NCBI GenBank assembly: GCA_965221695.1
Contig: OZ244905.1
Coordinates: 1,056,001 to 1,120,000, forward strand
DNA: 64,000 nucleotides
Source of the DNA: Gammaproteobacteria bacterium
GTDB lineage: Bacteria > Pseudomonadota > Gammaproteobacteria > Eutrophobiales > Eutrophobiaceae
Reading direction: 5' to 3'
The notes beneath the pieces are model-generated. The model ran no database searches. It saw only the letters and a list, made by a program, of their open reading frames with translations, and was not told the origin of the DNA. The position numbers and the translations under genes were made by a program. This document shows positions 1-64,000 of the stretch, in pieces (position 1 is the stretch's first letter; each line of letters opens with the position of its first letter).

Positions 1-3000
1 GGTTGTTCCAGCTCAGGGTGACTTCGGTGTCGCCGGGCGCGGCGGCCAGGTTGGCGGGCGCGGCGGGTACCGGCGGCGGTGTTGCCGTGTAAACGATCTT
101 CTGATTGCCAAACGCAAGCTCGATGTGGAAATCGTTGTCGCCCAAGCTATCGAGCACGGTGCCGGAGTACGTTACCGTCTTGCCCGTCGGGTTATAGATG
201 TCCCCGTTGAGGCTGGCCTTGTCCACGATCATGTACTTGCGGTAGGTGTTGAACAGGATGGTGAAATCGTTGCTGTAGTTGGCCAGGTTTAATATTTCGT
301 TGTAACCCGTGAAGGAACTCCTACCGGTCTTGGTGAAGTCCGGCAGATCCTCGTAGCGCCTCGATGGGGCGCCGTTGGCGAGCGACGCCGGATGAAAAGC
401 CCAGAGTTCATCGGTATCGTCTATTTTGATGTAAATGACGTGTTCCGGCACGGTATCCCCGACATCTGTGAAGCCAGACATATCCAGGCTTCCGGAGGCG
501 GCAATGGTGGTGGTGGCGCCATCGTCGGAGAAGGTGAAGGTCAGCGTGCGCGCCGGCGTCGAGGGCGCCATCGGTGTGGCCGCGGCAGTGGCCGCGGGGC
601 CGTCGCCGGCGGTGTTGGTGGCGCGCACTGCGAAGGTGTAGCCGGTGCCGTTGGTCAGGCCGGTGGCGGTGTAAGTGGTGGCCGTGCCGTCGTTGAGGTT
701 GGTCCAGGTGTCGGTACTGTCGTTGAACGGCAGGTCGGCCGTGGCCTTCCAGCGCACCTGCACGTCGCCAATCACGCTGGCATTGGTCGGCAGCGTCCAG
801 TTGAGCGTGACCTGGGCGTTGCCGGCGGTGGCCGTCAGGTTCGTCGGCGCGTTCGGTACCGCCAGCTTCGGCTGTGCCGTCGTATCCACCGACGCACTGC
901 TGCCCGCGGTGTTCGTCGCGCGTACCTGGAACTCATACACCACACCATTGTCCAGACCCGTGACCGTGTACGTGGTCGCATCCGCAGCCAGCGCCGTCCA
1001 GTCATCCGCCCAGTTGTCGGTCTTCTTCTTGTAACGCACATCAATACTGTCTATCACCGCACCCTTGTCCGGCAGGTCCCAGGTCAGGATCACTTGGGTG
1101 TCGCCGCCATCGGCCTGCAGGTTGCTCGGCGCAGACGGCTTCGCCAGCTCCGGCGTGCCCTCGACGCTGGCCGACGGACCCGTGCCCACGGTGTTCACCG
1201 CGCGCACCTCGAATACGTAGTCGGTGCCGTTGGTCAGGCCCGTCACCCGCTCCCGTTCCGCCGTGCCCGCCAACGAGCGCCATTCGCTCCAGCCGGTGTC
1301 AGGGGCGGTCTTCACCTTGTAACGCAGCTCGACGCGGTCAATCTGGTTGGTGTTCGTCGGCAAGGTCCACAGCACCACCACCTCGGTGTCGCCCGGCACC
1401 GTGCTCAGCTTGGTCGGCGCGCCCGGCGCCGTGGTCGGGGTCGCCGATATGGCCGCGGACGCACCGGCGCCAGACGCGTTCTCCGCCCGTACCTCGAAGT
1501 TATACAGCTCGCCGTTGGTCAGACCCGTCACCGTGTAGGTCGTGGCGTTCGCCGCCAGGTCCACCCAGGCCTGCCAGTCTTTCGCCGTGTCCGCCTTGTG
1601 GCGCACCTGCACCTTGGTCAGCGCGCCGGCGTTTGCCGGCAGCGTCCAGCTCAGGACGACCTGGGTGTCGCCGGGGGCCGCCGTTAAGCCGGTCGGCGCC
1701 AACGGTACCGCCACCGGCGTCGCATCCACCTCCGCCACCGCGCCGCGGCCCGCGCCGTTCAGCGCACGCACGATGAACGTGTACTCGGTGCCGTTGGTCA
1801 GGCCGGTGACGTCGTGGCTGGTCGCATCCTTCGCCAGGTCCACCCAGGGCTGGAAGTTCGTTGCGCTCTTGACCTTGTACGCCACCTGCATCCTGTCAAT
1901 CTCGCTGGTGTTGGTCGGCAGGTCCCAGGTCAGGCCGACCTTGCCGTCGCCCGGCGCCGCGGTCAGGTTGCCGGGGGCGTCGGGCACCGCCAGCTTCGGC
2001 TGGGCGTCCACCGCCACCGAGTCGCTGCTGCCCGCCGTGTTCGTGGCGCGGACCTCAAACTCGTAGGTCACGCCGTTGTCAAGGCCGGTCTCGGTGTGGG
2101 TCGTGGCGTCCTTGACCAGCAGGGTCCATTGGCTCCAGGCCGTGCCCGTCTTCTTCTTGTGGCGCACGTCGATGGTGTCCACCGTGCCCTTGTCCGGCAG
2201 GTCCCAGGTCAGGGTCACTTGGGTGTCGCCGGCGCTGGCCTGCAGGTTGCTCGGTGCCGACGGCTTCGCCAACTCCGGCGTGCCCTCGACGCTGGCCGAC
2301 GGACCCGTGCCGGCGGTGTTCACCGCACGCACCTCGAACACGTAGTCGGTGCCGTTGACAAGGTTCGTCACCCGGTAACGCTCGGCCGTGCCCGCCAGGG
2401 AGTTCCACTTGCTCCAGCCGGTGTCGGGGGCCGTCTTCACCTTGTAGCGCAGCTCGACGCTGTCAATCCGGCTGGTGTTCGTCGGCAGCGTCCACAGCAC
2501 CACCACCTCGGTGTCGCCCGGCACCGTGCTCAGATTGGTTGGCGCGCCCGGCGTCACCAGCGGCGCCGCCGGGGTGGCCGAGATCGACGCCGCCGCACCG
2601 GCGCCGGAGGCATTCTCCGCCCGTACCTCGAAGTTGTACAACTGCCCGTTGGTCAGGCCGGTCACGGTGTGAGTCGTGGCGTCCGCGGCCAGGTCAACCC
2701 AGGCCTGCCACTGCTTCGCCGTGTCCGCCTTGTGGCGCGCTTGCATCTTGGTCAGAACGCCCGAATCGGTCGGCAGGGTCCAGCTCAGGCCGACTTGCGT
2801 GTCGCCGGGGGCCGCCGCCAAGCCGGTCGGCGCCGACGGCGCCGCCAGCGGTGTCGCATCCACGCTCGCCACCTCGCCACGGCCCGCATCGTTGCGCGCG
2901 CGCACGATGAACGTGTACTCGGTGCCGTTGGTCAGGCCCGTGACCGTGTACGTGGTCGCATCCTCGTCTTTCAGGGTCACCCACGGCCGGTAGTTCGTCG

Positions 3001-6000
3001 CACTCTTTTCCTTGTACGCCACATCCACCCAGTCAATCTCGCTGGTGTTGGTCGGCAATACCCAGGTCAGGGTCACCTGCTGGTCGCCAGGCGCCGCGGT
3101 CAGGTCCGTCGGCTCACCCGGTATCGCCAGCACCGGGCGCGCCGTTATCCGCGCCTCGCCCTCGCCCGCGGTGTTCACCGCACGCACCGCAAACTGGTAG
3201 GTCTGACCGTTCTTCAGGTTCGTTACCGTGTGCTCCGTCGCATCAGCAGCCAGGTCCACCCACGCCGACCAGGTCGTCTCAGTGAGCCGCCGGTAGCGCA
3301 CCTGTACCTTGTCAAGCTCGCTGGCGTTGGTCGGCAATACCCAATTCAAGGTGACCCGGGTGTCGCCCGGGGTCGCCTTCAGGTCGGTCGGGGCGTCCGG
3401 CACCGCCAACTCAGGAATGGCCTTGCGCTCATCCGAGGGCGGGCCGGCGGCCGTGCCCACCACTGCCCGTACCTGGAACGTGTACTCGGTGCCGTTGGTC
3501 AGGTTCTCCACCGTGTGGCTGGTGGTCGTCGCGCCGCTGTTGGGAATGTCCACCCACGAGTCATACCCCACGCCCCTGTGGTCCGTCACCTGGTACTTGG
3601 TAATGCTGCGGTCGCGCGGGTCGTTCCAGGTCAACGTGACCCGGGTGTCACCCGCCCTGGCATTGAAGTTACTGGGCTTGGCCGGAGGCTCGTCAACATC
3701 TGTAATGGTGATGGCCACTTCCACCATGGCGCTGTTGCCGTCCTCGTCCGTGGCCGTGAGCGCATACTCGTAGATGTTGTTGGCGTCATCGTCTGTCGGG
3801 GACTCGTGGTCCTTGGCCGCCAGCGTCACGGTGGCGCCGGTGTTGGTCTCGTTCGACAGCGTGAACCCGCCCTGTCTGCGGGTGTCAGCGCCCCGGAGCG
3901 CCCAGGTGATGTCGCCCACCGGGGCGCCGGTTAAGGTCGCATTGCCGGTATAGGTCGCATTCTCCGGCTGGTCGGCATCAGCCACACCGCCGATGGTTAA
4001 GGTCGCGGCGATGCGAATGTCAAACGTCAGCTCTGCCGTGTCGCCGTTGGCGTCGGTCGCGGTGTAGGTGTACTCAGTGGCCGCCTGGGTTCCCGTCGGG
4101 GCGCCGGTTAAGGTGCGGGCGGTCGCATCAAACGTCAGACCCGCCGGCGGGGTCGGCGTTAAGGTATAGGTCAGTGGCGTATCGCCGCCGCTCGCCTCGG
4201 GCAGGTTCAGCGTCGGTATCGCAGTGTTCTGTGTGTAGTCCTGGTCGGCTATCGTCTTGTCGCCAAAACTCGGCAGCGCATTCGCAGTGACCGCTACGGT
4301 AGCCGTGAGACCGGCGTAGTTGCCGCCGGCGGCGGTTAAGGTGACCGTCGCAGCGCCGTCAGTCGGGTTGGCTGCCATGTTCACCGTGACCTTCTGCGCC
4401 GTGCTGTAGTTCGTGGCGGTGAATGTCAGCGGCGTCGGGCTGACCGTCACGTCCGTGTCATCACTGGTGAGTGTGACCGTGACCGGGGCGGTCGGGGCCG
4501 CCGCCAAGGCCACCGTGAACGTCTCGCTTGCGCCCGGTTGCACGTCAAGGGTCGTGGTTGAGACCACCAGGGCCGGCGGCGCCCTCGGTATGGCCGTGGT
4601 TGTCGCCGCCTCGCCATCACCGGCAGTGTTGGTGGCGCGCACCGCAAACGTGTAGTTCGTGCCGTTGGTCAGACCCGTCACCGTGGTCGTCGTTGCCGTG
4701 GCGTCGTTGAGGTTGGTCCAGGTGTCGGTACTGTCGTTGAACGGCAGGTCGGCAGTGGGCTTGTAGCGCATCTCCACCTTGGCAATCACACTGGCATTCG
4801 TCGGCAGCGTCCAGTTGAGCCTGGCCTGCTTGTCACCGGCCGTCGCGCTCAGGTCCGTCGGTGCGCCCGGTATCGCCAGCGTGGGTGTGGCCGTTACCGC
4901 CGCCGAGGCAGGACCCTCGCCGGTCGCATTCACCGCCCGTAGCCGGAACGCATAGGCCGTGCCGTTGGTCAGTCCTGTGACCGTGTGGGTCGTGGTCGTA
5001 TCATCGCTGTTGAGAATGTCCTCCCAGGTCGCGCTGTTCGAGCCGGCATCCAACGACTCGTAGCTCACCTGGTACTTGGTGATGCTGATATCTGACGGAT
5101 TGGTCCAATTCAGCGTGACCTCGGTGTCGCCCGCGGTCGCGGTCAGGCCGGTTGGCGCAACGGGTATCGGGGGCGCGGGTGTTGCCGTCACCGTTGCCGA
5201 TGCGGCGCTGTTGCCGCGGGCGTTTACGGCGCGGATTTCGAAGGCGTATTGGGTGCCATTGGCGAGGCCGCTGACGGTATGGGTGGTGGTGCCGGCGCCG
5301 CTGTTGCCGATGTCTTCCCAGGTCGCGGTGGCGGGCACGGTGGAACCCGCGCCGTAGCGCACCTGGTACCTGGTGATGTTGCTGTCGTTCGGGTTGGTCC
5401 AAGCCAGGTCAACCTGGGCATTGCCCGCGGTCGCCGCCAGGCCGGTTGGCGCGGCGGGGACTGTGGCTGGGGATGCTGTCTTGAAGACGATCTTCTGATT
5501 GCCGAACGCGTGTTCGATGTCGAAGTCGTTGTCGCCCAAGGTGCTTTGCAGGGTGCCCGTGAACGTGACCTGGTCTCCAGTCGGGTCGTAGATTGTCCCT
5601 GTGAGATTGTCCTGGTCTACCAGCATCCGGTTATAGAAGGTGGTGAATCGGAGGTAGAATTCGGCACTATAGTTAGACAAGTTTTCGGCTGAAGAGGGAC
5701 CTGAGAAAGGCTCATTAACCGTGGTCGTCAAGGCAGAGAGTTGATACGAACTCACCGGGCTGTTGATGCCGGACGAGTCCGCCCCGATGACCCAGATGTC
5801 AGTGTCATCGAAAGAAATTGCGTTTGAGAATCCGATCGTTGTATTAGGCCGGGAACCGGATGCTGAGAAATCCAAACTGCCAGCGGCGTCGATGGTCACG
5901 GTGCTGCCGTCGTCGGAGAAGGTCAAGGTCAGCGTGCGCGCCTGGGTCGGGGGCATCGGCGTGGCCGAGGCGGTGGCCGCGGGGCCGTCGCCGGCGGTGT

Positions 6001-9000
6001 TGGTGGCGCGTACTTCGAAGGTATAGCCAGTGCCGTTGGTCAGGCCGGTGGCGGTGTAGGCGGTGGCCGTGCCGACGAGGTCGGTCCAGGCATCGCTGGC
6101 GGTGAACGGCAGGTTCGCCGTCGCCTTCCAGCGCACTTGCACGGCGCCGATCAAGCTGGCGTTGGTCGGCAGGGTCCAGCTCAATTCGACCTGGGTGTCG
6201 CCGGCGGTGGCTGTCAGGTTCGTCGGTGCGTCCGGGACCGCCAGCTTCGGCTGGGCGCCCACGGCCACCGAGTCGCTGCTGCCGGCGGCGTTGGTGGCGC
6301 GTACCTCAAACTCGTAGCTCACGCCGTTGTCAAGACCGGTCTCGGTGTGGGTCGTGGCGTCCTTGGCCAGCAGGGTCCATTGGCTCCAGCTCGTGTCCGT
6401 CTTCTTCTTGTGGCGCACGTCGATGGTGTCGACCGCACCCTTGTCCGGCAGGTCCCAGGTCAGGGTTACTTGGGTGTCGCCGGCGCTGGCCTGCAAGTTG
6501 CTCGGCGCAGACGGCTTCGCCAGCTCCGGGGTACCCTCGACGCTGGCCGACGGACCCGTGCCCACGGTGTTCACTGCGCGCACCTCAAACACGTAGTCGG
6601 TGCCGTTGACCAGACCCGTCACCCGCTCCCGCTCGGCCGTGCCCGCCAATGAGCGCCATTCGCTCCAGCCGGTGTCAGGGGCCGTCTTCACCTTGTAGCG
6701 CAGCTCGACGCGGTCAATCTGGTTGGTGTTCGTCGGCAAGGTCCACAGTACCACCACCTCGGTATCGCCCGGCACCGTGCTCAGCTTGGTCGGGGCGCCC
6801 GGCGCCGTGGTCGGGGTCGCCGACACGGCCGCAGACGCACCGGCGCCAGACGCGTTCTCCGCCCGTACCTCAAAGTTGTACAGCTCGCCGTTGGTCAGAC
6901 CCGTCACCGTGTAGGTCGTGGCGTTCGCCGCCAGGTCCACCCAGGCCTGCCAGTCTTTCGCCGTGTCCGCCTTGTGGCGCACCTGCACCTTGGTCAGCGC
7001 GCCGGCGTTTGCCGGCAGCGTCCAGCTCAGGACGACCTGGGTGTCGCCGGGGGCCGCCGTTAAGCCGGTCGGCGCCAACGGTACCGCCACCGGCGTCGCA
7101 TCCACCTCCGCCACCGCGCCGCGGCCGGCGCCGTTCAGCGCACGCACGATGAACGTGTACTCGGTGCCGTTGGTCAGGCCGGTCACTTCGTGGCTGGTCG
7201 CATCCTTGGCCAGGTCCACCCAGGGCTGGAAGTTCGCCGCACTCTTCACCTTGTACGCCACCTGCATCCTGTCAATCTCGCTGGTGTTGGTCGGCAGGTC
7301 CCAGGTCAGGCCGACCTTGCCGTCGCCCGCGGTGGCCGTCAGGTTGGTCGGGGCGTCCGGGACCGCCAGCTTCGGCTGGGCGTCCACGGCCACCGAGTCG
7401 CTGCTGCCGGCGGTGTTGGTGGCGCGGACCTCAAACTCGTAGGTCACGCCGTTGTCAAGACCGGTCTCAGTGTGGGTCGTGGCGTCCTTGGCCAGCAGGG
7501 TCCATTGGCTCCAGGCCGTGTCCGTCTTCTTCTTGTGGCGCACGTCGATGGTGTCGACCGTGCCCTTGTCCGGCAGGTCCCAGGTCAGGGTCACTTGGGT
7601 GTCGCCGGCAGCGGCTTGCAAGTTGCTCGGCGCCGACGGCTTCGCCAGCTCCGGCGTGCCCTCGACGCTGGCCGACGGACCCGTGCCCACGGTGTTCACC
7701 GCGCGCACCTCGAACAGGTAGTCGGTGCCGTTCACCAGACCCGTCACCCGGGAACGCTCCGCCGTGCCGGCCAGGGAGCTCCATGCGCTCCAGCCGGTGT
7801 CGGGAGCCGTCTTCACCTTGTAGCGCAGCTCGACGCTGTCAATCCGGCTGGTGTTGGTGGGCAGGGTCCACAGCACCACCACCTCGGTGTCGCCGGGCAC
7901 CGTGCTCAAGTTGGTCGGCGCGCCCGGCGTAACCAGTGGCGGCGCCCGCGGCGTCGCCGCGCCGGTGGCGGGGTCGCCGTTGCCGGCGCTGTTGGTGGCG
8001 CGCACCTGGAAGGTGTAGCCGGTGCCATTGGTCAGGCCGGTGACCTTGTGGCTGGTGGCGTCGGCGGACGGCAGGTCGGTCCACTTGTCGCGGGCGTCGT
8101 CGAACGGCAGGTCCGCCGTGGCCTTCCAGCGCACCTGCACGGTGTCGATCTCGCTGGTGTTGGTGGGCAGCTTCCAGCCCAAGGCCACTTCGGTGTTGCC
8201 CCCCGTGGCGCTGAACTCGGTCGGCTTGCCGGGAACCGCCAGCTCCGGCGTTGCGGCCGTCCGCGCCGCCGGGCCGGCGCCGGACGCGCTCTCCGCGCGC
8301 ACTTCAAACAGGTAGTCCTGGCCGTTCTTCAGGTTGGTCACGGTGTGCGTGGTGGCGTCCGCCGCCAGGTCGGTCCAGGGTTCCCAAGTGGTTTCGCCCC
8401 GGGCCTGGTGGCGCACCTGCACCTTGTCCAGCACGCTGGCGTTCGTCGGCAGGTCCCAAGTCAGGCTCACGGAGCGGTCGCCCGCGGTGGCCGTCAGGTT
8501 CTCCGGGGCGTCCGGAACCGCCACTTGCGGCGTCGCCTTGACCGCGTCGGAGGCGTCGCCCAGCAGGCTGTCGGCCACGGCGCGGATCTGGAAGGTGTAC
8601 TCGGTGCCGTTGGTCAGGCCGGTCACCGTGTGGGTGACGGTGTCGGCGCCGCTGCCGGGAATGTCATCCCACAGGTTGATCCCCACGGTTTCAGAGTTGA
8701 AAATCTGGTACTTGGTGATGCTGTCGTCACCGGGGTTGGCCCAGATCAGGGTGACTTCCGCGTCGCCGGCTATGGCGACCAGGCTCCTCGGCTTGGCGGG
8801 CGGCTCCAGTTCGTCGTAGATCGCGGTGACCGTGGTCGCGGCGGCGTTGTCGTTGCCGGCGGCGTCCTGGGCCACGGCCGCCGCCACGGCGACGCTGAAC
8901 TCGCCCTCGGCCTTCGGCGTGATCTTCGCCGTGTAGACCGGCGCTGCCGGATCCGGTTGGGCGAAGGCCGAAGCGTCGGCGTTGGTCAATGTGATGTCGC

Positions 9001-12000
9001 CGGCCTCGAAGCCGGTGACGGACTCGCTGAAGGTGAAGGTGGCATCCACCGCTGCGTTGACCGTTCCGGAAACGCCCGTGATGGCCACCGTCGGCGCCGT
9101 GTTGTCCAGCTCGTACGTAATCTGATTGCCGCGGGGCGGGGTCCGGTCACGGAGCGTATTGCCAACGCAGTCCGTGACCTCCGCATGATTCAGCGTCAAG
9201 GTGGCCGTGCCGTTGTAGCCAGCCAATGCGCCGCCGGAAATGTTTACGACGTAGGGAGTGAGATCTCCGCAGGTATTCGGATCATCGGCCCCCGGGGTCA
9301 CGGTCAGCGTCGGCTCCTGCGTGATCGCCGGCACGAAGGTAACCGTATAGGCAGCCGCACTACCGGCCCCCGAATTGCGCATGCTTTCGTTGTATTGAAC
9401 CGACCACTGCACCGAATCCCGGTTGGTCGGCGACTTCGCGTCGGTGTTCCCGGTTTCGCTGTCGTAACGGAAAATTGAAGTTACGTGTGGAGGGGTCCTG
9501 TCCAGCAGGTAGGTGTCGTCGTTGGTCCCCGTCGGCGTGGTGTCGGTCAGCGCGTTGCCGGCGGTATCCTCGATGTCCTGGCCCTGCACGAACTCCAGGT
9601 TCACCGTGCCGGCCAGCACCACCAAATTGCCACCGGCCACGTTCACGTCCCAGGTGGTGCCGTCCGTGCCGACTGCCGTCGCCGTCTCCGTCCCGTCCGT
9701 ACCCGCAACGTGGAAGTCATCGTCGGACACATTCACCACCGCCTCGCTGAATGTCACCCGCCAGGTCAAGGACACCGCGTTGGTGGGCGAAGTTGGCGGA
9801 TCATGTCGCACAATGCTCGCCACCCGCGGCGCTTGGGTGTCCGCAGTGACGGTGATGTTGAACGTGAGGCTGGCCGTGTCGCCGTCGGCGTCAGTGGCGG
9901 TGTAAGTGTAGGCTGTCGCGCTCTGGGCCGTGGTCGGAGCGCCCGTCAGGGTGCGGGCGGTGTCGCTGAACGTCAGACCCGCCGGCGGGGTCGGTGTTAG
10001 GGTATACGTCAGTGTGCCGTCACCGCCGCTGGCCTGCGGCAGGTTCAGCGTGGTAATCGCCGAGTTCTGCATGTAGGTCTGGTCGGCAATGGTCTGGGTG
10101 CCGAAGGTCGGCAGCGCATTCGATGTGGCCGAGACCGTGGCCGCCTCGCCGTTGCCGGCGGTGTTGGTGGCGCGCACCGCAAACGTGTAGCCGGTGCCGT
10201 TGGTCAGGCCCGTCGCCGTGTAGGTGGTGGCCGTGCCGTCGTTGAGGTCGGTCCAGGTGTCGGTGGTGTCGTTGAACGGCAGGTCGGCGGTGGCCTTCCA
10301 GCGCACCTGCACGTCGCCGATTACGCTGGCATTGGTCGGCAGCGTCCAGTTGAGCGTGACCTGGGCGTTGCCGGCGGTGGCCGTCAGGTTGGTCGGCGCG
10401 TTCGGTACCGCCAGCTTCGGCTGGGCGGCCACGGCCACCGAGTCGCTGCTGCCGGCGGCGTTAGTGGCGCGTACCTCAAACTCGTAGCTCACGCCGTTGT
10501 CGAGACCGGTCTCAGTGTGGGTGGTGGCGTCCTTTGCCAGCAGGGTCCATTGGCTCCAGGCCGTGTCCGTCTTCTTCTTGTGGCGCACGTCGATGGTGTC
10601 GACCGTGCCCTTGTCCGGCAGGTCCCAGGTCAGGGTCACTTGGGTGTCGCCGCCAGCGGCTTGCAGGTTGCTCGGGGACGACGGCTTCGCCAGCTCCGGC
10701 GTGCCCTCGACGCTGGCCGACGGACCCGTGCCCACGGCGTTCACCGCGCGGACCTCGAACAGGTAGTCGGTGCCGTTCACCAGGCCCGTCACCCGCTCCC
10801 GTTCCGCCGTGCCCGCCAACGAGCGCCATTCGCTCCAGCCGGTGTCAGGGGCGGTCTTCACCTTGTAACGCAGCTCGACGCGGTCAATCTGGTTGGTGTT
10901 CGTCGGCAAGGTCCACAGCACCACCACCTCGGTGTCGCCCGGCACCGTGCTCAGCTTGGTCGGCGCGCCCGGCGCCGTGGTCGGGGTCGCCGATATGGCC
11001 GCGGACGCACCGGCGCCAGACGCGTTCTCCGCCCGTACCTCGAAGTTATACAACTCGCCGTTGGTCAGACCCGTCACGGTGTAGGTCGTGGCGTTCGCCG
11101 CCAGGTCCACCCAGGCCTGCCAGTCCTTCGCCGTGTCCGCCTTGTGGCGCACCTGTACCTTGGTCAGCGCGCCGGCGTTTGCCGGCAGGGTCCAGCTCAG
11201 GACGACTTGCGTGTCGCCGGGGGCCGCCGTTAAGCCGGTCGGCGCCGACGGAACCGCCACCGGCGTCGCATCCACCTCCGCCACCGCGCCGCGGCCCGCG
11301 CCGTTCAGCGCACGCACGATGAACGTGTACTCGGTGCCGTTGGTCAGGCCGGTGACGTCGTAACTGGTCGCATCCTTGGCCAGGTCAACCCAGGGCTGGA
11401 AGTTCGCAGCGCTCTTGACCTTGTACGCCACCTGCATCTTGTCTATCTCGCTGGTGTTGGTCGGCAGGTCCCAGGTCAGGCTCACCGCGCCGTCGCCTGC
11501 GGCGGCGGTCAGGTTGCCGGGGGCGTTCGGTACCGCCAGCTTCGGCTGGGCGTCCACCGCCACCGAGTCGCTGCTGCCCGCCGTGTTCGTGGCACGTACC
11601 TCAAACTCGTAGGTCACGCCGTTATCGAGACCGGTCTCAGTGTGGGTGGTGGCGTCCTTGGCCAGCAGGGTCCATTGGCTCCAGGCCGTGTCCGTCTTCT
11701 TCTTGTGGCGCACGTCGATGGTGTCGACCGTGCCCTTGTCCGGCAGGTCCCAGGTCAGGGTCACTTGGGTGTCGCCGGCAGCGGCCTGCAGGTTACTCGG
11801 GGCCGACGGCTTCACCAGCTCCGGCGTGCCCTCGACGCTGGCCGACGGACCCGTGCCCGCGGTGTTCACCGCGCGCACCTCGAACAGGTAGTCGGTGCCG
11901 TTGACCAGACCCGTCACCCGGTAACGTTCTGCCGTGCCGGCCAGGGAGCTCCATGCGCTCCAGCCGGTGTCGGGGGCCGTCTTCACCTTGTAGCGCAGCT

Positions 12001-15000
12001 CGACACTGTCAATCCGGCTGGTGTTCGTCGGCAAGGTCCACAGCACCACCACCTCGGTGTCGCCCGGCACCGTGCTCAGATTGGTCGGCGCGCCCGGCGT
12101 CACCAGCGGCGGCGCCCGCGGCGTCGCCGCGCCGGTGGCCGGCTCGCCGTTGCCGGCCTTGTTGGTGGCGCGCACTTCGAAGGTGTAACCGGTGCCGTTG
12201 GTCAGGCCGGTGGCGGTGTAGGCGGTGGCGTCAGAGGACGGCAGGTCGGTCCATTTGTCGCGGGCGTCGTCGAACGGCAGGTCCGCCGTCGCCTTCCAGC
12301 GCACCTGCACGGTGTCGATCTCGCTGGTGTTGGTGGGCAGCTTCCAGCCCAAGGCCACTTCGGTGTTGCCCCCCGTGGCGCTGAACTCGGTCGGCTTGCC
12401 GGGAACCGCCAACTCCGGCGTTCCGGCCGTCCGCGCCGCCGGGCCGGCGCCGGACCCGCTCTCCGCGCGCACTTCAAACAGGTAGTCCTGGCCGTTCTTC
12501 AGGTTGGTCACGGTGTGCGTGGTCGCGTCCGCGGCCAGGTCGGTCCAGGGTTCCCAAGTGGTTTCGCCCCGGGCCTGGTGGCGCACCTGCACCTTGTCCA
12601 GCACGCTGGCGTTGGTGGGCAGGTCCCAACTCAGGCTCACCGAGCGGTCGCCCGCAGTGGCCGTCAGGTTGTCCGGGGCGTCCGGAACCGCCACTTGGGG
12701 CGTCGCCTTGACCGCGATCGAAGGATCGCCCGGGACGTTGCCGGCCACGGCGCGGATCTGGAAGGTGTACTCCGTGCCGTTGACCAGGTTCTCCACGGTG
12801 TGGCGGGTGGTCGTGGCGTCACTGCCCTCGATGGGCTCCCAGGGATCGGAGCCGTATTGGTAGAGAACCTCGTACCCGGTGATGGTGGGGTCGTTCGGGT
12901 CGATCCAGGCCAGGGTGACCCTGGTGTCGCCGGCTATGGCGATCAGGTTCCTGGGGCTGGCGGGCGGCTCGACCGCCTTGGCGATGGTGATATTGAACGT
13001 CAGGCTCGCCGTGTCGCCGTCGGCGTCGGTGACGGTGTAGGTGTAGGCTGTTGCGCTCTGGACCGTGGTCGGGGTGCCCGTCAGCGTGCGGTTGGCAGCG
13101 TCAAAGGCCAGGCCCGCCGGTGCGGCCGGGGTCAGGCTGTAAGTCAGCGTGCCATTGCCGCCGGTGGCTTCGGGCAGGGTCAGCGTGGCGATGGCCGTGT
13201 TCCGGGTGTAGGTCTGGTCGTCGATAGTCTCGGTGCCGAAGCTGGGCGTCGTGTCGACCCGCGGCGTCGCGGTGGCGGTGTCGGAGGCGTCGCTGTTGCC
13301 GCCGTTGTTCACCGCCCGGATCTGGAAGGCGTATTGCTGGCCGTTGGTGAGGCCGGTCACCGTGTGGCTGGTGGTGTTGGCGCCGCTACCGGTGATGTCG
13401 GCCCAGGCTGTGCTGTCAGGAACGGTTGCGCCCTGGGCCTGGCGGAACTGGTACTTGGTGATGCTGGAATCGTTCGGGTTGGCCCAGTTCAAGGTGGCTT
13501 CGGTGTCACCGGCGGTGGCAGACAGGTTGGTCGGCGCGGCGGGCACCGGCGGCGGTGTTGCCGTGAAAATAATCTTCTGATTGCCAAACGTATGTTCGAT
13601 GTGGAAGTCATTGTCCCCAAGAGTCCCGGACAGGGTGCCGGTGAACGTTACATTCTTGCCCGTCAGGTCGTAAATGTTTCCGCTGAGATTGGTTTTATCT
13701 ATGTATAGCCTCGGAAGATAAGTGCTGAACCGGATGGCAAAATCGTGGCTGTAGTTGCTCAGGGTTTCGACTTTCGCATTACCCGTGTAGGTGCTCGTGC
13801 CGGTGGTCACAAAGTTCGGGAGCGAGTTGTACCAGCTAAGTGGTGTGGTATCCGACTGAGGCATAATTTGCCATATCTCCGTATCGTCTATAAGCAGACC
13901 TGAGAATCCCTCACCTTGCGGCGTCGTATCCTGGAGATAATTGAAGCCCGAGACATCCAAACTGCCCGAAGCGGCAATGGTGACGGTAGTTCCATCATCG
14001 GAGAACGTGAACGTCAGCGTGCGTGCCGGGGTTGGCGCGGTGGGCGTCGCCGTCACCGTGGCCGAGGCGTCGCTGTTGCCGGTCGCATTGACTGCGCGAA
14101 TCTCGAATGCGTATTGCGTGCCGTTGGTCAGGCCGGTCACGTCGTGGCTGATGGTGGTCTCGCCGCTGCCGGTGATGTCCCCCCAGGTGGCGGTGGCCGG
14201 CACGGTTGACCCGGCGCCGTAGCGGACCTGGTACTTGGTGATGGTGTCGTCGTTCGGGTCGGTCCAATTGAGCGTTACCTGCGTGTCGCCCGCAGTCGCG
14301 GCCAGGCCGGTGGGGGCGTCAGGCACAGGCGGCGTTGCCGTGAATATGATCTTCTGATTGCCGATGGCGTGCTCGATGTGGAAGTCGTCATCGCCCAGAG
14401 TGGTGAGCAGGGTGCCTGTGAAGGTGATGTCTTGATCCAGACTGTAAATGCCTCCGCTAATGTGGCTAGCGCTTAGTTCCAGGTCCGCAAGTAGAGGATC
14501 TGTTCCATGGCCGAAGTGAAATCCCGAGTTATAACTGCCTAAATTCTCCACTTCCCTATTTCCCGTATAGGAACTCTCACCGGTAGTGGAGATATCGGGA
14601 AGCTGGTTGTAATAATTTACCGATAACCTGCTGGAAGGAAAGAGCACCCACTGAGACAGATCACCCATCTTGATCACGGGCCGGGCGTTCTGGTTAGTAG
14701 TGCTACTAAGATTGAAACCCGAGACATCCAGACTACCCGAAGCGGCAATGGTCACGGTGCTACCGTCATCGGAGAACGTGAACGTCAGCGTGCGTGCCGG
14801 GGTTGGCGCGGTGGGTGTGGCCGTCACCGTGGCCGAGGCATCGCTGTTGCCGGTGGTGTTCACCGCGCGGATTTCAAACGCATATTGCGTGCCGTTCGTC
14901 AGGCCGGTCACGTCGTGGCTGATGGTGGTCGCGCCGCTGCCGGTAATGTCCTCCCAGGTGGCGGTGGCCGGCACGGTGGACCCGGCGCCGTAGCGCACCT

Positions 15001-18000
15001 GATACTTGGTAATGGTGTCGTCGTTCGGGTCGGTCCAGTTCAGAGTCGCCTGCGTATCACCGGCTGTCGCAGTCAGACCCGTCGGCGCAGCCGGTACCGT
15101 GGCGGTGGTGGTCGTGAATATGATCTTCTGATTGCCAATGGCGTGCTCAATGTGGAAGTCGTTGTCGCCCACGGTGTTGAGCACGGTGCCAGTGAACGTC
15201 ACTTCGTCACCTGTCGGGTCGTAGATGTCCCCGGTGAGATTGGCTTTGTCTACGAACAGTAACTTTCTGTAAGTGTTGAACCGGAGACTGAATTCGTAGT
15301 TGTAGTTGCTCAGGTTGATAATTTCTTGGTTACCCGAGTACGAATTCAAACCAGTAGTTACGATATTTGGGAGCGAGTTATAACGGCTTATCGGTGTGGT
15401 ATTGTCAGATGGCGTTGCAAAAATCTGCCATTTCTCAAATTCCTGATTAAATAGGACATATCCCACAGACGTCACTAGCGTCGGCACCGTATCTCCCGCA
15501 GGACTGAAACCCGAAACATCCAAACTACCCGAGGCGGCAATAGTCACAGTGCTGCCATCATCGGAGAACGTGAACGTCAGCGTACGTGCCGGGGTCGGCG
15601 CGGTGGGCATCGCCGTCACCGTGGCCGAGGCATCGCTGTTGCCGGTCGCGTTCACCGCGCGGATTTCAAACGCATATTGCGTGCCGTTGGTCAGGCCCGT
15701 TACGGTGTGGGTCTTGGTCTCGTCGTCGCTGCCGGTAATGTCCTCCCAGCTAGCAGTGGCGGGTACGGTAGACCCGGCGCCATAGCGCACCTGGTACTTG
15801 GTGATGCTGGTGTTTTGCGGGTCGGTCCAATTGAGCGTCACCTGCGTGTCGCCTGCTGCCGCAGACAGGCCCGTGGGCGCGGCCGGGGCCGGCAGCGTTG
15901 GCGTGGCCGTGGCCGTCGCCGCAGTACTGTTGCCGGCGGTGTTGGTGGCGCGTACGGCAAACGTGTAACCCGTGCCGTTGGTCAGGCCCATGGCCGTGTA
16001 GGTCGTGGCTGTTGCGGCCAGGTCAGTCCACGTATCGGTGTTGTCATTAAACGGCAGGTCGGCGGTGGCCTTGTAGCGGACCTGGATGTTGGTAATCGTG
16101 CTGGCGTTGGTCGGGTTGGTCCAGGTCAGGGTGACCTGGGCGTTGCCCGCCGTTGCCGTCAGGCCAGTCGGGGCGTCGGGTATCGCCAGCGCAGGGGTGG
16201 CCGTGACCGTGGCCGACGCATCACTGTTGCCGGTCACATTGACTGCGCGAATCTCGAATGCGTATTGGGTGCCGTTGGTCAGGCCCGTTACTATGTGGCT
16301 GGTGGTCGTGGCACCACTGCCGGTAATGTCGTCCCAGGTGGCGGTGGCGGGCACGGTGGACCCGGCGCCGTAGCGTACCTGGTACTTGGTGATGGTGTCG
16401 TCGTTCGGGTCGGTCCAGTTCAGAGTCACCTGCGTATCACCGGCTGTCGCAGTCAGACCCGTCGGCGCTGCCGGTACTGTAGCGGTGGTGGTCGTGAATA
16501 TGATCTTCTGCGTGCCAATCGCGTGCTCAATGTGGAAGTCATTGTCCCCAAGAGTTCCGGACAGTGTGCCGGTGAACGTCACATTCTTGCCCGTCAGGTC
16601 ATAAATGTTTCCGGTGAGATTGGCCTTGTCTATGTACAACCACTTAAAATTGGTGTCGAAATAGATAGCAAAATCGTGGCTGTAGTTGCTCAGGGTTTCG
16701 ATTTGCGCATTACCCGTGTAGGTGCTCGTGCCTGTGGTCACAAAGTTCGGGAGCGAGTCGTACCAGCTAAGTGGTGTGGTATCCAACTGAGGCATAATTT
16801 GCCATATCTCCGTATCGTCTATAAGCAGACCTCTGTATCCCTCAGCTTGCGGCGTGCTATCCAGGACATAATTGAAGCCCGAGACATCCAAACTGCCCGA
16901 AGCGGCAATGGTGACGGTAGTTCCATCATCGGAGAACGTGAACGTCAGCGTGCGTGCAGGGGCCGGCGCTCTCGGTGTGGCCGTGGCCGTCGCCCGAGTA
17001 CTGCTGCCGGCGGTGTTGGTGGCACGTACTTCGAAGGTGTAGCCGGTACCGTTGGTCAGGCTCGTGGCCGTGTAGGTCGTGGCCGTGCCGTCGTTGAGGT
17101 TGGTCCAGGTGTCGGTGGTGTCGTTGAAAGGCAGGTCAGCGGTGGCCTTCCAGCGGACCTGTATATCGCCAATCACGCTGGTATTGGTCGGCAGCGTCCA
17201 GGTCAGGGTGACCTGGGCGTTGCCCGCTGTTGCCGTCAGGCCGGTCGGGGCGTCGGGTATCGCCAGCGCGGGGGTGGCCGTCACCGTGGCTGACGCATCG
17301 CTGTTGCCGGTCACATTGACTGCGCGAATCTCAAATGCGTATTGGGTGCCGTTGGTCAGGTTGTCAACGGTGTGGGTCGTGGTCGTGGCGCCGCTGCCGG
17401 TGATGTCCTCCCAGGTGGCGGTGGCGGGCACGGTTGACCCGGCGCCGTAGCGCACCTGGTACTTGGTAATGGTGTCGTCGTTCGGGTCGGTCCAGTTCAG
17501 AGTCGCCTGCGTATCACCGGCTGTCGCAGTCAGACCCGTCGGCGCCGCCGGTACTGTGGCGGTGGTGGTCGTGAAGATGATCTTCTGCGTGCCAATCGCG
17601 TGCTCAATGTGGAAGTCATTGTCCCCAAGAGTTCCGGACAGTGTGCCGGTGAACGTCACATTCTTGCCCGTCAGGTCATAAATGTTTCCGGTGAGATTGG
17701 CCTGGTCCAATTCCAAGGTCTGATCCAAACTGTCGTTTCGAAAATAGATGCTGAAGTCGTGGCTGTAGTTGCTCAGGGTTGCGATTTCCCCATTACCCGT
17801 ATAGGTATTCAACCCGGTGGTTGTGATATTCGTGAACGAGTCATATTTGCTAATTGGTGTGGCGTCCAGGAGCTGCGGATGAATCTGCCATCTCTTCAGA
17901 TCGCCCAAAAATAGACCTGGGTACCCATCACTATTATTCAACGTCGTATTAAATGGATTACCGAAGTCGGAAACATCCAAACTGCCCGAAGCAGCAATGG

Positions 18001-21000
18001 TGATGGTAGTTCCATCATCAGAGAACGTGAACGTCAGCGTGCGTGCAGGGGCCGGCGCCCTCGGTGTGGCCGTGGCGGTGGCCGCCGTACTGTTGCCGGC
18101 GGTGTTGGTGGCGCGCACCGCAAACGTGTAATCGGTGCCGTTGGTCAGGCTTATCGCCGTGTAGGTGGTGGCGGTGGCAGCCAGGTTGGTCCAGGTGTCG
18201 GTATTGACAAACGGCAGGTCAGCCGTGGCCTTGTAGCGGACTTGCAGGTTGTCAAGCGTGCTGGCGTTGGTCGGGTTGGTCCAGTTTAAGATAACCTGGG
18301 TGTCACCGGCGGTGGCTGTCAGGTTCGTCGGTGCGTCGGGGGCAGACAAGGTCGGGGTGGCCGTGACCGTGTCCGAGTCCGGGCCGTTGGCGGCGCCGAC
18401 CACCGCGCGTATCTGGAACGCATACACCTGGCCGTTGGTCAGGTTGTCAACGGTGTGGGTCGTGGTCGTCGCGGTGGCGCCGGCGATGTCGGTCCAGGGG
18501 GTGGTGGCCGGTATGGTGTTGCCCTGGGCATAGCGCACCTGGTACCTGGTGATGGTACTGTCGTTCGGGTTGGTCCAGGTCAGCGTGACCTCGGTGTCGC
18601 CGGCAGCGGCAGTCAGATTAGTGGGCTTGGCCGGGGCCTCGTCCACATCGGTGACCGTCACCGTGTAGACGGCTGAGGTCACCGTGTTGGTGTTCGCATC
18701 CGTCGCCGTTAACGTGTACTCGTAAGTGTTGCCGGTGTCACTGTCGGTCGGGGTCTCAAAGTCCCGCGCCGCCAGGCTCACCCGCGCCCCGGTCTGACTC
18801 TGGTTCGCCGCCGGCAGCGTAAACTCGGCCGCATCCGCCCCGCCCAGTGTCCACGTGACCGCGCCCAGGGCGCCGGTCAAGGATGCATCCACCGTGTAAG
18901 CCTGGTTCTCGCTCACGCTGGCATCGGCCAGGCCCGTCAGCGTCAGTGTGGCGGGCTCATCGATATTGGTAATGGTGATGGCCACGTTCACCGTGTCGCT
19001 GTTGCCGTCATCGTCCGTCGCCGTTAACGTGTACACATAAATGTTATTGGCGTCGTTGTCCGTCGGGACCTCGAAGTCCTTGGCGCCCAGGGTTACGGTG
19101 GCGCCGGTGTTGCTCTGGTTCGACAGGGTAAAGCCGCTCGCATTGGCGTCGTCGCCGGTCAACGCCCAGGTGATGTTGCCCACCGGCGTGCCGGTCAAGG
19201 TCGCATTGCCGGTGTAGGCCGTATTCTCGGCCAAGTTGGCATCGGCCACACCGCCGAGGGTTAGCGTGGGCGTAATACGGATGTCGAACGTCAGCGTGGC
19301 CGTATCCCCGTCCGCATCGGTGGCGGTGTAGGTGTATTCGGTGGCCGCCTGCGGCGCGGTCGGCGTGCCGGTTAAGGTACGGGCGGTGGCGTCAAACGTC
19401 AGACCCGCCGGCGGGGTCGGCGTTAACGTGTACGCCAGTGTGCCGTCACCGCCGGTCGCTTGCGGCAGGTTCAGCGTGGTAATCGCCGTACCCTGCGGGT
19501 AGGTCTGGTCGGCAATGGTCTGCGTGCCGAAGCCCGGCAGCGCATTCGCGGTGACCGCGACCGTGGCCGTGAGGCCGGCGTAGTTGCCGCCGGTAGCGGC
19601 TAAGGTGAGGGTGGCGTTGCCGTTAGGTGACGGGTTGGCCGCCATGGTCACCGTGACCGTCTGTGCGGTGTTGTAGTTGGTGGCGCTGAACGTCAGCGAC
19701 GTCGGGTTGACCGTCACATTGGTGTTGTTGCTGGCCACGGTGATGGCGACCGCGGCGGTCGGGGCCGCGACCAGGGTCACATCAAAGGTGTTGCTGCCGC
19801 CCTCATCGACCACCAGGGTGGCCGGTGCGACGGTAATGGCCGGGTCCGGTCTGGGGGTGGCGGTGACCGTGTCCGAGTCCGGGCCGTTGACGGCGCCGAC
19901 CACCGCGCGTATCTGGAACGCATACACCTGGCCGTTGGTCAGGTTGTCAACGGTGTGGGTCGTGGTCGTCGCGGTGGCGCCGGCGATGTCGGTCCAGGGG
20001 GTGGTGGCCGGTATGGTGTTGCCCTGGGCATAGCGCACCTGGTACCTGGTGATGGTACTGTCGTTCGGGTTGGTCCAGGTCAGCGTGACCTCGGTGTCGC
20101 CGGCAGCGGCAGTCAGATTAGTGGGCTTGGCCGGGGCCTCGTCCACATCGGTGACCGTCACCGTGTAGACGGCTGAGGTCACCGTGTTGGTGTTCGCATC
20201 CGTCGCCGTTAACGTGTACTCGTAGGTGTTGCCGGCGTCACTGTCGGTCGGGGTCTCAAAGTCCCGCGCCGCCAGGCTCACCCGCGCCCCGGTCTGACTC
20301 TGGTTCGCCGCCGGCAGCGTAAACGCGCCCGCATCCGCCCCGCCCAGCGTCCACGTGACCGCGCCCAGGGCGCCGGTCAAGGACGCATCCACCGTGTAAG
20401 CCTGGTTCTCGCTCACGCTGGCATCGGCCAGGCCCGTCAGCGTCAGTGTGGCGGGCTCATCGACATTGGTAATGGTGATGGCCACGTTCACGGTGGCGAT
20501 GTTGCTGTCATCGTCCGTCGCCGTTAACGTGTACACATAAATGTTATTGGTGTCGTTGTCCGTCGGGACCTCGAAGTCCTTCGCTCCCAGCGTTACGGTG
20601 GCGCCGGTGTTGCTCTGGTTCGACAGGGTAAAGCCGTTCGCATTGGCGTCGTCACCGGTCAACGCCCAGGTGATGTTGCCCACCGGCGTGCCGGTTAAGG
20701 TCGCCGTGCCGGTGTAGGCCGTATTCTCGGCTTGGTTGGCATCAGTTACACCGCCGAGGGTTAGCGTGGGCGTAATACGGATGTCGAACGTCAGCGTGGC
20801 CGGGTCGCCGTCCGCATCGGTGGCGGTGTAGGTGTACTCGGTGGCCGCCTGGGGCGCGGTCGGCGTGCCGGTTAAGGTACGGGCGGTGGCGTCAAACGTC
20901 AGGCCCGCCGGCAGGGTCGGCGTTAAGGTGTACGTCAGTGTGCCGTCACCGCCACTGGCCTGCGGCAGGTTCAGCGTCGTAATCTGGGCGCCCTGCGGGT

Positions 21001-22867
21001 AGGTCTGGTCGGCAATGGTCTGCGTGCCGAAGGTCGGCAGCGCATTCGCGGTGACCGCGACCGTGGCCGTGAGGCCGGCGTAGTTGCCGCCGGTAGCGGC
21101 TAAGGTAATAGTGGCAGCGCCGTCAGTGGGGCTCGCCGCCATGTTTACCGTCACCGTCTGCGCGGTACTGTAGTTCGTCGTGGTGAAGGTCAGCGGTGTC
21201 GGGCTGACGGTCACGTCCGTGTCGTCGCTGACCACGGTGATAGTGACCGCAGCGGTCGGCGCGGTGGCCAGGGTCACATCAAAGGTGCTGCTGCCGTCCT
21301 CATCGACCACCAGGGTGGCCGGCGCCACTTGAATGGCCGGGGTGGCTATCGGGGTCGCCGTGGCCGTGTCCGAGGCCGGGCCTTCGGCAACGCCCGCCAC
21401 CGCGCGGACCTGGAACGCATACACCTGGCCGTTGGTCAGGTTGTCAACGGTGTGCGTCGTGGTCGTGGCGCCGCTGTTGGCAATGTCGGTCCAGGTCGCA
21501 GTCGTCGGGTCGGATGTGCCCTGGGCATAGCGAACCTGGTACTTGGTGATGGTACTGTCACTCGGATCGTCCCAACTCAGCGTGACCTGGGCGTTGCCGG
21601 GGGTGGCAGTGAGATTGGCCGGCTTGGCCAGCGCTACCACCGTGATGTTAAACGTCAGCGAACTGGTGTCGCCCTGAGCGTCAGTCGCCGTGTAGGTGTA
21701 TGCCGTCGCCGCCTGCAGCGTCGTCGGCGTGCCGCTCAGCGTGCGCGTCGCAGCGTCAAAGCTCAGACCCGCAGGCAGCGACGGCGTCATGCTGTAGCTC
21801 AGCGTGCCGTTGCCCGTCGCCTCCGGCAATACCAGCGGCGTGATGGCCGTGCCCTGGGTGTAGAACTGATCCGGGATCGTCGCGCCGCCAAAGTCAGGAT
21901 TCGTATCCGACTGCACGATGACGCTGATCGGCGAGGTCCAGGAACCATAGCCGTTGCAAATATCGGGATCGGGGAGATCAAGATACCTCCCACCAGCATA
22001 CGTTACGCTGACTTCGTACTCCTCCGAATCCAATATCACATCAGGTTGTCCACGACTGCCCAACCTGGGAAACTCCCACTCTGTTATGTAGGTGTTATTA
22101 CCATGATTGTAATAAAGGGTGTATTTACCTGCGTCAGTACCTTTAGCTATAGTGGTCCAGGGTACTGAAGGCTTCCTGTAGACCACCTCAAATATGTAGG
22201 GTTCACCCTGAATCGAGGAGCAGGTGGGATCATACCAATCCCAAGTGACCTTGATCTTGCCAAAATCCGGCGTTGTGACCACGACATTCGTCGGCGGATG
22301 AAGAAATTGGCCCGAAATGCCTTGCGGGACGGCCAATGGTGTCGGCGCCGCCGTCAGCGCAGGACTCTCCGTTCCGGGGCCGTTCGCATTCACCGCGCGC
22401 ACCTGGAAGACATAGGTCGTTCCAAACGTCAGATTCCTTAAAAACACAAACGTCGAGAAGCGGTTGCTGCCTGAAATATCCGTCCACAGGTTATCATCTG
22501 ACGGGGACGTGAAACCCGTACCCGTCTTGTGCCGTACCTGGTACTTTGTGATGCTGCTGTCAGCCGGGTTGGCCCAGTTCAACTGGGCTTGACCCATAGT
22601 ATTAGACCCTGCACCAATTTGCTTGGACACGCCCACGGTGAAGTGCTGAGGCTGGGCCGGTGTGGATTGCGCCAGCAGCGATTGGGGACTGAACAGGGTG
22701 AACGCGAGAACGACTGCCGGGACGCGGCGCAGCAAGCGGGTAAAGTGTTGCAGGATGGTTGGCGCGGCGCCGGCCGGCGCGCTGAAAACAGGCACATTGG
22801 TGCTTAGACCGCAAGCGCGTGTATTGCGGACCCTGGTGAGCCAGTTATACACCACAGCCAAGCACAC
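1..22867 (-). CDS. Giant modular surface protein/adhesin B (FN3, Ig-like, cadherin-like repeats plus at least 7 variable domains); 3' end lies beyond the left edge
   Basis: Not in ORF track because no stop occurs in the window. The 5' end aligns with gene A (GTG at 22867 matches GTG at 50710, same upstream GAGGG). Frame spot-checked at ~21960, 17940, 14340, 13560, 9120, 5460 and 1-40 (APGDTEVTLSWNN), all the same frame; about 7620 codons in window. Confidence 0.93.
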   Translation of the reverse strand, partial: MCLAVVYNWLTRVRNTRACGLSTNVPVFSAPAGAAPTILQHFTRLLRRVPAVVLAFTLFSPQSLLAQSTPAQPQHFTVGVSKQIGAGSNTMGQAQLNWANPADSSITKYQVRHKTGTGFTSPSDDNLWTDISGSNRFSTFVFLRNLTFGTTYVFQVRAVNANGPGTESPALTAAPTPLAVPQGISGQFLHPPTNVVVTTPDFGKIKVTWDWYDPTCSSIQGEPYIFEVVYRKPSVPWTTIAKGTDAGKYTLYYNHGNNTYITEWEFPRLGSRGQPDVILDSEEYEVSVTYAGGRYLDLPDPDICNGYGSWTSPISVIVQSDTNPDFGGATIPDQFYTQGTAITPLVLPEATGNGTLSYSMTPSLPAGLSFDAATRTLSGTPTTLQAATAYTYTATDAQGDTSSLTFNITVVALAKPANLTATPGNAQVTLSWDDPSDSTITKYQVRYAQGTSDPTTATWTDIANSGATTTTHTVDNLTNGQVYAFQVRAVAGVAEGPASDTATATPIATPAIQVAPATLVVDEDGSSTFDVTLATAPTAAVTITVVSDDTDVTVSPTPLTFTTTNYSTAQTVTVNMAASPTDGAATITLAATGGNYAGLTATVAVTANALPTFGTQTIADQTYPQGAQITTLNLPQASGGDGTLTYTLTPTLPAGLTFDATARTLTGTPTAPQAATEYTYTATDADGDPATLTFDIRITPTLTLGGVTDANQAENTAYTGTATLTGTPVGNITWALTGDDANANGFTLSNQSNTGATVTLGAKDFEVPTDNDTNNIYVYTLTATDDDSNIATVNVAITITNVDEPATLTLTGLADASVSENQAYTVDASLTGALGAVTWTLGGADAGAFTLPAANQSQTGARVSLAARDFETPTDSDAGNTYEYTLTATDANTNTVTSAVYTVTVTDVDEAPAKPTNLTAAAGDTEVTLTWTNPNDSTITRYQVRYAQGNTIPATTPWTDIAGATATTTTHTVDNLTNGQVYAFQIRAVVGAVNGPDSDTVTATPRPDPAITVAPATLVVDEGGSNTFDVTLVAAPTAAVAITVASNNTNVTVNPTSLTFSATNYNTAQTVTVTMAANPSPNGNATLTLAATGGNYAGLTATVAVTANALPGFGTQTIADQTYPQGTAITTLNLPQATGGDGTLAYTLTPTPPAGLTFDATARTLTGTPTAPQAATEYTYTATDADGDTATLTFDIRITPTLTLGGVADANLAENTAYTGNATLTGTPVGNITWALTGDDANASGFTLSNQSNTGATVTLGAKDFEVPTDNDANNIYVYTLTATDDDGNSDTVNVAITITNIDEPATLTLTGLADASVSENQAYTVDASLTGALGAVTWTLGGADAAEFTLPAANQSQTGARVSLAARDFETPTDSDTGNTYEYTLTATDANTNTVTSAVYTVTVTDVDEAPAKPTNLTAAAGDTEVTLTWTNPNDSTITRYQVRYAQGNTIPATTPWTDIAGATATTTTHTVDNLTNGQVYAFQIRAVVGAANGPDSDTVTATPTLSAPDAPTNLTATAGDTQVILNWTNPTNASTLDNLQVRYKATADLPFVNTDTWTNLAATATTYTAISLTNGTDYTFAVRATNTAGNSTAATATATPRAPAPARTLTFTFSDDGTTITIAASGSLDVSDFGNPFNTTLNNSDGYPGLFLGDLKRWQIHPQLLDATPISKYDSFTNITTTGLNTYTGNGEIATLSNYSHDFSIYFRNDSLDQTLELDQANLTGNIYDLTGKNVTFTGTLSGTLGDNDFHIEHAIGTQKIIFTTTTATVPAAPTGLTATAGDTQATLNWTDPNDDTITKYQVRYGAGSTVPATATWEDITGSGATTTTHTVDNLTNGTQYAFEIRAVNVTGNSDASATVTATPALAIPDAPTGLTATAGNAQVTLTWTLPTNTSVIGDIQVRWKATADLPFNDTTDTWTNLNDGTATTYTATSLTNGTGYTFEVRATNTAGSSTRATATATPRAPAPARTLTFTFSDDGTTVTIAASGSLDVSGFNYVLDSTPQAEGYRGLLIDDTEIWQIMPQLDTTPLSWYDSLPNFVTTGTSTYTGNAQIETLSNYSHDFAIYFDTNFKWLYIDKANLTGNIYDLTGKNVTFTGTLSGTLGDNDFHIEHAIGTQKIIFTTTTATVPAAPTGLTATAGDTQVTLNWTDPNDDTITKYQVRYGAGSTVPATATWDDITGSGATTTSHIVTGLTNGTQYAFEIRAVNVTGNSDASATVTATPALAIPDAPTGLTATAGNAQVTLTWTNPTNASTITNIQVRYKATADLPFNDNTDTWTDLAATATTYTAMGLTNGTGYTFAVRATNTAGNSTAATATATPTLPAPAAPTGLSAAAGDTQVTLNWTDPQNTSITKYQVRYGAGSTVPATASWEDITGSDDETKTHTVTGLTNGTQYAFEIRAVNATGNSDASATVTAMPTAPTPARTLTFTFSDDGSTVTIAASGSLDVSGFSPAGDTVPTLVTSVGYVLFNQEFEKWQIFATPSDNTTPISRYNSLPNIVTTGLNSYSGNQEIINLSNYNYEFSLRFNTYRKLLFVDKANLTGDIYDPTGDEVTFTGTVLNTVGDNDFHIEHAIGNQKIIFTTTTATVPAAPTGLTATAGDTQATLNWTDPNDDTITKYQVRYGAGSTVPATATWEDITGSGATTISHDVTGLTNGTQYAFEIRAVNTTGNSDASATVTATPTAPTPARTLTFTFSDDGSTVTIAASGSLDVSGFNLSSTTNQNARPVIKMGDLSQWVLFPSSRLSVNYYNQLPDISTTGESSYTGNREVENLGSYNSGFHFGHGTDPLLADLELSASHISGGIYSLDQDITFTGTLLTTLGDDDFHIEHAIGNQKIIFTATPPVPDAPTGLAATAGDTQVTLNWTDPNDDTITKYQVRYGAGSTVPATATWGDITGSGETTISHDVTGLTNGTQYAFEIRAVNATGNSDASATVTATPTAPTPARTLTFTFSDDGTTVTIAASGSLDVSGFNYLQDTTPQGEGFSGLLIDDTEIWQIMPQSDTTPLSWYNSLPNFVTTGTSTYTGNAKVETLSNYSHDFAIRFSTYLPRLYIDKTNLSGNIYDLTGKNVTFTGTLSGTLGDNDFHIEHTFGNQKIIFTATPPPVPAAPTNLSATAGDTEATLNWANPNDSSITKYQFRQAQGATVPDSTAWADITGSGANTTSHTVTGLTNGQQYAFQIRAVNNGGNSDASDTATATPRVDTTPSFGTETIDDQTYTRNTAIATLTLPEATGGNGTLTYSLTPAAPAGLAFDAANRTLTGTPTTVQSATAYTYTVTDADGDTASLTFNITIAKAVEPPASPRNLIAIAGDTRVTLAWIDPNDPTITGYEVLYQYGSDPWEPIEGSDATTTRHTVENLVNGTEYTFQIRAVAGNVPGDPSIAVKATPQVAVPDAPDNLTATAGDRSVSLSWDLPTNASVLDKVQVRHQARGETTWEPWTDLAADATTHTVTNLKNGQDYLFEVRAESGSGAGPAARTAGTPELAVPGKPTEFSATGGNTEVALGWKLPTNTSEIDTVQVRWKATADLPFDDARDKWTDLPSSDATAYTATGLTNGTGYTFEVRATNKAGNGEPATGAATPRAPPLVTPGAPTNLSTVPGDTEVVVLWTLPTNTSRIDSVELRYKVKTAPDTGWSAWSSLAGTAERYRVTGLVNGTDYLFEVRAVNTAGTGPSASVEGTPELVKPSAPSNLQAAAGDTQVTLTWDLPDKGTVDTIDVRHKKKTDTAWSQWTLLAKDATTHTETGLDNGVTYEFEVRATNTAGSSDSVAVDAQPKLAVPNAPGNLTAAAGDGAVSLTWDLPTNTSEIDKMQVAYKVKSAANFQPWVDLAKDATSYDVTGLTNGTEYTFIVRALNGAGRGAVAEVDATPVAVPSAPTGLTAAPGDTQVVLSWTLPANAGALTKVQVRHKADTAKDWQAWVDLAANATTYTVTGLTNGELYNFEVRAENASGAGASAAISATPTTAPGAPTKLSTVPGDTEVVVLWTLPTNTNQIDRVELRYKVKTAPDTGWSEWRSLAGTAERERVTGLVNGTDYLFEVRAVNAVGTGPSASVEGTPELAKPSSPSNLQAAGGDTQVTLTWDLPDKGTVDTIDVRHKKKTDTAWSQWTLLAKDATTHTETGLDNGVSYEFEVRATNAAGSSDSVAVAAQPKLAVPNAPTNLTATAGNAQVTLNWTLPTNASVIGDVQVRWKATADLPFNDTTDTWTDLNDGTATTYTATGLTNGTGYTFAVRATNTAGNGEAATVSATSNALPTFGTQTIADQTYMQNSAITTLNLPQASGGDGTLTYTLTPTPPAGLTFSDTARTLTGAPTTAQSATAYTYTATDADGDTASLTFNITVTADTQAPRVASIVRHDPPTSPTNAVSLTWRVTFSEAVVNVSDDDFHVAGTDGTETATAVGTDGTTWDVNVAGGNLVVLAGTVNLEFVQGQDIEDTAGNALTDTTPTGTNDDTYLLDRTPPHVTSIFRYDSETGNTDAKSPTNRDSVQWSVQYNESMRNSGAGSAAAYTVTFVPAITQEPTLTVTPGADDPNTCGDLTPYVVNISGGALAGYNGTATLTLNHAEVTDCVGNTLRDRTPPRGNQITYELDNTAPTVAITGVSGTVNAAVDATFTFSESVTGFEAGDITLTNADASAFAQPDPAAPVYTAKITPKAEGEFSVAVAAAVAQDAAGNDNAAATTVTAIYDELEPPAKPRSLVAIAGDAEVTLIWANPGDDSITKYQIFNSETVGINLWDDIPGSGADTVTHTVTGLTNGTEYTFQIRAVADSLLGDASDAVKATPQVAVPDAPENLTATAGDRSVSLTWDLPTNASVLDKVQVRHQARGETTWEPWTDLAADATTHTVTNLKNGQDYLFEVRAESASGAGPAARTAATPELAVPGKPTEFSATGGNTEVALGWKLPTNTSEIDTVQVRWKATADLPFDDARDKWTDLPSADATSHKVTGLTNGTGYTFQVRATNSAGNGDPATGAATPRAPPLVTPGAPTNLSTVPGDTEVVVLWTLPTNTSRIDSVELRYKVKTAPDTGWSAWSSLAGTAERSRVTGLVNGTDYLFEVRAVNTVGTGPSASVEGTPELAKPSAPSNLQAAAGDTQVTLTWDLPDKGTVDTIDVRHKKKTDTAWSQWTLLAKDATTHTETGLDNGVTYEFEVRATNTAGSSDSVAVDAQPKLAVPDAPTNLTATAGDGKVGLTWDLPTNTSEIDRMQVAYKVKSAANFQPWVDLAKDATSHEVTGLTNGTEYTFIVRALNGAGRGAVAEVDATPVAVPLAPTGLTAAPGDTQVVLSWTLPANAGALTKVQVRHKADTAKDWQAWVDLAANATTYTVTGLTNGELYNFEVRAENASGAGASAAVSATPTTAPGAPTKLSTVPGDTEVVVLWTLPTNTNQIDRVELRYKVKTAPDTGWSEWRSLAGTAERERVTGLVNGTDYVFEVRAVNTVGTGPSASVEGTPELAKPSAPSNLQASAGDTQVTLTWDLPDKGAVDTIDVRHKKKTDTSWSQWTLLAKDATTHTETGLDNGVSYEFEVRATNAAGSSDSVAVGAQPKLAVPDAPTNLTATAGDTQVELSWTLPTNASLIGAVQVRWKATANLPFTASDAWTDLVGTATAYTATGLTNGTGYTFEVRATNTAGDGPAATASATPMPPTQARTLTLTFSDDGSTVTIDAAGSLDFSASGSRPNTTIGFSNAISFDDTDIWVIGADSSGINSPVSSYQLSALTTTVNEPFSGPSSAENLSNYSAEFYLRFTTFYNRMLVDQDNLTGTIYDPTGDQVTFTGTLQSTLGDNDFDIEHAFGNQKIVFKTASPATVPAAPTGLAATAGNAQVDLAWTNPNDSNITRYQVRYGAGSTVPATATWEDIGNSGAGTTTHTVSGLANGTQYAFEIRAVNARGNSAASATVTATPAPPIPVAPTGLTATAGDTEVTLNWTNPSDISITKYQVSYESLDAGSNSATWEDILNSDDTTTTHTVTGLTNGTAYAFRLRAVNATGEGPASAAVTATPTLAIPGAPTDLSATAGDKQARLNWTLPTNASVIAKVEMRYKPTADLPFNDSTDTWTNLNDATATTTTVTGLTNGTNYTFAVRATNTAGDGEAATTTAIPRAPPALVVSTTTLDVQPGASETFTVALAAAPTAPVTVTLTSDDTDVTVSPTPLTFTATNYSTAQKVTVNMAANPTDGAATVTLTAAGGNYAGLTATVAVTANALPSFGDKTIADQDYTQNTAIPTLNLPEASGGDTPLTYTLTPTPPAGLTFDATARTLTGAPTGTQAATEYTYTATDANGDTAELTFDIRIAATLTIGGVADADQPENATYTGNATLTGAPVGDITWALRGADTRRQGGFTLSNETNTGATVTLAAKDHESPTDDDANNIYEYALTATDEDGNSAMVEVAITITDVDEPPAKPSNFNARAGDTRVTLTWNDPRDRSITKYQVTDHRGVGYDSWVDIPNSGATTTSHTVENLTNGTEYTFQVRAVVGTAAGPPSDERKAIPELAVPDAPTDLKATPGDTRVTLNWVLPTNASELDKVQVRYRRLTETTWSAWVDLAADATEHTVTNLKNGQTYQFAVRAVNTAGEGEARITARPVLAIPGEPTDLTAAPGDQQVTLTWVLPTNTSEIDWVDVAYKEKSATNYRPWVTLKDEDATTYTVTGLTNGTEYTFIVRARNDAGRGEVASVDATPLAAPSAPTGLAAAPGDTQVGLSWTLPTDSGVLTKMQARHKADTAKQWQAWVDLAADATTHTVTGLTNGQLYNFEVRAENASGAGAAASISATPAAPLVTPGAPTNLSTVPGDTEVVVLWTLPTNTSRIDSVELRYKVKTAPDTGWSKWNSLAGTAERYRVTNLVNGTDYVFEVRAVNTAGTGPSASVEGTPELAKPSAPSNLQASAGDTQVTLTWDLPDKGTVDTIDVRHKKKTGTAWSQWTLLVKDATTHTETGLDNGVTYEFEVRATNTAGSSDSVAVDAQPKLAVPDAPGNLTAAPGDGKVGLTWDLPTNTSEIDRMQVAYKVKSATNFQPWVDLAKDATSHDVTGLTNGTEYTFIVRALNGAGRGAVAEVDATPVAVPLAPTGLTAAPGDTQVVLSWTLPANAGALTKVQVRHKADTAKDWQAWVDLAANATTYTVTGLTNGELYNFEVRAENASGAGASAAISATPTTAPGAPTKLSTVPGDTEVVVLWTLPTNTNQIDRVELRYKVKTAPDTGWSEWRSLAGTAERERVTGLTNGTDYVFEVRAVNTVGTGPSASVEGTPELAKPSAPSNLQADGGDTQVILTWDLPDKGAVIDSIDVRYKKKTDNWADDWTALAADATTYTVTGLDNGVVYEFQVRATNTAGSSASVDTTAQPKLAVPNAPTNLTATAGNAQVTLNWTLPTNASVIGDVQVRWKATADLPFNDSTDTWTNLNDGTATTYTATGLTNGTGYTFAVRATNTAGDGPAATAAATPMAPSTPARTLTFTFSDDGATTTIAASGSLDMSGFTDVGDTVPEHVIYIKIDDTDELWAFHPASLANGAPSRRYEDLPDFTKTGRSSFTGYNEILNLANYSNDFTILFNTYRKYMIVDKASLNGDIYNPTGKTVTYSGTVLDSLGDNDFHIELAFGNQKIVYTATPPPVPAAPANLAAAPGDTEVTLSWNN
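600..12790 (-). repeat. Three dispersed copies of a ~1.7-2.4 kb FN3 block in gene B (~860-2560, ~6240-8620, ~10410-12790)
   Basis: Echo ORFs at 1347/6723/10893 (offsets 5376, 4170) and 8334/12504; internal ~1125-bp period (6327/7452). Confidence 0.8.
18360..21350 (-). repeat. Intragenic tandem duplication, ~2 x 1500 bp in gene B
   Basis: Identical antisense ORFs at 18455 and 19955; boundaries approximate. Confidence 0.8.
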
Positions 22868-23095
22868 TTATTTTTTGACCCTCATTCCCGCAGAAACAGC
22901 AGTGCTATATCAAACCAAACCCGACACAACTTTTCAAGCGTTTTCGGGATATTGCATTCTGCATTTCAAGTCATACGCTGAATTCTATATCTTATGAAAT
23001 AACTTTAATATTCTAGCATATCGATTTTAGATGTATGACATTTTCTCGTGATACTGCGTCAGTAAGTGTAACAGCAGCAGAAAATTATGCAAATG
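22868..23095 (-). promoter_or_regulatory. AT-rich upstream region of gene B, homologous to that of gene A
   Basis: Shared ttattttttgaccctcattcccgcagaaac, gcgttttcgggata, tagcatat.gatttta and aagtgtaacag...aattatgcaa blocks with 50711-50956. Confidence 0.6.
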
Positions 23096-23132
23096 TTATT
23101 GATACAGGGGGCGCCAGACTGGGATCGCAGGC

Positions 23133-23200
23133 ATCCGGTCCAATGTTGTGTCGCCCGGGGGCGACTCCTTGTTTTACTGAATTCCCGCTTTCGCGTGAAT
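23133..23200. repeat. REP/dRS3-like palindromic element (family 1)
   Basis: GTCGCC-N-GGCGAC core at 23150-23165 and ATTCCC-N8-GTGAAT at 23181-23200. Confidence 0.7.
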
Positions 23201-23242
23201 GGGATGGGGGGCTTAGCGCTGGCTTGGGTGCCCAGTTCGGCT

Positions 23243-24451
23243 TCACAACAACTGCGACAAAAACGTTTGCGCCGGTACGATGAGCGGGTGATTCGGTTTG
23301 GCAAAGCAATCGGCATTGATATAGTCGGCATTGATGACTATCTGAAATGCATGCGGCGCGGCCAGATGGCGCTGGTAATATTTCAGGCTCGGGCCGAGCG
23401 TTGTGGCGGTGTATTTGACTTCTGCCAGGAACCAGGGGTCGCCGTCGCGCGCCACCAGAAAATCGACTTCCCGTTTTTCCTTGTCGCGCAGGTAGCCAAG
23501 TTCAAACCTGCCCAGGCCCATATCGTTCCAACCATCCACCGCCTTGAGCAAGTGACAGGCCACAAATGTCTCTGCCCTGCTCCCGGTATCTTCAATATTG
23601 GCCCAATCAGTCAGAAACCACTTGGGCTCTTTACGCAGCGAACGGGATACATTCTTGTGCCATGGTTTGAGCAGGAAGCCCTGATGGAGGTCGCACAGTG
23701 TGTTGACCCAGCGGCGCACCGTATCGATGGATACCCGTAACTGTTTTGCAAGGTTGGCGTAAACCAGTTGGCTTCCGGAACGGGCAGATAACAACTTGAC
23801 CAGAAGTCCCAGTTGGTCTGTTTGTTGGATTTGTGTCAGGTCGCGCAGATCTTCCCGGACCAGTTGATCATAACGCAGCGATTGCCAGCGGCGACTGAAG
23901 CGCGGGTCGCGTCTCAGGAACGGTTCGGGATAACCGCCATGATTCCATAACGCGGTAAAATCCGTCGCGCTGATTGGTTGCGGGTCACGCACGATACGGT
24001 TGGCTGCCGGGGGTTGTCGGGTGATTATCTCCGCAACGGAGAATGGATGCATGCGGTACGGGAAATACCGTCCCATCAGGCTGTCACCGCCGCGCCGATA
24101 GACAGCCAGACGACTGCTGCCGGTGGCAGTAATGCGGACCTGGTCGGCATACGTATCAAACAGACCTTTCAAAAACTGCTTCCAGCGGGCGTACTTGTGC
24201 AATTCATCAAACAGCACGACCGGTGGCTGTTCGGTAAGCCGGTGCAGCGGCAAGCGCTCGGCAACACGCGCGGGACCGGTCAGGATAAGTTCCCGATCAT
24301 CAATATTGTCCCAGTTAAGGTACAGGTCCGCATGGGCGCGGCAAGCAGTTGTTTTACCTACTTGTCGCGGACCGCTGATGAAGGCCATCTGGCGGTAATG
24401 CGCCAGGTGATATGACAACAGGGATTCATATAGTCGAGGGAATCTTTCCAT
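23243..24451 (-). CDS. AAA+ ATPase, AAA_14/DUF4143 family
   Basis: Walker A GPRQVGKTT, Walker B LFDE, TGSS, GGYPE, C-terminal REVDFL...EVK (PD-(D/E)xK-like). Confidence 0.9.
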   Translation of the reverse strand: MERFPRLYESLLSYHLAHYRQMAFISGPRQVGKTTACRAHADLYLNWDNIDDRELILTGPARVAERLPLHRLTEQPPVVLFDELHKYARWKQFLKGLFDTYADQVRITATGSSRLAVYRRGGDSLMGRYFPYRMHPFSVAEIITRQPPAANRIVRDPQPISATDFTALWNHGGYPEPFLRRDPRFSRRWQSLRYDQLVREDLRDLTQIQQTDQLGLLVKLLSARSGSQLVYANLAKQLRVSIDTVRRWVNTLCDLHQGFLLKPWHKNVSRSLRKEPKWFLTDWANIEDTGSRAETFVACHLLKAVDGWNDMGLGRFELGYLRDKEKREVDFLVARDGDPWFLAEVKYTATTLGPSLKYYQRHLAAPHAFQIVINADYINADCFAKPNHPLIVPAQTFLSQLL

Positions 24452-24620
24452 GCCTGACTATTATCAATAGTATCGTATAATAGTCAAGACCATTTTACGA
24501 TGGCGCTTATTTTGGTCAGAATATGAACAGCGGTTACAGATTAGAACATAACAGTCCGACTTTAGCGCTGGTTCTCAATTAGACAAGTGTCCGTTTGCAC
24601 CTCTATAGAGCCACAGTACC

Positions 24621-24674
24621 ACTCCTGCGGAAGCGGGAGTCCAGTCAGATGCTGTGCCGCCCGCAGGGCGACTC
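24621..24674. repeat. REP/dRS3-like element (family 1), half copy
   Basis: actcct-N8-gggagt-ccagt...gccgcccgcagggcgac. Confidence 0.7.
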
Positions 24675-24727
24675 GTTAAATCCTGCTCTGCCGTTTTCGT
24701 CAGAACATAGCGTTTGCGCTAGCTCAC
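24674..24727 (-). pseudogene. ParE/RelE-family toxin 5' remnant
   Basis: Directly after the antitoxin: GTG AGC TAG then RKRYVLTKTAEQDL, matching the ParE N-terminal Y.L(T/S)..A..DL motif; truncated at the REP element. Confidence 0.7.
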
Positions 24728-24732
24728 GAAAC

Positions 24733-24960
24733 TCAGGATTCATGCGCTATGTCAAGGATGGATTTTTCTGACATCTGTCCTTGTTTGATATCTTCAAGGC
24801 CGGCCAAGACGTGTTTGAGTGTCATGTCGGCTTCCATATCATGGCGGATCAGGTCGCGTATATATTCGCTTGGTGTTGCATAAACGCTGGAGTCACCCGT
24901 TCGACTATCGATGAATTGCCGCAGTTCATTTGTCAAAGATAAATTCAAGCTGCTTGCCAT
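24733..24960 (-). CDS. ParD-like ribbon-helix-helix antitoxin
   Basis: 75 aa, LNLSLT..L..FI.......YATPSEYIRDLIR motif typical of ParD/CC2985-type antidotes. Confidence 0.85.
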   Translation of the reverse strand: MASSLNLSLTNELRQFIDSRTGDSSVYATPSEYIRDLIRHDMEADMTLKHVLAGLEDIKQGQMSEKSILDIAHES

Positions 24961-25078
24961 GGTTCTTTATAAAATCTGTTTTCCGCACGTGTAGTAAGTT
25001 TAAAACCAATGTCATATTTCGTCAATATTCAGTCGAATACTGACTTCAGACTTATTCCTGTATTGGAAAATACTGGAG

Positions 25079-25474
25079 TTACAAGGCAAACTTGAGCATT
25101 ACAAATGTGATTCCACAGATGGCAATCGTCTGGCCCAGCATCAATTTGAGTATCTCCGACCTGAGGTTATCAACGGCGTTATCAATCTCCTTCTTAACGT
25201 ACTCCTTGGTGGCCATCTCACTGCGAATCTCTTTGATCTCTTGTTCAACCTTGTCAAAACGCCGCTCAATTTTTTCGATGTCCGCTCTTGTGGCAAGGTT
25301 GTTCAACAGATCACCCTGCTCTGCCGCCAGCGCTTCCGCCTGCTGCTCGTTAAAACCGCATGCTGTCATCCGTTTTACGTAGGCATGTTCGTTGAACATG
25401 AGTATGTCTTGCTCCGGCGTAAAATAATGTGATTCTACCGCTGGTTTTGCTTGTGCTACCGTTGTTTCATTCAT
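25079..25474 (-). CDS. DUF1640/CCDC90-like coiled-coil protein with C-terminal membrane anchor
   Basis: FNEHAYVKRM...GFNEQQAEAL, LATRAD/MATKE repeats, hydrophobic C-terminus; GGAG RBS. Confidence 0.8.
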   Translation of the reverse strand: MNETTVAQAKPAVESHYFTPEQDILMFNEHAYVKRMTACGFNEQQAEALAAEQGDLLNNLATRADIEKIERRFDKVEQEIKEIRSEMATKEYVKKEIDNAVDNLRSEILKLMLGQTIAICGITFVMLKFAL

Positions 25475-25608
25475 GGTTTAACTCCCGTTTTTCCGTTCTT
25501 AAGATGAGTGTAAACATTTCTGTTTACTGTTAGATCTGATGTTAGTAGCCTGTTATGGGGTTGTCAAGATGGGATGGGGGGCGCTTGCGCGGGAATAGGA
25601 TGGGGCGC

Positions 25609-26838
25609 TTAGCGCTGACCTGGGATCGCAGGTGTTTCACCTGCCTGCGGGCGGGACGCCTGCGTTCCCGGGGTGAAGGATGCCATCATTGTCGATACGT
25701 CGTTTGCCGGCCAGATCGTTACGTCACTGCGATTTTGTTGCTCGGTACCACCGTATATCAGAACACTGGTTTCAGGCTGTGCGGGTAATTTGCTGGTGAA
25801 TATTCGCAGTCCTTTGAAATAGTCGTTATTGATCGTGGCGCCGGCTTTGATTTCGACCGGCACGATGTTGGGACCATTCTCAACAAGCAGGTCCACTTCA
25901 TTGCCTTTACCATCGCGCCAAAAGTAAAGGTTGTTGCGTTTTCCTCTATGGTAACGATATTTCAATGCCTCGGCGATTACCAGGTTCTCAAACAGATTAC
26001 CTCTAAGCGGATGTGTTTTGACATGCAGTTCGCTCTCTATGCCCAGCAACCAGGCTGCCAGACCCACATCATAAAAGTAGAGCTTGGGAGATTTGATTTG
26101 TCGCTTGGAGATATTAACGTGCCAGGGCTGTAGCAGAAATACGATATAACTGGCTTGCAGCAATGTGAGCCAACTGCGCGCAGTGGTATGGGATATCCCG
26201 ACATCATTGCCAAGACTTTGCAGATTCAGCAATTGACCGGTCCGCCCGGCGCAGATACGCACAAATTTCTCAAACAGCGCCAGGTCTTTAATGGTGATGA
26301 GCTGCCGGAGGTCCCGCTCTACGTAAGTTTCAATGTAATCACCCAACGCCTGGGTAGGATTAAGACCGGTATGATGTATGCGGGGATAAAATCCTGTGAG
26401 CAAAAGCCTATCAATGTTGAACTGGCTATCGGTGGCGCGCAGCTCTTCCATACTCAGAGGCAATAACTTGAACAACGCGGTGCGGCCGGCAAGCGATTGC
26501 CCGATACGGGTCATCACCTCAAATTGTTGGCTGCCGGTCAGGATAAACTGCCCTGGCTTGTTGCGTTCATCAATGAGGGGTTGCAGGTAGGAAGGGAGCG
26601 TCGGAACCCGCTGAATTTCATCCAAGATAACGCCATCCGGATACATGTCAAGCAAACCGCGCGGATCGCTTTGGGCAAACTCACGATGATCAGGGCTTTC
26701 CAGGTTAACATAGGGTTTGTCAGGAAATGTCGCGCGGCAAAGCGTTGTTTTACCGCTCTGGCGCGGCCCGGTGACCGTGATTGCCGGGTATTGAGAAGCC
26801 GAGTTCTTGAGCGCTGTTTCTAATGTGCGCGGGATCAT
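25609..26838 (-). CDS. AAA+ ATPase, AAA_14/DUF4143 family
   Basis: GPRQSGKTT, ILDEIQ, TGSQ, SPKLYFYD.GL, EVDL...EIK. Start placed at ATG 26838 (MIPRTLE); ORF track extends to 26880. Confidence 0.9.
   Translation of the reverse strand: MIPRTLETALKNSASQYPAITVTGPRQSGKTTLCRATFPDKPYVNLESPDHREFAQSDPRGLLDMYPDGVILDEIQRVPTLPSYLQPLIDERNKPGQFILTGSQQFEVMTRIGQSLAGRTALFKLLPLSMEELRATDSQFNIDRLLLTGFYPRIHHTGLNPTQALGDYIETYVERDLRQLITIKDLALFEKFVRICAGRTGQLLNLQSLGNDVGISHTTARSWLTLLQASYIVFLLQPWHVNISKRQIKSPKLYFYDVGLAAWLLGIESELHVKTHPLRGNLFENLVIAEALKYRYHRGKRNNLYFWRDGKGNEVDLLVENGPNIVPVEIKAGATINNDYFKGLRIFTSKLPAQPETSVLIYGGTEQQNRSDVTIWPANDVSTMMASFTPGTQASRPQAGETPAIPGQR
25622..25669. repeat. Imperfect palindromic REP-like element (family 2)
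   Basis: gggatcgcaggtgtttcacctgc-ct-gcgggcgggacgcctgcgttccc; relatives at 26919-26965, partial copies at ~23120, ~52311 and ~60064. Confidence 0.6.
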
Positions 26839-26918
26839 AGTGGTCAATGTAATCAGGATGGGTGCAATATGCAAGTACAACTTTCATTTTGCACACACTG
26901 GGAGGTCAACACTGGTCT

Positions 26919-26965
26919 GATATCGCAGGTGTCTCGCCTGTCTGCTTGCGGGATGCCCGCGCTCC
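26919..26965. repeat. REP-like element (family 2)
   Basis: gatatcgcaggtgtctcgcctg...gcgggatgcccgcgctcc, similar to 25622-25669. Confidence 0.55.
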
Positions 26966-26973
26966 AAGGGGGT

Positions 26974-27384
26974 TTACTGCACAAACTTAATTATTACGAA
27001 TGTGCTTCCACAGATGGCAATCGTCTGGCCCAGCATCAATTTGAGTATCTCCGACCTGAGGTTACCAACGGCGTTATCAATTTCCTTCTTAACGTACTCG
27101 TTGGTGGCCATGTGTTGCATGTTTTGGTGAATCACTTTGAGATCTTCTTTGGTCGCCATGTTTTGGCGAATATCTTTGATCTCATGTTCGACCTTCTCGA
27201 AACGCTTATCGACCTCATCAAAACGCAGATAGACCTTCTCGAAACTTGCGTTGATGTTGTCGACATCGACCCTCGTCGCCAGGTTGTTCAACAGATCACC
27301 CTGCTCAGCAGCCAGCGCTTCCGCCTGCTGCTCGTTAAAACCGCATGCTGTCATCCGTTTTACGTAGGCATGTTCGTTGAACAT
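26974..27384 (-). CDS. DUF1640/CCDC90-like coiled-coil protein, paralog of 25079..25474
   Basis: First 38 aa identical to residues 27-64 of the paralog; longer coiled-coil middle; same C-terminal hydrophobic segment. Confidence 0.78.
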   Translation of the reverse strand: MFNEHAYVKRMTACGFNEQQAEALAAEQGDLLNNLATRVDVDNINASFEKVYLRFDEVDKRFEKVEHEIKDIRQNMATKEDLKVIHQNMQHMATNEYVKKEIDNAVGNLRSEILKLMLGQTIAICGSTFVIIKFVQ

Positions 27385-27387
27385 GAG

Positions 27388-27411
27388 GCTGTGTCGCCCG
27401 CAGGGCGACCC
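27388..27411. repeat. REP-like core (family 1) just downstream of gene A stop; may act as a transcript hairpin
   Basis: gctgtgtcgcccgcagggcgacc. Confidence 0.65.
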
Positions 27412-27415
27412 CTTA

Positions 27416-30400
27416 TTACCTGTAGCCCCACTCCAGGTTCAGCCAGAAGCTGTGCTCCGGTGATATGTTCCAGGATTCTTCGCGTACGCCTTCAAACCCA
27501 ACCCGCAGTACGCTGCCGCCCAGTAACACGTCGCTCATCTCCGTGCCCAGCATGAACCGGCGGGAACGTTCGCCCAAGCCCGTAGTGCGGCTGTATACGG
27601 TCCATAACCGGTCTCGGATGAACAGGCCATAGCCCACCTCCGTCTCCATGCCGAACCGGTACTCATCCGAAGTCGGACTGCGCTGGCCGCGTACCATGTC
27701 GTCAATATTACGCTCCCACAACTGCCGGGCGCCGCCCTCAATGCTGCCCAGACTGCGGACCGGACTGTAATGCGGCGTCAACCGCAGCATCCAGCCGGTG
27801 CCGTCCGCCTGGTACGCCTTCTCCAATAACCCGCTCACCTGCCACTCACGGTAATTCGAGTTCGCCAGCAACCCGGCGCCGCGCAACTGTAACGCCCAGC
27901 CCGTGTCCGTCGCATAGCGCACACCACCGGCCAGGTCCAATCCGGCGCCGCTTTGCGCATCACCGCCGTCAATACGCACGCCCAACTCGGCAAACTGCTC
28001 AAACTGCCCCGCCTCCGTCGCCGACATATGCCTGCCCTCCAATACTGCCCGTACACGCTGCACATCGATATCCGGCGCATCCTCGACCGACATTGCCGCA
28101 TACATCGCCTCGCCCTGGTAACCCAACTGCCAACCGCCACGCCGGAAGAAACGACCCGTCACGCCCAATGCCGCCGAGTACATATCCACATCAGACTCCT
28201 GCCGGTACCCCTCATCGTCCACCGTCAGGTCCAACTCGCCCAAACCATACCCCAAAGCGCCCCAGATACTCAGGTCCGGCGAGACCATCCAGTCCGCATA
28301 CGGATACAGACTCGTCAGACTGATGTCGTAATCCCCCGTGAAGGTGCGCCGGGCATCACTGCGGTCGGTATAGTCAAACCGGCCCTCGGTGCGGGACAGG
28401 GCCGCGCCCAGCAGCAACTGCTCGGTTGCCTCAATATCTGCGCCCAAGTGGAAATTCGCCACGCCGCCGTCCCAAGTCACCGCATTATTGCCCTTGCTGC
28501 GCAGGTCGGTGTAACTGCCCTCGCCCCACAATGTGACCACTTTACCCGGCTCGCCGGATTCGCTGCCGTCGTCAGCCCCGAAATTCAGCGGCAGCACAAA
28601 CGACGCCCGGTTCAGCAACTGGCGCAGGTCAAACCGCCGCCGGTATTCCCATCCGCCCGGCGTGTCGAAGACATCAAAGACATCCGGTGTTGGCTGTGTC
28701 CGTCCGCCGGTCCGGGACCCGCCCAGGGTCGGATCCACCCGGCTCTCCGTGCCCGGCAATGCCTGTGTGCTGTGCCCGAATGTCTGTGTTATGCCAGACA
28801 GCGCCAGTCGTTCTTCATCATCTGATAATGGCTGCCCGGTACCGCCCGCAGACGGGTCAACACGACTCGTTGTGCCAGACAATAGTGACCCGGACTCGAT
28901 CCCGATCTGCGTCTCTGCCCCGGCGCCAACGTCAGGTGATGCTTGCTCTTCCTCAGGCAACGCCTCAATACCCAGCAGCGGTAACCCGGACTCTGCTCCA
29001 TACGCAGTAGGCTGACCTGGTTGCGTGCTTGGCGACGGCTTCACAGAACGGCCCAATATCGTGCTTGTTTGACCTGCCCCGGAACGCACCGAGCTGATCC
29101 GATCACTGAGCGCCTGCGTGGTGCGTCCGATTACCGACAGGGTCAAATGCGGCAACAGGTCTTCATGTACATCCGTCACCTGTACGGCATCAATCGGCGC
29201 CTCGCTCACCGTTACCGCAAACGTATCACTCACGGCTTCGCCTGTCTCATCTGCGGCCGTGACCGTAACGTTTGCGGCGCCCACCGACACACCGGTCAGG
29301 GTCAGGTCGCTGCCTGACAGGGTAACCGTTACGATCGTCTCATCATCCGACACCGCCGTATACGTCAGCGTATCGCCGTCCGCATCGGTGAAGGCAGCGC
29401 TGACATCAACCTGTTGGACCTGGTCTACGTCAATCCCCTGGTCAGACAGCGGCATGTCTACGGCCGGCGCCCGGTTCGGCATCACGACCGTGACGGCAAA
29501 CCGGTCGCTCGCCGTGCCGCCGCGTCCGTCATCGGCCGTTATTGTGATGGCGGTATCACCGGCGGATGCGCCGGTCAGGGTCAGGGTAGCGCCGGTTATC
29601 GCTACCGTGACGACGGAGGTATCAGCAGACACCGCCGTATACGTCAGCGCATCACCGTCTGCATCGGTAAAGGTAGCGCTGACATCAACCTGCTGCGTCT
29701 GGTCTACGTCAAGCGTTTGGTCAGACAACGGCGTCGCCACTTCCGGCGCCTCATTAGACAACGCCACCGTCACCGTGAACAGGTCGCTCGCCCTGCCGCG
29801 TCCGTCATCCGCGGTCACCGTGATGGTCGCCGCACCGACGGCTACGCCGGTTAAAGTCAGGGCGCTGCCGGTTACTGCCAAGGTGACCACCGTCTCGTCG
29901 GCAGACACTGCTGTATACGTCAGCGCATCGCCGTCCGCATCACTGAACGCGCCGCTCACATCAACCTGCTGCGTCTGGCCTACTACCAGTGTCAGGTCAG
30001 ACAACGGCGTTGCCACCACCGGCGCCTCATTCGGCGGCGCCACCGTTACCTTGAAGGTGTCGCTCGCCGTGCCGCCGCGCCCGTCAGAGGCCGTTATCGT
30101 CACATTCGTCTCGCCCAGCGCCACGCCGGTCAAGGTCAGACGCTCTGCCGAATCCACATCCACCGCCACGATCGATGAGGCATCGGTCGTCGCCGTGTAG
30201 ATCAGCACATCGCCGTCGCTGTCGTTAAACAAGCCCATGATATCCAACGTCCGGTTCTCATCCACCAACAATATCTGATCACCGGCCGACATCAGCAGAA
30301 CCGGCGCATTGTTTGGCGGCGGTGGCGGCGGCGGCGGCGGTGTTGTCTCGTCCACATCTCTCACCGTCACCGTGATGTTGCCGCTGGTCGCCGTGTTGCC

Positions 30401-33400
30401 GTTTGAATCCCGCGCCGTGAGCGTGTACACGTAGGTATTGTTCGTGTCGCTGTCGGTCGGGTTCTCATAGTCCCGCGCGCTCAGGTTCACTGTCACGCCC
30501 GTGCTGCTCTGGCTCGACAACGTGAAGTCGTCCGTCCCGTCTGCTCCGCCGAGTGTCCAGCTCACCGCGCCCTGCGCGTTCGCCAGGCTTGCCGTGACGG
30601 TGTACGGCGTGTTCTCGTTCACAGTGGCGTTCGCCAGGCCGCTTAAGGTCAATGTCGAGGGAGTGGTGTCCGCATCAATCGTGATGCTGAACGTCAGCGT
30701 GGCCTCATCGCCATCGCTGTCGGTCGCCCTGTACGTGTAGGTGGTGGCGGCCTGCGTCCCCGTCGGCGTGCCGGTCAAGGTGCGGGCGCTGGCGTCAAAC
30801 GTCAGACCGTCCGGCGCATCCGGCGCCAGCGTGTACGTCAGCGTGCCGTCGCCGCCGCTCGCCTGCGGCAGGTCAAGCCGGGTAATCGCCGAGTTCTGCA
30901 TGTAGGTCTGGTTGGCAATGGTGGCGCTGCCGAAGCTCGGCGCATTGTCCGCAGTAATCGTGATGGTGAACGTCAGCTCGGCCGGGTCGCCATCGCTGTC
31001 GGTCGCCCTGTACGTGTAGGTGGTGGCGGCCTGCGTCCCCGTCGGCGTGCCGGTCAAGGTGCGGGCGCTGGCGTCAAACGTCAGACCGTCCGGCGCATCC
31101 GGCGCCAGCGTGTACGTCAGCGTGCCGTCGCCGCCGCTCGCCTGCGGCAGGTCAAGCCGGGTAATCGCCGAGTTCTGCATGTAGGTCTGGTTGGCAATGG
31201 TGGCGCTGCCGAAGCTCGGCGCATTGTCCGCAGTAATCGTGATGGTGAACGTCAGCTCGGCCGGGTCGCCATCGCTGTCGGTCGCCCTGTACGTGTAGGT
31301 GGTGGCGGCCTGCGTCCCCGTCGGCGTGCCGGTCAAGGTGCGGGCGCTGGCGTCAAACGTCAGACCGTCCGGCGCATCCGGCGCCAGCGTGTACGTCAGC
31401 GTGCCGTCGCCGCCGCTCGCCTGCGGCAGGTCAAGCCGGGTAATCGCCGAGTTCTGCATGTAGGTCTGGTTGGCAATGGTGGCGCTGCCGAAGCTCGGCG
31501 CATTGTCCGCAGTAATCGTGATGGTGAACGTCAGCTCGGCCGGGTCGCCATCGCTGTCGGTCGCCCTGTACGTGTAGGTGGTGGCGGCCTGCGTCCCCGT
31601 CGGCGTGCCGGTCAAGGTGCGGGCGCTGGCGTCAAACGTCAGACCGTCCGGCGCATCCGGCGCCAGCGTGTACGTCAGCGTGCCGTCGCCGCCGCTCGCC
31701 TGCGGCAGGTCAAGCCGGGTAATCGCCGAGTTCTGCATGTAGGTCTGGTTGGCAATGGTGGCGCTGCCGAAGCTCGGCGCATTGTCCGCAGTAATCGTGA
31801 TGGTGAACGTCAGCTCGGCCGGGTCGCCATCGCTGTCGGTCGCCCTGTACGTGTAGGTGGTGGCGGCCTGCGTCCCCGTCGGCGTGCCGGTCAAGGTGCG
31901 GGCGCTGGCGTCAAACGTCAGACCGTCCGGCGCATCCGGCGCCAGCGTGTACGTCAGCGTGCCGTCGCCGCCGCTCGCCTGCGGCAGGTCAAGCCGGGTA
32001 ATCGCCGAGTTCTGCATGTAGGTCTGGTTGGCAATGGTGGCGCTGCCGAAGCTCGGCGCATTGTCCGCAGTAATCGTGATGGTGAACGTCAGCTCGGCCG
32101 GGTCGCCATCGCTGTCGGTCGCCCTGTACGTGTAGGTGGTGGCGGCCTGCGTCCCCGTCGGCGTGCCGGTCAAGGTGCGGGCGCTGGCGTCAAACGTCAG
32201 ACCGTCCGGCGCATCCGGCGCCAGCGTGTACGTCAGCGTGCCGTCGCCGCCGCTCGCCTGCGGCAGGTCAAGCCGGGTAATCGCCGAGTTCTGCATGTAG
32301 GTCTGGTTGGCAATGGTGGCGCTGCCGAAGCTCGGCGCATTGTCCGCAGTAATCGTGATGGTGAACGTCAGCTCGGCCGGGTCGCCATCGCTGTCGGTCG
32401 CCCTGTACGTGTAGGTGGTGGCGGCCTGCGTCCCCGTCGGCGTGCCGGTCAAGGTGCGGGCGCTGGCGTCAAACGTCAGACCGTCCGGCGCATCCGGCGC
32501 CAGCGTGTACGTCAGCGTGCCGTCGCCGCCGCTCGCCTGCGGCAGGTCAAGCCGGGTAATCGCCGAGTTCTGCATGTAGGTCTGGTTGGCAATGGTGGCG
32601 CTGCCGAAGCTCGGCGCATTGTCCGCAGTAATCGTGATGGTGAACGTCAGCTCGGCCGGGTCGCCATCGCTGTCGGTCGCCCTGTACGTGTAGGTGGTGG
32701 CGGCCTGCGTCCCCGTCGGCGTGCCGGTCAAGGTGCGGGCGCTGGCGTCAAACGTCAGACCGTCCGGCGCATCCGGCGCCAGCGTGTACGTCAGCGTGCC
32801 GTCGCCGCCGCTCGCCTGCGGCAGGTCAAGCCGGGTAATCGCCGAGTTCTGCATGTAGGTCTGGTTGGCAATGGTGGCGCTGCCGAAGCTCGGCGCATTG
32901 TCCGCAGTAATCGTGATGGTGAACGTCAGCTCGGCCGGGTCGCCATCGCTGTCGGTCGCCCTGTACGTGTAGGTGGTGGCGGCCTGCGTCCCCGTCGGCG
33001 TGCCGGTCAAGGTGCGGGCGCTGGCGTCAAACGTCAGACCGTCCGGCGCATCCGGCGCCAGCGTGTACGTCAGCGTGCCGTCGCCGCCGCTCGCCTGCGG
33101 CAGGTCAAGCCGGGTAATCGCCGAGTTCTGCATGTAGGTCTGGTTGGCAATGGTGGCGCTGCCGAAGCTCGGCGCATTGTCCGCAGTAATCGTGATGGTG
33201 AACGTCAGCTCGGCCGGGTCGCCATCGCTGTCGGTCGCCCTGTACGTGTAGGTGGTGGCGGCCTGCGTCCCCGTCGGCGTGCCGGTCAAGGTGCGGGCGC
33301 TGGCGTCAAACGTCAGACCGTCCGGCGCATCCGGCGCCAGCGTGTACGTCAGCGTGCCGTCGCCGCCGCTCGCCTGCGGCAGGTCAAGCCGGGTAATCGC

Positions 33401-36400
33401 CGAGTTCTGCATGTAGGTCTGGTTGGCAATGGTGGCGCTGCCGAAGCTCGGCGCATTGTCCGCAGTAATCGTGATGGTGAACGTCAGCTCGGCCGGGTCG
33501 CCATCGCTGTCGGTCGCCCTGTACGTGTAGGTGGTGGCGGCCTGCGTCCCCGTCGGCGTGCCGGTCAAGGTGCGGGCGCTGGCGTCAAACGTCAGACCGT
33601 CCGGCGCATCCGGCGCCAGCGTGTACGTCAGCGTGCCGTCGCCGCCGCTCGCCTGCGGCAGGTCAAGCCGGGTAATCGCCGAGTTCTGCATGTAGGTCTG
33701 GTTGGCAATGGTGGCGCTGCCGAAGCTCGGCGCATTGTCCGCAGTAATCGTGATGGTGAACGTCAGCTCGGCCGGGTCGCCATCGCTGTCGGTCGCCCTG
33801 TACGTGTAGGTGGTGGCGGCCTGCGTCCCCGTCGGCGTGCCGGTCAAGGTGCGGGCGCTGGCGTCAAACGTCAGACCGTCCGGCGCATCCGGCGCCAGCG
33901 TGTACGTCAGCGTGCCGTCGCCGCCGCTCGCCTGCGGCAGGTCAAGCCGGGTAATCGCCGAGTTCTGCATGTAGGTCTGGTTGGCAATGGTGGCGCTGCC
34001 GAAGCTCGGCGCATTGTCCGCAGTAATCGTGATGGTGAACGTCAGCTCGGCCGGGTCGCCATCGCTGTCGGTCGCCCTGTACGTGTAGGTGGTGGCGGCC
34101 TGCGTCCCCGTCGGCGTGCCGGTCAAGGTGCGGGCGCTGGCGTCAAACGTCAGACCGTCCGGCGCATCCGGCGCCAGCGTGTACGTCAGCGTGCCGTCGC
34201 CGCCGCTCGCCTGCGGCAGGTCAAGCCGGGTAATCGCCGAGTTCTGCATGTAGGTCTGGTTGGCAATGGTGGCGCTGCCGAAGCTCGGCGCATTGTCCGC
34301 AGTAATCGTGATGGTGAACGTCAGCTCGGCCGGGTCGCCATCGCTGTCGGTCGCCCTGTACGTGTAGGTGGTGGCGGCCTGCGTCCCCGTCGGCGTGCCG
34401 GTCAAGGTGCGGGCGCTGGCGTCAAACGTCAGACCGTCCGGCGCATCCGGCGCCAGCGTGTACGTCAGCGTGCCGTCGCCGCCGCTCGCCTGCGGCAGGT
34501 CAAGCCGGGTAATCGCCGAGTTCTGCATGTAGGTCTGGTTGGCAATGGTGGCGCTGCCGAAGCTCGGCGCATTGTCCGCAGTAATCGTGATGGTGAACGT
34601 CAGCTCGGCCGGGTCGCCATCGCTGTCGGTCGCCCTGTACGTGTAGGTGGTGGCGGCCTGCGTCCCCGTCGGCGTGCCGGTCAAGGTGCGGGCGCTGGCG
34701 TCAAACGTCAGACCGTCCGGCGCATCCGGCGCCAGCGTGTACGTCAGCGTGCCGTCGCCGCCGCTCGCCTGCGGCAGGTCAAGCCGGGTAATCGCCGAGT
34801 TCTGCATGTAGGTCTGGTTGGCAATGGTGGCGCTGCCGAAGCTCGGCGCATTGTCCGCAGTAATCGTGATGGTGAACGTCAGCTCGGCCGGGTCGCCATC
34901 GCTGTCGGTCGCCCTGTACGTGTAGGTGGTGGCGGCCTGCGTCCCCGTCGGCGTGCCGGTCAAGGTGCGGGCGCTGGCGTCAAACGTCAGACCGTCCGGC
35001 GCATCCGGCGCCAGCGTGTACGTCAGCGTGCCGTCGCCGCCGCTCGCCTGCGGCAGGTCAAGCCGGGTAATCGCCGAGTTCTGCATGTAGGTCTGGTTGG
35101 CAATGGTGGCGCTGCCGAAGCTCGGCGCATTGTCCGCAGTAATCGTGATGGTGAACGTCAGCTCGGCCGGGTCGCCATCGCTGTCGGTCGCCCTGTACGT
35201 GTAGGTGGTGGCGGCCTGCGTCCCCGTCGGCGTGCCGGTCAAGGTGCGGGCGCTGGCGTCAAACGTCAGACCGTCCGGCGCATCCGGCGCCAGCGTGTAC
35301 GTCAGCGTGCCGTCGCCGCCGCTCGCCTGCGGCAGGTCAAGCCGGGTAATCGCCGAGTTCTGCATGTAGGTCTGGTTGGCAATGGTGGCGCTGCCGAAGC
35401 TCGGCGCATTGTCCGCAGTAATCGTGATGGTGAACGTCAGCTCGGCCGGGTCGCCATCGCTGTCGGTCGCCCTGTACGTGTAGGTGGTGGCGGCCTGCGT
35501 CCCCGTCGGCGTGCCGGTCAAGGTGCGGGCGCTGGCGTCAAACGTCAGACCGTCCGGCGCATCCGGCGCCAGCGTGTACGTCAGCGTGCCGTCGCCGCCG
35601 CTCGCCTGCGGCAGGTCAAGCCGGGTAATCGCCGAGTTCTGCATGTAGGTCTGGTTGGCAATGGTGGCGCTGCCGAAGCTCGGCGCATTGTCCGCAGTAA
35701 TCGTGATGGTGAACGTCAGCTCGGCCGGGTCGCCATCGCTGTCGGTCGCCCTGTACGTGTAGGTGGTGGCGGCCTGCGTCCCCGTCGGCGTGCCGGTCAA
35801 GGTGCGGGCGCTGGCGTCAAACGTCAGACCGTCCGGCGCATCCGGCGCCAGCGTGTACGTCAGCGTGCCGTCGCCGCCGCTCGCCTGCGGCAGGTCAAGC
35901 CGGGTAATCGCCGAGTTCTGCATGTAGGTCTGGTTGGCAATGGTGGCGCTGCCGAAGCTCGGCGCATTGTCCGCAGTAATCGTGATGGTGAACGTCAGCT
36001 CGGCCGGGTCGCCATCGCTGTCGGTCGCCCTGTACGTGTAGGTGGTGGCGGCCTGCGTCCCCGTCGGCGTGCCGGTCAAGGTGCGGGCGCTGGCGTCAAA
36101 CGTCAGACCGTCCGGCGCATCCGGCGCCAGCGTGTACGTCAGCGTGCCGTCGCCGCCGCTCGCCTGCGGCAGGTCAAGCCGGGTAATCGCCGAGTTCTGC
36201 ATGTAGGTCTGGTTGGCAATGGTGGCGCTGCCGAAGCTCGGCGCATTGTCCGCAGTAATCGTGATGGTGAACGTCAGCTCGGCCGGGTCGCCATCGCTGT
36301 CGGTCGCCCTGTACGTGTAGGTGGTGGCGGCCTGCGTCCCCGTCGGCGTGCCGGTCAAGGTGCGGGCGCTGGCGTCAAACGTCAGACCGTCCGGCGCATC

Positions 36401-39400
36401 CGGCGCCAGCGTGTACGTCAGCGTGCCGTCGCCGCCGCTCGCCTGCGGCAGGTCAAGCCGGGTAATCGCCGAGTTCTGCATGTAGGTCTGGTTGGCAATG
36501 GTGGCGCTGCCGAAGCTCGGCGCATTGTCCGCAGTAATCGTGATGGTGAACGTCAGCTCGGCCGGGTCGCCATCGCTGTCGGTCGCCCTGTACGTGTAGG
36601 TGGTGGCGGCCTGCGTCCCCGTCGGCGTGCCGGTCAAGGTGCGGGCGCTGGCGTCAAACGTCAGACCGTCCGGCGCATCCGGCGCCAGCGTGTACGTCAG
36701 CGTGCCGTCGCCGCCGCTCGCCTGCGGCAGGTCAAGCCGGGTAATCGCCGAGTTCTGCATGTAGGTCTGGTTGGCAATGGTGGCGCTGCCGAAGCTCGGC
36801 AGCTTATTCGATGTGACCGCGACCGTGGCCGTGAGGCCGGCGTAGTTGCCGGCGGCGGCGGTTAAGGTGAGGGTAGCATTGCCGTTAGATGATGGGCTGG
36901 CCGCCATATTCACCGTGACCGTCTGTGCGGTGTTGTAGTTCGTGGCGCTGAACGTCAGCGGCGTCGGGTTGACCGTGACATCGGTGTTGTTGCTGGTCAC
37001 GGTGACGGTGACCGCGGTGGTCGGGGCCGCGGCCAGGGTCACGTCAAAGGTGTTGCTACCGCCCTCGTCCACCTCCAGAGTGTCCGGTGTGACTTGAATG
37101 GCCGGGTCCGGTCTGGGTGTGGCGGCGACCGTCGCCGCCGTACTGCTGCCGGCGGTGTTGGTGGCGCGCACCGCAAACGTGTAGCCGGTGCCGTTGGTCA
37201 GGCCTGTCGCCGTATAGGTGGTGGCGGTGGGGGCCAGGTCCGTCCAGGTGTCGGTACCGCTAAACGGTAGGTCGGCGGTGGCCTTATAGCGGACTTGTAT
37301 GTTGGTCAGCGTGCTGGCGTTGGTCGGGTTGGTCCAGGTCAGGGTGGCCTGGGTGTCGCCCGCTGTGGCAGTCAGGTTCGTCGGCGCGTTGGGGACGGCC
37401 AAAGCCGGCGTGGCGGTGGCGGTGTTGGAGGCATCGCTGTTGCCGCCATTATTCACCGCGCGAATCTCGAACGCGTATTGGGTGGTGTTGGTCAGGCCCG
37501 TGACCTTATGGCTCGTGGTCGTGGCGCCGCTGCCGGTAATGTCCTCCCAGGTGGCGGTGGCGGGCACGGTGGACCCGGCGCCGTAGCGCACCTGGTACTT
37601 GGTGATGCTGGAATCGTTCGGGTTGGCCCAACTCAGGGTGGCTTCGGTGTCACCGGCGGTGGCAGACAGGTTAGTCGGCGCGGCGGGCACCGGCGGCGGT
37701 GTTGCCTTGAAAATAATCTTCTGATTGCCAATGGCGTGCTCAATGTGGAAGTCGTTGTCGCCCACGGTGTTGAGCACGGTGCCAGTGAACGTCACTTCGT
37801 CACCTGTCGGGTCGTAGATGTCCCCGGTGAGATTGGCTTTGTCTACGAACAGTAACTTTCTGTAAGTGTTGAACCGGAGACTGAATTCGTAGTTGTAGTT
37901 GCTCAGGTTGATAATTTCTTGGTTACCCGAGTACGAATTCAAACCAGTAGTTACGATATTTGGGAGCGAGTTATAACGGCTTATCGGTGTGGTATTGTCA
38001 GATGGCGTTGCAAAAATCTGCCATTTCTCAAATTCCTGATTAAATAGGACATATCCCACAGACGTCACTAGCGTCGGCACCGTATCTCCCGCAGGACTGA
38101 AACCCGAAACATCCAAACTACCCGAGGCGGCAATAGTCACAGTGCTGCCATCATCGGAGAACGTGAACGTCAGCGTGCGTGCCGGAGTCGGGGGCTGCAT
38201 CACCGTGATGTCGAACTTCAGCTCGGCCGTATCCCCGTCCGCATCGGTGGCGGTGTAGGTGTATTCGGTGGCCGCCTGCGGCGCGGTCGGCGTGCCGGTT
38301 AAGGTGCGGGCGGTCGCATTGAAGGTCAGACCCGCCGGCGGGGTCGGTGTTAACGTGTACGCCAGTGTGCCGTCACCGCCGGTCGCTTGCGGCAGGTTCA
38401 GCGTGGTAATCGCCGTACCCTGCGGGTAGGTCTGGTCGGCAATGGTCTGCGTGCCGAAGCTCGGCAGCGCATTCGCGGTGACCGCGACCGTGGCCGTGAG
38501 GCCGGCGTAGTTGCCGCCGGTAGCGGCTAAGGTGAGGGTGGCGTTGCCGTTAGGTAACGGATTGGCCGCCATGGTCACCGTGACCGTCTGTGCGGTGTTG
38601 TAGTTGGTGGCGCTGAACGTCAGCGACGTCGGGTTGACCGTCACATTGGTGTTGTTGCTGGCCACGGTGATGGCGACCGCGGCGGTCGGGGCCGCGACCA
38701 GGGTCACATCAAAGGTGTTGCTGCCGCCCTCATCGACCACCAGGGTGTCCGGTGCGACGGTAATGGCCGGGTCCGGCCTGGGGGTGGCGGTGACCGTGTC
38801 CGAGTCCGGGCCGTTGGCGGTACCGACCACGGCGCGTATCTGGAACGCATAGGTCGTGCCGTTGGTCAGGTTGTCAACAGTGTGGGTCGTGGTCGCGGCC
38901 GTGCTGTTGGCAATGTCGTTCCAGGCGGTGGTGGCCGGTATGGTGGCGCCCTGGGCCTGGCGCACCTGGTACTTGGTGATGGTACTGTCATTCGGGTTGG
39001 TCCAGGTCAGCGTGACCTCGGTGTCGCCGGGCGCCGCGGTCAGGTTGGCCGGTTTGGCCGGGGCCTCGTCCACATTGGTAATGGTGATGGCCACGTTCAC
39101 CGTGTCGCTGTTGCCGTCATCGTCCGTCGCCGTTAACGTGTACACATAAATGTTATTGGTGTCGTTGTCCGTCGGGACCTCAAAGTCCTTGGCGCCCAGG
39201 GTTACGGTGGCGCCGGTGTTGCTCTGGTTCGACAGGGTAAAGCCGTTGGCGTTGGCGTCGTCGCCGGTCAACGCCCAGGTGATGTTGCCCACCGGCGTGC
39301 CGGTCAAGGTCGCATTGCCGGTGTAGGCCGTATTCTCGGCCAAGTTGGCATCGGCCACACCGCCGAGGGTTAGCGTGGGCGTAATACGGATGTCGAACGT

Positions 39401-42400
39401 CAGCGTGGCCGTATCCCCGTCCGCATCGGTGGCGGTGTAGGTGTATTCGGTGGCCGCCTGCGGCGCGGTCGGCGTGCCGGTTAAGGTGCGGGCGGTCGCA
39501 TTGAAGGTCAGACCCGCCGGCGGGGTCGGCGTTAATGTGTACGCCAGTGTGCCGTCACCGCCGGTCGCTTGCGGCAGGTTCAGCGTGGTAATCGCCGTAC
39601 CCTGCGGGTAGGTCTGGTCGGCAATGGTGGCGCTGCCGAAGCTCGGCAGCGCATTCGCGGTGACCGCGACCGTGGCCGTGAGGCCGGCGTAGTTGCCGCC
39701 GGTAGCGGCTAAGGTGAGGGTGGCGGTGCCGTTAGGTGACGGGTTGGCCGCCATGGTCACCGTGACCGTCTGTGCGGTGTTGTAGTTGGTGGCGCTGAAC
39801 GTCAGCGACGTCGGGTTGACCGTCACATTGGTGTTGTTGCTGGCCACGGTGATGGCGACCGCGGCGGTCGGGGCCGCGACCAGGGTCACATCAAAGGTGT
39901 TGCTGCCGCCCTCATCGACCACCAGGGTGTCCGGTGCGACGGTAATGGCCGGGTCCGGTCTGGGGGTGGCGGTGACCGTGTCCGAGTCCGGGCCGTTGGC
40001 GGTACCGACCACGGCGCGTATCTGGAACGCATAGGTGGTGCCGTTGGTCAGGTTGTCAACAGTGTGGGTCGTGGTCGCGGCCGTGCTGTTGGCAATGTCG
40101 GCCCAGGCGGTGGTGGCCGGTATGGTGGCGCCCTGGGCCTGGCGCACCTGGTACTTGGTGATGGTACTGTCATTCGGGTTGGTCCAGGTCAGCGTGACCT
40201 CGGTGTCGCCGGGCGCCGCGGTCAGGTTGGCCGGTTTGGCCGGGGCCTCGTCCACATTGGTAATGGTGATGGCCACGTTCACCGTGTCGCTGTTGCCGTC
40301 ATCGTCCGTCGCCGTTAACGTGTACACATAAATGTTATTGGTGTCGTTGTCCGTCGGGACCTCAAAGTCCTTGGCCCCCAGGGTTACGGTGGCGCCGGTG
40401 TTGCTCTGGTTCGACAGGGTAAAGCCGCTCGCATTGGCGTCGTCGCCGGTCAACGCCCAGGTGATGTTGCCCACCGGCGTGCCGGTCAAGGTCGCATTGC
40501 CGGTGTAGGCCGTATTCTCGGCTTGGTTGGCATCGGCCACACCGCCGAGGGTTAGCGTGGGCGTAATACGGATGTCGAACGTCAGCGTGGCCGTATCCCC
40601 GTCCGCATCGGTGGCGGTGTAGGTGTATTCGGTGGCCGCCTGCGGCGCGGTCGGCGTGCCGGTTAAGGTGCGGGCGGTCGCATTGAAGGTCAGACCCGCC
40701 GGCGGGGTCGGCGTTAATGTGTACGCCAGTGTGCCGTCACCGCCGGTCGCTTGCGGCAGGTTCAGCGTGGTAATCGCCGTACCCTGCGGGTAGGTCTGGT
40801 CGGCAATGGTGGCGCTGCCGAAGCTCGGCAGCGCATTCGCGGTGACCGCGACCGTGGCCGTGAGGCCGGCGTAGTTGCCGCCGGTAGCGGCTAAGGTGAG
40901 GGTGGCGGTGCCGTTAGGTAACGGATTGGCCGCCATGGTCACCGTGACCGTCTGTGCGGTGTTGTAGTTGGTGGCGCTGAACGTCAGCGACGTCGGGTTG
41001 ACCGTCACATTGGTGTTGTTGCTGGCCACGGTGATGGCGACCGCGGCGGTCGGGGCCGCGACCAGGGTCACATCAAAGGTGTTGCTGCCGCCCTCATCGA
41101 CCACCAGGGTGTCCGGTGCGACGGTAATGGCCGGGTCCGGCCTGGGGGTGGCGGTGACCGTGTCCGAGTCCGGGCCGTTGGCGGTACCGACCACGGCGCG
41201 TATCTGGAACGCATAGGTCGTGCCGTTGGTCAGGTTGTCAACAGTGTGGGTCGTGGTCGCGGCCGTGCTGTTGGCAATGTCGTTCCAGGCGGTGGTGGCC
41301 GGTATGGTGGCGCCCTGGGCCTGGCGCACCTGGTACTTGGTGATGGTACTGTCATTCGGGTTGGTCCAGGTCAGCGTGACCTCGGTGTCGCCGGGCGCCG
41401 CGGTCAGGTTGGCCGGTTTGGCCGGGGCCTCGTCCACATTGGTAATGGTGATGGCCACGTTCACCGTGTCGCTGTTGCCGTCATCGTCCGTCGCCGTTAA
41501 CGTGTACACATAAATGTTATTGGTGTCGTTGTCCGTCGGGACCTCAAAGTCCTTGGCGCCCAGGGTTACGGTGGCGCCGGTGTTGCTCTGGTTCGACAGG
41601 GTAAAGCCGCTCGCATTGGCGTCGTCGCCGGTCAACGCCCAGGTGATGTTGCCCACCGGCGTGCCGGTCAAGGTCGCATTGCCGGTGTAGGCCGTATTCT
41701 CGGCTTGGTTGGCATCGGCCACACCGCCGAGGGTTAGCGTGGGCGTAATACGGATGTCGAACGTCAGCGTGGCCGTATCCCCGTCCGCATCGGTGGCGGT
41801 GTAGGTGTATTCGGTGGCCGCCTGCGGCGCGGTCGGCGTGCCGGTTAAGGTGCGGGCGGTCGCATTGAAGGTCAGACCCGCCGGCGGGGTCGGCGTTAAT
41901 GTGTACGCCAGTGTGCCGTCACCGCCGGTCGCTTGCGGCAGGTTCAGCGTGGTAATCGCCGTACCCTGCGGGTAGGTCTGGTCGGCAATGGTCTGGGCGC
42001 CGAAGCTCGGCAGCGCATTCGCGGTGACCGCGACCGTGGCCGTGAGGCCGGCGTAGTTGCCGCCGGTAGCGGCTAAGGTGAGGGTGGCGTTGCCGTTAGG
42101 TAACGGATTGGCCGCCATGGTCACCGTGACCGTCTGTGCGGTGTTGTAGTTGGTGGCGCTGAACGTCAGCGACGTCGGGTTGACCGTCACATTGGTGTTG
42201 TTGCTGGCCACGGTGATGGCGACCGCGGCGGTCGGGGCCGCGACCAGGGTCACATCAAAGGTGTTGCTGCCGCCCTCATCGACCACCAGGGTGTCCGGTG
42301 CGACGGTAATGGCCGGGTCCGGCCTGGGGGTGGCGGTGACCGTGTCCGAGTCCGGGCCGTTGGCGGTACCGACCACGGCGCGTATCTGGAACGCATAGGT

Positions 42401-45400
42401 CGTGCCGTTGGTCAGGTTGTCAACAGTGTGGGTCGTGGTCGCGGCCGTGCTGTTGGCAATGTCGTTCCAGGCGGTGGTGGCCGGTATGGTGGCGCCCTGG
42501 GCCTGGCGCACCTGGTACTTGGTGATGGTACTGTCATTCGGGTTGGTCCAGGTCAGCGTGACCTCGGTGTCGCCGGGCGCCGCGGTCAGGTTGGCCGGTT
42601 TGGCCGGGGCCTCGTCCACATTGGTAATGGTGATGGCCACGTTCACCGTGTCGCTGTTGCCGTCATCGTCCGTCGCCGTTAACGTGTACACATAAATGTT
42701 ATTGGTGTCGTTGTCCGTCGGGACCTCAAAGTCCTTGGCGCCCAGGGTTACGGTGGCGCCGGTGTTGCTCTGGTTCGACAGGGTAAAGCCGCTCGCATTG
42801 GCGTCGTCGCCGGTCAACGCCCAGGTGATGTTGCCCACCGGCGTGCCGGTCAAGGTCGCATTGCCGGTGTAGGCCGTATTCTCGGCTTGGTTGGCATCGG
42901 CCACACCGCCGAGGGTTAGCGTGGGCGTAATACGGATGTCGAACGTCAGCGTGGCCGTATCCCCGTCCGCATCGGTGGCGGTGTAGGTGTATTCGGTGGC
43001 CGCCTGCGGCGCGGTCGGCGTGCCGGTTAAGGTGCGGGCGGTCGCATTGAAGGTCAGACCCGCCGGCGGGGTCGGCGTTAATGTGTACGCCAGTGTGCCG
43101 TCACCGCCGGTCGCTTGCGGCAGGTTCAGCGTGGTAATCGCCGTACCCTGCGGGTAGGTCTGGTCGGCAATGGTCTGCGTGCCGAAGCTCGGCAGCGCAT
43201 TCGCGGTGACCGCGACCGTGGCCGTGAGGCCGGCGTAGTTGCCGCCGGTAGCGGCTAAGGTGAGGGTGGCGTTGCCGTTAGGTAACGGATTGGCCGCCAT
43301 GGTCACCGTGACCGTCTGTGCGGTGTTGTAGTTGGTGGCGCTGAACGTCAGCGACGTCGGGTTGACCGTCACATTGGTGTTGTTGCTGGCCACGGTGATG
43401 GCGACCGCGGCGGTCGGGGCCGCGACCAGGGTCACATCAAAGGTGTTGCTGCCGCCCTCATCGACCACCAGGGTGTCCGGTGCGACGGTAATGGCCGGGT
43501 CCGGCCTGGGGGTGGCGGTGACCGTGTCCGAGTCCGGGCCGTTGGCGGTACCGACCACGGCGCGTATCTGGAACGCATAGGTCGTGCCGTTGGTCAGGTT
43601 GTCAACAGTGTGGGTCGTGGTCGCGGCCGTGCTGTTGGCAATGTCGTTCCAGGCGGTGGTGGCCGGTATGGTGGCGCCCTGGGCCTGGCGCACCTGGTAC
43701 TTGGTGATGGTACTGTCATTCGGGTTGGTCCAGGTCAGCGTGACCTCGGTGTCGCCGGGCGCCGCGGTCAGGTTGGCCGGTTTGGCCGGGGCCTCGTCCA
43801 CATTGGTAATGGTGATGGCCACGTTCACCGTGTCGCTGTTGCCGTCATCGTCCGTCGCCGTTAACGTGTACACATAAATGTTATTGGTGTCGTTGTCCGT
43901 CGGGACCTCAAAGTCCTTGGCCCCCAGGGTTACGGTGGCGCCGGTGTTGCTCTGGTTCGACAGGGTAAAGCCGCTGGCGTTGGCGTCGTCGCCGGTCAAC
44001 GCCCAGGTGATGTTGCCCACCGGCGTGCCGGTCAAGGTCGCATTGCCGGTGTAGGCCGTATTCTCGGCTTGGTTGGCATCGGCCACACCGCCGAGGGTTA
44101 GCGTGGGCGTAATACGGATGTCGAACGTCAGCGTGGCCGTATCCCCGTCCGCATCGGTGGCGGTGTAGGTGTATTCGGTGGCCGCCTGCGGCGCGGTCGG
44201 CGTGCCGGTTAAGGTGCGGGCGGTCGCATTGAAGGTCAGACCCGCCGGCGGGGTCGGTGTTAACGTGTACGCCAGTGTGCCGTCACCGCCGGTCGCTTGC
44301 GGCAGGTTCAGCGTGGTAATCGCCGTACCCTGCGGGTAGGTCTGGTCGGCAATGGTCTGGGCGCCGAAGCTCGGCAGCGCATTCGCGGTGACCGCGACCG
44401 TGGCCGTGAGGCCGGCGTAGTTGCCGCCGGTAGCGGCTAAGGTGAGGGTGGCGTTGCCGTTAGGTAACGGATTGGCCGCCATGGTCACCGTGACCGTCTG
44501 TGCGGTGTTGTAGTTGGTGGCGCTGAACGTCAGCGACGTCGGGTTGACCGTCACATTGGTGTTGTTGCTGGCCACGGTGATGGCGACCGCGGCGGTCGGG
44601 GCCGCGACCAGGGTCACATCAAAGGTGTTGCTGCCGCCCTCATCGACCACCAGGGTGTCCGGTGCGACGGTAATGGCCGGGTCCGGCCTGGGGGTGGCCG
44701 TCACCGTGGCCGACGCATCACTGTTGCCGGTCGCATTGACTGCGCGAATCTCGAATGCGTATTGGGTGCCGTTGGTCAGGTTGTCAACGGTGTGGGTCGT
44801 GGTCGTGGCGCCGCTGCCGGTGATGTCCTCCCAGGTGGCGGTGGCGGGCACGGTTGGCCCGGCGCCGTAGCGCACCTGGTACTTGGTGATGGCGTTATTG
44901 CTCGGGTCGGTCCAGTTCAGCGTGACCTGCGTGTCGCCGGCTGTTGCGGTCAGACCCGTGGGCGCAGCCGGCGGCGCATCGTCGTCGGTCAGCGTCAAGG
45001 TCAGTGAGGCCGGTCCGGTGACCCCCCGGGGGTTGGCCGCGGTCGCCGAGACCGTCAGGTCCTTGTCTGCGGTGTCTTCGGTGTTGTCCACACCGGTCAC
45101 CGTGACCGTGCCGGTACTCGTGGTGTCGCCCTGGGCAATCATCAGCGTCGGGGGGCTGCTCAGCGTGAAGTCGCCCGGCACGGCCGTCGAGCCGGTTGCC
45201 GGGGCCACCGCCACCGTCAGCGTGGTCGCGCCGGTCGACGGATAGTCAAGGCTTGCCGTCACCGTGGCCTGGCCACCGTTCTCGGAAATGGCCGTGGCCG
45301 AGAGCGCCAGTGTGACCGTCGGCTGCGTCGGGGTCGCAGTGACCGTGGCGGCGGCGCCGTCGCCGCTGGCGTTCACTGCGCGCAGCTCAAATGCGTATTG

Positions 45401-48400
45401 GGTGCCGTTGGTCAGGTTGTCAACAGTGTGGCTGATGGTCGTGGCCGTGCTGCCGGCGATGTCGGTCCAGGCCGTATTGGCCGGCACTGAGGTACCTGCG
45501 GCATGGCGTACCTGGTATTTGCTGATGCTGGTGTTGCTCGGATCAGTCCAGGTCAACAGCGCCGCCCGGTCGCGGGCCGCGGCGGTCAGGCCCGTGGGCG
45601 CAGCCGGCTTGGCCAGCGGGGTGGCCGTCACCGTGTCTGAGGTGGCGCCGTCGCCCTGGGCGCTTACCGCGCGTACCTGGAACGCATAGGTCGTGCCGTT
45701 GGTCAGGTTGTCAACAGTGTGGCTCGTGGTCGCGGCGCCGCTGCCGGTGATGTCGTTCCAGGTCGCGGTCGTCGGATCGGCGGTGCCCTGCGCATAGCGC
45801 ACCTGGTACTTGGTGATGCTGGAGTCAGACGGGTTGCCCCAACTCAGCGCCACCTCGCCGTCGCCCGGCGTTGCCTGGAGGTTTGCCGGCTGGGCGGGCG
45901 CAAGGTTGCCGGTGACGGTGACGGTGAAGGTCTCGGTCACAGCGGCGGCAAGGGAAGAATCGGCGGTGACAGTCACCGTCGTCACGCCGGTCCCCACCGC
46001 GGTCACACGCACATTGAACGTTGCGAAGACGGGGCCGCGAACGCCATTCACCCGGTTGATAATCTCCGCCGTGGCCACCGACGGGTTGGCGCTGGTCGCC
46101 GTGAGACTCAATCCGGAGAACGAGCTGGCGGTGGCCGCACTGGCGACTGCCGGCAACGGCGGGTTGATGTACTCCGTGCTGCCGCCATTGACAGAGATTG
46201 TGACGTCATTGAACGAAGACATATGCCCCGACCCGTTCGCATCAATGACGGTGATGTTGAAGTTGTCTTCCGCCCACTCGCCGCTCGGGTCTGTCGCCCT
46301 GAGCGTAATCTCCACGGTGCCCACCGATACCGCCTGGGCTTCCACACTGGCTACCCCGTCGGGCACCACGTTGTTCGTCGTGGCGGTCGCCACGCTCGTG
46401 TCGGCGCTCGTGGCTGTGTACGTCAGCGCATCACCGTCGGCATCGGAGAATATCTCCTCGCCCGCATCTTCCAAGCGCCGGGCAAACACATCATCGCCAA
46501 ATGGACTGTTCAGCCACGCGCCGCTATCCGGTATCGGCCGTACCACCACGGGCGCCCGGTTGCCCTGCGCCACGGTGATGTTGAACGTCAGACTCGCCGC
46601 ATCGCCCTGGGCGTCGGTCGCCGTCCAGGTATAAAGGGTTTGTGCCAGGGCAACCGTGGGCGTGCCGCTGACGGTGCGCGTGGTCGTGTCGAGGCTCACG
46701 CCAGTGGGCAGCGCCGGGGTGAGCGCATAGCTCAGCGTGCCGTTGCCGCCGGTCGCTTGCGGCAGCGTGACGCTGGTAATCGCGACCAACCGGGTCCAGG
46801 ACTGGTCGGCAATGGTGGCCGCGCCGAAGGTGGGGGCGTTCACGGTCGGGGTGGCCGCCACAGTGGCCGCCGTGCCGTCACCGGCGGTGTTGGTGGCGCG
46901 CACCGCAAACGTGTAATCGGTGCCGTTGGTCAGGCTTGTCGCCGTGTAGGTGGTGGCGGTGGCGGCCAGGTTGGTCCAGGTATCGGTATTGACAAACGGC
47001 AGGTCGGCGGTGGCCTTGTAGCGGACTTGCAGGTTGTCAAGCGTGCTGGCGTTGGTCGGGTTGGTCCAGTTCAGGATAACCTGCGTGTCACCGGCGGTGG
47101 CCGTCAGGTTCGTCGGTGCGTCGGGGACGGCCAGGGTCGGGGTGGCCGTGACCGTGTCCGAGTCCGGGCCGTTGACGGCGCCGACCACTGCGCGTATCTG
47201 GAACGCATAGGTCGTGCCGTTGGTCAGGTTGTCAACAGTGTGGGTCGTGGTCGTCGCGCCGCTGTTGGCAATGTCCGTCCAGGTCGCAGTCGTCGGGTCG
47301 GCGGTGCCCTGGGCATAGCGAACCTGGTACTTGGTAATGGTACTGTCGTTCGGGTTGGTCCAGTTCAGCATGACCTCGGTGTCACCGGCCGCGGCAGTCA
47401 GGTTGGTCGGCTTGGCCGGGGCCTCGTCCACATCGGTGACCGTCACCGTGTAGACGGCTGAGGTCACCGTGTTGGTGTTCGCATCCGTCGCCGTTAACGT
47501 GTACTCGTAAGTGTTGCCGGTGTCACTGTCGGTCGGGGTCTCAAAGTCCCGCGCCGCTAAGCTCACCCGCGCCCCGGTCTGACTCTGGTCCGCCGCCGGC
47601 AGCGTAAACGCGCCCGCATCCGCCCCGCCCAGCGTCCAGGTGACCGCGCCCAGGGCGCCGGTCAAGGACGCATCCACCGTGTAAGCCTGGTTCTCGCTCA
47701 CGCTGGCATCGGCCAGGCCCGTCAGCGTCAGCGTGGCGGGCTCATCGATATTGGTAATGGTGATGGCCACGTTCACGGTGGCAATGTTGCTGTCATCGTC
47801 CGTCGCCGTTAACGTGTACACATAAATGTTATTGGTGTCGTTGTCCGTCGGGACCTCAAAGTCCTTGGCCCCCAGGGTTACGGTGGCGCCGGTGTTGCTC
47901 TGGTTCGACAGCGTAAACCCGTTCGCATTGGCGTCGTCACCGGTCAACGCCCAGGTGATGTTGCCCACCGGCGTGCCGCTTAAAGTTGCCGTGCCGGTGT
48001 AGGCCGTATTCTCGGCTAAGTTGGCATCGGCCACACCGCCGAGGGTTAGCGTGGGCGTAATACGGATGTCGAACGTCAGCGTGGCCGTATCCCCGTCCGC
48101 ATCGGTGGCGGTGTAGGTGTACTCGGTGGCCGCCTGCGGCGCGGTCGGGGTGCCGGTTAAGGTGCGGGCGGTCGCATCAAACGTCAGACCCGCCGGCAGG
48201 GTCGGCGTTAAGGTGTACGCCAGTGTGCCGTCACCGCCGGTCGCTTGCGGCAGGTTCAGCGTGGTAATCGCCGTACCCTGCGGGTAGGTCTGGTCGGCAA
48301 TGGTCTGCGTGCCGAAGTCCGGCTGGCTGTCTGCGGTAATCGTGATGTCGAACTTCAGCTCGGCCTCATCGCCATCGTTGTCGACCACCTTGTACGTGTA

Positions 48401-50710
48401 TTCGGTGGCCGCCTGAGCGGTGGTCGGCGTGCCGGTCAAGGTGCGGGCGGTGGCGTCAAACGACAGACCGTCCGGCAGGTTCGGCGTCAGCGTGTACGTC
48501 AGCGGGGCGTCGCCGCCGGTCGCCTGCGGCAGGTCGAGCTGGGTAATCGCCGAGTTCTGCAGGTAGGTCTGGTCGGCAATGGTGTCGCTGCCGAAGCTCG
48601 GCTGGCTGTCCGCGGTAATCGTGATGTCGAACTTCAACTCGGCCTCATCGCCGTCACCATCGGTCACCTTGTACGTGTATTCGATGGCCGCCTGGGCGGT
48701 GGTCGGTGTGCCGGTGAGGGTACGGGCGGTCGCATCAAACGACAGACCCGCCGGCGGGGTCGGCGTTAAGGTGTACGTCAGTGTGCCGTCACCGCCACTG
48801 GCCTGGGGCAGGTTCAGTGTCGTAATCTGGGCGCCCTGCGGGTAGGTCTGGTCGGCAATGGTCTGCGTGCCGAAGGTCGGCAGCGCATTCGCGGTGACCG
48901 CGACCGTGGCCGTGAGGCCGGCGTAGTTGCCGCCGGCGGCGGTTAAGGTGATAGTGGCAGCGCCGTCAGTGGGGCTCGCCGCCATGTTTACCGTCACCGT
49001 CTGCGCGGTACTGTAGTTCGTCGTGGTGAACGTCAGCGGTGTCGGGCTGACGGTCACGTCCGTGTCGTCGCTGACCACGGTGACGGTGACCGCAGCGGTC
49101 GGCGCGGTGGCCAGGGTCACATCAAAGGTGTTGCTGCCGTCCTCATCGACCACCAGGGTGGCCGGCGCCACTTGAATGGCCGGGGCGGCTATCGGGGTGG
49201 CCGTGGCTGTGTCCGAGGCCGGGCCTTCGGCAACGCCCGCTACCGCGCGGACCTGGAACGCATACACCTGGCCGTTGGTCAGGTTGCCAACGGTGTGGGT
49301 CGTGGTCGTGGCGCCGCTGTTGGCAATGTCCGTCCAGGTCGCAGTCGTCGGGTCGGCGGCGCCCTGGGCATAGCGAACCTGGTACTTGGTGATGGTACTG
49401 TCACTCGGATCATCCCAACTCAGCGTGACCTGGGCGTTGCCGGGGGTGGCAGTGAGATTGGCCGGCTTGGCCAGCGCTATCACCGTGATGTTAAACGTCA
49501 GCGAACTGGTGTCGCCCTGGGCGTCAGTCGCCGTGTAGGTGTATGCCGTCGCCGCCTGCAGCGTCGTCGGCGTGCCGCTGAGCGTGCGCGTCGCAGCGTC
49601 AAAGCTCAAACCCGCAGGCAGCGACGGCGTCATGCTGTAGCTCAGCGTGCCGTTGCCCGTCGCCTCCGGCAATACCAGCGGCGTGATGGCCGTGCCCTGG
49701 GTGTAGAACTGATCCGGGATCGTCGCGCCGCCAAAGTCAGGATTCGTATCCGACTGCACGATGACGCTGATCGGCGAGGCCCAGGAACCATAGCCGTTGC
49801 AAATATTGGGATCGGGGATATTAAGATACTGCCCACCAGCATACGTTACGCTGACTTCGTACTCCTCCGAATCCAATACCACATCAGGTTGTCCACGACT
49901 GCCCAACCTGGGAAACTCCCACTCTGTTATGTAGGTGTTATTACTATGATTGTAATAATGGGTGTATTTACCTGAGTCAGTACCTTTACTTACAGTGTTC
50001 CAGGATACTGAAGGCTTCCTGTAGACCACCTCAAATATGTAGGGTTCACCCTGAATCGAGGAGCAGGTGGGGTCATACCAATCCCAAGTGACCTTGATCT
50101 TGCCAAAATCCGGCGTTGTGACCACGACATTCGTCGGCGGATGAAGAAATTGGCCCGAAAAGCCTTGCGGGACGGGCAATGGTGTCGGCGCCGCCGTCAG
50201 CGCAGGACTCGGCGTTCCGTTGCCATCCGCATTCACCGCGCGCACCTGGAAGACATAGGTCGTTCCAAACGTCAGATTCTGTACAAACACAAACGTCGAG
50301 AAGCTGTTGCTGCCTGAAATATCCGTCCACAGGTTATCATCTGACGAGGGCGTGAAACCCGTGCCTGCCTTGTGCCGTACCTGATACTTTGTGATGCTGC
50401 TGTCAGCCGGGTTGGCCCAGTTCAACTGGGCTTGGCCTGTAGTATTAGACCCTGCACCAATTTGCTTGGACACGCCCACGGTAAAGTGCTGAGGTTGGGC
50501 CGGTGGGGATTGCGCCAGCAGCGATTGGGGACTGAGCAGGGTGAACGCGAGAACGACTGCCGGGACGCGGCACAGCAAGCGGGTAAGGTGTTGCAGGATG
50601 GTTGGCGCGGCGCCGGCCGGCGCGCTGAAAACAGGCACATTGGTGCTTAGGCCGCATGCGCGTGCACTGTGGCCCCGAGTGAGCCAGTTATACATTACGG
50701 CTAAACACAC
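27416..50710 (-). CDS. Giant modular surface protein/adhesin A, 7764 aa, probable autotransporter
   Basis: Hydrophobic signal peptide ending SLLA-Q; FN3 repeats (P..LTATAGD.QVTL.W...YQVR...LTNGT.Y.F.VRA); putative Ig (He_PIG-like) and cadherin-like repeats; poly-Pro linker; C-terminal amphipathic beta-strand region ending WLNLEWGYR. Confidence 0.95.
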   Translation of the reverse strand: MCLAVMYNWLTRGHSARACGLSTNVPVFSAPAGAAPTILQHLTRLLCRVPAVVLAFTLLSPQSLLAQSPPAQPQHFTVGVSKQIGAGSNTTGQAQLNWANPADSSITKYQVRHKAGTGFTPSSDDNLWTDISGSNSFSTFVFVQNLTFGTTYVFQVRAVNADGNGTPSPALTAAPTPLPVPQGFSGQFLHPPTNVVVTTPDFGKIKVTWDWYDPTCSSIQGEPYIFEVVYRKPSVSWNTVSKGTDSGKYTHYYNHSNNTYITEWEFPRLGSRGQPDVVLDSEEYEVSVTYAGGQYLNIPDPNICNGYGSWASPISVIVQSDTNPDFGGATIPDQFYTQGTAITPLVLPEATGNGTLSYSMTPSLPAGLSFDAATRTLSGTPTTLQAATAYTYTATDAQGDTSSLTFNITVIALAKPANLTATPGNAQVTLSWDDPSDSTITKYQVRYAQGAADPTTATWTDIANSGATTTTHTVGNLTNGQVYAFQVRAVAGVAEGPASDTATATPIAAPAIQVAPATLVVDEDGSNTFDVTLATAPTAAVTVTVVSDDTDVTVSPTPLTFTTTNYSTAQTVTVNMAASPTDGAATITLTAAGGNYAGLTATVAVTANALPTFGTQTIADQTYPQGAQITTLNLPQASGGDGTLTYTLTPTPPAGLSFDATARTLTGTPTTAQAAIEYTYKVTDGDGDEAELKFDITITADSQPSFGSDTIADQTYLQNSAITQLDLPQATGGDAPLTYTLTPNLPDGLSFDATARTLTGTPTTAQAATEYTYKVVDNDGDEAELKFDITITADSQPDFGTQTIADQTYPQGTAITTLNLPQATGGDGTLAYTLTPTLPAGLTFDATARTLTGTPTAPQAATEYTYTATDADGDTATLTFDIRITPTLTLGGVADANLAENTAYTGTATLSGTPVGNITWALTGDDANANGFTLSNQSNTGATVTLGAKDFEVPTDNDTNNIYVYTLTATDDDSNIATVNVAITITNIDEPATLTLTGLADASVSENQAYTVDASLTGALGAVTWTLGGADAGAFTLPAADQSQTGARVSLAARDFETPTDSDTGNTYEYTLTATDANTNTVTSAVYTVTVTDVDEAPAKPTNLTAAAGDTEVMLNWTNPNDSTITKYQVRYAQGTADPTTATWTDIANSGATTTTHTVDNLTNGTTYAFQIRAVVGAVNGPDSDTVTATPTLAVPDAPTNLTATAGDTQVILNWTNPTNASTLDNLQVRYKATADLPFVNTDTWTNLAATATTYTATSLTNGTDYTFAVRATNTAGDGTAATVAATPTVNAPTFGAATIADQSWTRLVAITSVTLPQATGGNGTLSYALTPALPTGVSLDTTTRTVSGTPTVALAQTLYTWTATDAQGDAASLTFNITVAQGNRAPVVVRPIPDSGAWLNSPFGDDVFARRLEDAGEEIFSDADGDALTYTATSADTSVATATTNNVVPDGVASVEAQAVSVGTVEITLRATDPSGEWAEDNFNITVIDANGSGHMSSFNDVTISVNGGSTEYINPPLPAVASAATASSFSGLSLTATSANPSVATAEIINRVNGVRGPVFATFNVRVTAVGTGVTTVTVTADSSLAAAVTETFTVTVTGNLAPAQPANLQATPGDGEVALSWGNPSDSSITKYQVRYAQGTADPTTATWNDITGSGAATTSHTVDNLTNGTTYAFQVRAVSAQGDGATSDTVTATPLAKPAAPTGLTAAARDRAALLTWTDPSNTSISKYQVRHAAGTSVPANTAWTDIAGSTATTISHTVDNLTNGTQYAFELRAVNASGDGAAATVTATPTQPTVTLALSATAISENGGQATVTASLDYPSTGATTLTVAVAPATGSTAVPGDFTLSSPPTLMIAQGDTTSTGTVTVTGVDNTEDTADKDLTVSATAANPRGVTGPASLTLTLTDDDAPPAAPTGLTATAGDTQVTLNWTDPSNNAITKYQVRYGAGPTVPATATWEDITGSGATTTTHTVDNLTNGTQYAFEIRAVNATGNSDASATVTATPRPDPAITVAPDTLVVDEGGSNTFDVTLVAAPTAAVAITVASNNTNVTVNPTSLTFSATNYNTAQTVTVTMAANPLPNGNATLTLAATGGNYAGLTATVAVTANALPSFGAQTIADQTYPQGTAITTLNLPQATGGDGTLAYTLTPTPPAGLTFNATARTLTGTPTAPQAATEYTYTATDADGDTATLTFDIRITPTLTLGGVADANQAENTAYTGNATLTGTPVGNITWALTGDDANASGFTLSNQSNTGATVTLGAKDFEVPTDNDTNNIYVYTLTATDDDGNSDTVNVAITITNVDEAPAKPANLTAAPGDTEVTLTWTNPNDSTITKYQVRQAQGATIPATTAWNDIANSTAATTTHTVDNLTNGTTYAFQIRAVVGTANGPDSDTVTATPRPDPAITVAPDTLVVDEGGSNTFDVTLVAAPTAAVAITVASNNTNVTVNPTSLTFSATNYNTAQTVTVTMAANPLPNGNATLTLAATGGNYAGLTATVAVTANALPSFGTQTIADQTYPQGTAITTLNLPQATGGDGTLAYTLTPTPPAGLTFNATARTLTGTPTAPQAATEYTYTATDADGDTATLTFDIRITPTLTLGGVADANQAENTAYTGNATLTGTPVGNITWALTGDDANASGFTLSNQSNTGATVTLGAKDFEVPTDNDTNNIYVYTLTATDDDGNSDTVNVAITITNVDEAPAKPANLTAAPGDTEVTLTWTNPNDSTITKYQVRQAQGATIPATTAWNDIANSTAATTTHTVDNLTNGTTYAFQIRAVVGTANGPDSDTVTATPRPDPAITVAPDTLVVDEGGSNTFDVTLVAAPTAAVAITVASNNTNVTVNPTSLTFSATNYNTAQTVTVTMAANPLPNGNATLTLAATGGNYAGLTATVAVTANALPSFGAQTIADQTYPQGTAITTLNLPQATGGDGTLAYTLTPTPPAGLTFNATARTLTGTPTAPQAATEYTYTATDADGDTATLTFDIRITPTLTLGGVADANQAENTAYTGNATLTGTPVGNITWALTGDDANASGFTLSNQSNTGATVTLGAKDFEVPTDNDTNNIYVYTLTATDDDGNSDTVNVAITITNVDEAPAKPANLTAAPGDTEVTLTWTNPNDSTITKYQVRQAQGATIPATTAWNDIANSTAATTTHTVDNLTNGTTYAFQIRAVVGTANGPDSDTVTATPRPDPAITVAPDTLVVDEGGSNTFDVTLVAAPTAAVAITVASNNTNVTVNPTSLTFSATNYNTAQTVTVTMAANPLPNGTATLTLAATGGNYAGLTATVAVTANALPSFGSATIADQTYPQGTAITTLNLPQATGGDGTLAYTLTPTPPAGLTFNATARTLTGTPTAPQAATEYTYTATDADGDTATLTFDIRITPTLTLGGVADANQAENTAYTGNATLTGTPVGNITWALTGDDANASGFTLSNQSNTGATVTLGAKDFEVPTDNDTNNIYVYTLTATDDDGNSDTVNVAITITNVDEAPAKPANLTAAPGDTEVTLTWTNPNDSTITKYQVRQAQGATIPATTAWADIANSTAATTTHTVDNLTNGTTYAFQIRAVVGTANGPDSDTVTATPRPDPAITVAPDTLVVDEGGSNTFDVTLVAAPTAAVAITVASNNTNVTVNPTSLTFSATNYNTAQTVTVTMAANPSPNGTATLTLAATGGNYAGLTATVAVTANALPSFGSATIADQTYPQGTAITTLNLPQATGGDGTLAYTLTPTPPAGLTFNATARTLTGTPTAPQAATEYTYTATDADGDTATLTFDIRITPTLTLGGVADANLAENTAYTGNATLTGTPVGNITWALTGDDANANGFTLSNQSNTGATVTLGAKDFEVPTDNDTNNIYVYTLTATDDDGNSDTVNVAITITNVDEAPAKPANLTAAPGDTEVTLTWTNPNDSTITKYQVRQAQGATIPATTAWNDIANSTAATTTHTVDNLTNGTTYAFQIRAVVGTANGPDSDTVTATPRPDPAITVAPDTLVVDEGGSNTFDVTLVAAPTAAVAITVASNNTNVTVNPTSLTFSATNYNTAQTVTVTMAANPLPNGNATLTLAATGGNYAGLTATVAVTANALPSFGTQTIADQTYPQGTAITTLNLPQATGGDGTLAYTLTPTPPAGLTFNATARTLTGTPTAPQAATEYTYTATDADGDTAELKFDITVMQPPTPARTLTFTFSDDGSTVTIAASGSLDVSGFSPAGDTVPTLVTSVGYVLFNQEFEKWQIFATPSDNTTPISRYNSLPNIVTTGLNSYSGNQEIINLSNYNYEFSLRFNTYRKLLFVDKANLTGDIYDPTGDEVTFTGTVLNTVGDNDFHIEHAIGNQKIIFKATPPPVPAAPTNLSATAGDTEATLSWANPNDSSITKYQVRYGAGSTVPATATWEDITGSGATTTSHKVTGLTNTTQYAFEIRAVNNGGNSDASNTATATPALAVPNAPTNLTATAGDTQATLTWTNPTNASTLTNIQVRYKATADLPFSGTDTWTDLAPTATTYTATGLTNGTGYTFAVRATNTAGSSTAATVAATPRPDPAIQVTPDTLEVDEGGSNTFDVTLAAAPTTAVTVTVTSNNTDVTVNPTPLTFSATNYNTAQTVTVNMAASPSSNGNATLTLTAAAGNYAGLTATVAVTSNKLPSFGSATIANQTYMQNSAITRLDLPQASGGDGTLTYTLAPDAPDGLTFDASARTLTGTPTGTQAATTYTYRATDSDGDPAELTFTITITADNAPSFGSATIANQTYMQNSAITRLDLPQASGGDGTLTYTLAPDAPDGLTFDASARTLTGTPTGTQAATTYTYRATDSDGDPAELTFTITITADNAPSFGSATIANQTYMQNSAITRLDLPQASGGDGTLTYTLAPDAPDGLTFDASARTLTGTPTGTQAATTYTYRATDSDGDPAELTFTITITADNAPSFGSATIANQTYMQNSAITRLDLPQASGGDGTLTYTLAPDAPDGLTFDASARTLTGTPTGTQAATTYTYRATDSDGDPAELTFTITITADNAPSFGSATIANQTYMQNSAITRLDLPQASGGDGTLTYTLAPDAPDGLTFDASARTLTGTPTGTQAATTYTYRATDSDGDPAELTFTITITADNAPSFGSATIANQTYMQNSAITRLDLPQASGGDGTLTYTLAPDAPDGLTFDASARTLTGTPTGTQAATTYTYRATDSDGDPAELTFTITITADNAPSFGSATIANQTYMQNSAITRLDLPQASGGDGTLTYTLAPDAPDGLTFDASARTLTGTPTGTQAATTYTYRATDSDGDPAELTFTITITADNAPSFGSATIANQTYMQNSAITRLDLPQASGGDGTLTYTLAPDAPDGLTFDASARTLTGTPTGTQAATTYTYRATDSDGDPAELTFTITITADNAPSFGSATIANQTYMQNSAITRLDLPQASGGDGTLTYTLAPDAPDGLTFDASARTLTGTPTGTQAATTYTYRATDSDGDPAELTFTITITADNAPSFGSATIANQTYMQNSAITRLDLPQASGGDGTLTYTLAPDAPDGLTFDASARTLTGTPTGTQAATTYTYRATDSDGDPAELTFTITITADNAPSFGSATIANQTYMQNSAITRLDLPQASGGDGTLTYTLAPDAPDGLTFDASARTLTGTPTGTQAATTYTYRATDSDGDPAELTFTITITADNAPSFGSATIANQTYMQNSAITRLDLPQASGGDGTLTYTLAPDAPDGLTFDASARTLTGTPTGTQAATTYTYRATDSDGDPAELTFTITITADNAPSFGSATIANQTYMQNSAITRLDLPQASGGDGTLTYTLAPDAPDGLTFDASARTLTGTPTGTQAATTYTYRATDSDGDPAELTFTITITADNAPSFGSATIANQTYMQNSAITRLDLPQASGGDGTLTYTLAPDAPDGLTFDASARTLTGTPTGTQAATTYTYRATDSDGDPAELTFTITITADNAPSFGSATIANQTYMQNSAITRLDLPQASGGDGTLTYTLAPDAPDGLTFDASARTLTGTPTGTQAATTYTYRATDSDGDPAELTFTITITADNAPSFGSATIANQTYMQNSAITRLDLPQASGGDGTLTYTLAPDAPDGLTFDASARTLTGTPTGTQAATTYTYRATDSDGDPAELTFTITITADNAPSFGSATIANQTYMQNSAITRLDLPQASGGDGTLTYTLAPDAPDGLTFDASARTLTGTPTGTQAATTYTYRATDSDGDPAELTFTITITADNAPSFGSATIANQTYMQNSAITRLDLPQASGGDGTLTYTLAPDAPDGLTFDASARTLTGTPTGTQAATTYTYRATDSDGDPAELTFTITITADNAPSFGSATIANQTYMQNSAITRLDLPQASGGDGTLTYTLAPDAPDGLTFDASARTLTGTPTGTQAATTYTYRATDSDGDPAELTFTITITADNAPSFGSATIANQTYMQNSAITRLDLPQASGGDGTLTYTLAPDAPDGLTFDASARTLTGTPTGTQAATTYTYRATDSDGDPAELTFTITITADNAPSFGSATIANQTYMQNSAITRLDLPQASGGDGTLTYTLAPDAPDGLTFDASARTLTGTPTGTQAATTYTYRATDSDGDPAELTFTITITADNAPSFGSATIANQTYMQNSAITRLDLPQASGGDGTLTYTLAPDAPDGLTFDASARTLTGTPTGTQAATTYTYRATDSDGDEATLTFSITIDADTTPSTLTLSGLANATVNENTPYTVTASLANAQGAVSWTLGGADGTDDFTLSSQSSTGVTVNLSARDYENPTDSDTNNTYVYTLTARDSNGNTATSGNITVTVRDVDETTPPPPPPPPPNNAPVLLMSAGDQILLVDENRTLDIMGLFNDSDGDVLIYTATTDASSIVAVDVDSAERLTLTGVALGETNVTITASDGRGGTASDTFKVTVAPPNEAPVVATPLSDLTLVVGQTQQVDVSGAFSDADGDALTYTAVSADETVVTLAVTGSALTLTGVAVGAATITVTADDGRGRASDLFTVTVALSNEAPEVATPLSDQTLDVDQTQQVDVSATFTDADGDALTYTAVSADTSVVTVAITGATLTLTGASAGDTAITITADDGRGGTASDRFAVTVVMPNRAPAVDMPLSDQGIDVDQVQQVDVSAAFTDADGDTLTYTAVSDDETIVTVTLSGSDLTLTGVSVGAANVTVTAADETGEAVSDTFAVTVSEAPIDAVQVTDVHEDLLPHLTLSVIGRTTQALSDRISSVRSGAGQTSTILGRSVKPSPSTQPGQPTAYGAESGLPLLGIEALPEEEQASPDVGAGAETQIGIESGSLLSGTTSRVDPSAGGTGQPLSDDEERLALSGITQTFGHSTQALPGTESRVDPTLGGSRTGGRTQPTPDVFDVFDTPGGWEYRRRFDLRQLLNRASFVLPLNFGADDGSESGEPGKVVTLWGEGSYTDLRSKGNNAVTWDGGVANFHLGADIEATEQLLLGAALSRTEGRFDYTDRSDARRTFTGDYDISLTSLYPYADWMVSPDLSIWGALGYGLGELDLTVDDEGYRQESDVDMYSAALGVTGRFFRRGGWQLGYQGEAMYAAMSVEDAPDIDVQRVRAVLEGRHMSATEAGQFEQFAELGVRIDGGDAQSGAGLDLAGGVRYATDTGWALQLRGAGLLANSNYREWQVSGLLEKAYQADGTGWMLRLTPHYSPVRSLGSIEGGARQLWERNIDDMVRGQRSPTSDEYRFGMETEVGYGLFIRDRLWTVYSRTTGLGERSRRFMLGTEMSDVLLGGSVLRVGFEGVREESWNISPEHSFWLNLEWGYR
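30708..36800 (-). repeat. Intragenic tandem array, 22 x 279 bp (93-aa putative Ig domain)
   Basis: Same phase recurs at 30961 and 36541 (20 x 279); gaagctcggc at 30932 and 36791 (21 periods). No differences seen between units. Confidence 0.95.
38225..44695 (-). repeat. Intragenic tandem array, ~5.5 x 1182 bp (394-aa four-domain unit)
   Basis: Antisense ORF echoes at 38604, 39786, 40968, 42150, 43332, 44514; units differ at only a few sites. Confidence 0.93.
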
Positions 50711-50956
50711 TTATTTTTTGACCCTCATTCCCGCAGAAACAACAGCGCTATATAAAATCACGCCCGAAACAAGTTTGCAAGCATTTTCGGGATACTTGTT
50801 GTCGGGATACTGCACTCTTCTTTTCAAGCCATATGCTGATTCATTATTCTAATATGCGGGTTGGATAGCCTAGCATATTGATTTTAATTGTTGTGATATT
50901 TTTTTGATACTGATTTAGCAAGTGTAACAGTGTAACAGTAGCGGATAATTATGCAA
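50711..50956 (-). promoter_or_regulatory. AT-rich upstream region of gene A with RBS-like GAGGG
   Basis: Homologous to 22868-23095; GAGGG lies 11 nt before the GTG. Confidence 0.6.
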
Positions 50957-50968
50957 CTGGTAGAGTGG

Positions 50969-50992
50969 AATATTGTGTCGCCTGGGGGCGAC
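50969..50992. repeat. REP-like core (family 1)
   Basis: aatattgtgtcgcctgggggcgac. Confidence 0.65.
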
Positions 50993-51023
50993 GCTTTACG
51001 CATGACAGCACACCCATGTAAAA

Positions 51024-51060
51024 TACAGGACGCCCATTAAACATAGATGGGCGCCCTGTA
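51024..51060. other. Inverted repeat/hairpin in divergent intergenic region
   Basis: tacaggacgcccat-N9-atgggcgccctgta. Confidence 0.5.
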
Positions 51061-51080
51061 CTTTAAGTTGAGGAGTGCAA

Positions 51081-52295
51081 ATGACAGATAAACAACAGCA
51101 AGCGGGCAGCATTGCGCCGGGCGCATTGGAAGGTGTGCGCGTGATTGAATTGGGTCAACTTATTGCCGGGCCGTTTTGCGGACAGTTATTGGGTGACCTG
51201 GGCGCCGAGGTGATCAAGGTGGAATTGCCGGGAAGGGGCGATCCGATGCGGGATTGGGGTAAAGGGGAGCCGCTGTGGTGGCCTGTTGTTGCGCGAAACA
51301 AGAAATGTATCACGCTGGATGTAAGGAGTGAAAAGGGCAAAGCCATACTGTGCGAACTGATCGCCAAATCTGACATGGCGCTGGAGAATTTCAGACCGGG
51401 CACCATGGAGAAATGGGGCCTGGGTTATGCAGACCTGGCGCGGCACAACAAGGGGATTATCATGATACGGGTATCCGGGTATGGGCAGAGTGGTCCTTAT
51501 TCGGCGCGCGCCGGTTACGGCGGCATCGGCGAGGCCATGGGCGGTTTGCGCTATATCGTTGGCGACCCTTCCACGCCGCCCAGCCGTGTCGGAATCAGCA
51601 TCGGCGATACGCTGGCGGCCATGTTTGCCACCATCGGGGCGCTGTCGGCATTGCAATACCGGGAGCGCACCGGACAGGGCCAGGTTGTGGATTCGGCGAT
51701 TTATGAAGCGGTGCTGGGTGTGATGGAGTCAATGGTGCCGGAATATACCCAGACCGGTTTTATCAGGGAGCGCACGGGCGCAATACTCGAAAAAGTGGCG
51801 CCTTCCAATGTTTATCCCACTGCCGATGGAGACATGATCGTAATGGGCGCGAACCAGGATTCTGTCTTTGCGCGCCTGTGCGATGCGATGCAACAACCGG
51901 CGTTGGCGCAGGATGAGCGCTTTAACACGCATATTGCCCGCGGCGAAAACCAGGCCGCGCTTGATGACATTATCTATGCCTGGTCAAAGCAATACCCGGC
52001 AGGTGAATTGCTGGCATTACTGGAGGACTACGCAGTGCCGGCAGGGCGCATTTATCGCGCGCCCGATATGTTGGCGGATGCGCATTATATCGCCCGGGAA
52101 ACCATTGTTGACGTAGCGCATCCCAGGTATGACAAACTGAAAATGCAGAATGTGTTTCCGCGCTTATCGGCCACGCCGGGCAGAATCAAATGGACGGGAC
52201 CGGAACTGGGACAACACAACGAAGAGATTTACGGGGAGATGCTGGGTTATGATCAAGCAGAATTGGCGCGCCTGAAACAGGACAGAGTAATATAG
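51081..52295 (+). CDS. CaiB/BaiF family III CoA transferase
   Basis: LEGVRVIELG..IAGPF...LGDLGAEVIKVE, RNKK, ENFRPG, SGYGQSGPY; GAGGAG RBS before ATG 51081. Confidence 0.93.
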   Translation: MTDKQQQAGSIAPGALEGVRVIELGQLIAGPFCGQLLGDLGAEVIKVELPGRGDPMRDWGKGEPLWWPVVARNKKCITLDVRSEKGKAILCELIAKSDMALENFRPGTMEKWGLGYADLARHNKGIIMIRVSGYGQSGPYSARAGYGGIGEAMGGLRYIVGDPSTPPSRVGISIGDTLAAMFATIGALSALQYRERTGQGQVVDSAIYEAVLGVMESMVPEYTQTGFIRERTGAILEKVAPSNVYPTADGDMIVMGANQDSVFARLCDAMQQPALAQDERFNTHIARGENQAALDDIIYAWSKQYPAGELLALLEDYAVPAGRIYRAPDMLADAHYIARETIVDVAHPRYDKLKMQNVFPRLSATPGRIKWTGPELGQHNEEIYGEMLGYDQAELARLKQDRVI

Positions 52296-52349
52296 CCAAA
52301 CTCCCATGATCCAGGGCGCGCAGGTATCCGATCATGAGGGTTTAAAATG

Positions 52350-52769
52350 CTAGCCTACTATGGAAGATAACATGACTTGGATAAGTAGGCCGACACCGGC
52401 GATGATAATGCCGGCAAACAGAAAGCCGCAGCCGACGAACCACTTCAAAAGCCGGGTTTCCATTTGGGCTATATCGGTCTTGGTACTCACTTCCAGTTGT
52501 GCGATACTGACTTCCAGTCTTGCTATATCAGCCTTGGTACTGCTTTCCAGTCTTGCTATATCAGCTTTGGTACTGCCTTCCAGTTGAACGATACTGTTTT
52601 CCAGTCTTGCAAAATCGGCCTTGGTATTGTTTTCCAGTCTCGCTATATCAGCTTTTGTTGCCAGATTTGCCAGCTCGGACATTTGAACCACATCCTCCGA
52701 CGCTTTTACGGCGCTGTCTTCTGTTGCGCCGACTTCGATGAATGCTTTGTAAAGTGCGGTACTGCTCAT
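52350..52769 (-). CDS. DUF1640/Bdr-like coiled-coil repeat protein with C-terminal TM helix
   Basis: TKADIARLExx repeats; hydrophobic C-terminus; AGGAGG RBS. Confidence 0.8.
   Translation of the reverse strand: MSSTALYKAFIEVGATEDSAVKASEDVVQMSELANLATKADIARLENNTKADFARLENSIVQLEGSTKADIARLESSTKADIARLEVSIAQLEVSTKTDIAQMETRLLKWFVGCGFLFAGIIIAGVGLLIQVMLSSIVG
52465..52662 (-). repeat. 33-nt (11-aa) coding repeats with 21-nt inserts
   Basis: ttccagtcttgctatatcagc(c/t)ttggta recurring. Confidence 0.75.
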
Positions 52770-52879
52770 GGGGTCACCTCCTTATAAGTTAAGTTGCAGT
52801 TACATTCCTGGTCCGGAAGCTCTGCTACTTCCGCCCATGTTTGCAGCGTATAGTTTACTGCGCAGGTTGTCAAATAGAA

Positions 52880-52965
52880 TGGTGCCGATGGCCGGATTCG
52901 AACCGGCACGCCTTTTGGGCACTGCCCCCTCAAGACAGCGTGTCTACCAATTCCACCACATCGGC
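52880..52965 (-). tRNA. tRNA-Leu(GAG)
   Basis: GCCGATGTGGTGGAATTGGTAGACACGCTGTCTTGAGGGGGCAGTG...GGTTCGAATCCGGCCATCGGCACCA; long variable arm, encoded CCA, typical position after secG. Confidence 0.96.
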
Positions 52966-53044
52966 GTTTGTGGGTTTAAGGAACCTCTGATTCAGATGTT
53001 GTGCGGCTCTGATCCTGGACACTCAGCGTATAGCATTACCCCAG

Positions 53045-53416
53045 TCATTCCGGAATGACTGGGATATCCGCGTCAATATCGCTTGCGGGTATATCATCCG
53101 GGACTGCTTCAGTCTCCTCAATCAGTACTTCCGTTGCCAGTGGGTCAACCACATTCAACTGCTGCGCCTGCATGCTGCGCTCCTTGGCCATCCAGGCCAG
53201 GGCCAGGCTGTTGAGCAGGAACACGAAGGCCAGCGCGGTCGTGGTTTTGGTCAGGAAGTTGCCGGAGCCTGCGGCGCCGAATACGGTGGCCGACGCGCCG
53301 CTACCGAAGGCCGCGCCGGCATCCGCGCCTTTCCCGTGCTGAATCAGGATGAAGCCGATCAATGCAATTGCGCAGATAACCTGCACTACCAATAAAAGAG
53401 CCTGTAATGTCTCCAT
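53045..53416 (-). CDS. secG: Preprotein translocase subunit SecG
   Basis: LIQHGKGADAGAAFGSGAS.TVFG..GSGNFLTKTT; start at ATG 53416. Confidence 0.96.
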   Translation of the reverse strand: METLQALLLVVQVICAIALIGFILIQHGKGADAGAAFGSGASATVFGAAGSGNFLTKTTTALAFVFLLNSLALAWMAKERSMQAQQLNVVDPLATEVLIEETEAVPDDIPASDIDADIPVIPE

Positions 53417-53418
53417 GT

Positions 53419-54174
53419 TTACCCCGCTGCCCGGCAAATTGCCAGGAAATCATCAATATTCAAGGATGCGCCGCCGATCAGGCCACCGTCCACGTCCGCC
53501 ATTGCGAACAACCCCGCGGCATTGTCCGCTTTCACGCTGCCGCCGTAGAGGATGCGCAGTTGGTCGGCGATCCGGTCATTATGCCTGGCCACCTGCAGCC
53601 TGATGAAGCTGTGGGCGGCCTGGGCCTGTTCCGGCGTTGCCGTATGACCTGTGCCGATGGCCCAGACCGGCTCATAGGCGATGATCGCGCCGCTGAGCGC
53701 TTCCACGCCTGCAACGGCAATGACCGCATCCAGTTGTTCCGATAACGTCTGTTCGGTCATCTCCGCCTCTCTTTCCTGCAACCGTTCTCCCAGGCACAAT
53801 ACCACCTGCAAGCCGCTCTCCCAGGCGTGGCGGAATTTTCTAGCGACCGTCTCATTGGTCTCGCCAAAGATATGACGCCGCTCCGAATGGCCAATGATAA
53901 CATATCGGCAACCGTAATCCCTCAACATATCTGCCGATATCTCGCCGGTGTATGCGCCGTTTTCGTATTCCGACAGTGTCTGCGCGCCGACACCGATGGC
54001 GCTGTCCGCCAGCAACTCCGCCACCAACGGTAAATGTATAAAAGGCGCACACACCAGGACTTCCACGCCGTTTTCCGGCAGCCCCTGCATGAACCCGTGC
54101 AGCAACGCGTTGACGGATGCGCGGGTGCCGTTCATCTTCCAGTTGGCAGCTACCAGGGGTTGTCTGTCAGTCAT
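53419..54174 (-). CDS. tpiA: Triosephosphate isomerase
   Basis: NWKMN, IGHSERR, AYEPVWAIGTG, YGGSVK, DGGLIGGASL. Confidence 0.98.
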   Translation of the reverse strand: MTDRQPLVAANWKMNGTRASVNALLHGFMQGLPENGVEVLVCAPFIHLPLVAELLADSAIGVGAQTLSEYENGAYTGEISADMLRDYGCRYVIIGHSERRHIFGETNETVARKFRHAWESGLQVVLCLGERLQEREAEMTEQTLSEQLDAVIAVAGVEALSGAIIAYEPVWAIGTGHTATPEQAQAAHSFIRLQVARHNDRIADQLRILYGGSVKADNAAGLFAMADVDGGLIGGASLNIDDFLAICRAAG

Positions 54175-54938
54175 GGCTTTTTAATTGAGAGGGTGGATTG
54201 CGGTTCGAGCAATGCTTCGACCTGCTGCCCGCTCAATTCCCAGAACTGGCCGGGGCGCTTGTTGCGCGGCAGACTGCAGGAACCGAAGCGTATGCGGATC
54301 AGGCGGCTGACAGTCAGCCCCTGGGATTCCCACAGGCGCCGCACTTCCCGGTTGCGTCCTGCGGTGATGATTACTCGATACCAGCGGTTGCTGCCCTGGC
54401 CTGCGCCGCGGGAGATCGCGTTGAAGCGACCTGTCCCGCCGTCTAACACAACGCCTTTTTTTAACGTCCGGAGCTGTTCATCCGTGGCGCGGCCCAATAC
54501 CCGCACCGCATACTCGCGCTCAACCTGGTTGCGAGGGTGCATGAGCCGATTAGCCAGCGCGCCGTCATCGGTAAACAGCAACAGTCCACAGGTGTTGATG
54601 TCCAGGCGGCCGATACTGATCCAGCGCCCGCGCGACAATTTCGGCAGGCCGGCAAACACTGTCCGGCGCCCCTGCGGATCTGTCGTGGCGCTGATTTCAC
54701 CCTGGGGCTTGTAGTAGGCCAGCACCCTTGGCCTTGATCCGGTTGCGCCCGGTTTTATCGGGCGCAAGTCGATACGGCGCCGGTCGATACTCACCCGGTC
54801 GTGCGGCTTGAGCCGGTCGCCCGGTTGCGCGACCTTGTCGTTGACGCGTACCCGGCCTGCCTTGATCAAGCTGTCCAGATGCCGGCGCGAGCCCAGCCCT
54901 GCGGCCGCAAGGGCTTTTTGAATACGCTCAGCTTCCAC
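54171..54938 (-). CDS. rluB: 23S rRNA pseudouridine synthase, RluB-like
   Basis: S4 domain, GRLDINT.GLLL, GRNREVRR; follows scpB. Confidence 0.88.
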   Translation of the reverse strand: MEAERIQKALAAAGLGSRRHLDSLIKAGRVRVNDKVAQPGDRLKPHDRVSIDRRRIDLRPIKPGATGSRPRVLAYYKPQGEISATTDPQGRRTVFAGLPKLSRGRWISIGRLDINTCGLLLFTDDGALANRLMHPRNQVEREYAVRVLGRATDEQLRTLKKGVVLDGGTGRFNAISRGAGQGSNRWYRVIITAGRNREVRRLWESQGLTVSRLIRIRFGSCSLPRNKRPGQFWELSGQQVEALLEPQSTLSIKKP

Positions 54939-55608
54939 CGGGCTGACCGGAAAATGGAATCACGTTATCGTCCCCGAAGACGCCGTCGGGTACACCGCCG
55001 TTTGCATCCTGGCCGGCAGGCTGCATCGCTGCGTCCGCAACCTGCCCGGCGCTGTCGAACAGGTCGGGTTCTATCTGGCTGATATCCCTGATCTCGCCCA
55101 GGGAAGGCAGTTCGGCCAGTTCTTTCAGGTTGAAATAGTCCAGGAACTGGTGAGTGGTCGCGAGCAACTCCGGGTGGCCCGGCACGTCCCGGTGACCCAC
55201 AACCTTTATCCATTCACGTTCAAACAGCGTGCGGATAATGCCGCTGCTGAGGCTGACGCCGCGGACCTCTTCGATCTCGCCCCGGGTAACGGGTTGCCGG
55301 TAGGCGATAATCGCCAGGGTTTCCAGCAGCGCCTGGGAGTAGCGCTGTGGCCGCTCTCGGAACAGCCGGTTGATGCGGCCGGCCAGTTCCGGGCGGACTT
55401 GTATGCGGAACCCGCTGGCCACCTCCTTCAGCTCCACACCGCGCTCGGCGTAGTCCTGCCGCAGTTCGTCCAGCGCCTTCCTGACAGCCCTGCGATCAGG
55501 TTTGTCCGGGTCGTCTTCGAACATGGACGCCAGGTCGGCAACACTCAGGGGGCTGTTCAGCGCAAGCAGCGCAGCCTCGACAGTCTTCTTGATCTCAACC
55601 GGGTTCAT
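54928..55608 (-). CDS. scpB: SMC-Scp complex subunit ScpB
   Basis: LETLAIIAYRQPVTRGEIEEVRGV; FLDYFNLKEL.ELP. Confidence 0.96.
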   Translation of the reverse strand: MNPVEIKKTVEAALLALNSPLSVADLASMFEDDPDKPDRRAVRKALDELRQDYAERGVELKEVASGFRIQVRPELAGRINRLFRERPQRYSQALLETLAIIAYRQPVTRGEIEEVRGVSLSSGIIRTLFEREWIKVVGHRDVPGHPELLATTHQFLDYFNLKELAELPSLGEIRDISQIEPDLFDSAGQVADAAMQPAGQDANGGVPDGVFGDDNVIPFSGQPGGS

Positions 55609-56408
55609 GCGACTGATTTGACGTAAATGGGACCATTGGTTTCATTCTGCACGATTTCGACCAGGGTTTCCTTCGCCAGTTCAAGCAATGCGAGGAACAC
55701 CACGATAACGCCTGCCCTGCCTTCTTCCACGACGAACAACTCACTGAAATGCGTAAACTCGTCGGCGCTGATGCGGTCGAGTATCGACACCATGCGTTCC
55801 CGGACGGACAGGGGTTCGCGTTGAATATGGTGATGTGAATAGACCTCGGCGCGCCGCAATACCTCGCCAAAAGACTGCAGGATCGTATCCAGCGACACCT
55901 CGGGCGGTCTGGCCCGAACATGTTTATCCGGGAAATCGATGATCGCGGCAATGCAGTCGCGGCCAAGCCGGGGCAGGTCATCGAGGTCCTGCGCCGCTTG
56001 TTTGAAGATTTCGTACTCTTGCAAACGGCGCACCAGTTCCGCGCGCGGGTCTTCCTCATCCTCCCCCTGCTCCGGCCGTGGCAGCAACATTCTGGATTTT
56101 ATCTCTGCCAGCATGGCCGCCATGACCAGGTACTCGCCGGCCAGTTCAAGCTGCAACACCTCCATTAATTCAATGTAGCTCATGTATTGCTCGGTAACCC
56201 TGGCAATGGGAATGTCAAGAATGTCCAGATTCTGGCGCTTGATCAGGTACAACAGCAGGTCAAGAGGGCCGGTAAACGCTTCAAGGAACACCTCCAACGC
56301 CTCGGGAGGAATATACAAGTCCTTGGGCAACTCGCTTAAGGGAACGCCCTGCACGATGGCAAAAGGCATTTCCTCCTGCAGGAGGCTGCCCTGAGGCATA
56401 TCAACCAT
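55605..56408 (-). CDS. scpA: Segregation/condensation protein ScpA
   Basis: FTGPLDLLLYLI, EYLVMAA.L.EIKSRMLLP; start uncertain (56408 chosen). Confidence 0.95.
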   Translation of the reverse strand: MVDMPQGSLLQEEMPFAIVQGVPLSELPKDLYIPPEALEVFLEAFTGPLDLLLYLIKRQNLDILDIPIARVTEQYMSYIELMEVLQLELAGEYLVMAAMLAEIKSRMLLPRPEQGEDEEDPRAELVRRLQEYEIFKQAAQDLDDLPRLGRDCIAAIIDFPDKHVRARPPEVSLDTILQSFGEVLRRAEVYSHHHIQREPLSVRERMVSILDRISADEFTHFSELFVVEEGRAGVIVVFLALLELAKETLVEIVQNETNGPIYVKSVA

Positions 56409-57618
56409 AATCCAGCCCCATGGCCTCGCGCACTTCAATCAGGGTCTCCCGTGCAATATCCCTCGCCGTCTCACAGCCTTCGTTGATGATGGCGCGCACT
56501 GTATCCGGATCATTGACGTATTCGTCAGCCCGTTCCCTGATTTCTGCCTGTTCCTTGACAATGGCATCTGTCAGAGGTTCTTTACAATCCAGGCATCCTA
56601 TACCAGCGCTACGGCAGCCTTCCTGTACCCAGTTCCTGATGTCTTCGCCTGAATAGACCTTGTGCAGGTCCCACACGGGGCATTTCTCCGGGTCACCCGG
56701 GTCATTGCGCCTGATGCGAGCCGGGTCGGTAGGCATAGTCCGCACCTTGTCTGCCACACTGTCGGGATTTTCCCGCAAGGAAATGGTGTTGTTATAGGAC
56801 TTGGACATTTTCTGCCCGTCCGTGCCAGGCATTTTCGGCGAGGTGGTCAGCAGCGCCTGAGGCTCGGGAAAGATCATCTTGCCGCCGCCTTCCAGGTAGC
56901 CGACCAGACGTTCGCGATCGCTGATGCTGATATTCTGTTGTGTTTCCACCAGCGCCCTGGCTTTTTCCAGCGCGGTCACGTTGCCCTGCTCCTGGTACTT
57001 CCTCAACAGTTCGTAGTACAGCTTATTGTTCCTTTTCCCCATCTTTTTAGCGGCTTTCTCTGCCTTTTGTTCAAACCCCGGGTCGCGCCCGTACAGGAAA
57101 TTAAACCGCCGGGCCACCTCGCGCGCCATTTCCACATGGGCAACCTGATCCTCGCCCACCGGCACGAAACTGGCTTTGAAAATGATGATGTCGGCAGTCT
57201 GCAACAGCGGATAACCCAGGAAACCATAGGTGGTCAAGTCCTTGTCGCGCAGGCGTTCCTGCTGCTCCTTGTAGGAGGGGACACGCTCCAGCCAACTTTG
57301 CGGGGTGATCATCGATAACAACAGGTGCAACTCCGCGTGTTCGGGAACGCGTGATTGAATATAGAGTTTCGCTGAGCCGGGATTGATACCTACCGCCAGC
57401 CAGTCGACGACCATCTCCCAGACATTTCTGTTGATGGTCCCGGGCGTTTCATAATCCGTGGTCAGCGCATGCCAGTCAACAACACTGAAAAAGCATTCGT
57501 ATTCGTTCTGCAGCCTGACCCAGTTTTTCAATACGCCGTGGTAGTGGCCCAAATGCAGGGCGCCGGTCGGCCTCATGCCAGACATCACTCGCTGTTTAGT
57601 GGAAATTGCCAATATCAC
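56401..57618 (-). CDS. trpS: Tryptophanyl-tRNA synthetase
   Basis: SGMRPTG.LHLGH, VPVGEDQ, KMSKS; start could be TTG 57612. Confidence 0.97.
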   Translation of the reverse strand: MILAISTKQRVMSGMRPTGALHLGHYHGVLKNWVRLQNEYECFFSVVDWHALTTDYETPGTINRNVWEMVVDWLAVGINPGSAKLYIQSRVPEHAELHLLLSMITPQSWLERVPSYKEQQERLRDKDLTTYGFLGYPLLQTADIIIFKASFVPVGEDQVAHVEMAREVARRFNFLYGRDPGFEQKAEKAAKKMGKRNNKLYYELLRKYQEQGNVTALEKARALVETQQNISISDRERLVGYLEGGGKMIFPEPQALLTTSPKMPGTDGQKMSKSYNNTISLRENPDSVADKVRTMPTDPARIRRNDPGDPEKCPVWDLHKVYSGEDIRNWVQEGCRSAGIGCLDCKEPLTDAIVKEQAEIRERADEYVNDPDTVRAIINEGCETARDIARETLIEVREAMGLDYG

Positions 57619-57728
57619 CCTCTCTTGTACGTAATCAATCTGCAGATTATCGCAGATTATTATTTTTAAGGAAGCTCTGAGACTTAATCAGAGGTTCGTT
57701 AATACGATAGTAGACGGTTGTCCTGGTA

Positions 57729-58352
57729 TCAAACCGAAATATCCCGCACATCCCCACGCCCTTCGCGCAGGATATTAATCGGCTCGGAAGTCAGGTCTAT
57801 GACCGAGGTCAAGTCAGCTCCGCTGGGGCCTGCGTCTATCACCAGGTCGATCTCCTGGCCTAGCCTGGCGCAGATTTCTTCCGGGTCAGTCTCCGGCGCG
57901 GCGCTGTGCGGCAGAATCAGACTGGTACTCAATAGCGGTTCACCGAGCAGTTCAAGCAACGCCAATAACGTGGCGTGCGACGGAATTCGAAATCCTATCG
58001 TCTTTTTTTTAGGGTGTTGCAGATAACGCGGCACATCGCGCGAGGCCCGTAACAAAAATGTGTAAGGACCAGGCGTCAAACGCTTGATCAACCGGAATGC
58101 AGTATTGTCTGCCCTTGCCAGAGAGCCCATGACTGTCATTGATGAACACAATAATGTGAAATTGTGTTTCTGGGTCAACCGGCGGATGGTTAGTATTTTT
58201 GCAAACGCGCTTTTCCTGTGCGGGAGACAACCCAGGGCATAACAGGAGTCGGTGGGATAGGCGATCACCCCGCCCTGTTGCAGGATCAGCACAGCCTGGT
58301 TCAACAATCGCACTTGTGGATTGTCCGGGTGGATTTTAAAATACTGCGCCAT
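57729..58352 (-). CDS. yciO: Sua5/YciO/YrdC family protein
   Basis: IHPDNPQ.RL, YPTDSCYALGC, PGPYTF. Confidence 0.88.
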   Translation of the reverse strand: MAQYFKIHPDNPQVRLLNQAVLILQQGGVIAYPTDSCYALGCLPHRKSAFAKILTIRRLTQKHNFTLLCSSMTVMGSLARADNTAFRLIKRLTPGPYTFLLRASRDVPRYLQHPKKKTIGFRIPSHATLLALLELLGEPLLSTSLILPHSAAPETDPEEICARLGQEIDLVIDAGPSGADLTSVIDLTSEPINILREGRGDVRDISV

Positions 58353-58386
58353 ATCCCGACTATGATATTACTTCTGATGAGGCAAC

Positions 58387-58950
58387 ATGAAATTTTTCCT
58401 GGATTTTTTACCCGGCCTGGTGTTTTTGGTCGCGCTGTTTATCCCTGAAGATCGGCAACAGGGCATCTACCTGGCGACCAAAGCCCTGATAGTGGCATCG
58501 TTCCTGCAGATTTTACTGGGCTGGCTCATTACCAAAAAGATAGAAAAACAATATGTCGTCATTTTCCTGGTGGTGCTGGTACTGGGTGTCGCAACCCTGC
58601 TACTGAGAGATGAGCGGTTTATCAAGTGGAAACCGACTGTTGTTTTCTGGCTTTTCTCACTTGCGTTCCTGGCCAGCGATTACATTGGCAAACGCAGCCT
58701 GACGCAACGCCTGATGGGACAGGTGTTCAATGCGCCGCAAACTGTCTGGCGCCAGGCCAATTTATCCTTTGTCGGCTTTTTCCTGTTGTGCGGCGTAATC
58801 AATTTAGTTGTTGCTTACTATTTCAGCACCGAAAACTGGGCCATATTCAAACTGTTCGGTTTCCTGTTGCTGAATATCATTTACCTGGTCGGACTGGTCA
58901 TGTTCCTGTCGCGTTACGCAGTTATACAGCCGCAGAACGAAAAAAAGTGA
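58387..58950 (+). CDS. ispZ: Inner membrane protein YciB (intracellular septation protein A)
   Basis: MKF.LDF.P, IY.AT, FIKWKPT, W..FKLFG. Confidence 0.92.
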   Translation: MKFFLDFLPGLVFLVALFIPEDRQQGIYLATKALIVASFLQILLGWLITKKIEKQYVVIFLVVLVLGVATLLLRDERFIKWKPTVVFWLFSLAFLASDYIGKRSLTQRLMGQVFNAPQTVWRQANLSFVGFFLLCGVINLVVAYYFSTENWAIFKLFGFLLLNIIYLVGLVMFLSRYAVIQPQNEKK

Positions 58951-58951
58951 T

Positions 58952-59239
58952 ATGGACAGGGTAACGGCCATCAGAGAGAAACTGCTACAGGCGCTGCAGC
59001 CCGAGCGCCTGGAGATTACCGATGACTCCCACCTGCATGCCGGCCATGCCGGCGCTGCGGGCGGCGCCGGCCACTATTCCGTGCATATCGTCAGTTCCCG
59101 TTTCCAGGGGCGAACCACACTTGAACGGCACCGCCTGGTGTACCAGGCGCTGAGCGACATGATGCCGGGGGAAATCCACGCGTTAAGCATCAGGGCGCAA
59201 CCGCCTGAACAGGCAAAACCAGAGGAGCGCCAGACATAA
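58952..59239 (+). CDS. bolA: BolA family protein
   Basis: DDSHLHAGH, RHRLVY.AL, IHALSI. Confidence 0.93.
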   Translation: MDRVTAIREKLLQALQPERLEITDDSHLHAGHAGAAGGAGHYSVHIVSSRFQGRTTLERHRLVYQALSDMMPGEIHALSIRAQPPEQAKPEERQT

Positions 59240-60045
59240 GACCATTTTTGAAGTGGCCGGGCGGGAAATACCGGTTGCTTGACAGAATTTGCAGTGTGCT
59301 GCGACCGGGAAACCGATTGATAGAACCGTTTGTCGGGTCGGGCGCGGTGTTTCTGAACACCGACTACCATTCATACCTGTTGGCCGATGCCAACCCGGAC
59401 CTGATTGCCCTGTACGGCCAGCTTCTTGAAGAAGGAACCGGCTTTATCAGGTATTGCCAAAGTTTCTTTAACGGCAGGCGCAATAACCGTGATTACTACT
59501 ATGCCTATCGTGATGAATTCAATAAAACCCGAAATACCCGCAGGAAGTCGGCGCTGTTCCTCTATCTGAACAGGCATGGGTACAATGGTTTGTGCCGCTA
59601 CAACGGCAAAGGCATGTTCAATACACCGTTCGGCCGCTATGACAGACCTTACTTCCCGGAAGAAGAAATGCTCGCGTTTGTTCGGCGCGCCGGCAGAGTC
59701 AGCTTGCAGCATGATGCATTCGATGTGTCCATGTTGAGCGCGCAACCGGGCGATATCGTGTATTGCGACCCGCCCTATGTGCCCTTGTCGGACACCGCGC
59801 ACTTTACCGACTTCCATGCGGGTGGCTTCACCTGGGACGACCATGTGCGGCTCGCGGACATCGCCGTCGAGCTGGCGAGCCGGCGGGTACAAGTCGTCAT
59901 TTCAAACCACGACATCAGCGAAACACGAAATCTGTATACCAGCCGGGGGGCGCGGCTTTCCCGCTTCAAGGTCAGGAGACATATCAGTCGCGACGGCAAT
60001 AACAGGAAGGAGGTCTCTGAGTTGCTTGCGGAATTTACTCTTTAG
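59236..60045 (+). CDS. dam: DNA adenine methyltransferase (Dam family)
   Basis: RPFLKWPGGK, EPFVGSGAV, NGLCRYN, YCDPPY; probable ATA start at 59236 (ORF track TTG 59248). Confidence 0.92.
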   Translation: MRPFLKWPGGKYRLLDRICSVLRPGNRLIEPFVGSGAVFLNTDYHSYLLADANPDLIALYGQLLEEGTGFIRYCQSFFNGRRNNRDYYYAYRDEFNKTRNTRRKSALFLYLNRHGYNGLCRYNGKGMFNTPFGRYDRPYFPEEEMLAFVRRAGRVSLQHDAFDVSMLSAQPGDIVYCDPPYVPLSDTAHFTDFHAGGFTWDDHVRLADIAVELASRRVQVVISNHDISETRNLYTSRGARLSRFKVRRHISRDGNNRKEVSELLAEFTL

Positions 60046-60080
60046 CGTCGCCAAAATCTGCCCCCGGGATCGCAGGCTTT

Positions 60081-61286
60081 CTACTCTATTTCTGCGCCTG
60101 TTTTATACCACTGATCCACGAGTTGGCGTTCCTCGGGAGTCATCCCTGTCAGGTTTGCCAGCGGCATGGTCTTATTGCTGACAGTCCTGTCATGGATGCG
60201 TTGCGCCCATTGGCTGATCTGCTCCGGGGTGTCGAACATGACACCATTGGGCGCGACCGGCGCCGTGGAATGGTCCGGTTCGGCCGAATGGCAGCTATTG
60301 CAGCGCTGTTCGATCACTTGCCTCAGCTCTTGAAATGAAACGGATTGCATGGGTTGTGTTGCCGTGTGCGGTTCCGGGATGGCGCTGGACTTCGGGGCCG
60401 CGGCAAGCGCAGCCAGGACAAGAATAATAAGCGCGATGACAAGCGGCAATAGCGAGGTCTTGCCCTGGTTACGCAGGTTGAAGAAATGGCGGATCAAGCC
60501 CCCAGCGCCGGCGATGGCGATGAGCAGCAGCCAGCCGTGTTCGTGCCCGTAGGTCATCGGGTAGTGAGGGCTGAGCATAACAAACAGTACCGGCAGGGTA
60601 AGGTAATTGTTATGCATCGAACGCTGTTTTGCCCTGATTCCCGGCAGCGGGTCCGGCTGCTCGCCACGCTGCTTGGCTTGCACAAGCTCACGCTGAGCCG
60701 GGATGATGACCAGGAACACGTTGGCCACCATGATCGTGCCCAGCATCGCGCCGATCTGTATGTAGGCGCCGCGCCCGCTGAACAGGTCTGACACCAGATA
60801 GACCGCAGCAACCAGCAAGGTAAAGCCTACCAGTCCCACCAGTACATCGCTCAGGCCGGTCCTGCACAACAGGTCGTAGAAGACCCAGGCCGCCGCGATC
60901 AGGCCGATACTGGCGGCGACGGCCATGCCAGGTGTGATATCAGCCACCGTTTTGTCGATAAGATAGACATCGGCGTTGACGTAATACATCAACACGAGCA
61001 GGGCAAACCCGGTCAGCCAGGTACTATAGGCCTCCCATTTGAACCAGTGCAGCGGCGCCGGCAGCTCGTCCGGCGCGACCTTGTACTTTTGCGCGTGGTA
61101 AAATCCGCCGCCGTGCACTGCCCACAAGTCGCCGGCTACCTCTTTGTCTTCCGGGTCCCGGGGCGGCACATTGAGATTCAGATCAAGCCAGACGAAATAA
61201 AACGAGGAACCGATCCAGGCGATACCGACCACCAGGTGCGCCCAGCGCAGCAGCAGGTTCAGCCATTCCAGAATGTATGCTTCCAT
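60081..61286 (-). CDS. puuD: Urate hydroxylase PuuD (membrane protein with cytochrome c domain)
   Basis: WIGSSFYF, W.VHGGGFY, WFKWEAY, HNNYLTLPV, CNSCH heme motif. Confidence 0.92.
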   Translation of the reverse strand: MEAYILEWLNLLLRWAHLVVGIAWIGSSFYFVWLDLNLNVPPRDPEDKEVAGDLWAVHGGGFYHAQKYKVAPDELPAPLHWFKWEAYSTWLTGFALLVLMYYVNADVYLIDKTVADITPGMAVAASIGLIAAAWVFYDLLCRTGLSDVLVGLVGFTLLVAAVYLVSDLFSGRGAYIQIGAMLGTIMVANVFLVIIPAQRELVQAKQRGEQPDPLPGIRAKQRSMHNNYLTLPVLFVMLSPHYPMTYGHEHGWLLLIAIAGAGGLIRHFFNLRNQGKTSLLPLVIALIILVLAALAAAPKSSAIPEPHTATQPMQSVSFQELRQVIEQRCNSCHSAEPDHSTAPVAPNGVMFDTPEQISQWAQRIHDRTVSNKTMPLANLTGMTPEERQLVDQWYKTGAEIE

Positions 61287-61306
61287 TTAATTGCGCACTA
61301 TATACC

Positions 61307-61385
61307 ATTCCCATGTATACGGGAATCCAGTGGGATAATGGGTCGCCCTGCAGGCGACACAATATTTTACTGGACTCACGCTTTT
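61307..61385. repeat. Most complete REP/dRS3-like element (family 1)
   Basis: ATTCCC-atgtatac-GGGAAT-ccagt...GTCGCC-ctgca-GGCGAC-acaatatttt-actggactcacgc. Confidence 0.72.
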
Positions 61386-62641
61386 CAGCCTGTCCCTGTA
61401 TGGCGTTGAACAGGGGCGGGAGTGGGTTCGGGGTAAGGCGACGCAGTGTCATTTGCGGACCTGATGTGAAGCAATTGTGCGGCAACGGAAACGGCGATCA
61501 CGCCGGGTTCTTTTGATTCTATTCCCGGAATGCCGATGGGGCAGGTCAGGCGCGCCAGTTGTTTTTCGCTGATGCCCTTGTCCCGCAGTCTTTGTTCAAA
61601 CCGGCGCTGCTTGGTTGCCGAACCGATTAGCCCGAGGAACGCAAAGTCGTCCCGGCGTAGCAGAGCTTCGCACAGGTCCTGGTCAAGCTGGTGGTTGTGG
61701 GTCATTACCAGGCAATAGGCCTGTTCCGGAAGGTTTTCCACCTCTGCGACCGGGTTATCGCTGAGCCGGGTCTCCACACAAGCGGGCAAAGCCGGCGGAA
61801 ACTGCTCGGCGCGGCTGTCAACCCAGGTTATCCGGCAGTCTGTTGCGTTGGCCAGCGCGTTTACCACGGCGCGGCCCACGTGACCGGCGCCGAACAGCGC
61901 GAGCTGAAAGTCGCAGGGCTTGATGATTTCAAAAAACAGCGCATCCGATGTATCCGGCAACGTCGATTGCGTGTCGATCAGCGGATGTAAAACCGCTGTT
62001 TTCGGCGCACCTTGCGCGCGCAGGAGTTCGTCCGCCTTACGCACGGCCAGTTCATCAATGCGTTCGTCGCCGAGGCTGCCCCGGCCGTTTTGCGCGCCGG
62101 CATCTGTTACGATCAGCTTGTCGGTGGTCGGCATTTCGCCAGTCTCAATGTTGGGAACGCTTGCAGGGGGCGATGTTTCTGCCGGAGCGGGGTTGTGCGG
62201 GAATGTTTCTACTGGTAAGCCGTCGCGCGGTAAGGATGATGGGAGTGGCTGCATGATACGGCTTGCCAATAGCGCGCGGGCGTTGCTTTGTTCAAGATCG
62301 GCGGCTGCTTCAAGCCAGCCAGGCGGTTCATACGCGAACGTTTCAAAGTGCAGGAATACCGCGCCACCGCAACACTGTTGCAGCATCGAGCCCAAGGGGA
62401 ATAATTCAATAAAACGGCTGCTGCCGGAGCCGGCCGCCTGTTCCAGGCGGCCCCGTGCAATGCGCTGGGCTTCAAACTCGAGATTGCCGCCGCCGATGGT
62501 ACCCGCTACGTCTGTCCGGGTCACGATCATGCGCGCGCCCGCTTCCCTGGGGGCGGACCCGGCAATATGCGCGACGGTAACCAGCACACACGGCTGGCCG
62601 GCAGCCAGCAAATCCCGCAGCGCCGAAAAACAACGGTTCAT
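61385..62641 (-). CDS. xdhC: Xanthine dehydrogenase accessory protein XdhC
   Basis: GSAPREAGA.M, GTIGGG.LE, QCCGG, FGAGHVG, MTH.H.LD, GLIGS.TK; start 62641 or 62653. Confidence 0.92.
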   Translation of the reverse strand: MNRCFSALRDLLAAGQPCVLVTVAHIAGSAPREAGARMIVTRTDVAGTIGGGNLEFEAQRIARGRLEQAAGSGSSRFIELFPLGSMLQQCCGGAVFLHFETFAYEPPGWLEAAADLEQSNARALLASRIMQPLPSSLPRDGLPVETFPHNPAPAETSPPASVPNIETGEMPTTDKLIVTDAGAQNGRGSLGDERIDELAVRKADELLRAQGAPKTAVLHPLIDTQSTLPDTSDALFFEIIKPCDFQLALFGAGHVGRAVVNALANATDCRITWVDSRAEQFPPALPACVETRLSDNPVAEVENLPEQAYCLVMTHNHQLDQDLCEALLRRDDFAFLGLIGSATKQRRFEQRLRDKGISEKQLARLTCPIGIPGIESKEPGVIAVSVAAQLLHIRSANDTASPYPEPTPAPVQRHTGTG

Positions 62642-62690
62642 GTGAGCGCCCACCGCTTGATGGCGCCGGCAACTTCTGTCGGGGTCACGA

Positions 62691-64000
62691 TCATGCGACC
62701 GCCTTACGCTTGCCGGCAGCGGTGGTTGGCTGTTGCCGCATCAAGTCATCGATACTGTTCAATACCTGTTCAGGTGTCGCAGGCGCGTGTAATTCCGGTT
62801 TGAAGCCGGCGCCGCGCAGCGACGCAATCGCGTCTTTGAGCGCGTGAAATACCGATATGGCCAGCATCAGGGGCGGTTCACCGACGGCCTTGGAACGGTA
62901 AATCGTCTGTTCCCGGTTCTTGTTCCAATCGACCAGTTCCACATTGTATTCTCTTGGCCAGTCCGTCACCGTGGGAATTTTGTAGGTGGACGGGGCATGG
63001 GTCATGAGCTTGCCGGCGGCGTCCCACCACAATGCCTCGCTGGTCAACCAGCCTGCCCCTTGCAGGAACCCACCTTCCACCTGGCCCAGGTCGATGGCCG
63101 GGTTCAGGGACTCGCCGGCATCGTGCAGGATGTCCACCCGCAGTATTTTATGTTCGCCGGTCAGGGTATCCAGCAGCGTTTCGGTGACCGCGGCGCCGTA
63201 GGCGAAATAGAAAAACGGGCGGCCGCTCAATGTTTGCGCGTCATAATTGATCTTTGGGGTGCGATAAAAACCGGTCGCGGACAGGGAAATTCGCGCCCGG
63301 TACGCGAGTTCGGCCAACTCCGCAAACTCGATCAAACGCTCTCCAACGCGTACGCCTGCCGGTGTAAAACACACCTGATCCGCATCTATACCATAATGTT
63401 GCGCGGCAAACCCGGCCAGCCGCTGTTTGATCGTGATGGCAGCCGCCCTGGCCGCCATCCCGTTCAGGTCGCTGCCCGAAGAGGCGGCGGTCGCGGACGT
63501 GTTCGGCACCTTACCGGTATTGGCCGCGCTGCATGATATCCGCTCCAGGCCAACCTGGAACTCTTCGGCAATCACCTGCGCGACTTTTGTGTACAGTCCC
63601 TGCCCCATCTCGGTGCCGCCATGGTTCAACATAATGCTGCCGTCGCGATATATATGCAGCAGCGCGCCGGCCTGGTTATAGAATGTGGCGGTAAACGCAA
63701 TCCCGAACTTCACGGGGGTGAGCGCAATCCCGCGCTTGAGAATCGCGCTGTTTTCGTTATACGTTTGCACTGCTTTTCGCCTTGCACGGTAAGCGGATTT
63801 TTTTTCCAGTTCGGCCACCAGTTCGTGGATAATGTTGTCCTCGACGGTCATGCCGTAAGGCGTCACGTTCCTGTCTTTTTTGCCGTAGAAGTTGATTTTG
63901 CGCACATCCAGTGGGTCTTTATCCAGAAAACGGGCAATTTCATCAATGACATATTCGATTCCCATCATCCCCTGGGGACCGCCGAAACCCCGAAAGGCCA
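62691..64000 (-). CDS. xdhB: Xanthine dehydrogenase molybdopterin-binding subunit (5' part beyond right edge)
   Basis: AFRGFGGPQG at the window edge, GGTEMGQGL, TAASSG.DLNG, GQVEGGF.QG.G, SKAVGEPP. Confidence 0.95.
   Translation of the reverse strand, partial: AFRGFGGPQGMMGIEYVIDEIARFLDKDPLDVRKINFYGKKDRNVTPYGMTVEDNIIHELVAELEKKSAYRARRKAVQTYNENSAILKRGIALTPVKFGIAFTATFYNQAGALLHIYRDGSIMLNHGGTEMGQGLYTKVAQVIAEEFQVGLERISCSAANTGKVPNTSATAASSGSDLNGMAARAAAITIKQRLAGFAAQHYGIDADQVCFTPAGVRVGERLIEFAELAELAYRARISLSATGFYRTPKINYDAQTLSGRPFFYFAYGAAVTETLLDTLTGEHKILRVDILHDAGESLNPAIDLGQVEGGFLQGAGWLTSEALWWDAAGKLMTHAPSTYKIPTVTDWPREYNVELVDWNKNREQTIYRSKAVGEPPLMLAISVFHALKDAIASLRGAGFKPELHAPATPEQVLNSIDDLMRQQPTTAAGKRKAVA

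What the first reader, a model, noticed from the sequence alone, without database searches (positions are those of the whole stretch)
37580..38180. Variable cassette copied between paralogs and joined to a different cassette's flank
Seen: 37716-38176 in gene A reads identical to 15123-15583 in gene B (~460 bp, offset 22593), although the other cassettes are highly divergent. The adjoining flank in gene A (37585-37730) matches the flank of another gene B cassette (13450-13585) rather than the flank at 15000-15120. The switch falls within the conserved atcttctgattgcca (GNQKI) end motif. Inference: recent gene conversion or cassette exchange using the conserved domain end as the crossover site.
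Basis: partly seen in the sequence, partly recalled or inferred. Interest (0 to 1): 0.75.

Follow-up and report, generated by a model that had tools for sequence, protein, structure and literature searches.

The report
Cassette conversion between giant adhesin paralogs
Two neighbouring giant surface-protein genes keep one ~155-residue domain of unknown function letter-for-letter identical by copying it between them again and again, a familiar recombination process seen here unusually cleanly.

Summary
Window 37716-38176 (gene A, 27416-50710, minus strand) is identical over 461/461 bases to 15123-15583 (gene B). This is the longest exact A-B match; the next is 236 bp. The other cassette pairs are 64-90% identical. 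The flank 37586-37715 matches the flank of cassette B5 (13442-13571) at 123/130, against about 76% for the B3 flank. The switch lies in ATCTTCTGATTGCCA at 37716-37730.

The cause is gene conversion, but not a single recent event. One sister-species genome (G008) has the same A cassette/B5-like flank arrangement, and its A and B3 cassettes are also identical (480 bp). At 16 sites both copies of one genome differ from both copies of the other, and derived states occur in both lineages. Each lineage therefore converted after the split. The first 72 flank bases evolve in concert with B5 in the same way: 6 sites sort by genome, 0 by locus.

The cassette is a confidently modelled all-beta domain (pLDDT 90) with no Pfam, NCBIfam or PDB relative. 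It is rare, with 41 hits among 1.84 billion representative proteins. This scan has met the same domain before on other DNA.

The mechanism is ordinary. A programmed switch, a DGR and misassembly are unlikely. Interest is moderate.

The parts
27416..50710 (-). Gene A. A 7764-aa giant repeat protein with FN3, He_PIG, Big_9, Big_2 and cadherin-like domains. It holds one cassette and has a C-terminal region with only a weak beta-barrel hint.
   Evidence: ORF; translation. Pfam hits. OMP_b-brl scores only E 0.024, 15.2 bits, below the 28.7-bit cut-off.
2..22867 (-). Gene B, the part inside the window. The full gene is 13,912 aa and runs past the window start to genome position 1037129. It has 8 cassettes, 7 of them in the window.
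37709..38179 (-). Cassette A1. A 157-aa domain of no described family, from RTLTFTFSDDG... to ...GNQKIIF.
   Evidence: No Pfam hit and no NCBIfam hit. AlphaFold model with pLDDT 90.3.
15116..15586 (-). Cassette B3, the conversion partner of A1.
   Evidence: 468/471 identical to A1.
37716..38176 (-). The identical tract in gene A, equal to 15123-15583 in gene B (461 bp).
15123..15583 (-). The identical tract in gene B.
37716..37730 (-). The conserved end motif ATCTTCTGATTGCCA (encoding GNQKI on the minus strand). The partner switches here from B3 to B5.
37586..37715 (-). The linker and start of the FN3 domain after A1. It is of B5 type. Its first 72 nt (37637-37708) evolve in concert with the B5 flank.
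   Evidence: 123/130. (70/72 and 69/72 within genomes against 62/72 and 65/72 between orthologs; 6 sites sort by genome, 0 by locus).
13442..13571 (-). The flank after cassette B5, partner of the gene A flank.
13565..14023 (-). Cassette B5.
17573..18043 (-). Cassette B1.
16496..16954 (-). Cassette B2.
14342..14794 (-). Cassette B4. No match was found for it in the sister species G008.
5483..5938 (-). Cassette B6.
89..550 (-). Cassette B7. It is the partner of a second, older exchange, with cassette C2 of gene C (genome 2326847-2327308).

Best explanation
Genes A and B are paralogous giant fibre-like surface proteins. One ~155-residue domain cassette in A (A1) and the third cassette of B (B3) are kept identical by repeated non-reciprocal homologous recombination (gene conversion).

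Inferred mechanism: an early event was anchored in the strongly conserved first ~27 and last ~40 codons of the domain. Once 460-480 bp were identical, that stretch itself became an efficient RecA substrate. Any new mutation in one copy is then either erased or copied to the other. Heteroduplex cannot extend into the unlike flanks, so the tract stops in the conserved ends.

The ~70 nt just downstream in A (the linker and first FN3 strand) is homogenised in the same way, but with the flank of cassette B5. The A locus is therefore a stable mosaic of two concerted-evolution tracts that meet in the GNQKI motif.

Shown: the identity, its boundaries, the by-genome pattern in two species, and derived states in both lineages.

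Inferred: dependence on RecA, the self-reinforcing dynamics, and the direction B to A in G008.
For: IDENTITY BEYOND CHANCE. 461/461 identical bases, the longest exact A-B match. A run of 242 concordant polymorphic sites, reached by 0/5000 permutations. Sharp breakpoints.

SISTER SPECIES. G008 is the only one of 40 relatives searched that has the domain. Its A' and B3' cassettes share an exact 480-bp tract whose 3' end lies 8 nt beyond the cassette, a different endpoint from G000.

BY-GENOME PATTERN. Between the genomes the cassette differs at 17-18 of 471 sites. At 16 of these, both copies of one genome differ from both copies of the other.

POLARISATION. Nine outgroup cassettes were used. G000-derived states shared by A1 and B3 are at sites 403 (9/9 outgroups), 415 (8/9), 45 (8/9) and 287 (7/9). 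G008-derived states shared by A' and B3' are at sites 288 (9/9), 423 (8/9) and 444 (8/9). Conversion therefore followed the split in both lineages.

FLANK. In its first 72 nt, 6 sites sort by genome and 0 by locus.

STABLE PARALOGS. The other cassettes are old and stable: orthologous pairs are 96.3-99.8% identical (B1 98.9, B2 98.3, B5 96.3, B6 99.8, B7 99.8, C3 99.1), while paralogs are 60-90%. Surrounding orthologous sequence is 92.5-96.6% identical.

SECOND CASE. G000 cassette C2 is 95.5% identical to B7 but only 82.2% to its positional ortholog, whose flanks are 91-98% identical. The tract starts at the cassette's 5' end.

RECA. recA is present, E 8.8e-142.
Against: Only two genomes carry the loci, so 'recurrent' rests on one event per lineage plus the flank pattern.

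Polarisation uses paralogs and distant homologs (65-72% nt identity) as outgroups. Patch conversion from other cassettes could mimic ancestral states. Eleven of the 18 between-species differences cluster in the last 70 nt and look like such patches.

Orthologous cassettes can be very conserved (B6 and B7 show 1 difference each). The bare absence of A1-B3 differences is therefore weaker evidence than the flank divergence suggests: P(0) is about 0.4 at d=0.002 and about 1e-10 at d=0.05.

No read-level confirmation was obtained. Short-read contigs break at the conserved ends.

Among the other genomes sampled, no within-genome cassette pair exceeds 94.7% (0 of 19 pairs), so such homogenisation is not general in this family.
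Confidence: 0.85

Rival explanations
1. A programmed cassette-switching system for adhesive or antigenic variation. The conserved domain ends would be dedicated recombination handles, and the many divergent cassettes would form a library shuffled at high frequency.
For: The family has conserved ends and a variable middle: amino-acid identity is 83% and 69% in the ends against 36% in the core. There are 13 cassettes in four giant genes. Two inter-gene exchanges begin at the cassette's 5' end. Cassette types are shared across distant taxa.
Against: All cassettes sit in frame in full-length genes, so there are no silent donor copies. Positional orthologs are 96-99.8% identical between species, so the repertoire is stable rather than shuffled. 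Among identical residues, identical codons are barely more frequent in the ends (63-65%) than in the core (57%), so there is no nucleotide-level handle. No population variants could be seen (all uninformative).
Confidence: 0.06
2. Foreign DNA replaced both A1 and B3. A cassette imported from another organism recombined into both loci, rather than one locus copying the other.
For: Homologous giant genes in MAG records titled as other classes or phyla are 80-92% identical in nucleotides to gene B. Cassettes in different genomes reach 99.1% nucleotide identity, so exchange between genomes looks real.
Against: The nearest foreign cassettes of the A1/B3 type are only 68.6-70.1% identical in nucleotides. 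This reading needs two identical imports per lineage in two lineages. Most of the tract (positions 46-286) is unchanged between the species.
Confidence: 0.05
3. An assembly or polishing artefact. Repeat collapse or consensus polishing made the two copies identical, or joined the cassette to the wrong flank.
For: The genes are extremely repetitive; for example, gene A holds 22 copies of a 279-bp unit at 99% identity. Gene A' of G008 is cut at a contig end. Short-read contigs cannot bridge the joint.
Against: The genome is one 3.54-Mb contig with no N. The tract is only 461 bp. An independently assembled sister genome shows the same cassette-flank arrangement at both loci. Species-specific changes are shared by both copies in each assembly.
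Confidence: 0.03
4. Diversity-generating retroelement or other mutagenic targeting of the cassette middle.
For: The domain has a variable middle between conserved ends.
Against: There is no RVT_1 match in the genome, which is 96.85% complete. The cassettes differ by indels and by all kinds of substitution. Orthologs are stable.
Confidence: 0.01

Closest known systems
Gene conversion among Helicobacter pylori bab paralogs (babA/babB/babC). Passages of PMC4552749 were read.
   Same: Paralogous outer-surface adhesin genes at separate loci exchange internal segments by intragenomic homologous recombination. The result is chimeric genes whose flanks stay locus-specific.
   Different: Here the unit exchanged is one internal domain of a 7,764-aa and a 13,912-aa protein. 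The same pair is kept identical in two species. An adjacent 72-nt tract has a different partner. There is no link to phase-variable repeats.
Concerted evolution of duplicated bacterial genes and of tandem repeats in surface proteins (general knowledge, recalled; no paper read).
   Same: Paralogs are more alike within a genome than orthologs are between genomes.
   Different: Homogenisation is confined to a ~0.5-kb domain. It sits in genes whose other cassette copies remain 60-90% identical and evolve as stable positional orthologs.
Silent-cassette antigenic variation, such as Neisseria pilE/pilS and Borrelia vlsE (recalled, not tested against any paper).
   Same: Divergent cassettes flanked by conserved sequence; non-reciprocal copying.
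   Different: There is no expression site with silent donors, because every cassette is part of an open giant gene. No evidence of high-frequency switching was found.
Fibrillar adhesins: stalk plus adhesive domain plus anchor. Monzon, Lafita and Bateman 2021, PMC8286594; abstract read.
   Same: Long chains of stalk-type domains (FN3, He_PIG, Big_9, cadherin-like) interrupted by a non-stalk domain that may be adhesive.
   Different: The putative adhesive domain matches no described family. It occurs up to 8 times along one protein rather than once at a tip. The anchor is unconfirmed.
Earlier notes of this scan on other genomes (e1-3977176 and e1-2396351).
   Same: The same or a related ~155-165-residue all-beta module, with conserved ends and a variable middle, on giant surface proteins. 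Types are shared across phyla.
   Different: Those notes concern exchange between genomes. This report documents exchange within a genome, with a two-species test.

Membership tests
Gene conversion / concerted evolution between paralogs | An identity tract far longer than the background divergence allows, with sharp boundaries | tested here: met
   461/461 identical; the next-longest exact match is 236 bp; 0/5000 permutations reached the observed run.
Gene conversion / concerted evolution between paralogs | Non-reciprocal: each locus keeps its own flanks | tested here: met
   The upstream flanks are unrelated and the downstream flanks are 76.7% identical.
Gene conversion / concerted evolution between paralogs | Paralogs within a genome are more alike than orthologs between genomes | tested here: met
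   A1-B3 is 99.4% and 100% identical within genomes and 96.2-96.4% between them. 16 sites sort by genome. In the flank, 6 sites sort by genome and 0 by locus.
Gene conversion / concerted evolution between paralogs | Dependence on the homologous recombination machinery (RecA) | not testable with these tools
   recA is present. Dependence would need genetics.
Silent-cassette antigenic variation (pilE/pilS, vlsE type) | One expression site plus promoterless or truncated silent donor cassettes | tested here: not met
   All 13 cassettes lie in frame in four long open genes.
Silent-cassette antigenic variation (pilE/pilS, vlsE type) | Frequent variants within a population | tested here: inconclusive
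   Contigs of 4 runs do not bridge the joint. Two metagenome pattern scans found nothing.
Diversity-generating retroelement target | A reverse transcriptase and template repeat in the genome | tested here: not met
   No RVT_1 match in the genome; the control rang in 3 of 14 genomes.
Fibrillar adhesin | Repeated stalk domains | tested here: met
   fn3, He_PIG, Big_9, Big_2, Cadherin_4 and Cadherin_5 score above the Pfam cut-offs.
Fibrillar adhesin | A recognised adhesive domain | tested here: inconclusive
   The cassette matches no Pfam or NCBIfam family and no PDB sequence or fold. An adhesive role is inferred only.
Type Va autotransporter | A C-terminal autotransporter beta-domain | tested here: inconclusive
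   The Pfam scan of the last 700 aa at E<=1 lists only OMP_b-brl at E 0.024, 15.2 bits against a 28.7-bit cut-off. There is no NCBIfam hit and no PDB sequence hit for the last 450 aa.
Any described protein domain family (for the cassette) | A significant sequence or fold match | tested here: not met
   Pfam 0 hits for 5 cassettes. NCBIfam 0 hits. PDB profile search 0 hits. Foldseek: no hit at E<=1e-3 and TM<=0.22. VIA-align best Z 2.7. A weak or missing fold match does not prove that the fold is new.

The most novel reading that the evidence does not exclude
The ~155-residue module is an interchangeable binding head. Its conserved first and last strands would double as recombination joints that let whole heads be swapped in frame: between positions, between giant genes of one genome, and between bacteria of different phyla. 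On this reading the A locus is held as a mirror of B3 because presenting the same head on two different fibres is selected. The family would then be a modular, homologous-recombination-based specificity-exchange system without silent cassettes.
Probability: 0.15. Interest if true: 0.75.

Novelty: new member of a known kind. Interest (0 to 1): 0.45.

Why it matters
This is a clean natural example of domain-sized concerted evolution. One internal module of two enormous genes is kept identical in each of two species, while the seven sister modules in the same gene evolve as stable, divergent positional orthologs. The adjacent 72 nt follows a different partner. The case shows how sequence identity alone can lock a pair of repeats into perpetual homogenisation. 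It also gives defined breakpoints for studying tract limits in a bacterium known only from assembled genomes.

The case marks the cassette as the functionally distinct part of these fibres. It is an undescribed all-beta domain, confidently modelled and rare, and it occurs in MAG records of many taxa. That makes it a reasonable target for expression, binding and structure work. The mechanism itself is not new.

Tried and rejected
READ-LEVEL CHECK. Six runs from 4 studies hold part of the stretch. Logan contigs of X1, X2, X3 and X5 were laid on 36900-38900. The cassette core 37778-38134/38182 is present without differences in X1 and X2, and 37833-38039 in X3. All contigs break at the conserved ends, and none bridges 37715/37716 with 31 nt on each side. 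This gives no verdict on the joint or on alternative combinations.

METAGENOME SCANS. Two scans for exact patterns, one A-specific flank 33-mer and one cassette-core 36-mer, found 0 stretches each.

FIRST STRUCTURE MODEL. The model built from a 7-sequence alignment was unusable, pLDDT 39.5.

DGR. No reverse transcriptase was found.

NUCLEOTIDE-LEVEL HANDLES. Synonymous codon identity is 63-65% in the ends against 57% in the core, too small a difference to argue for selection on the DNA.

OTHER IDENTICAL PAIRS. Among 51 cassettes from the other genomes, 0 of 19 within-genome pairs exceed 94.7%. Only pattern-matched cassettes, at most 80 loci, were sampled.

NEARBY NOTES. A look-up of earlier scan notes near this place returned nothing.

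FAILED CALLS. Script bugs and a frame slip were corrected.

Full report
WHAT IS THERE

The window holds two very large genes on the minus strand. Gene A runs from 27416 to 50710 (7764 aa). Gene B runs from 22867 down past the window start; in the whole genome it is 13,912 aa. The genome is a single 3.54-Mb contig with no N.

Both proteins are chains of fn3, He_PIG, Big_9, Big_2 and cadherin-like domains. Their C-terminal ~450 residues are alike and give only a weak beta-barrel hint: OMP_b-brl at E 0.024, below the cut-off, with no NCBIfam or PDB sequence match.

Between the stalk domains lies a 151-157-residue module. It has a strongly conserved start (RTLTFTFSDDG...SGSLD) and end (GDNDFHIEHAIGNQKIIF) and a variable middle. 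Gene A has one copy (A1, 37709-38179). Gene B has seven in the window (B1-B7) and an eighth beyond it. Two other giant genes elsewhere in the genome hold three and one. That makes 13 in all.

CHECKING THE OBSERVATION

Window 37716-38176 equals 15123-15583 at 461 of 461 bases. This is the longest exact match between A and B; the next is 236 bp. Other cassette pairs are 64-90% identical, and the collinear N-terminal parts of A and B are 94.75% identical. In a Sawyer-type test, A1 and B3 agree at 242 consecutive polymorphic sites of 427, a run reached by 0 of 5000 permutations.

The flank 37586-37715 is 123/130 identical to 13442-13571, behind cassette B5. That is the best match in the whole genome. 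The flank behind B3 is 76.7% identical.

In the A1/B3/B5 triplet, 144 consecutive informative sites follow B3. Then 33 of 38 follow B5, and then 21 of 22 follow B3 again. The switch falls in ATCTTCTGATTGCCA at 37716-37730.

THE DECISIVE COMPARISON

Of 40 related genomes searched, one (G008, same genus) carries the domain, with 12 matches. It has the same gene order: A', two ATPase genes, then B'. Neighbouring genes lie on another contig at 83-97% identity.

In G008 the A' and B3' cassettes are again identical, over an exact tract of 480 bp. That tract ends 8 nt beyond the cassette, not at the G000 endpoint.

Between the genomes the cassette differs at 17-18 of 471 sites. At 16 of these, both copies in one genome differ from both copies in the other. 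I polarised the sites with nine outgroup cassettes. Derived states shared by both G000 copies occur at sites 403, 415, 45 and 287. Derived states shared by both G008 copies occur at sites 288, 423 and 444. So at least one conversion followed the species split in each lineage.

The A-type flank is also present behind A' in G008, so the cassette/flank joint predates the split. In the first 72 nt of that flank, 6 variable sites sort by genome (A equals B5 within each genome) and none sorts by locus. Identity is 70/72 and 69/72 within genomes, against 62/72 and 65/72 between orthologs. Beyond nt 118 the pattern reverses: A-A' is 212/213 and A-B5 is 147/213.

The A locus is thus a mosaic of two neighbouring tracts. 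Each is kept in concert with a different partner in gene B, and they meet in the conserved motif.

HOW STABLE THE REST IS

Positional orthologs of the other cassettes are 96.3-99.8% identical between the two species, while paralogs are 60-90%. The surrounding orthologous sequence is 92.5-96.6% identical. The cassettes are therefore old paralogs inherited in place, not a rapidly shuffled library.

There are exceptions:
- G000 cassette C2 (gene C, 1.27 Mb away) is 95.5% identical to B7 but only 82.2% to its positional ortholog, whose flanks are 91-98% identical. This is a second, older exchange that begins at the cassette's 5' end.
- No counterpart of B4 or B8 was found in G008. Its B3' cassette is followed by a B4-type flank and has a partly B4-like 3' end, and A' shares that end. 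This suggests a deletion between conserved cassette ends in gene B, followed by copying from B to A. That order of events is inferred, not shown.

MECHANISM

The best reading is ordinary homologous recombination. recA is present. The conserved ends offer stretches of shared sequence for a first event. After that, the 460-480 identical bases sustain frequent conversion, and the tract is limited by the unlike flanks.

I found no sign of a dedicated device:
- There is no reverse transcriptase.
- There are no silent donor cassettes.
- Among identical residues, identical codons are hardly more frequent in the ends (63-65%) than in the core (57%). The ends are therefore conserved as protein, not as DNA handles.

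Misassembly is unlikely, because two independent assemblies agree on both loci. Read-level proof is still missing: contigs of four public runs break at the conserved ends, and two metagenome pattern scans found nothing.

WHAT THE CASSETTE IS

With 59 homologs in the alignment, AlphaFold gives a confident all-beta model: pLDDT 90.3, pTM 0.87. The ends score 95-98 and residues 31-70 score 69-82.

It has no significant relative anywhere searched: Pfam, NCBIfam, PDB sequences, Foldseek (TM<=0.22) or VIA-align (best Z 2.7). A profile search of 1.84 billion representative proteins found 41 proteins at E<=0.001.

In the one-genome-per-species collection, 56 loci were found. They lie in MAG records titled Gammaproteobacteria, Alphaproteobacteria, Thermodesulfobacteriota, Nitrospirales, Longimicrobiales, Arenicellales, Paracoccaceae and several Candidatus groups.

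Cassette types are shared across these records. Nucleotide identity between cassettes of different genomes reaches 99.1%. Gene B is 80-92% identical in nucleotides to some of them over 1-3.4 kb. Two earlier notes of this scan describe the same or a related module on other DNA. Their cross-phylum claim agrees with what I saw, but I did not test it further. An adhesive role for the module is an inference from its place in a fibrillar-adhesin-like architecture (abstract of PMC8286594).

COMPARISON WITH KNOWN SYSTEMS

The closest documented parallel is gene conversion among the bab adhesin paralogs of Helicobacter pylori, which yields chimeric genes by intragenomic recombination (passages of PMC4552749). 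Silent-cassette systems such as pilE/pilS resemble this case only superficially, and that comparison is recalled, not checked against a paper.

Two literature searches returned no paper describing this module or giant genes of this kind (listings only). That is not proof that none exists.

VERDICT

It is a new member of a known kind, and interest is moderate.

Noticed in passing
window 2-22867 and beyond (genome 1037129-1078867): Gene B is a single open frame of 13,912 aa, about twice the length of gene A. Both share the same N-terminus and the same C-terminal ~450 aa.
   Followed up: partly
window 30667-36800; also 38207 to about 45300: Gene A holds 22 tandem copies of a 279-bp He_PIG unit at 99% identity. 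It also holds an array with a 1182-bp period whose copies are 97-99% identical. Homogenisation is pervasive in these genes.
   Followed up: partly
loci L026-L079; window gene B: Homologous giant genes in MAG records titled as different classes and phyla are 80-92% identical in nucleotides to gene B over 1-3.4 kb. Single cassettes reach 99.1% between a record titled Gammaproteobacteria and one titled Nitrospirales. This suggests recent transfer between distant bacteria, or cross-assignment of contigs.
   Followed up: partly
window 27416-50710 and 2-22867 compared with the rest of the genome: Genes A and B have 65% G+C against 55.0% for the genome. The cassettes inside them have only 48-55%, between flanks of 64-73%. 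The composition is foreign to the genome, and the cassettes differ again from their host genes.
   Followed up: no
genome 2326847-2327308 (gene C cassette 2) and window 89-550 (B7): A second cassette exchange between genes. C2 is 95.5% identical to B7 but 82.2% to its positional ortholog in G008, while its flanks stay orthologous at 91-98%.
   Followed up: yes
window 14342-14794 (B4) and genome 1052444-1052914 (B8); G008:C6:37744-38991: No counterpart of cassettes B4 or B8 was found in the sister species. Its B3' cassette runs directly into a B4-type flank, as expected from a deletion (or, in G000, an insertion) by recombination between conserved cassette ends.
   Followed up: partly
window 37379-37591: This 213-nt FN3 segment of gene A is 212/213 identical between the two species. 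The surrounding kilobase is 92.5% identical. The segment is unusually conserved, or was recently exchanged.
   Followed up: no
window 23243-24451 and 25609-26880: Two AAA_14 / DUF4143 ATPase genes lie between the two giant genes. The interval is partly conserved in G008 at 96-99% identity.
   Followed up: no
window about 61300-61450: A stretch of ~85-125 nt here matches about 90 places in the sister genome at 73-90% identity. Some of those places are tandem arrays with a spacing of about 125 bp, for example G008:C4:40334-43011. It is a dispersed and tandem short repeat family of unknown nature.
   Followed up: no
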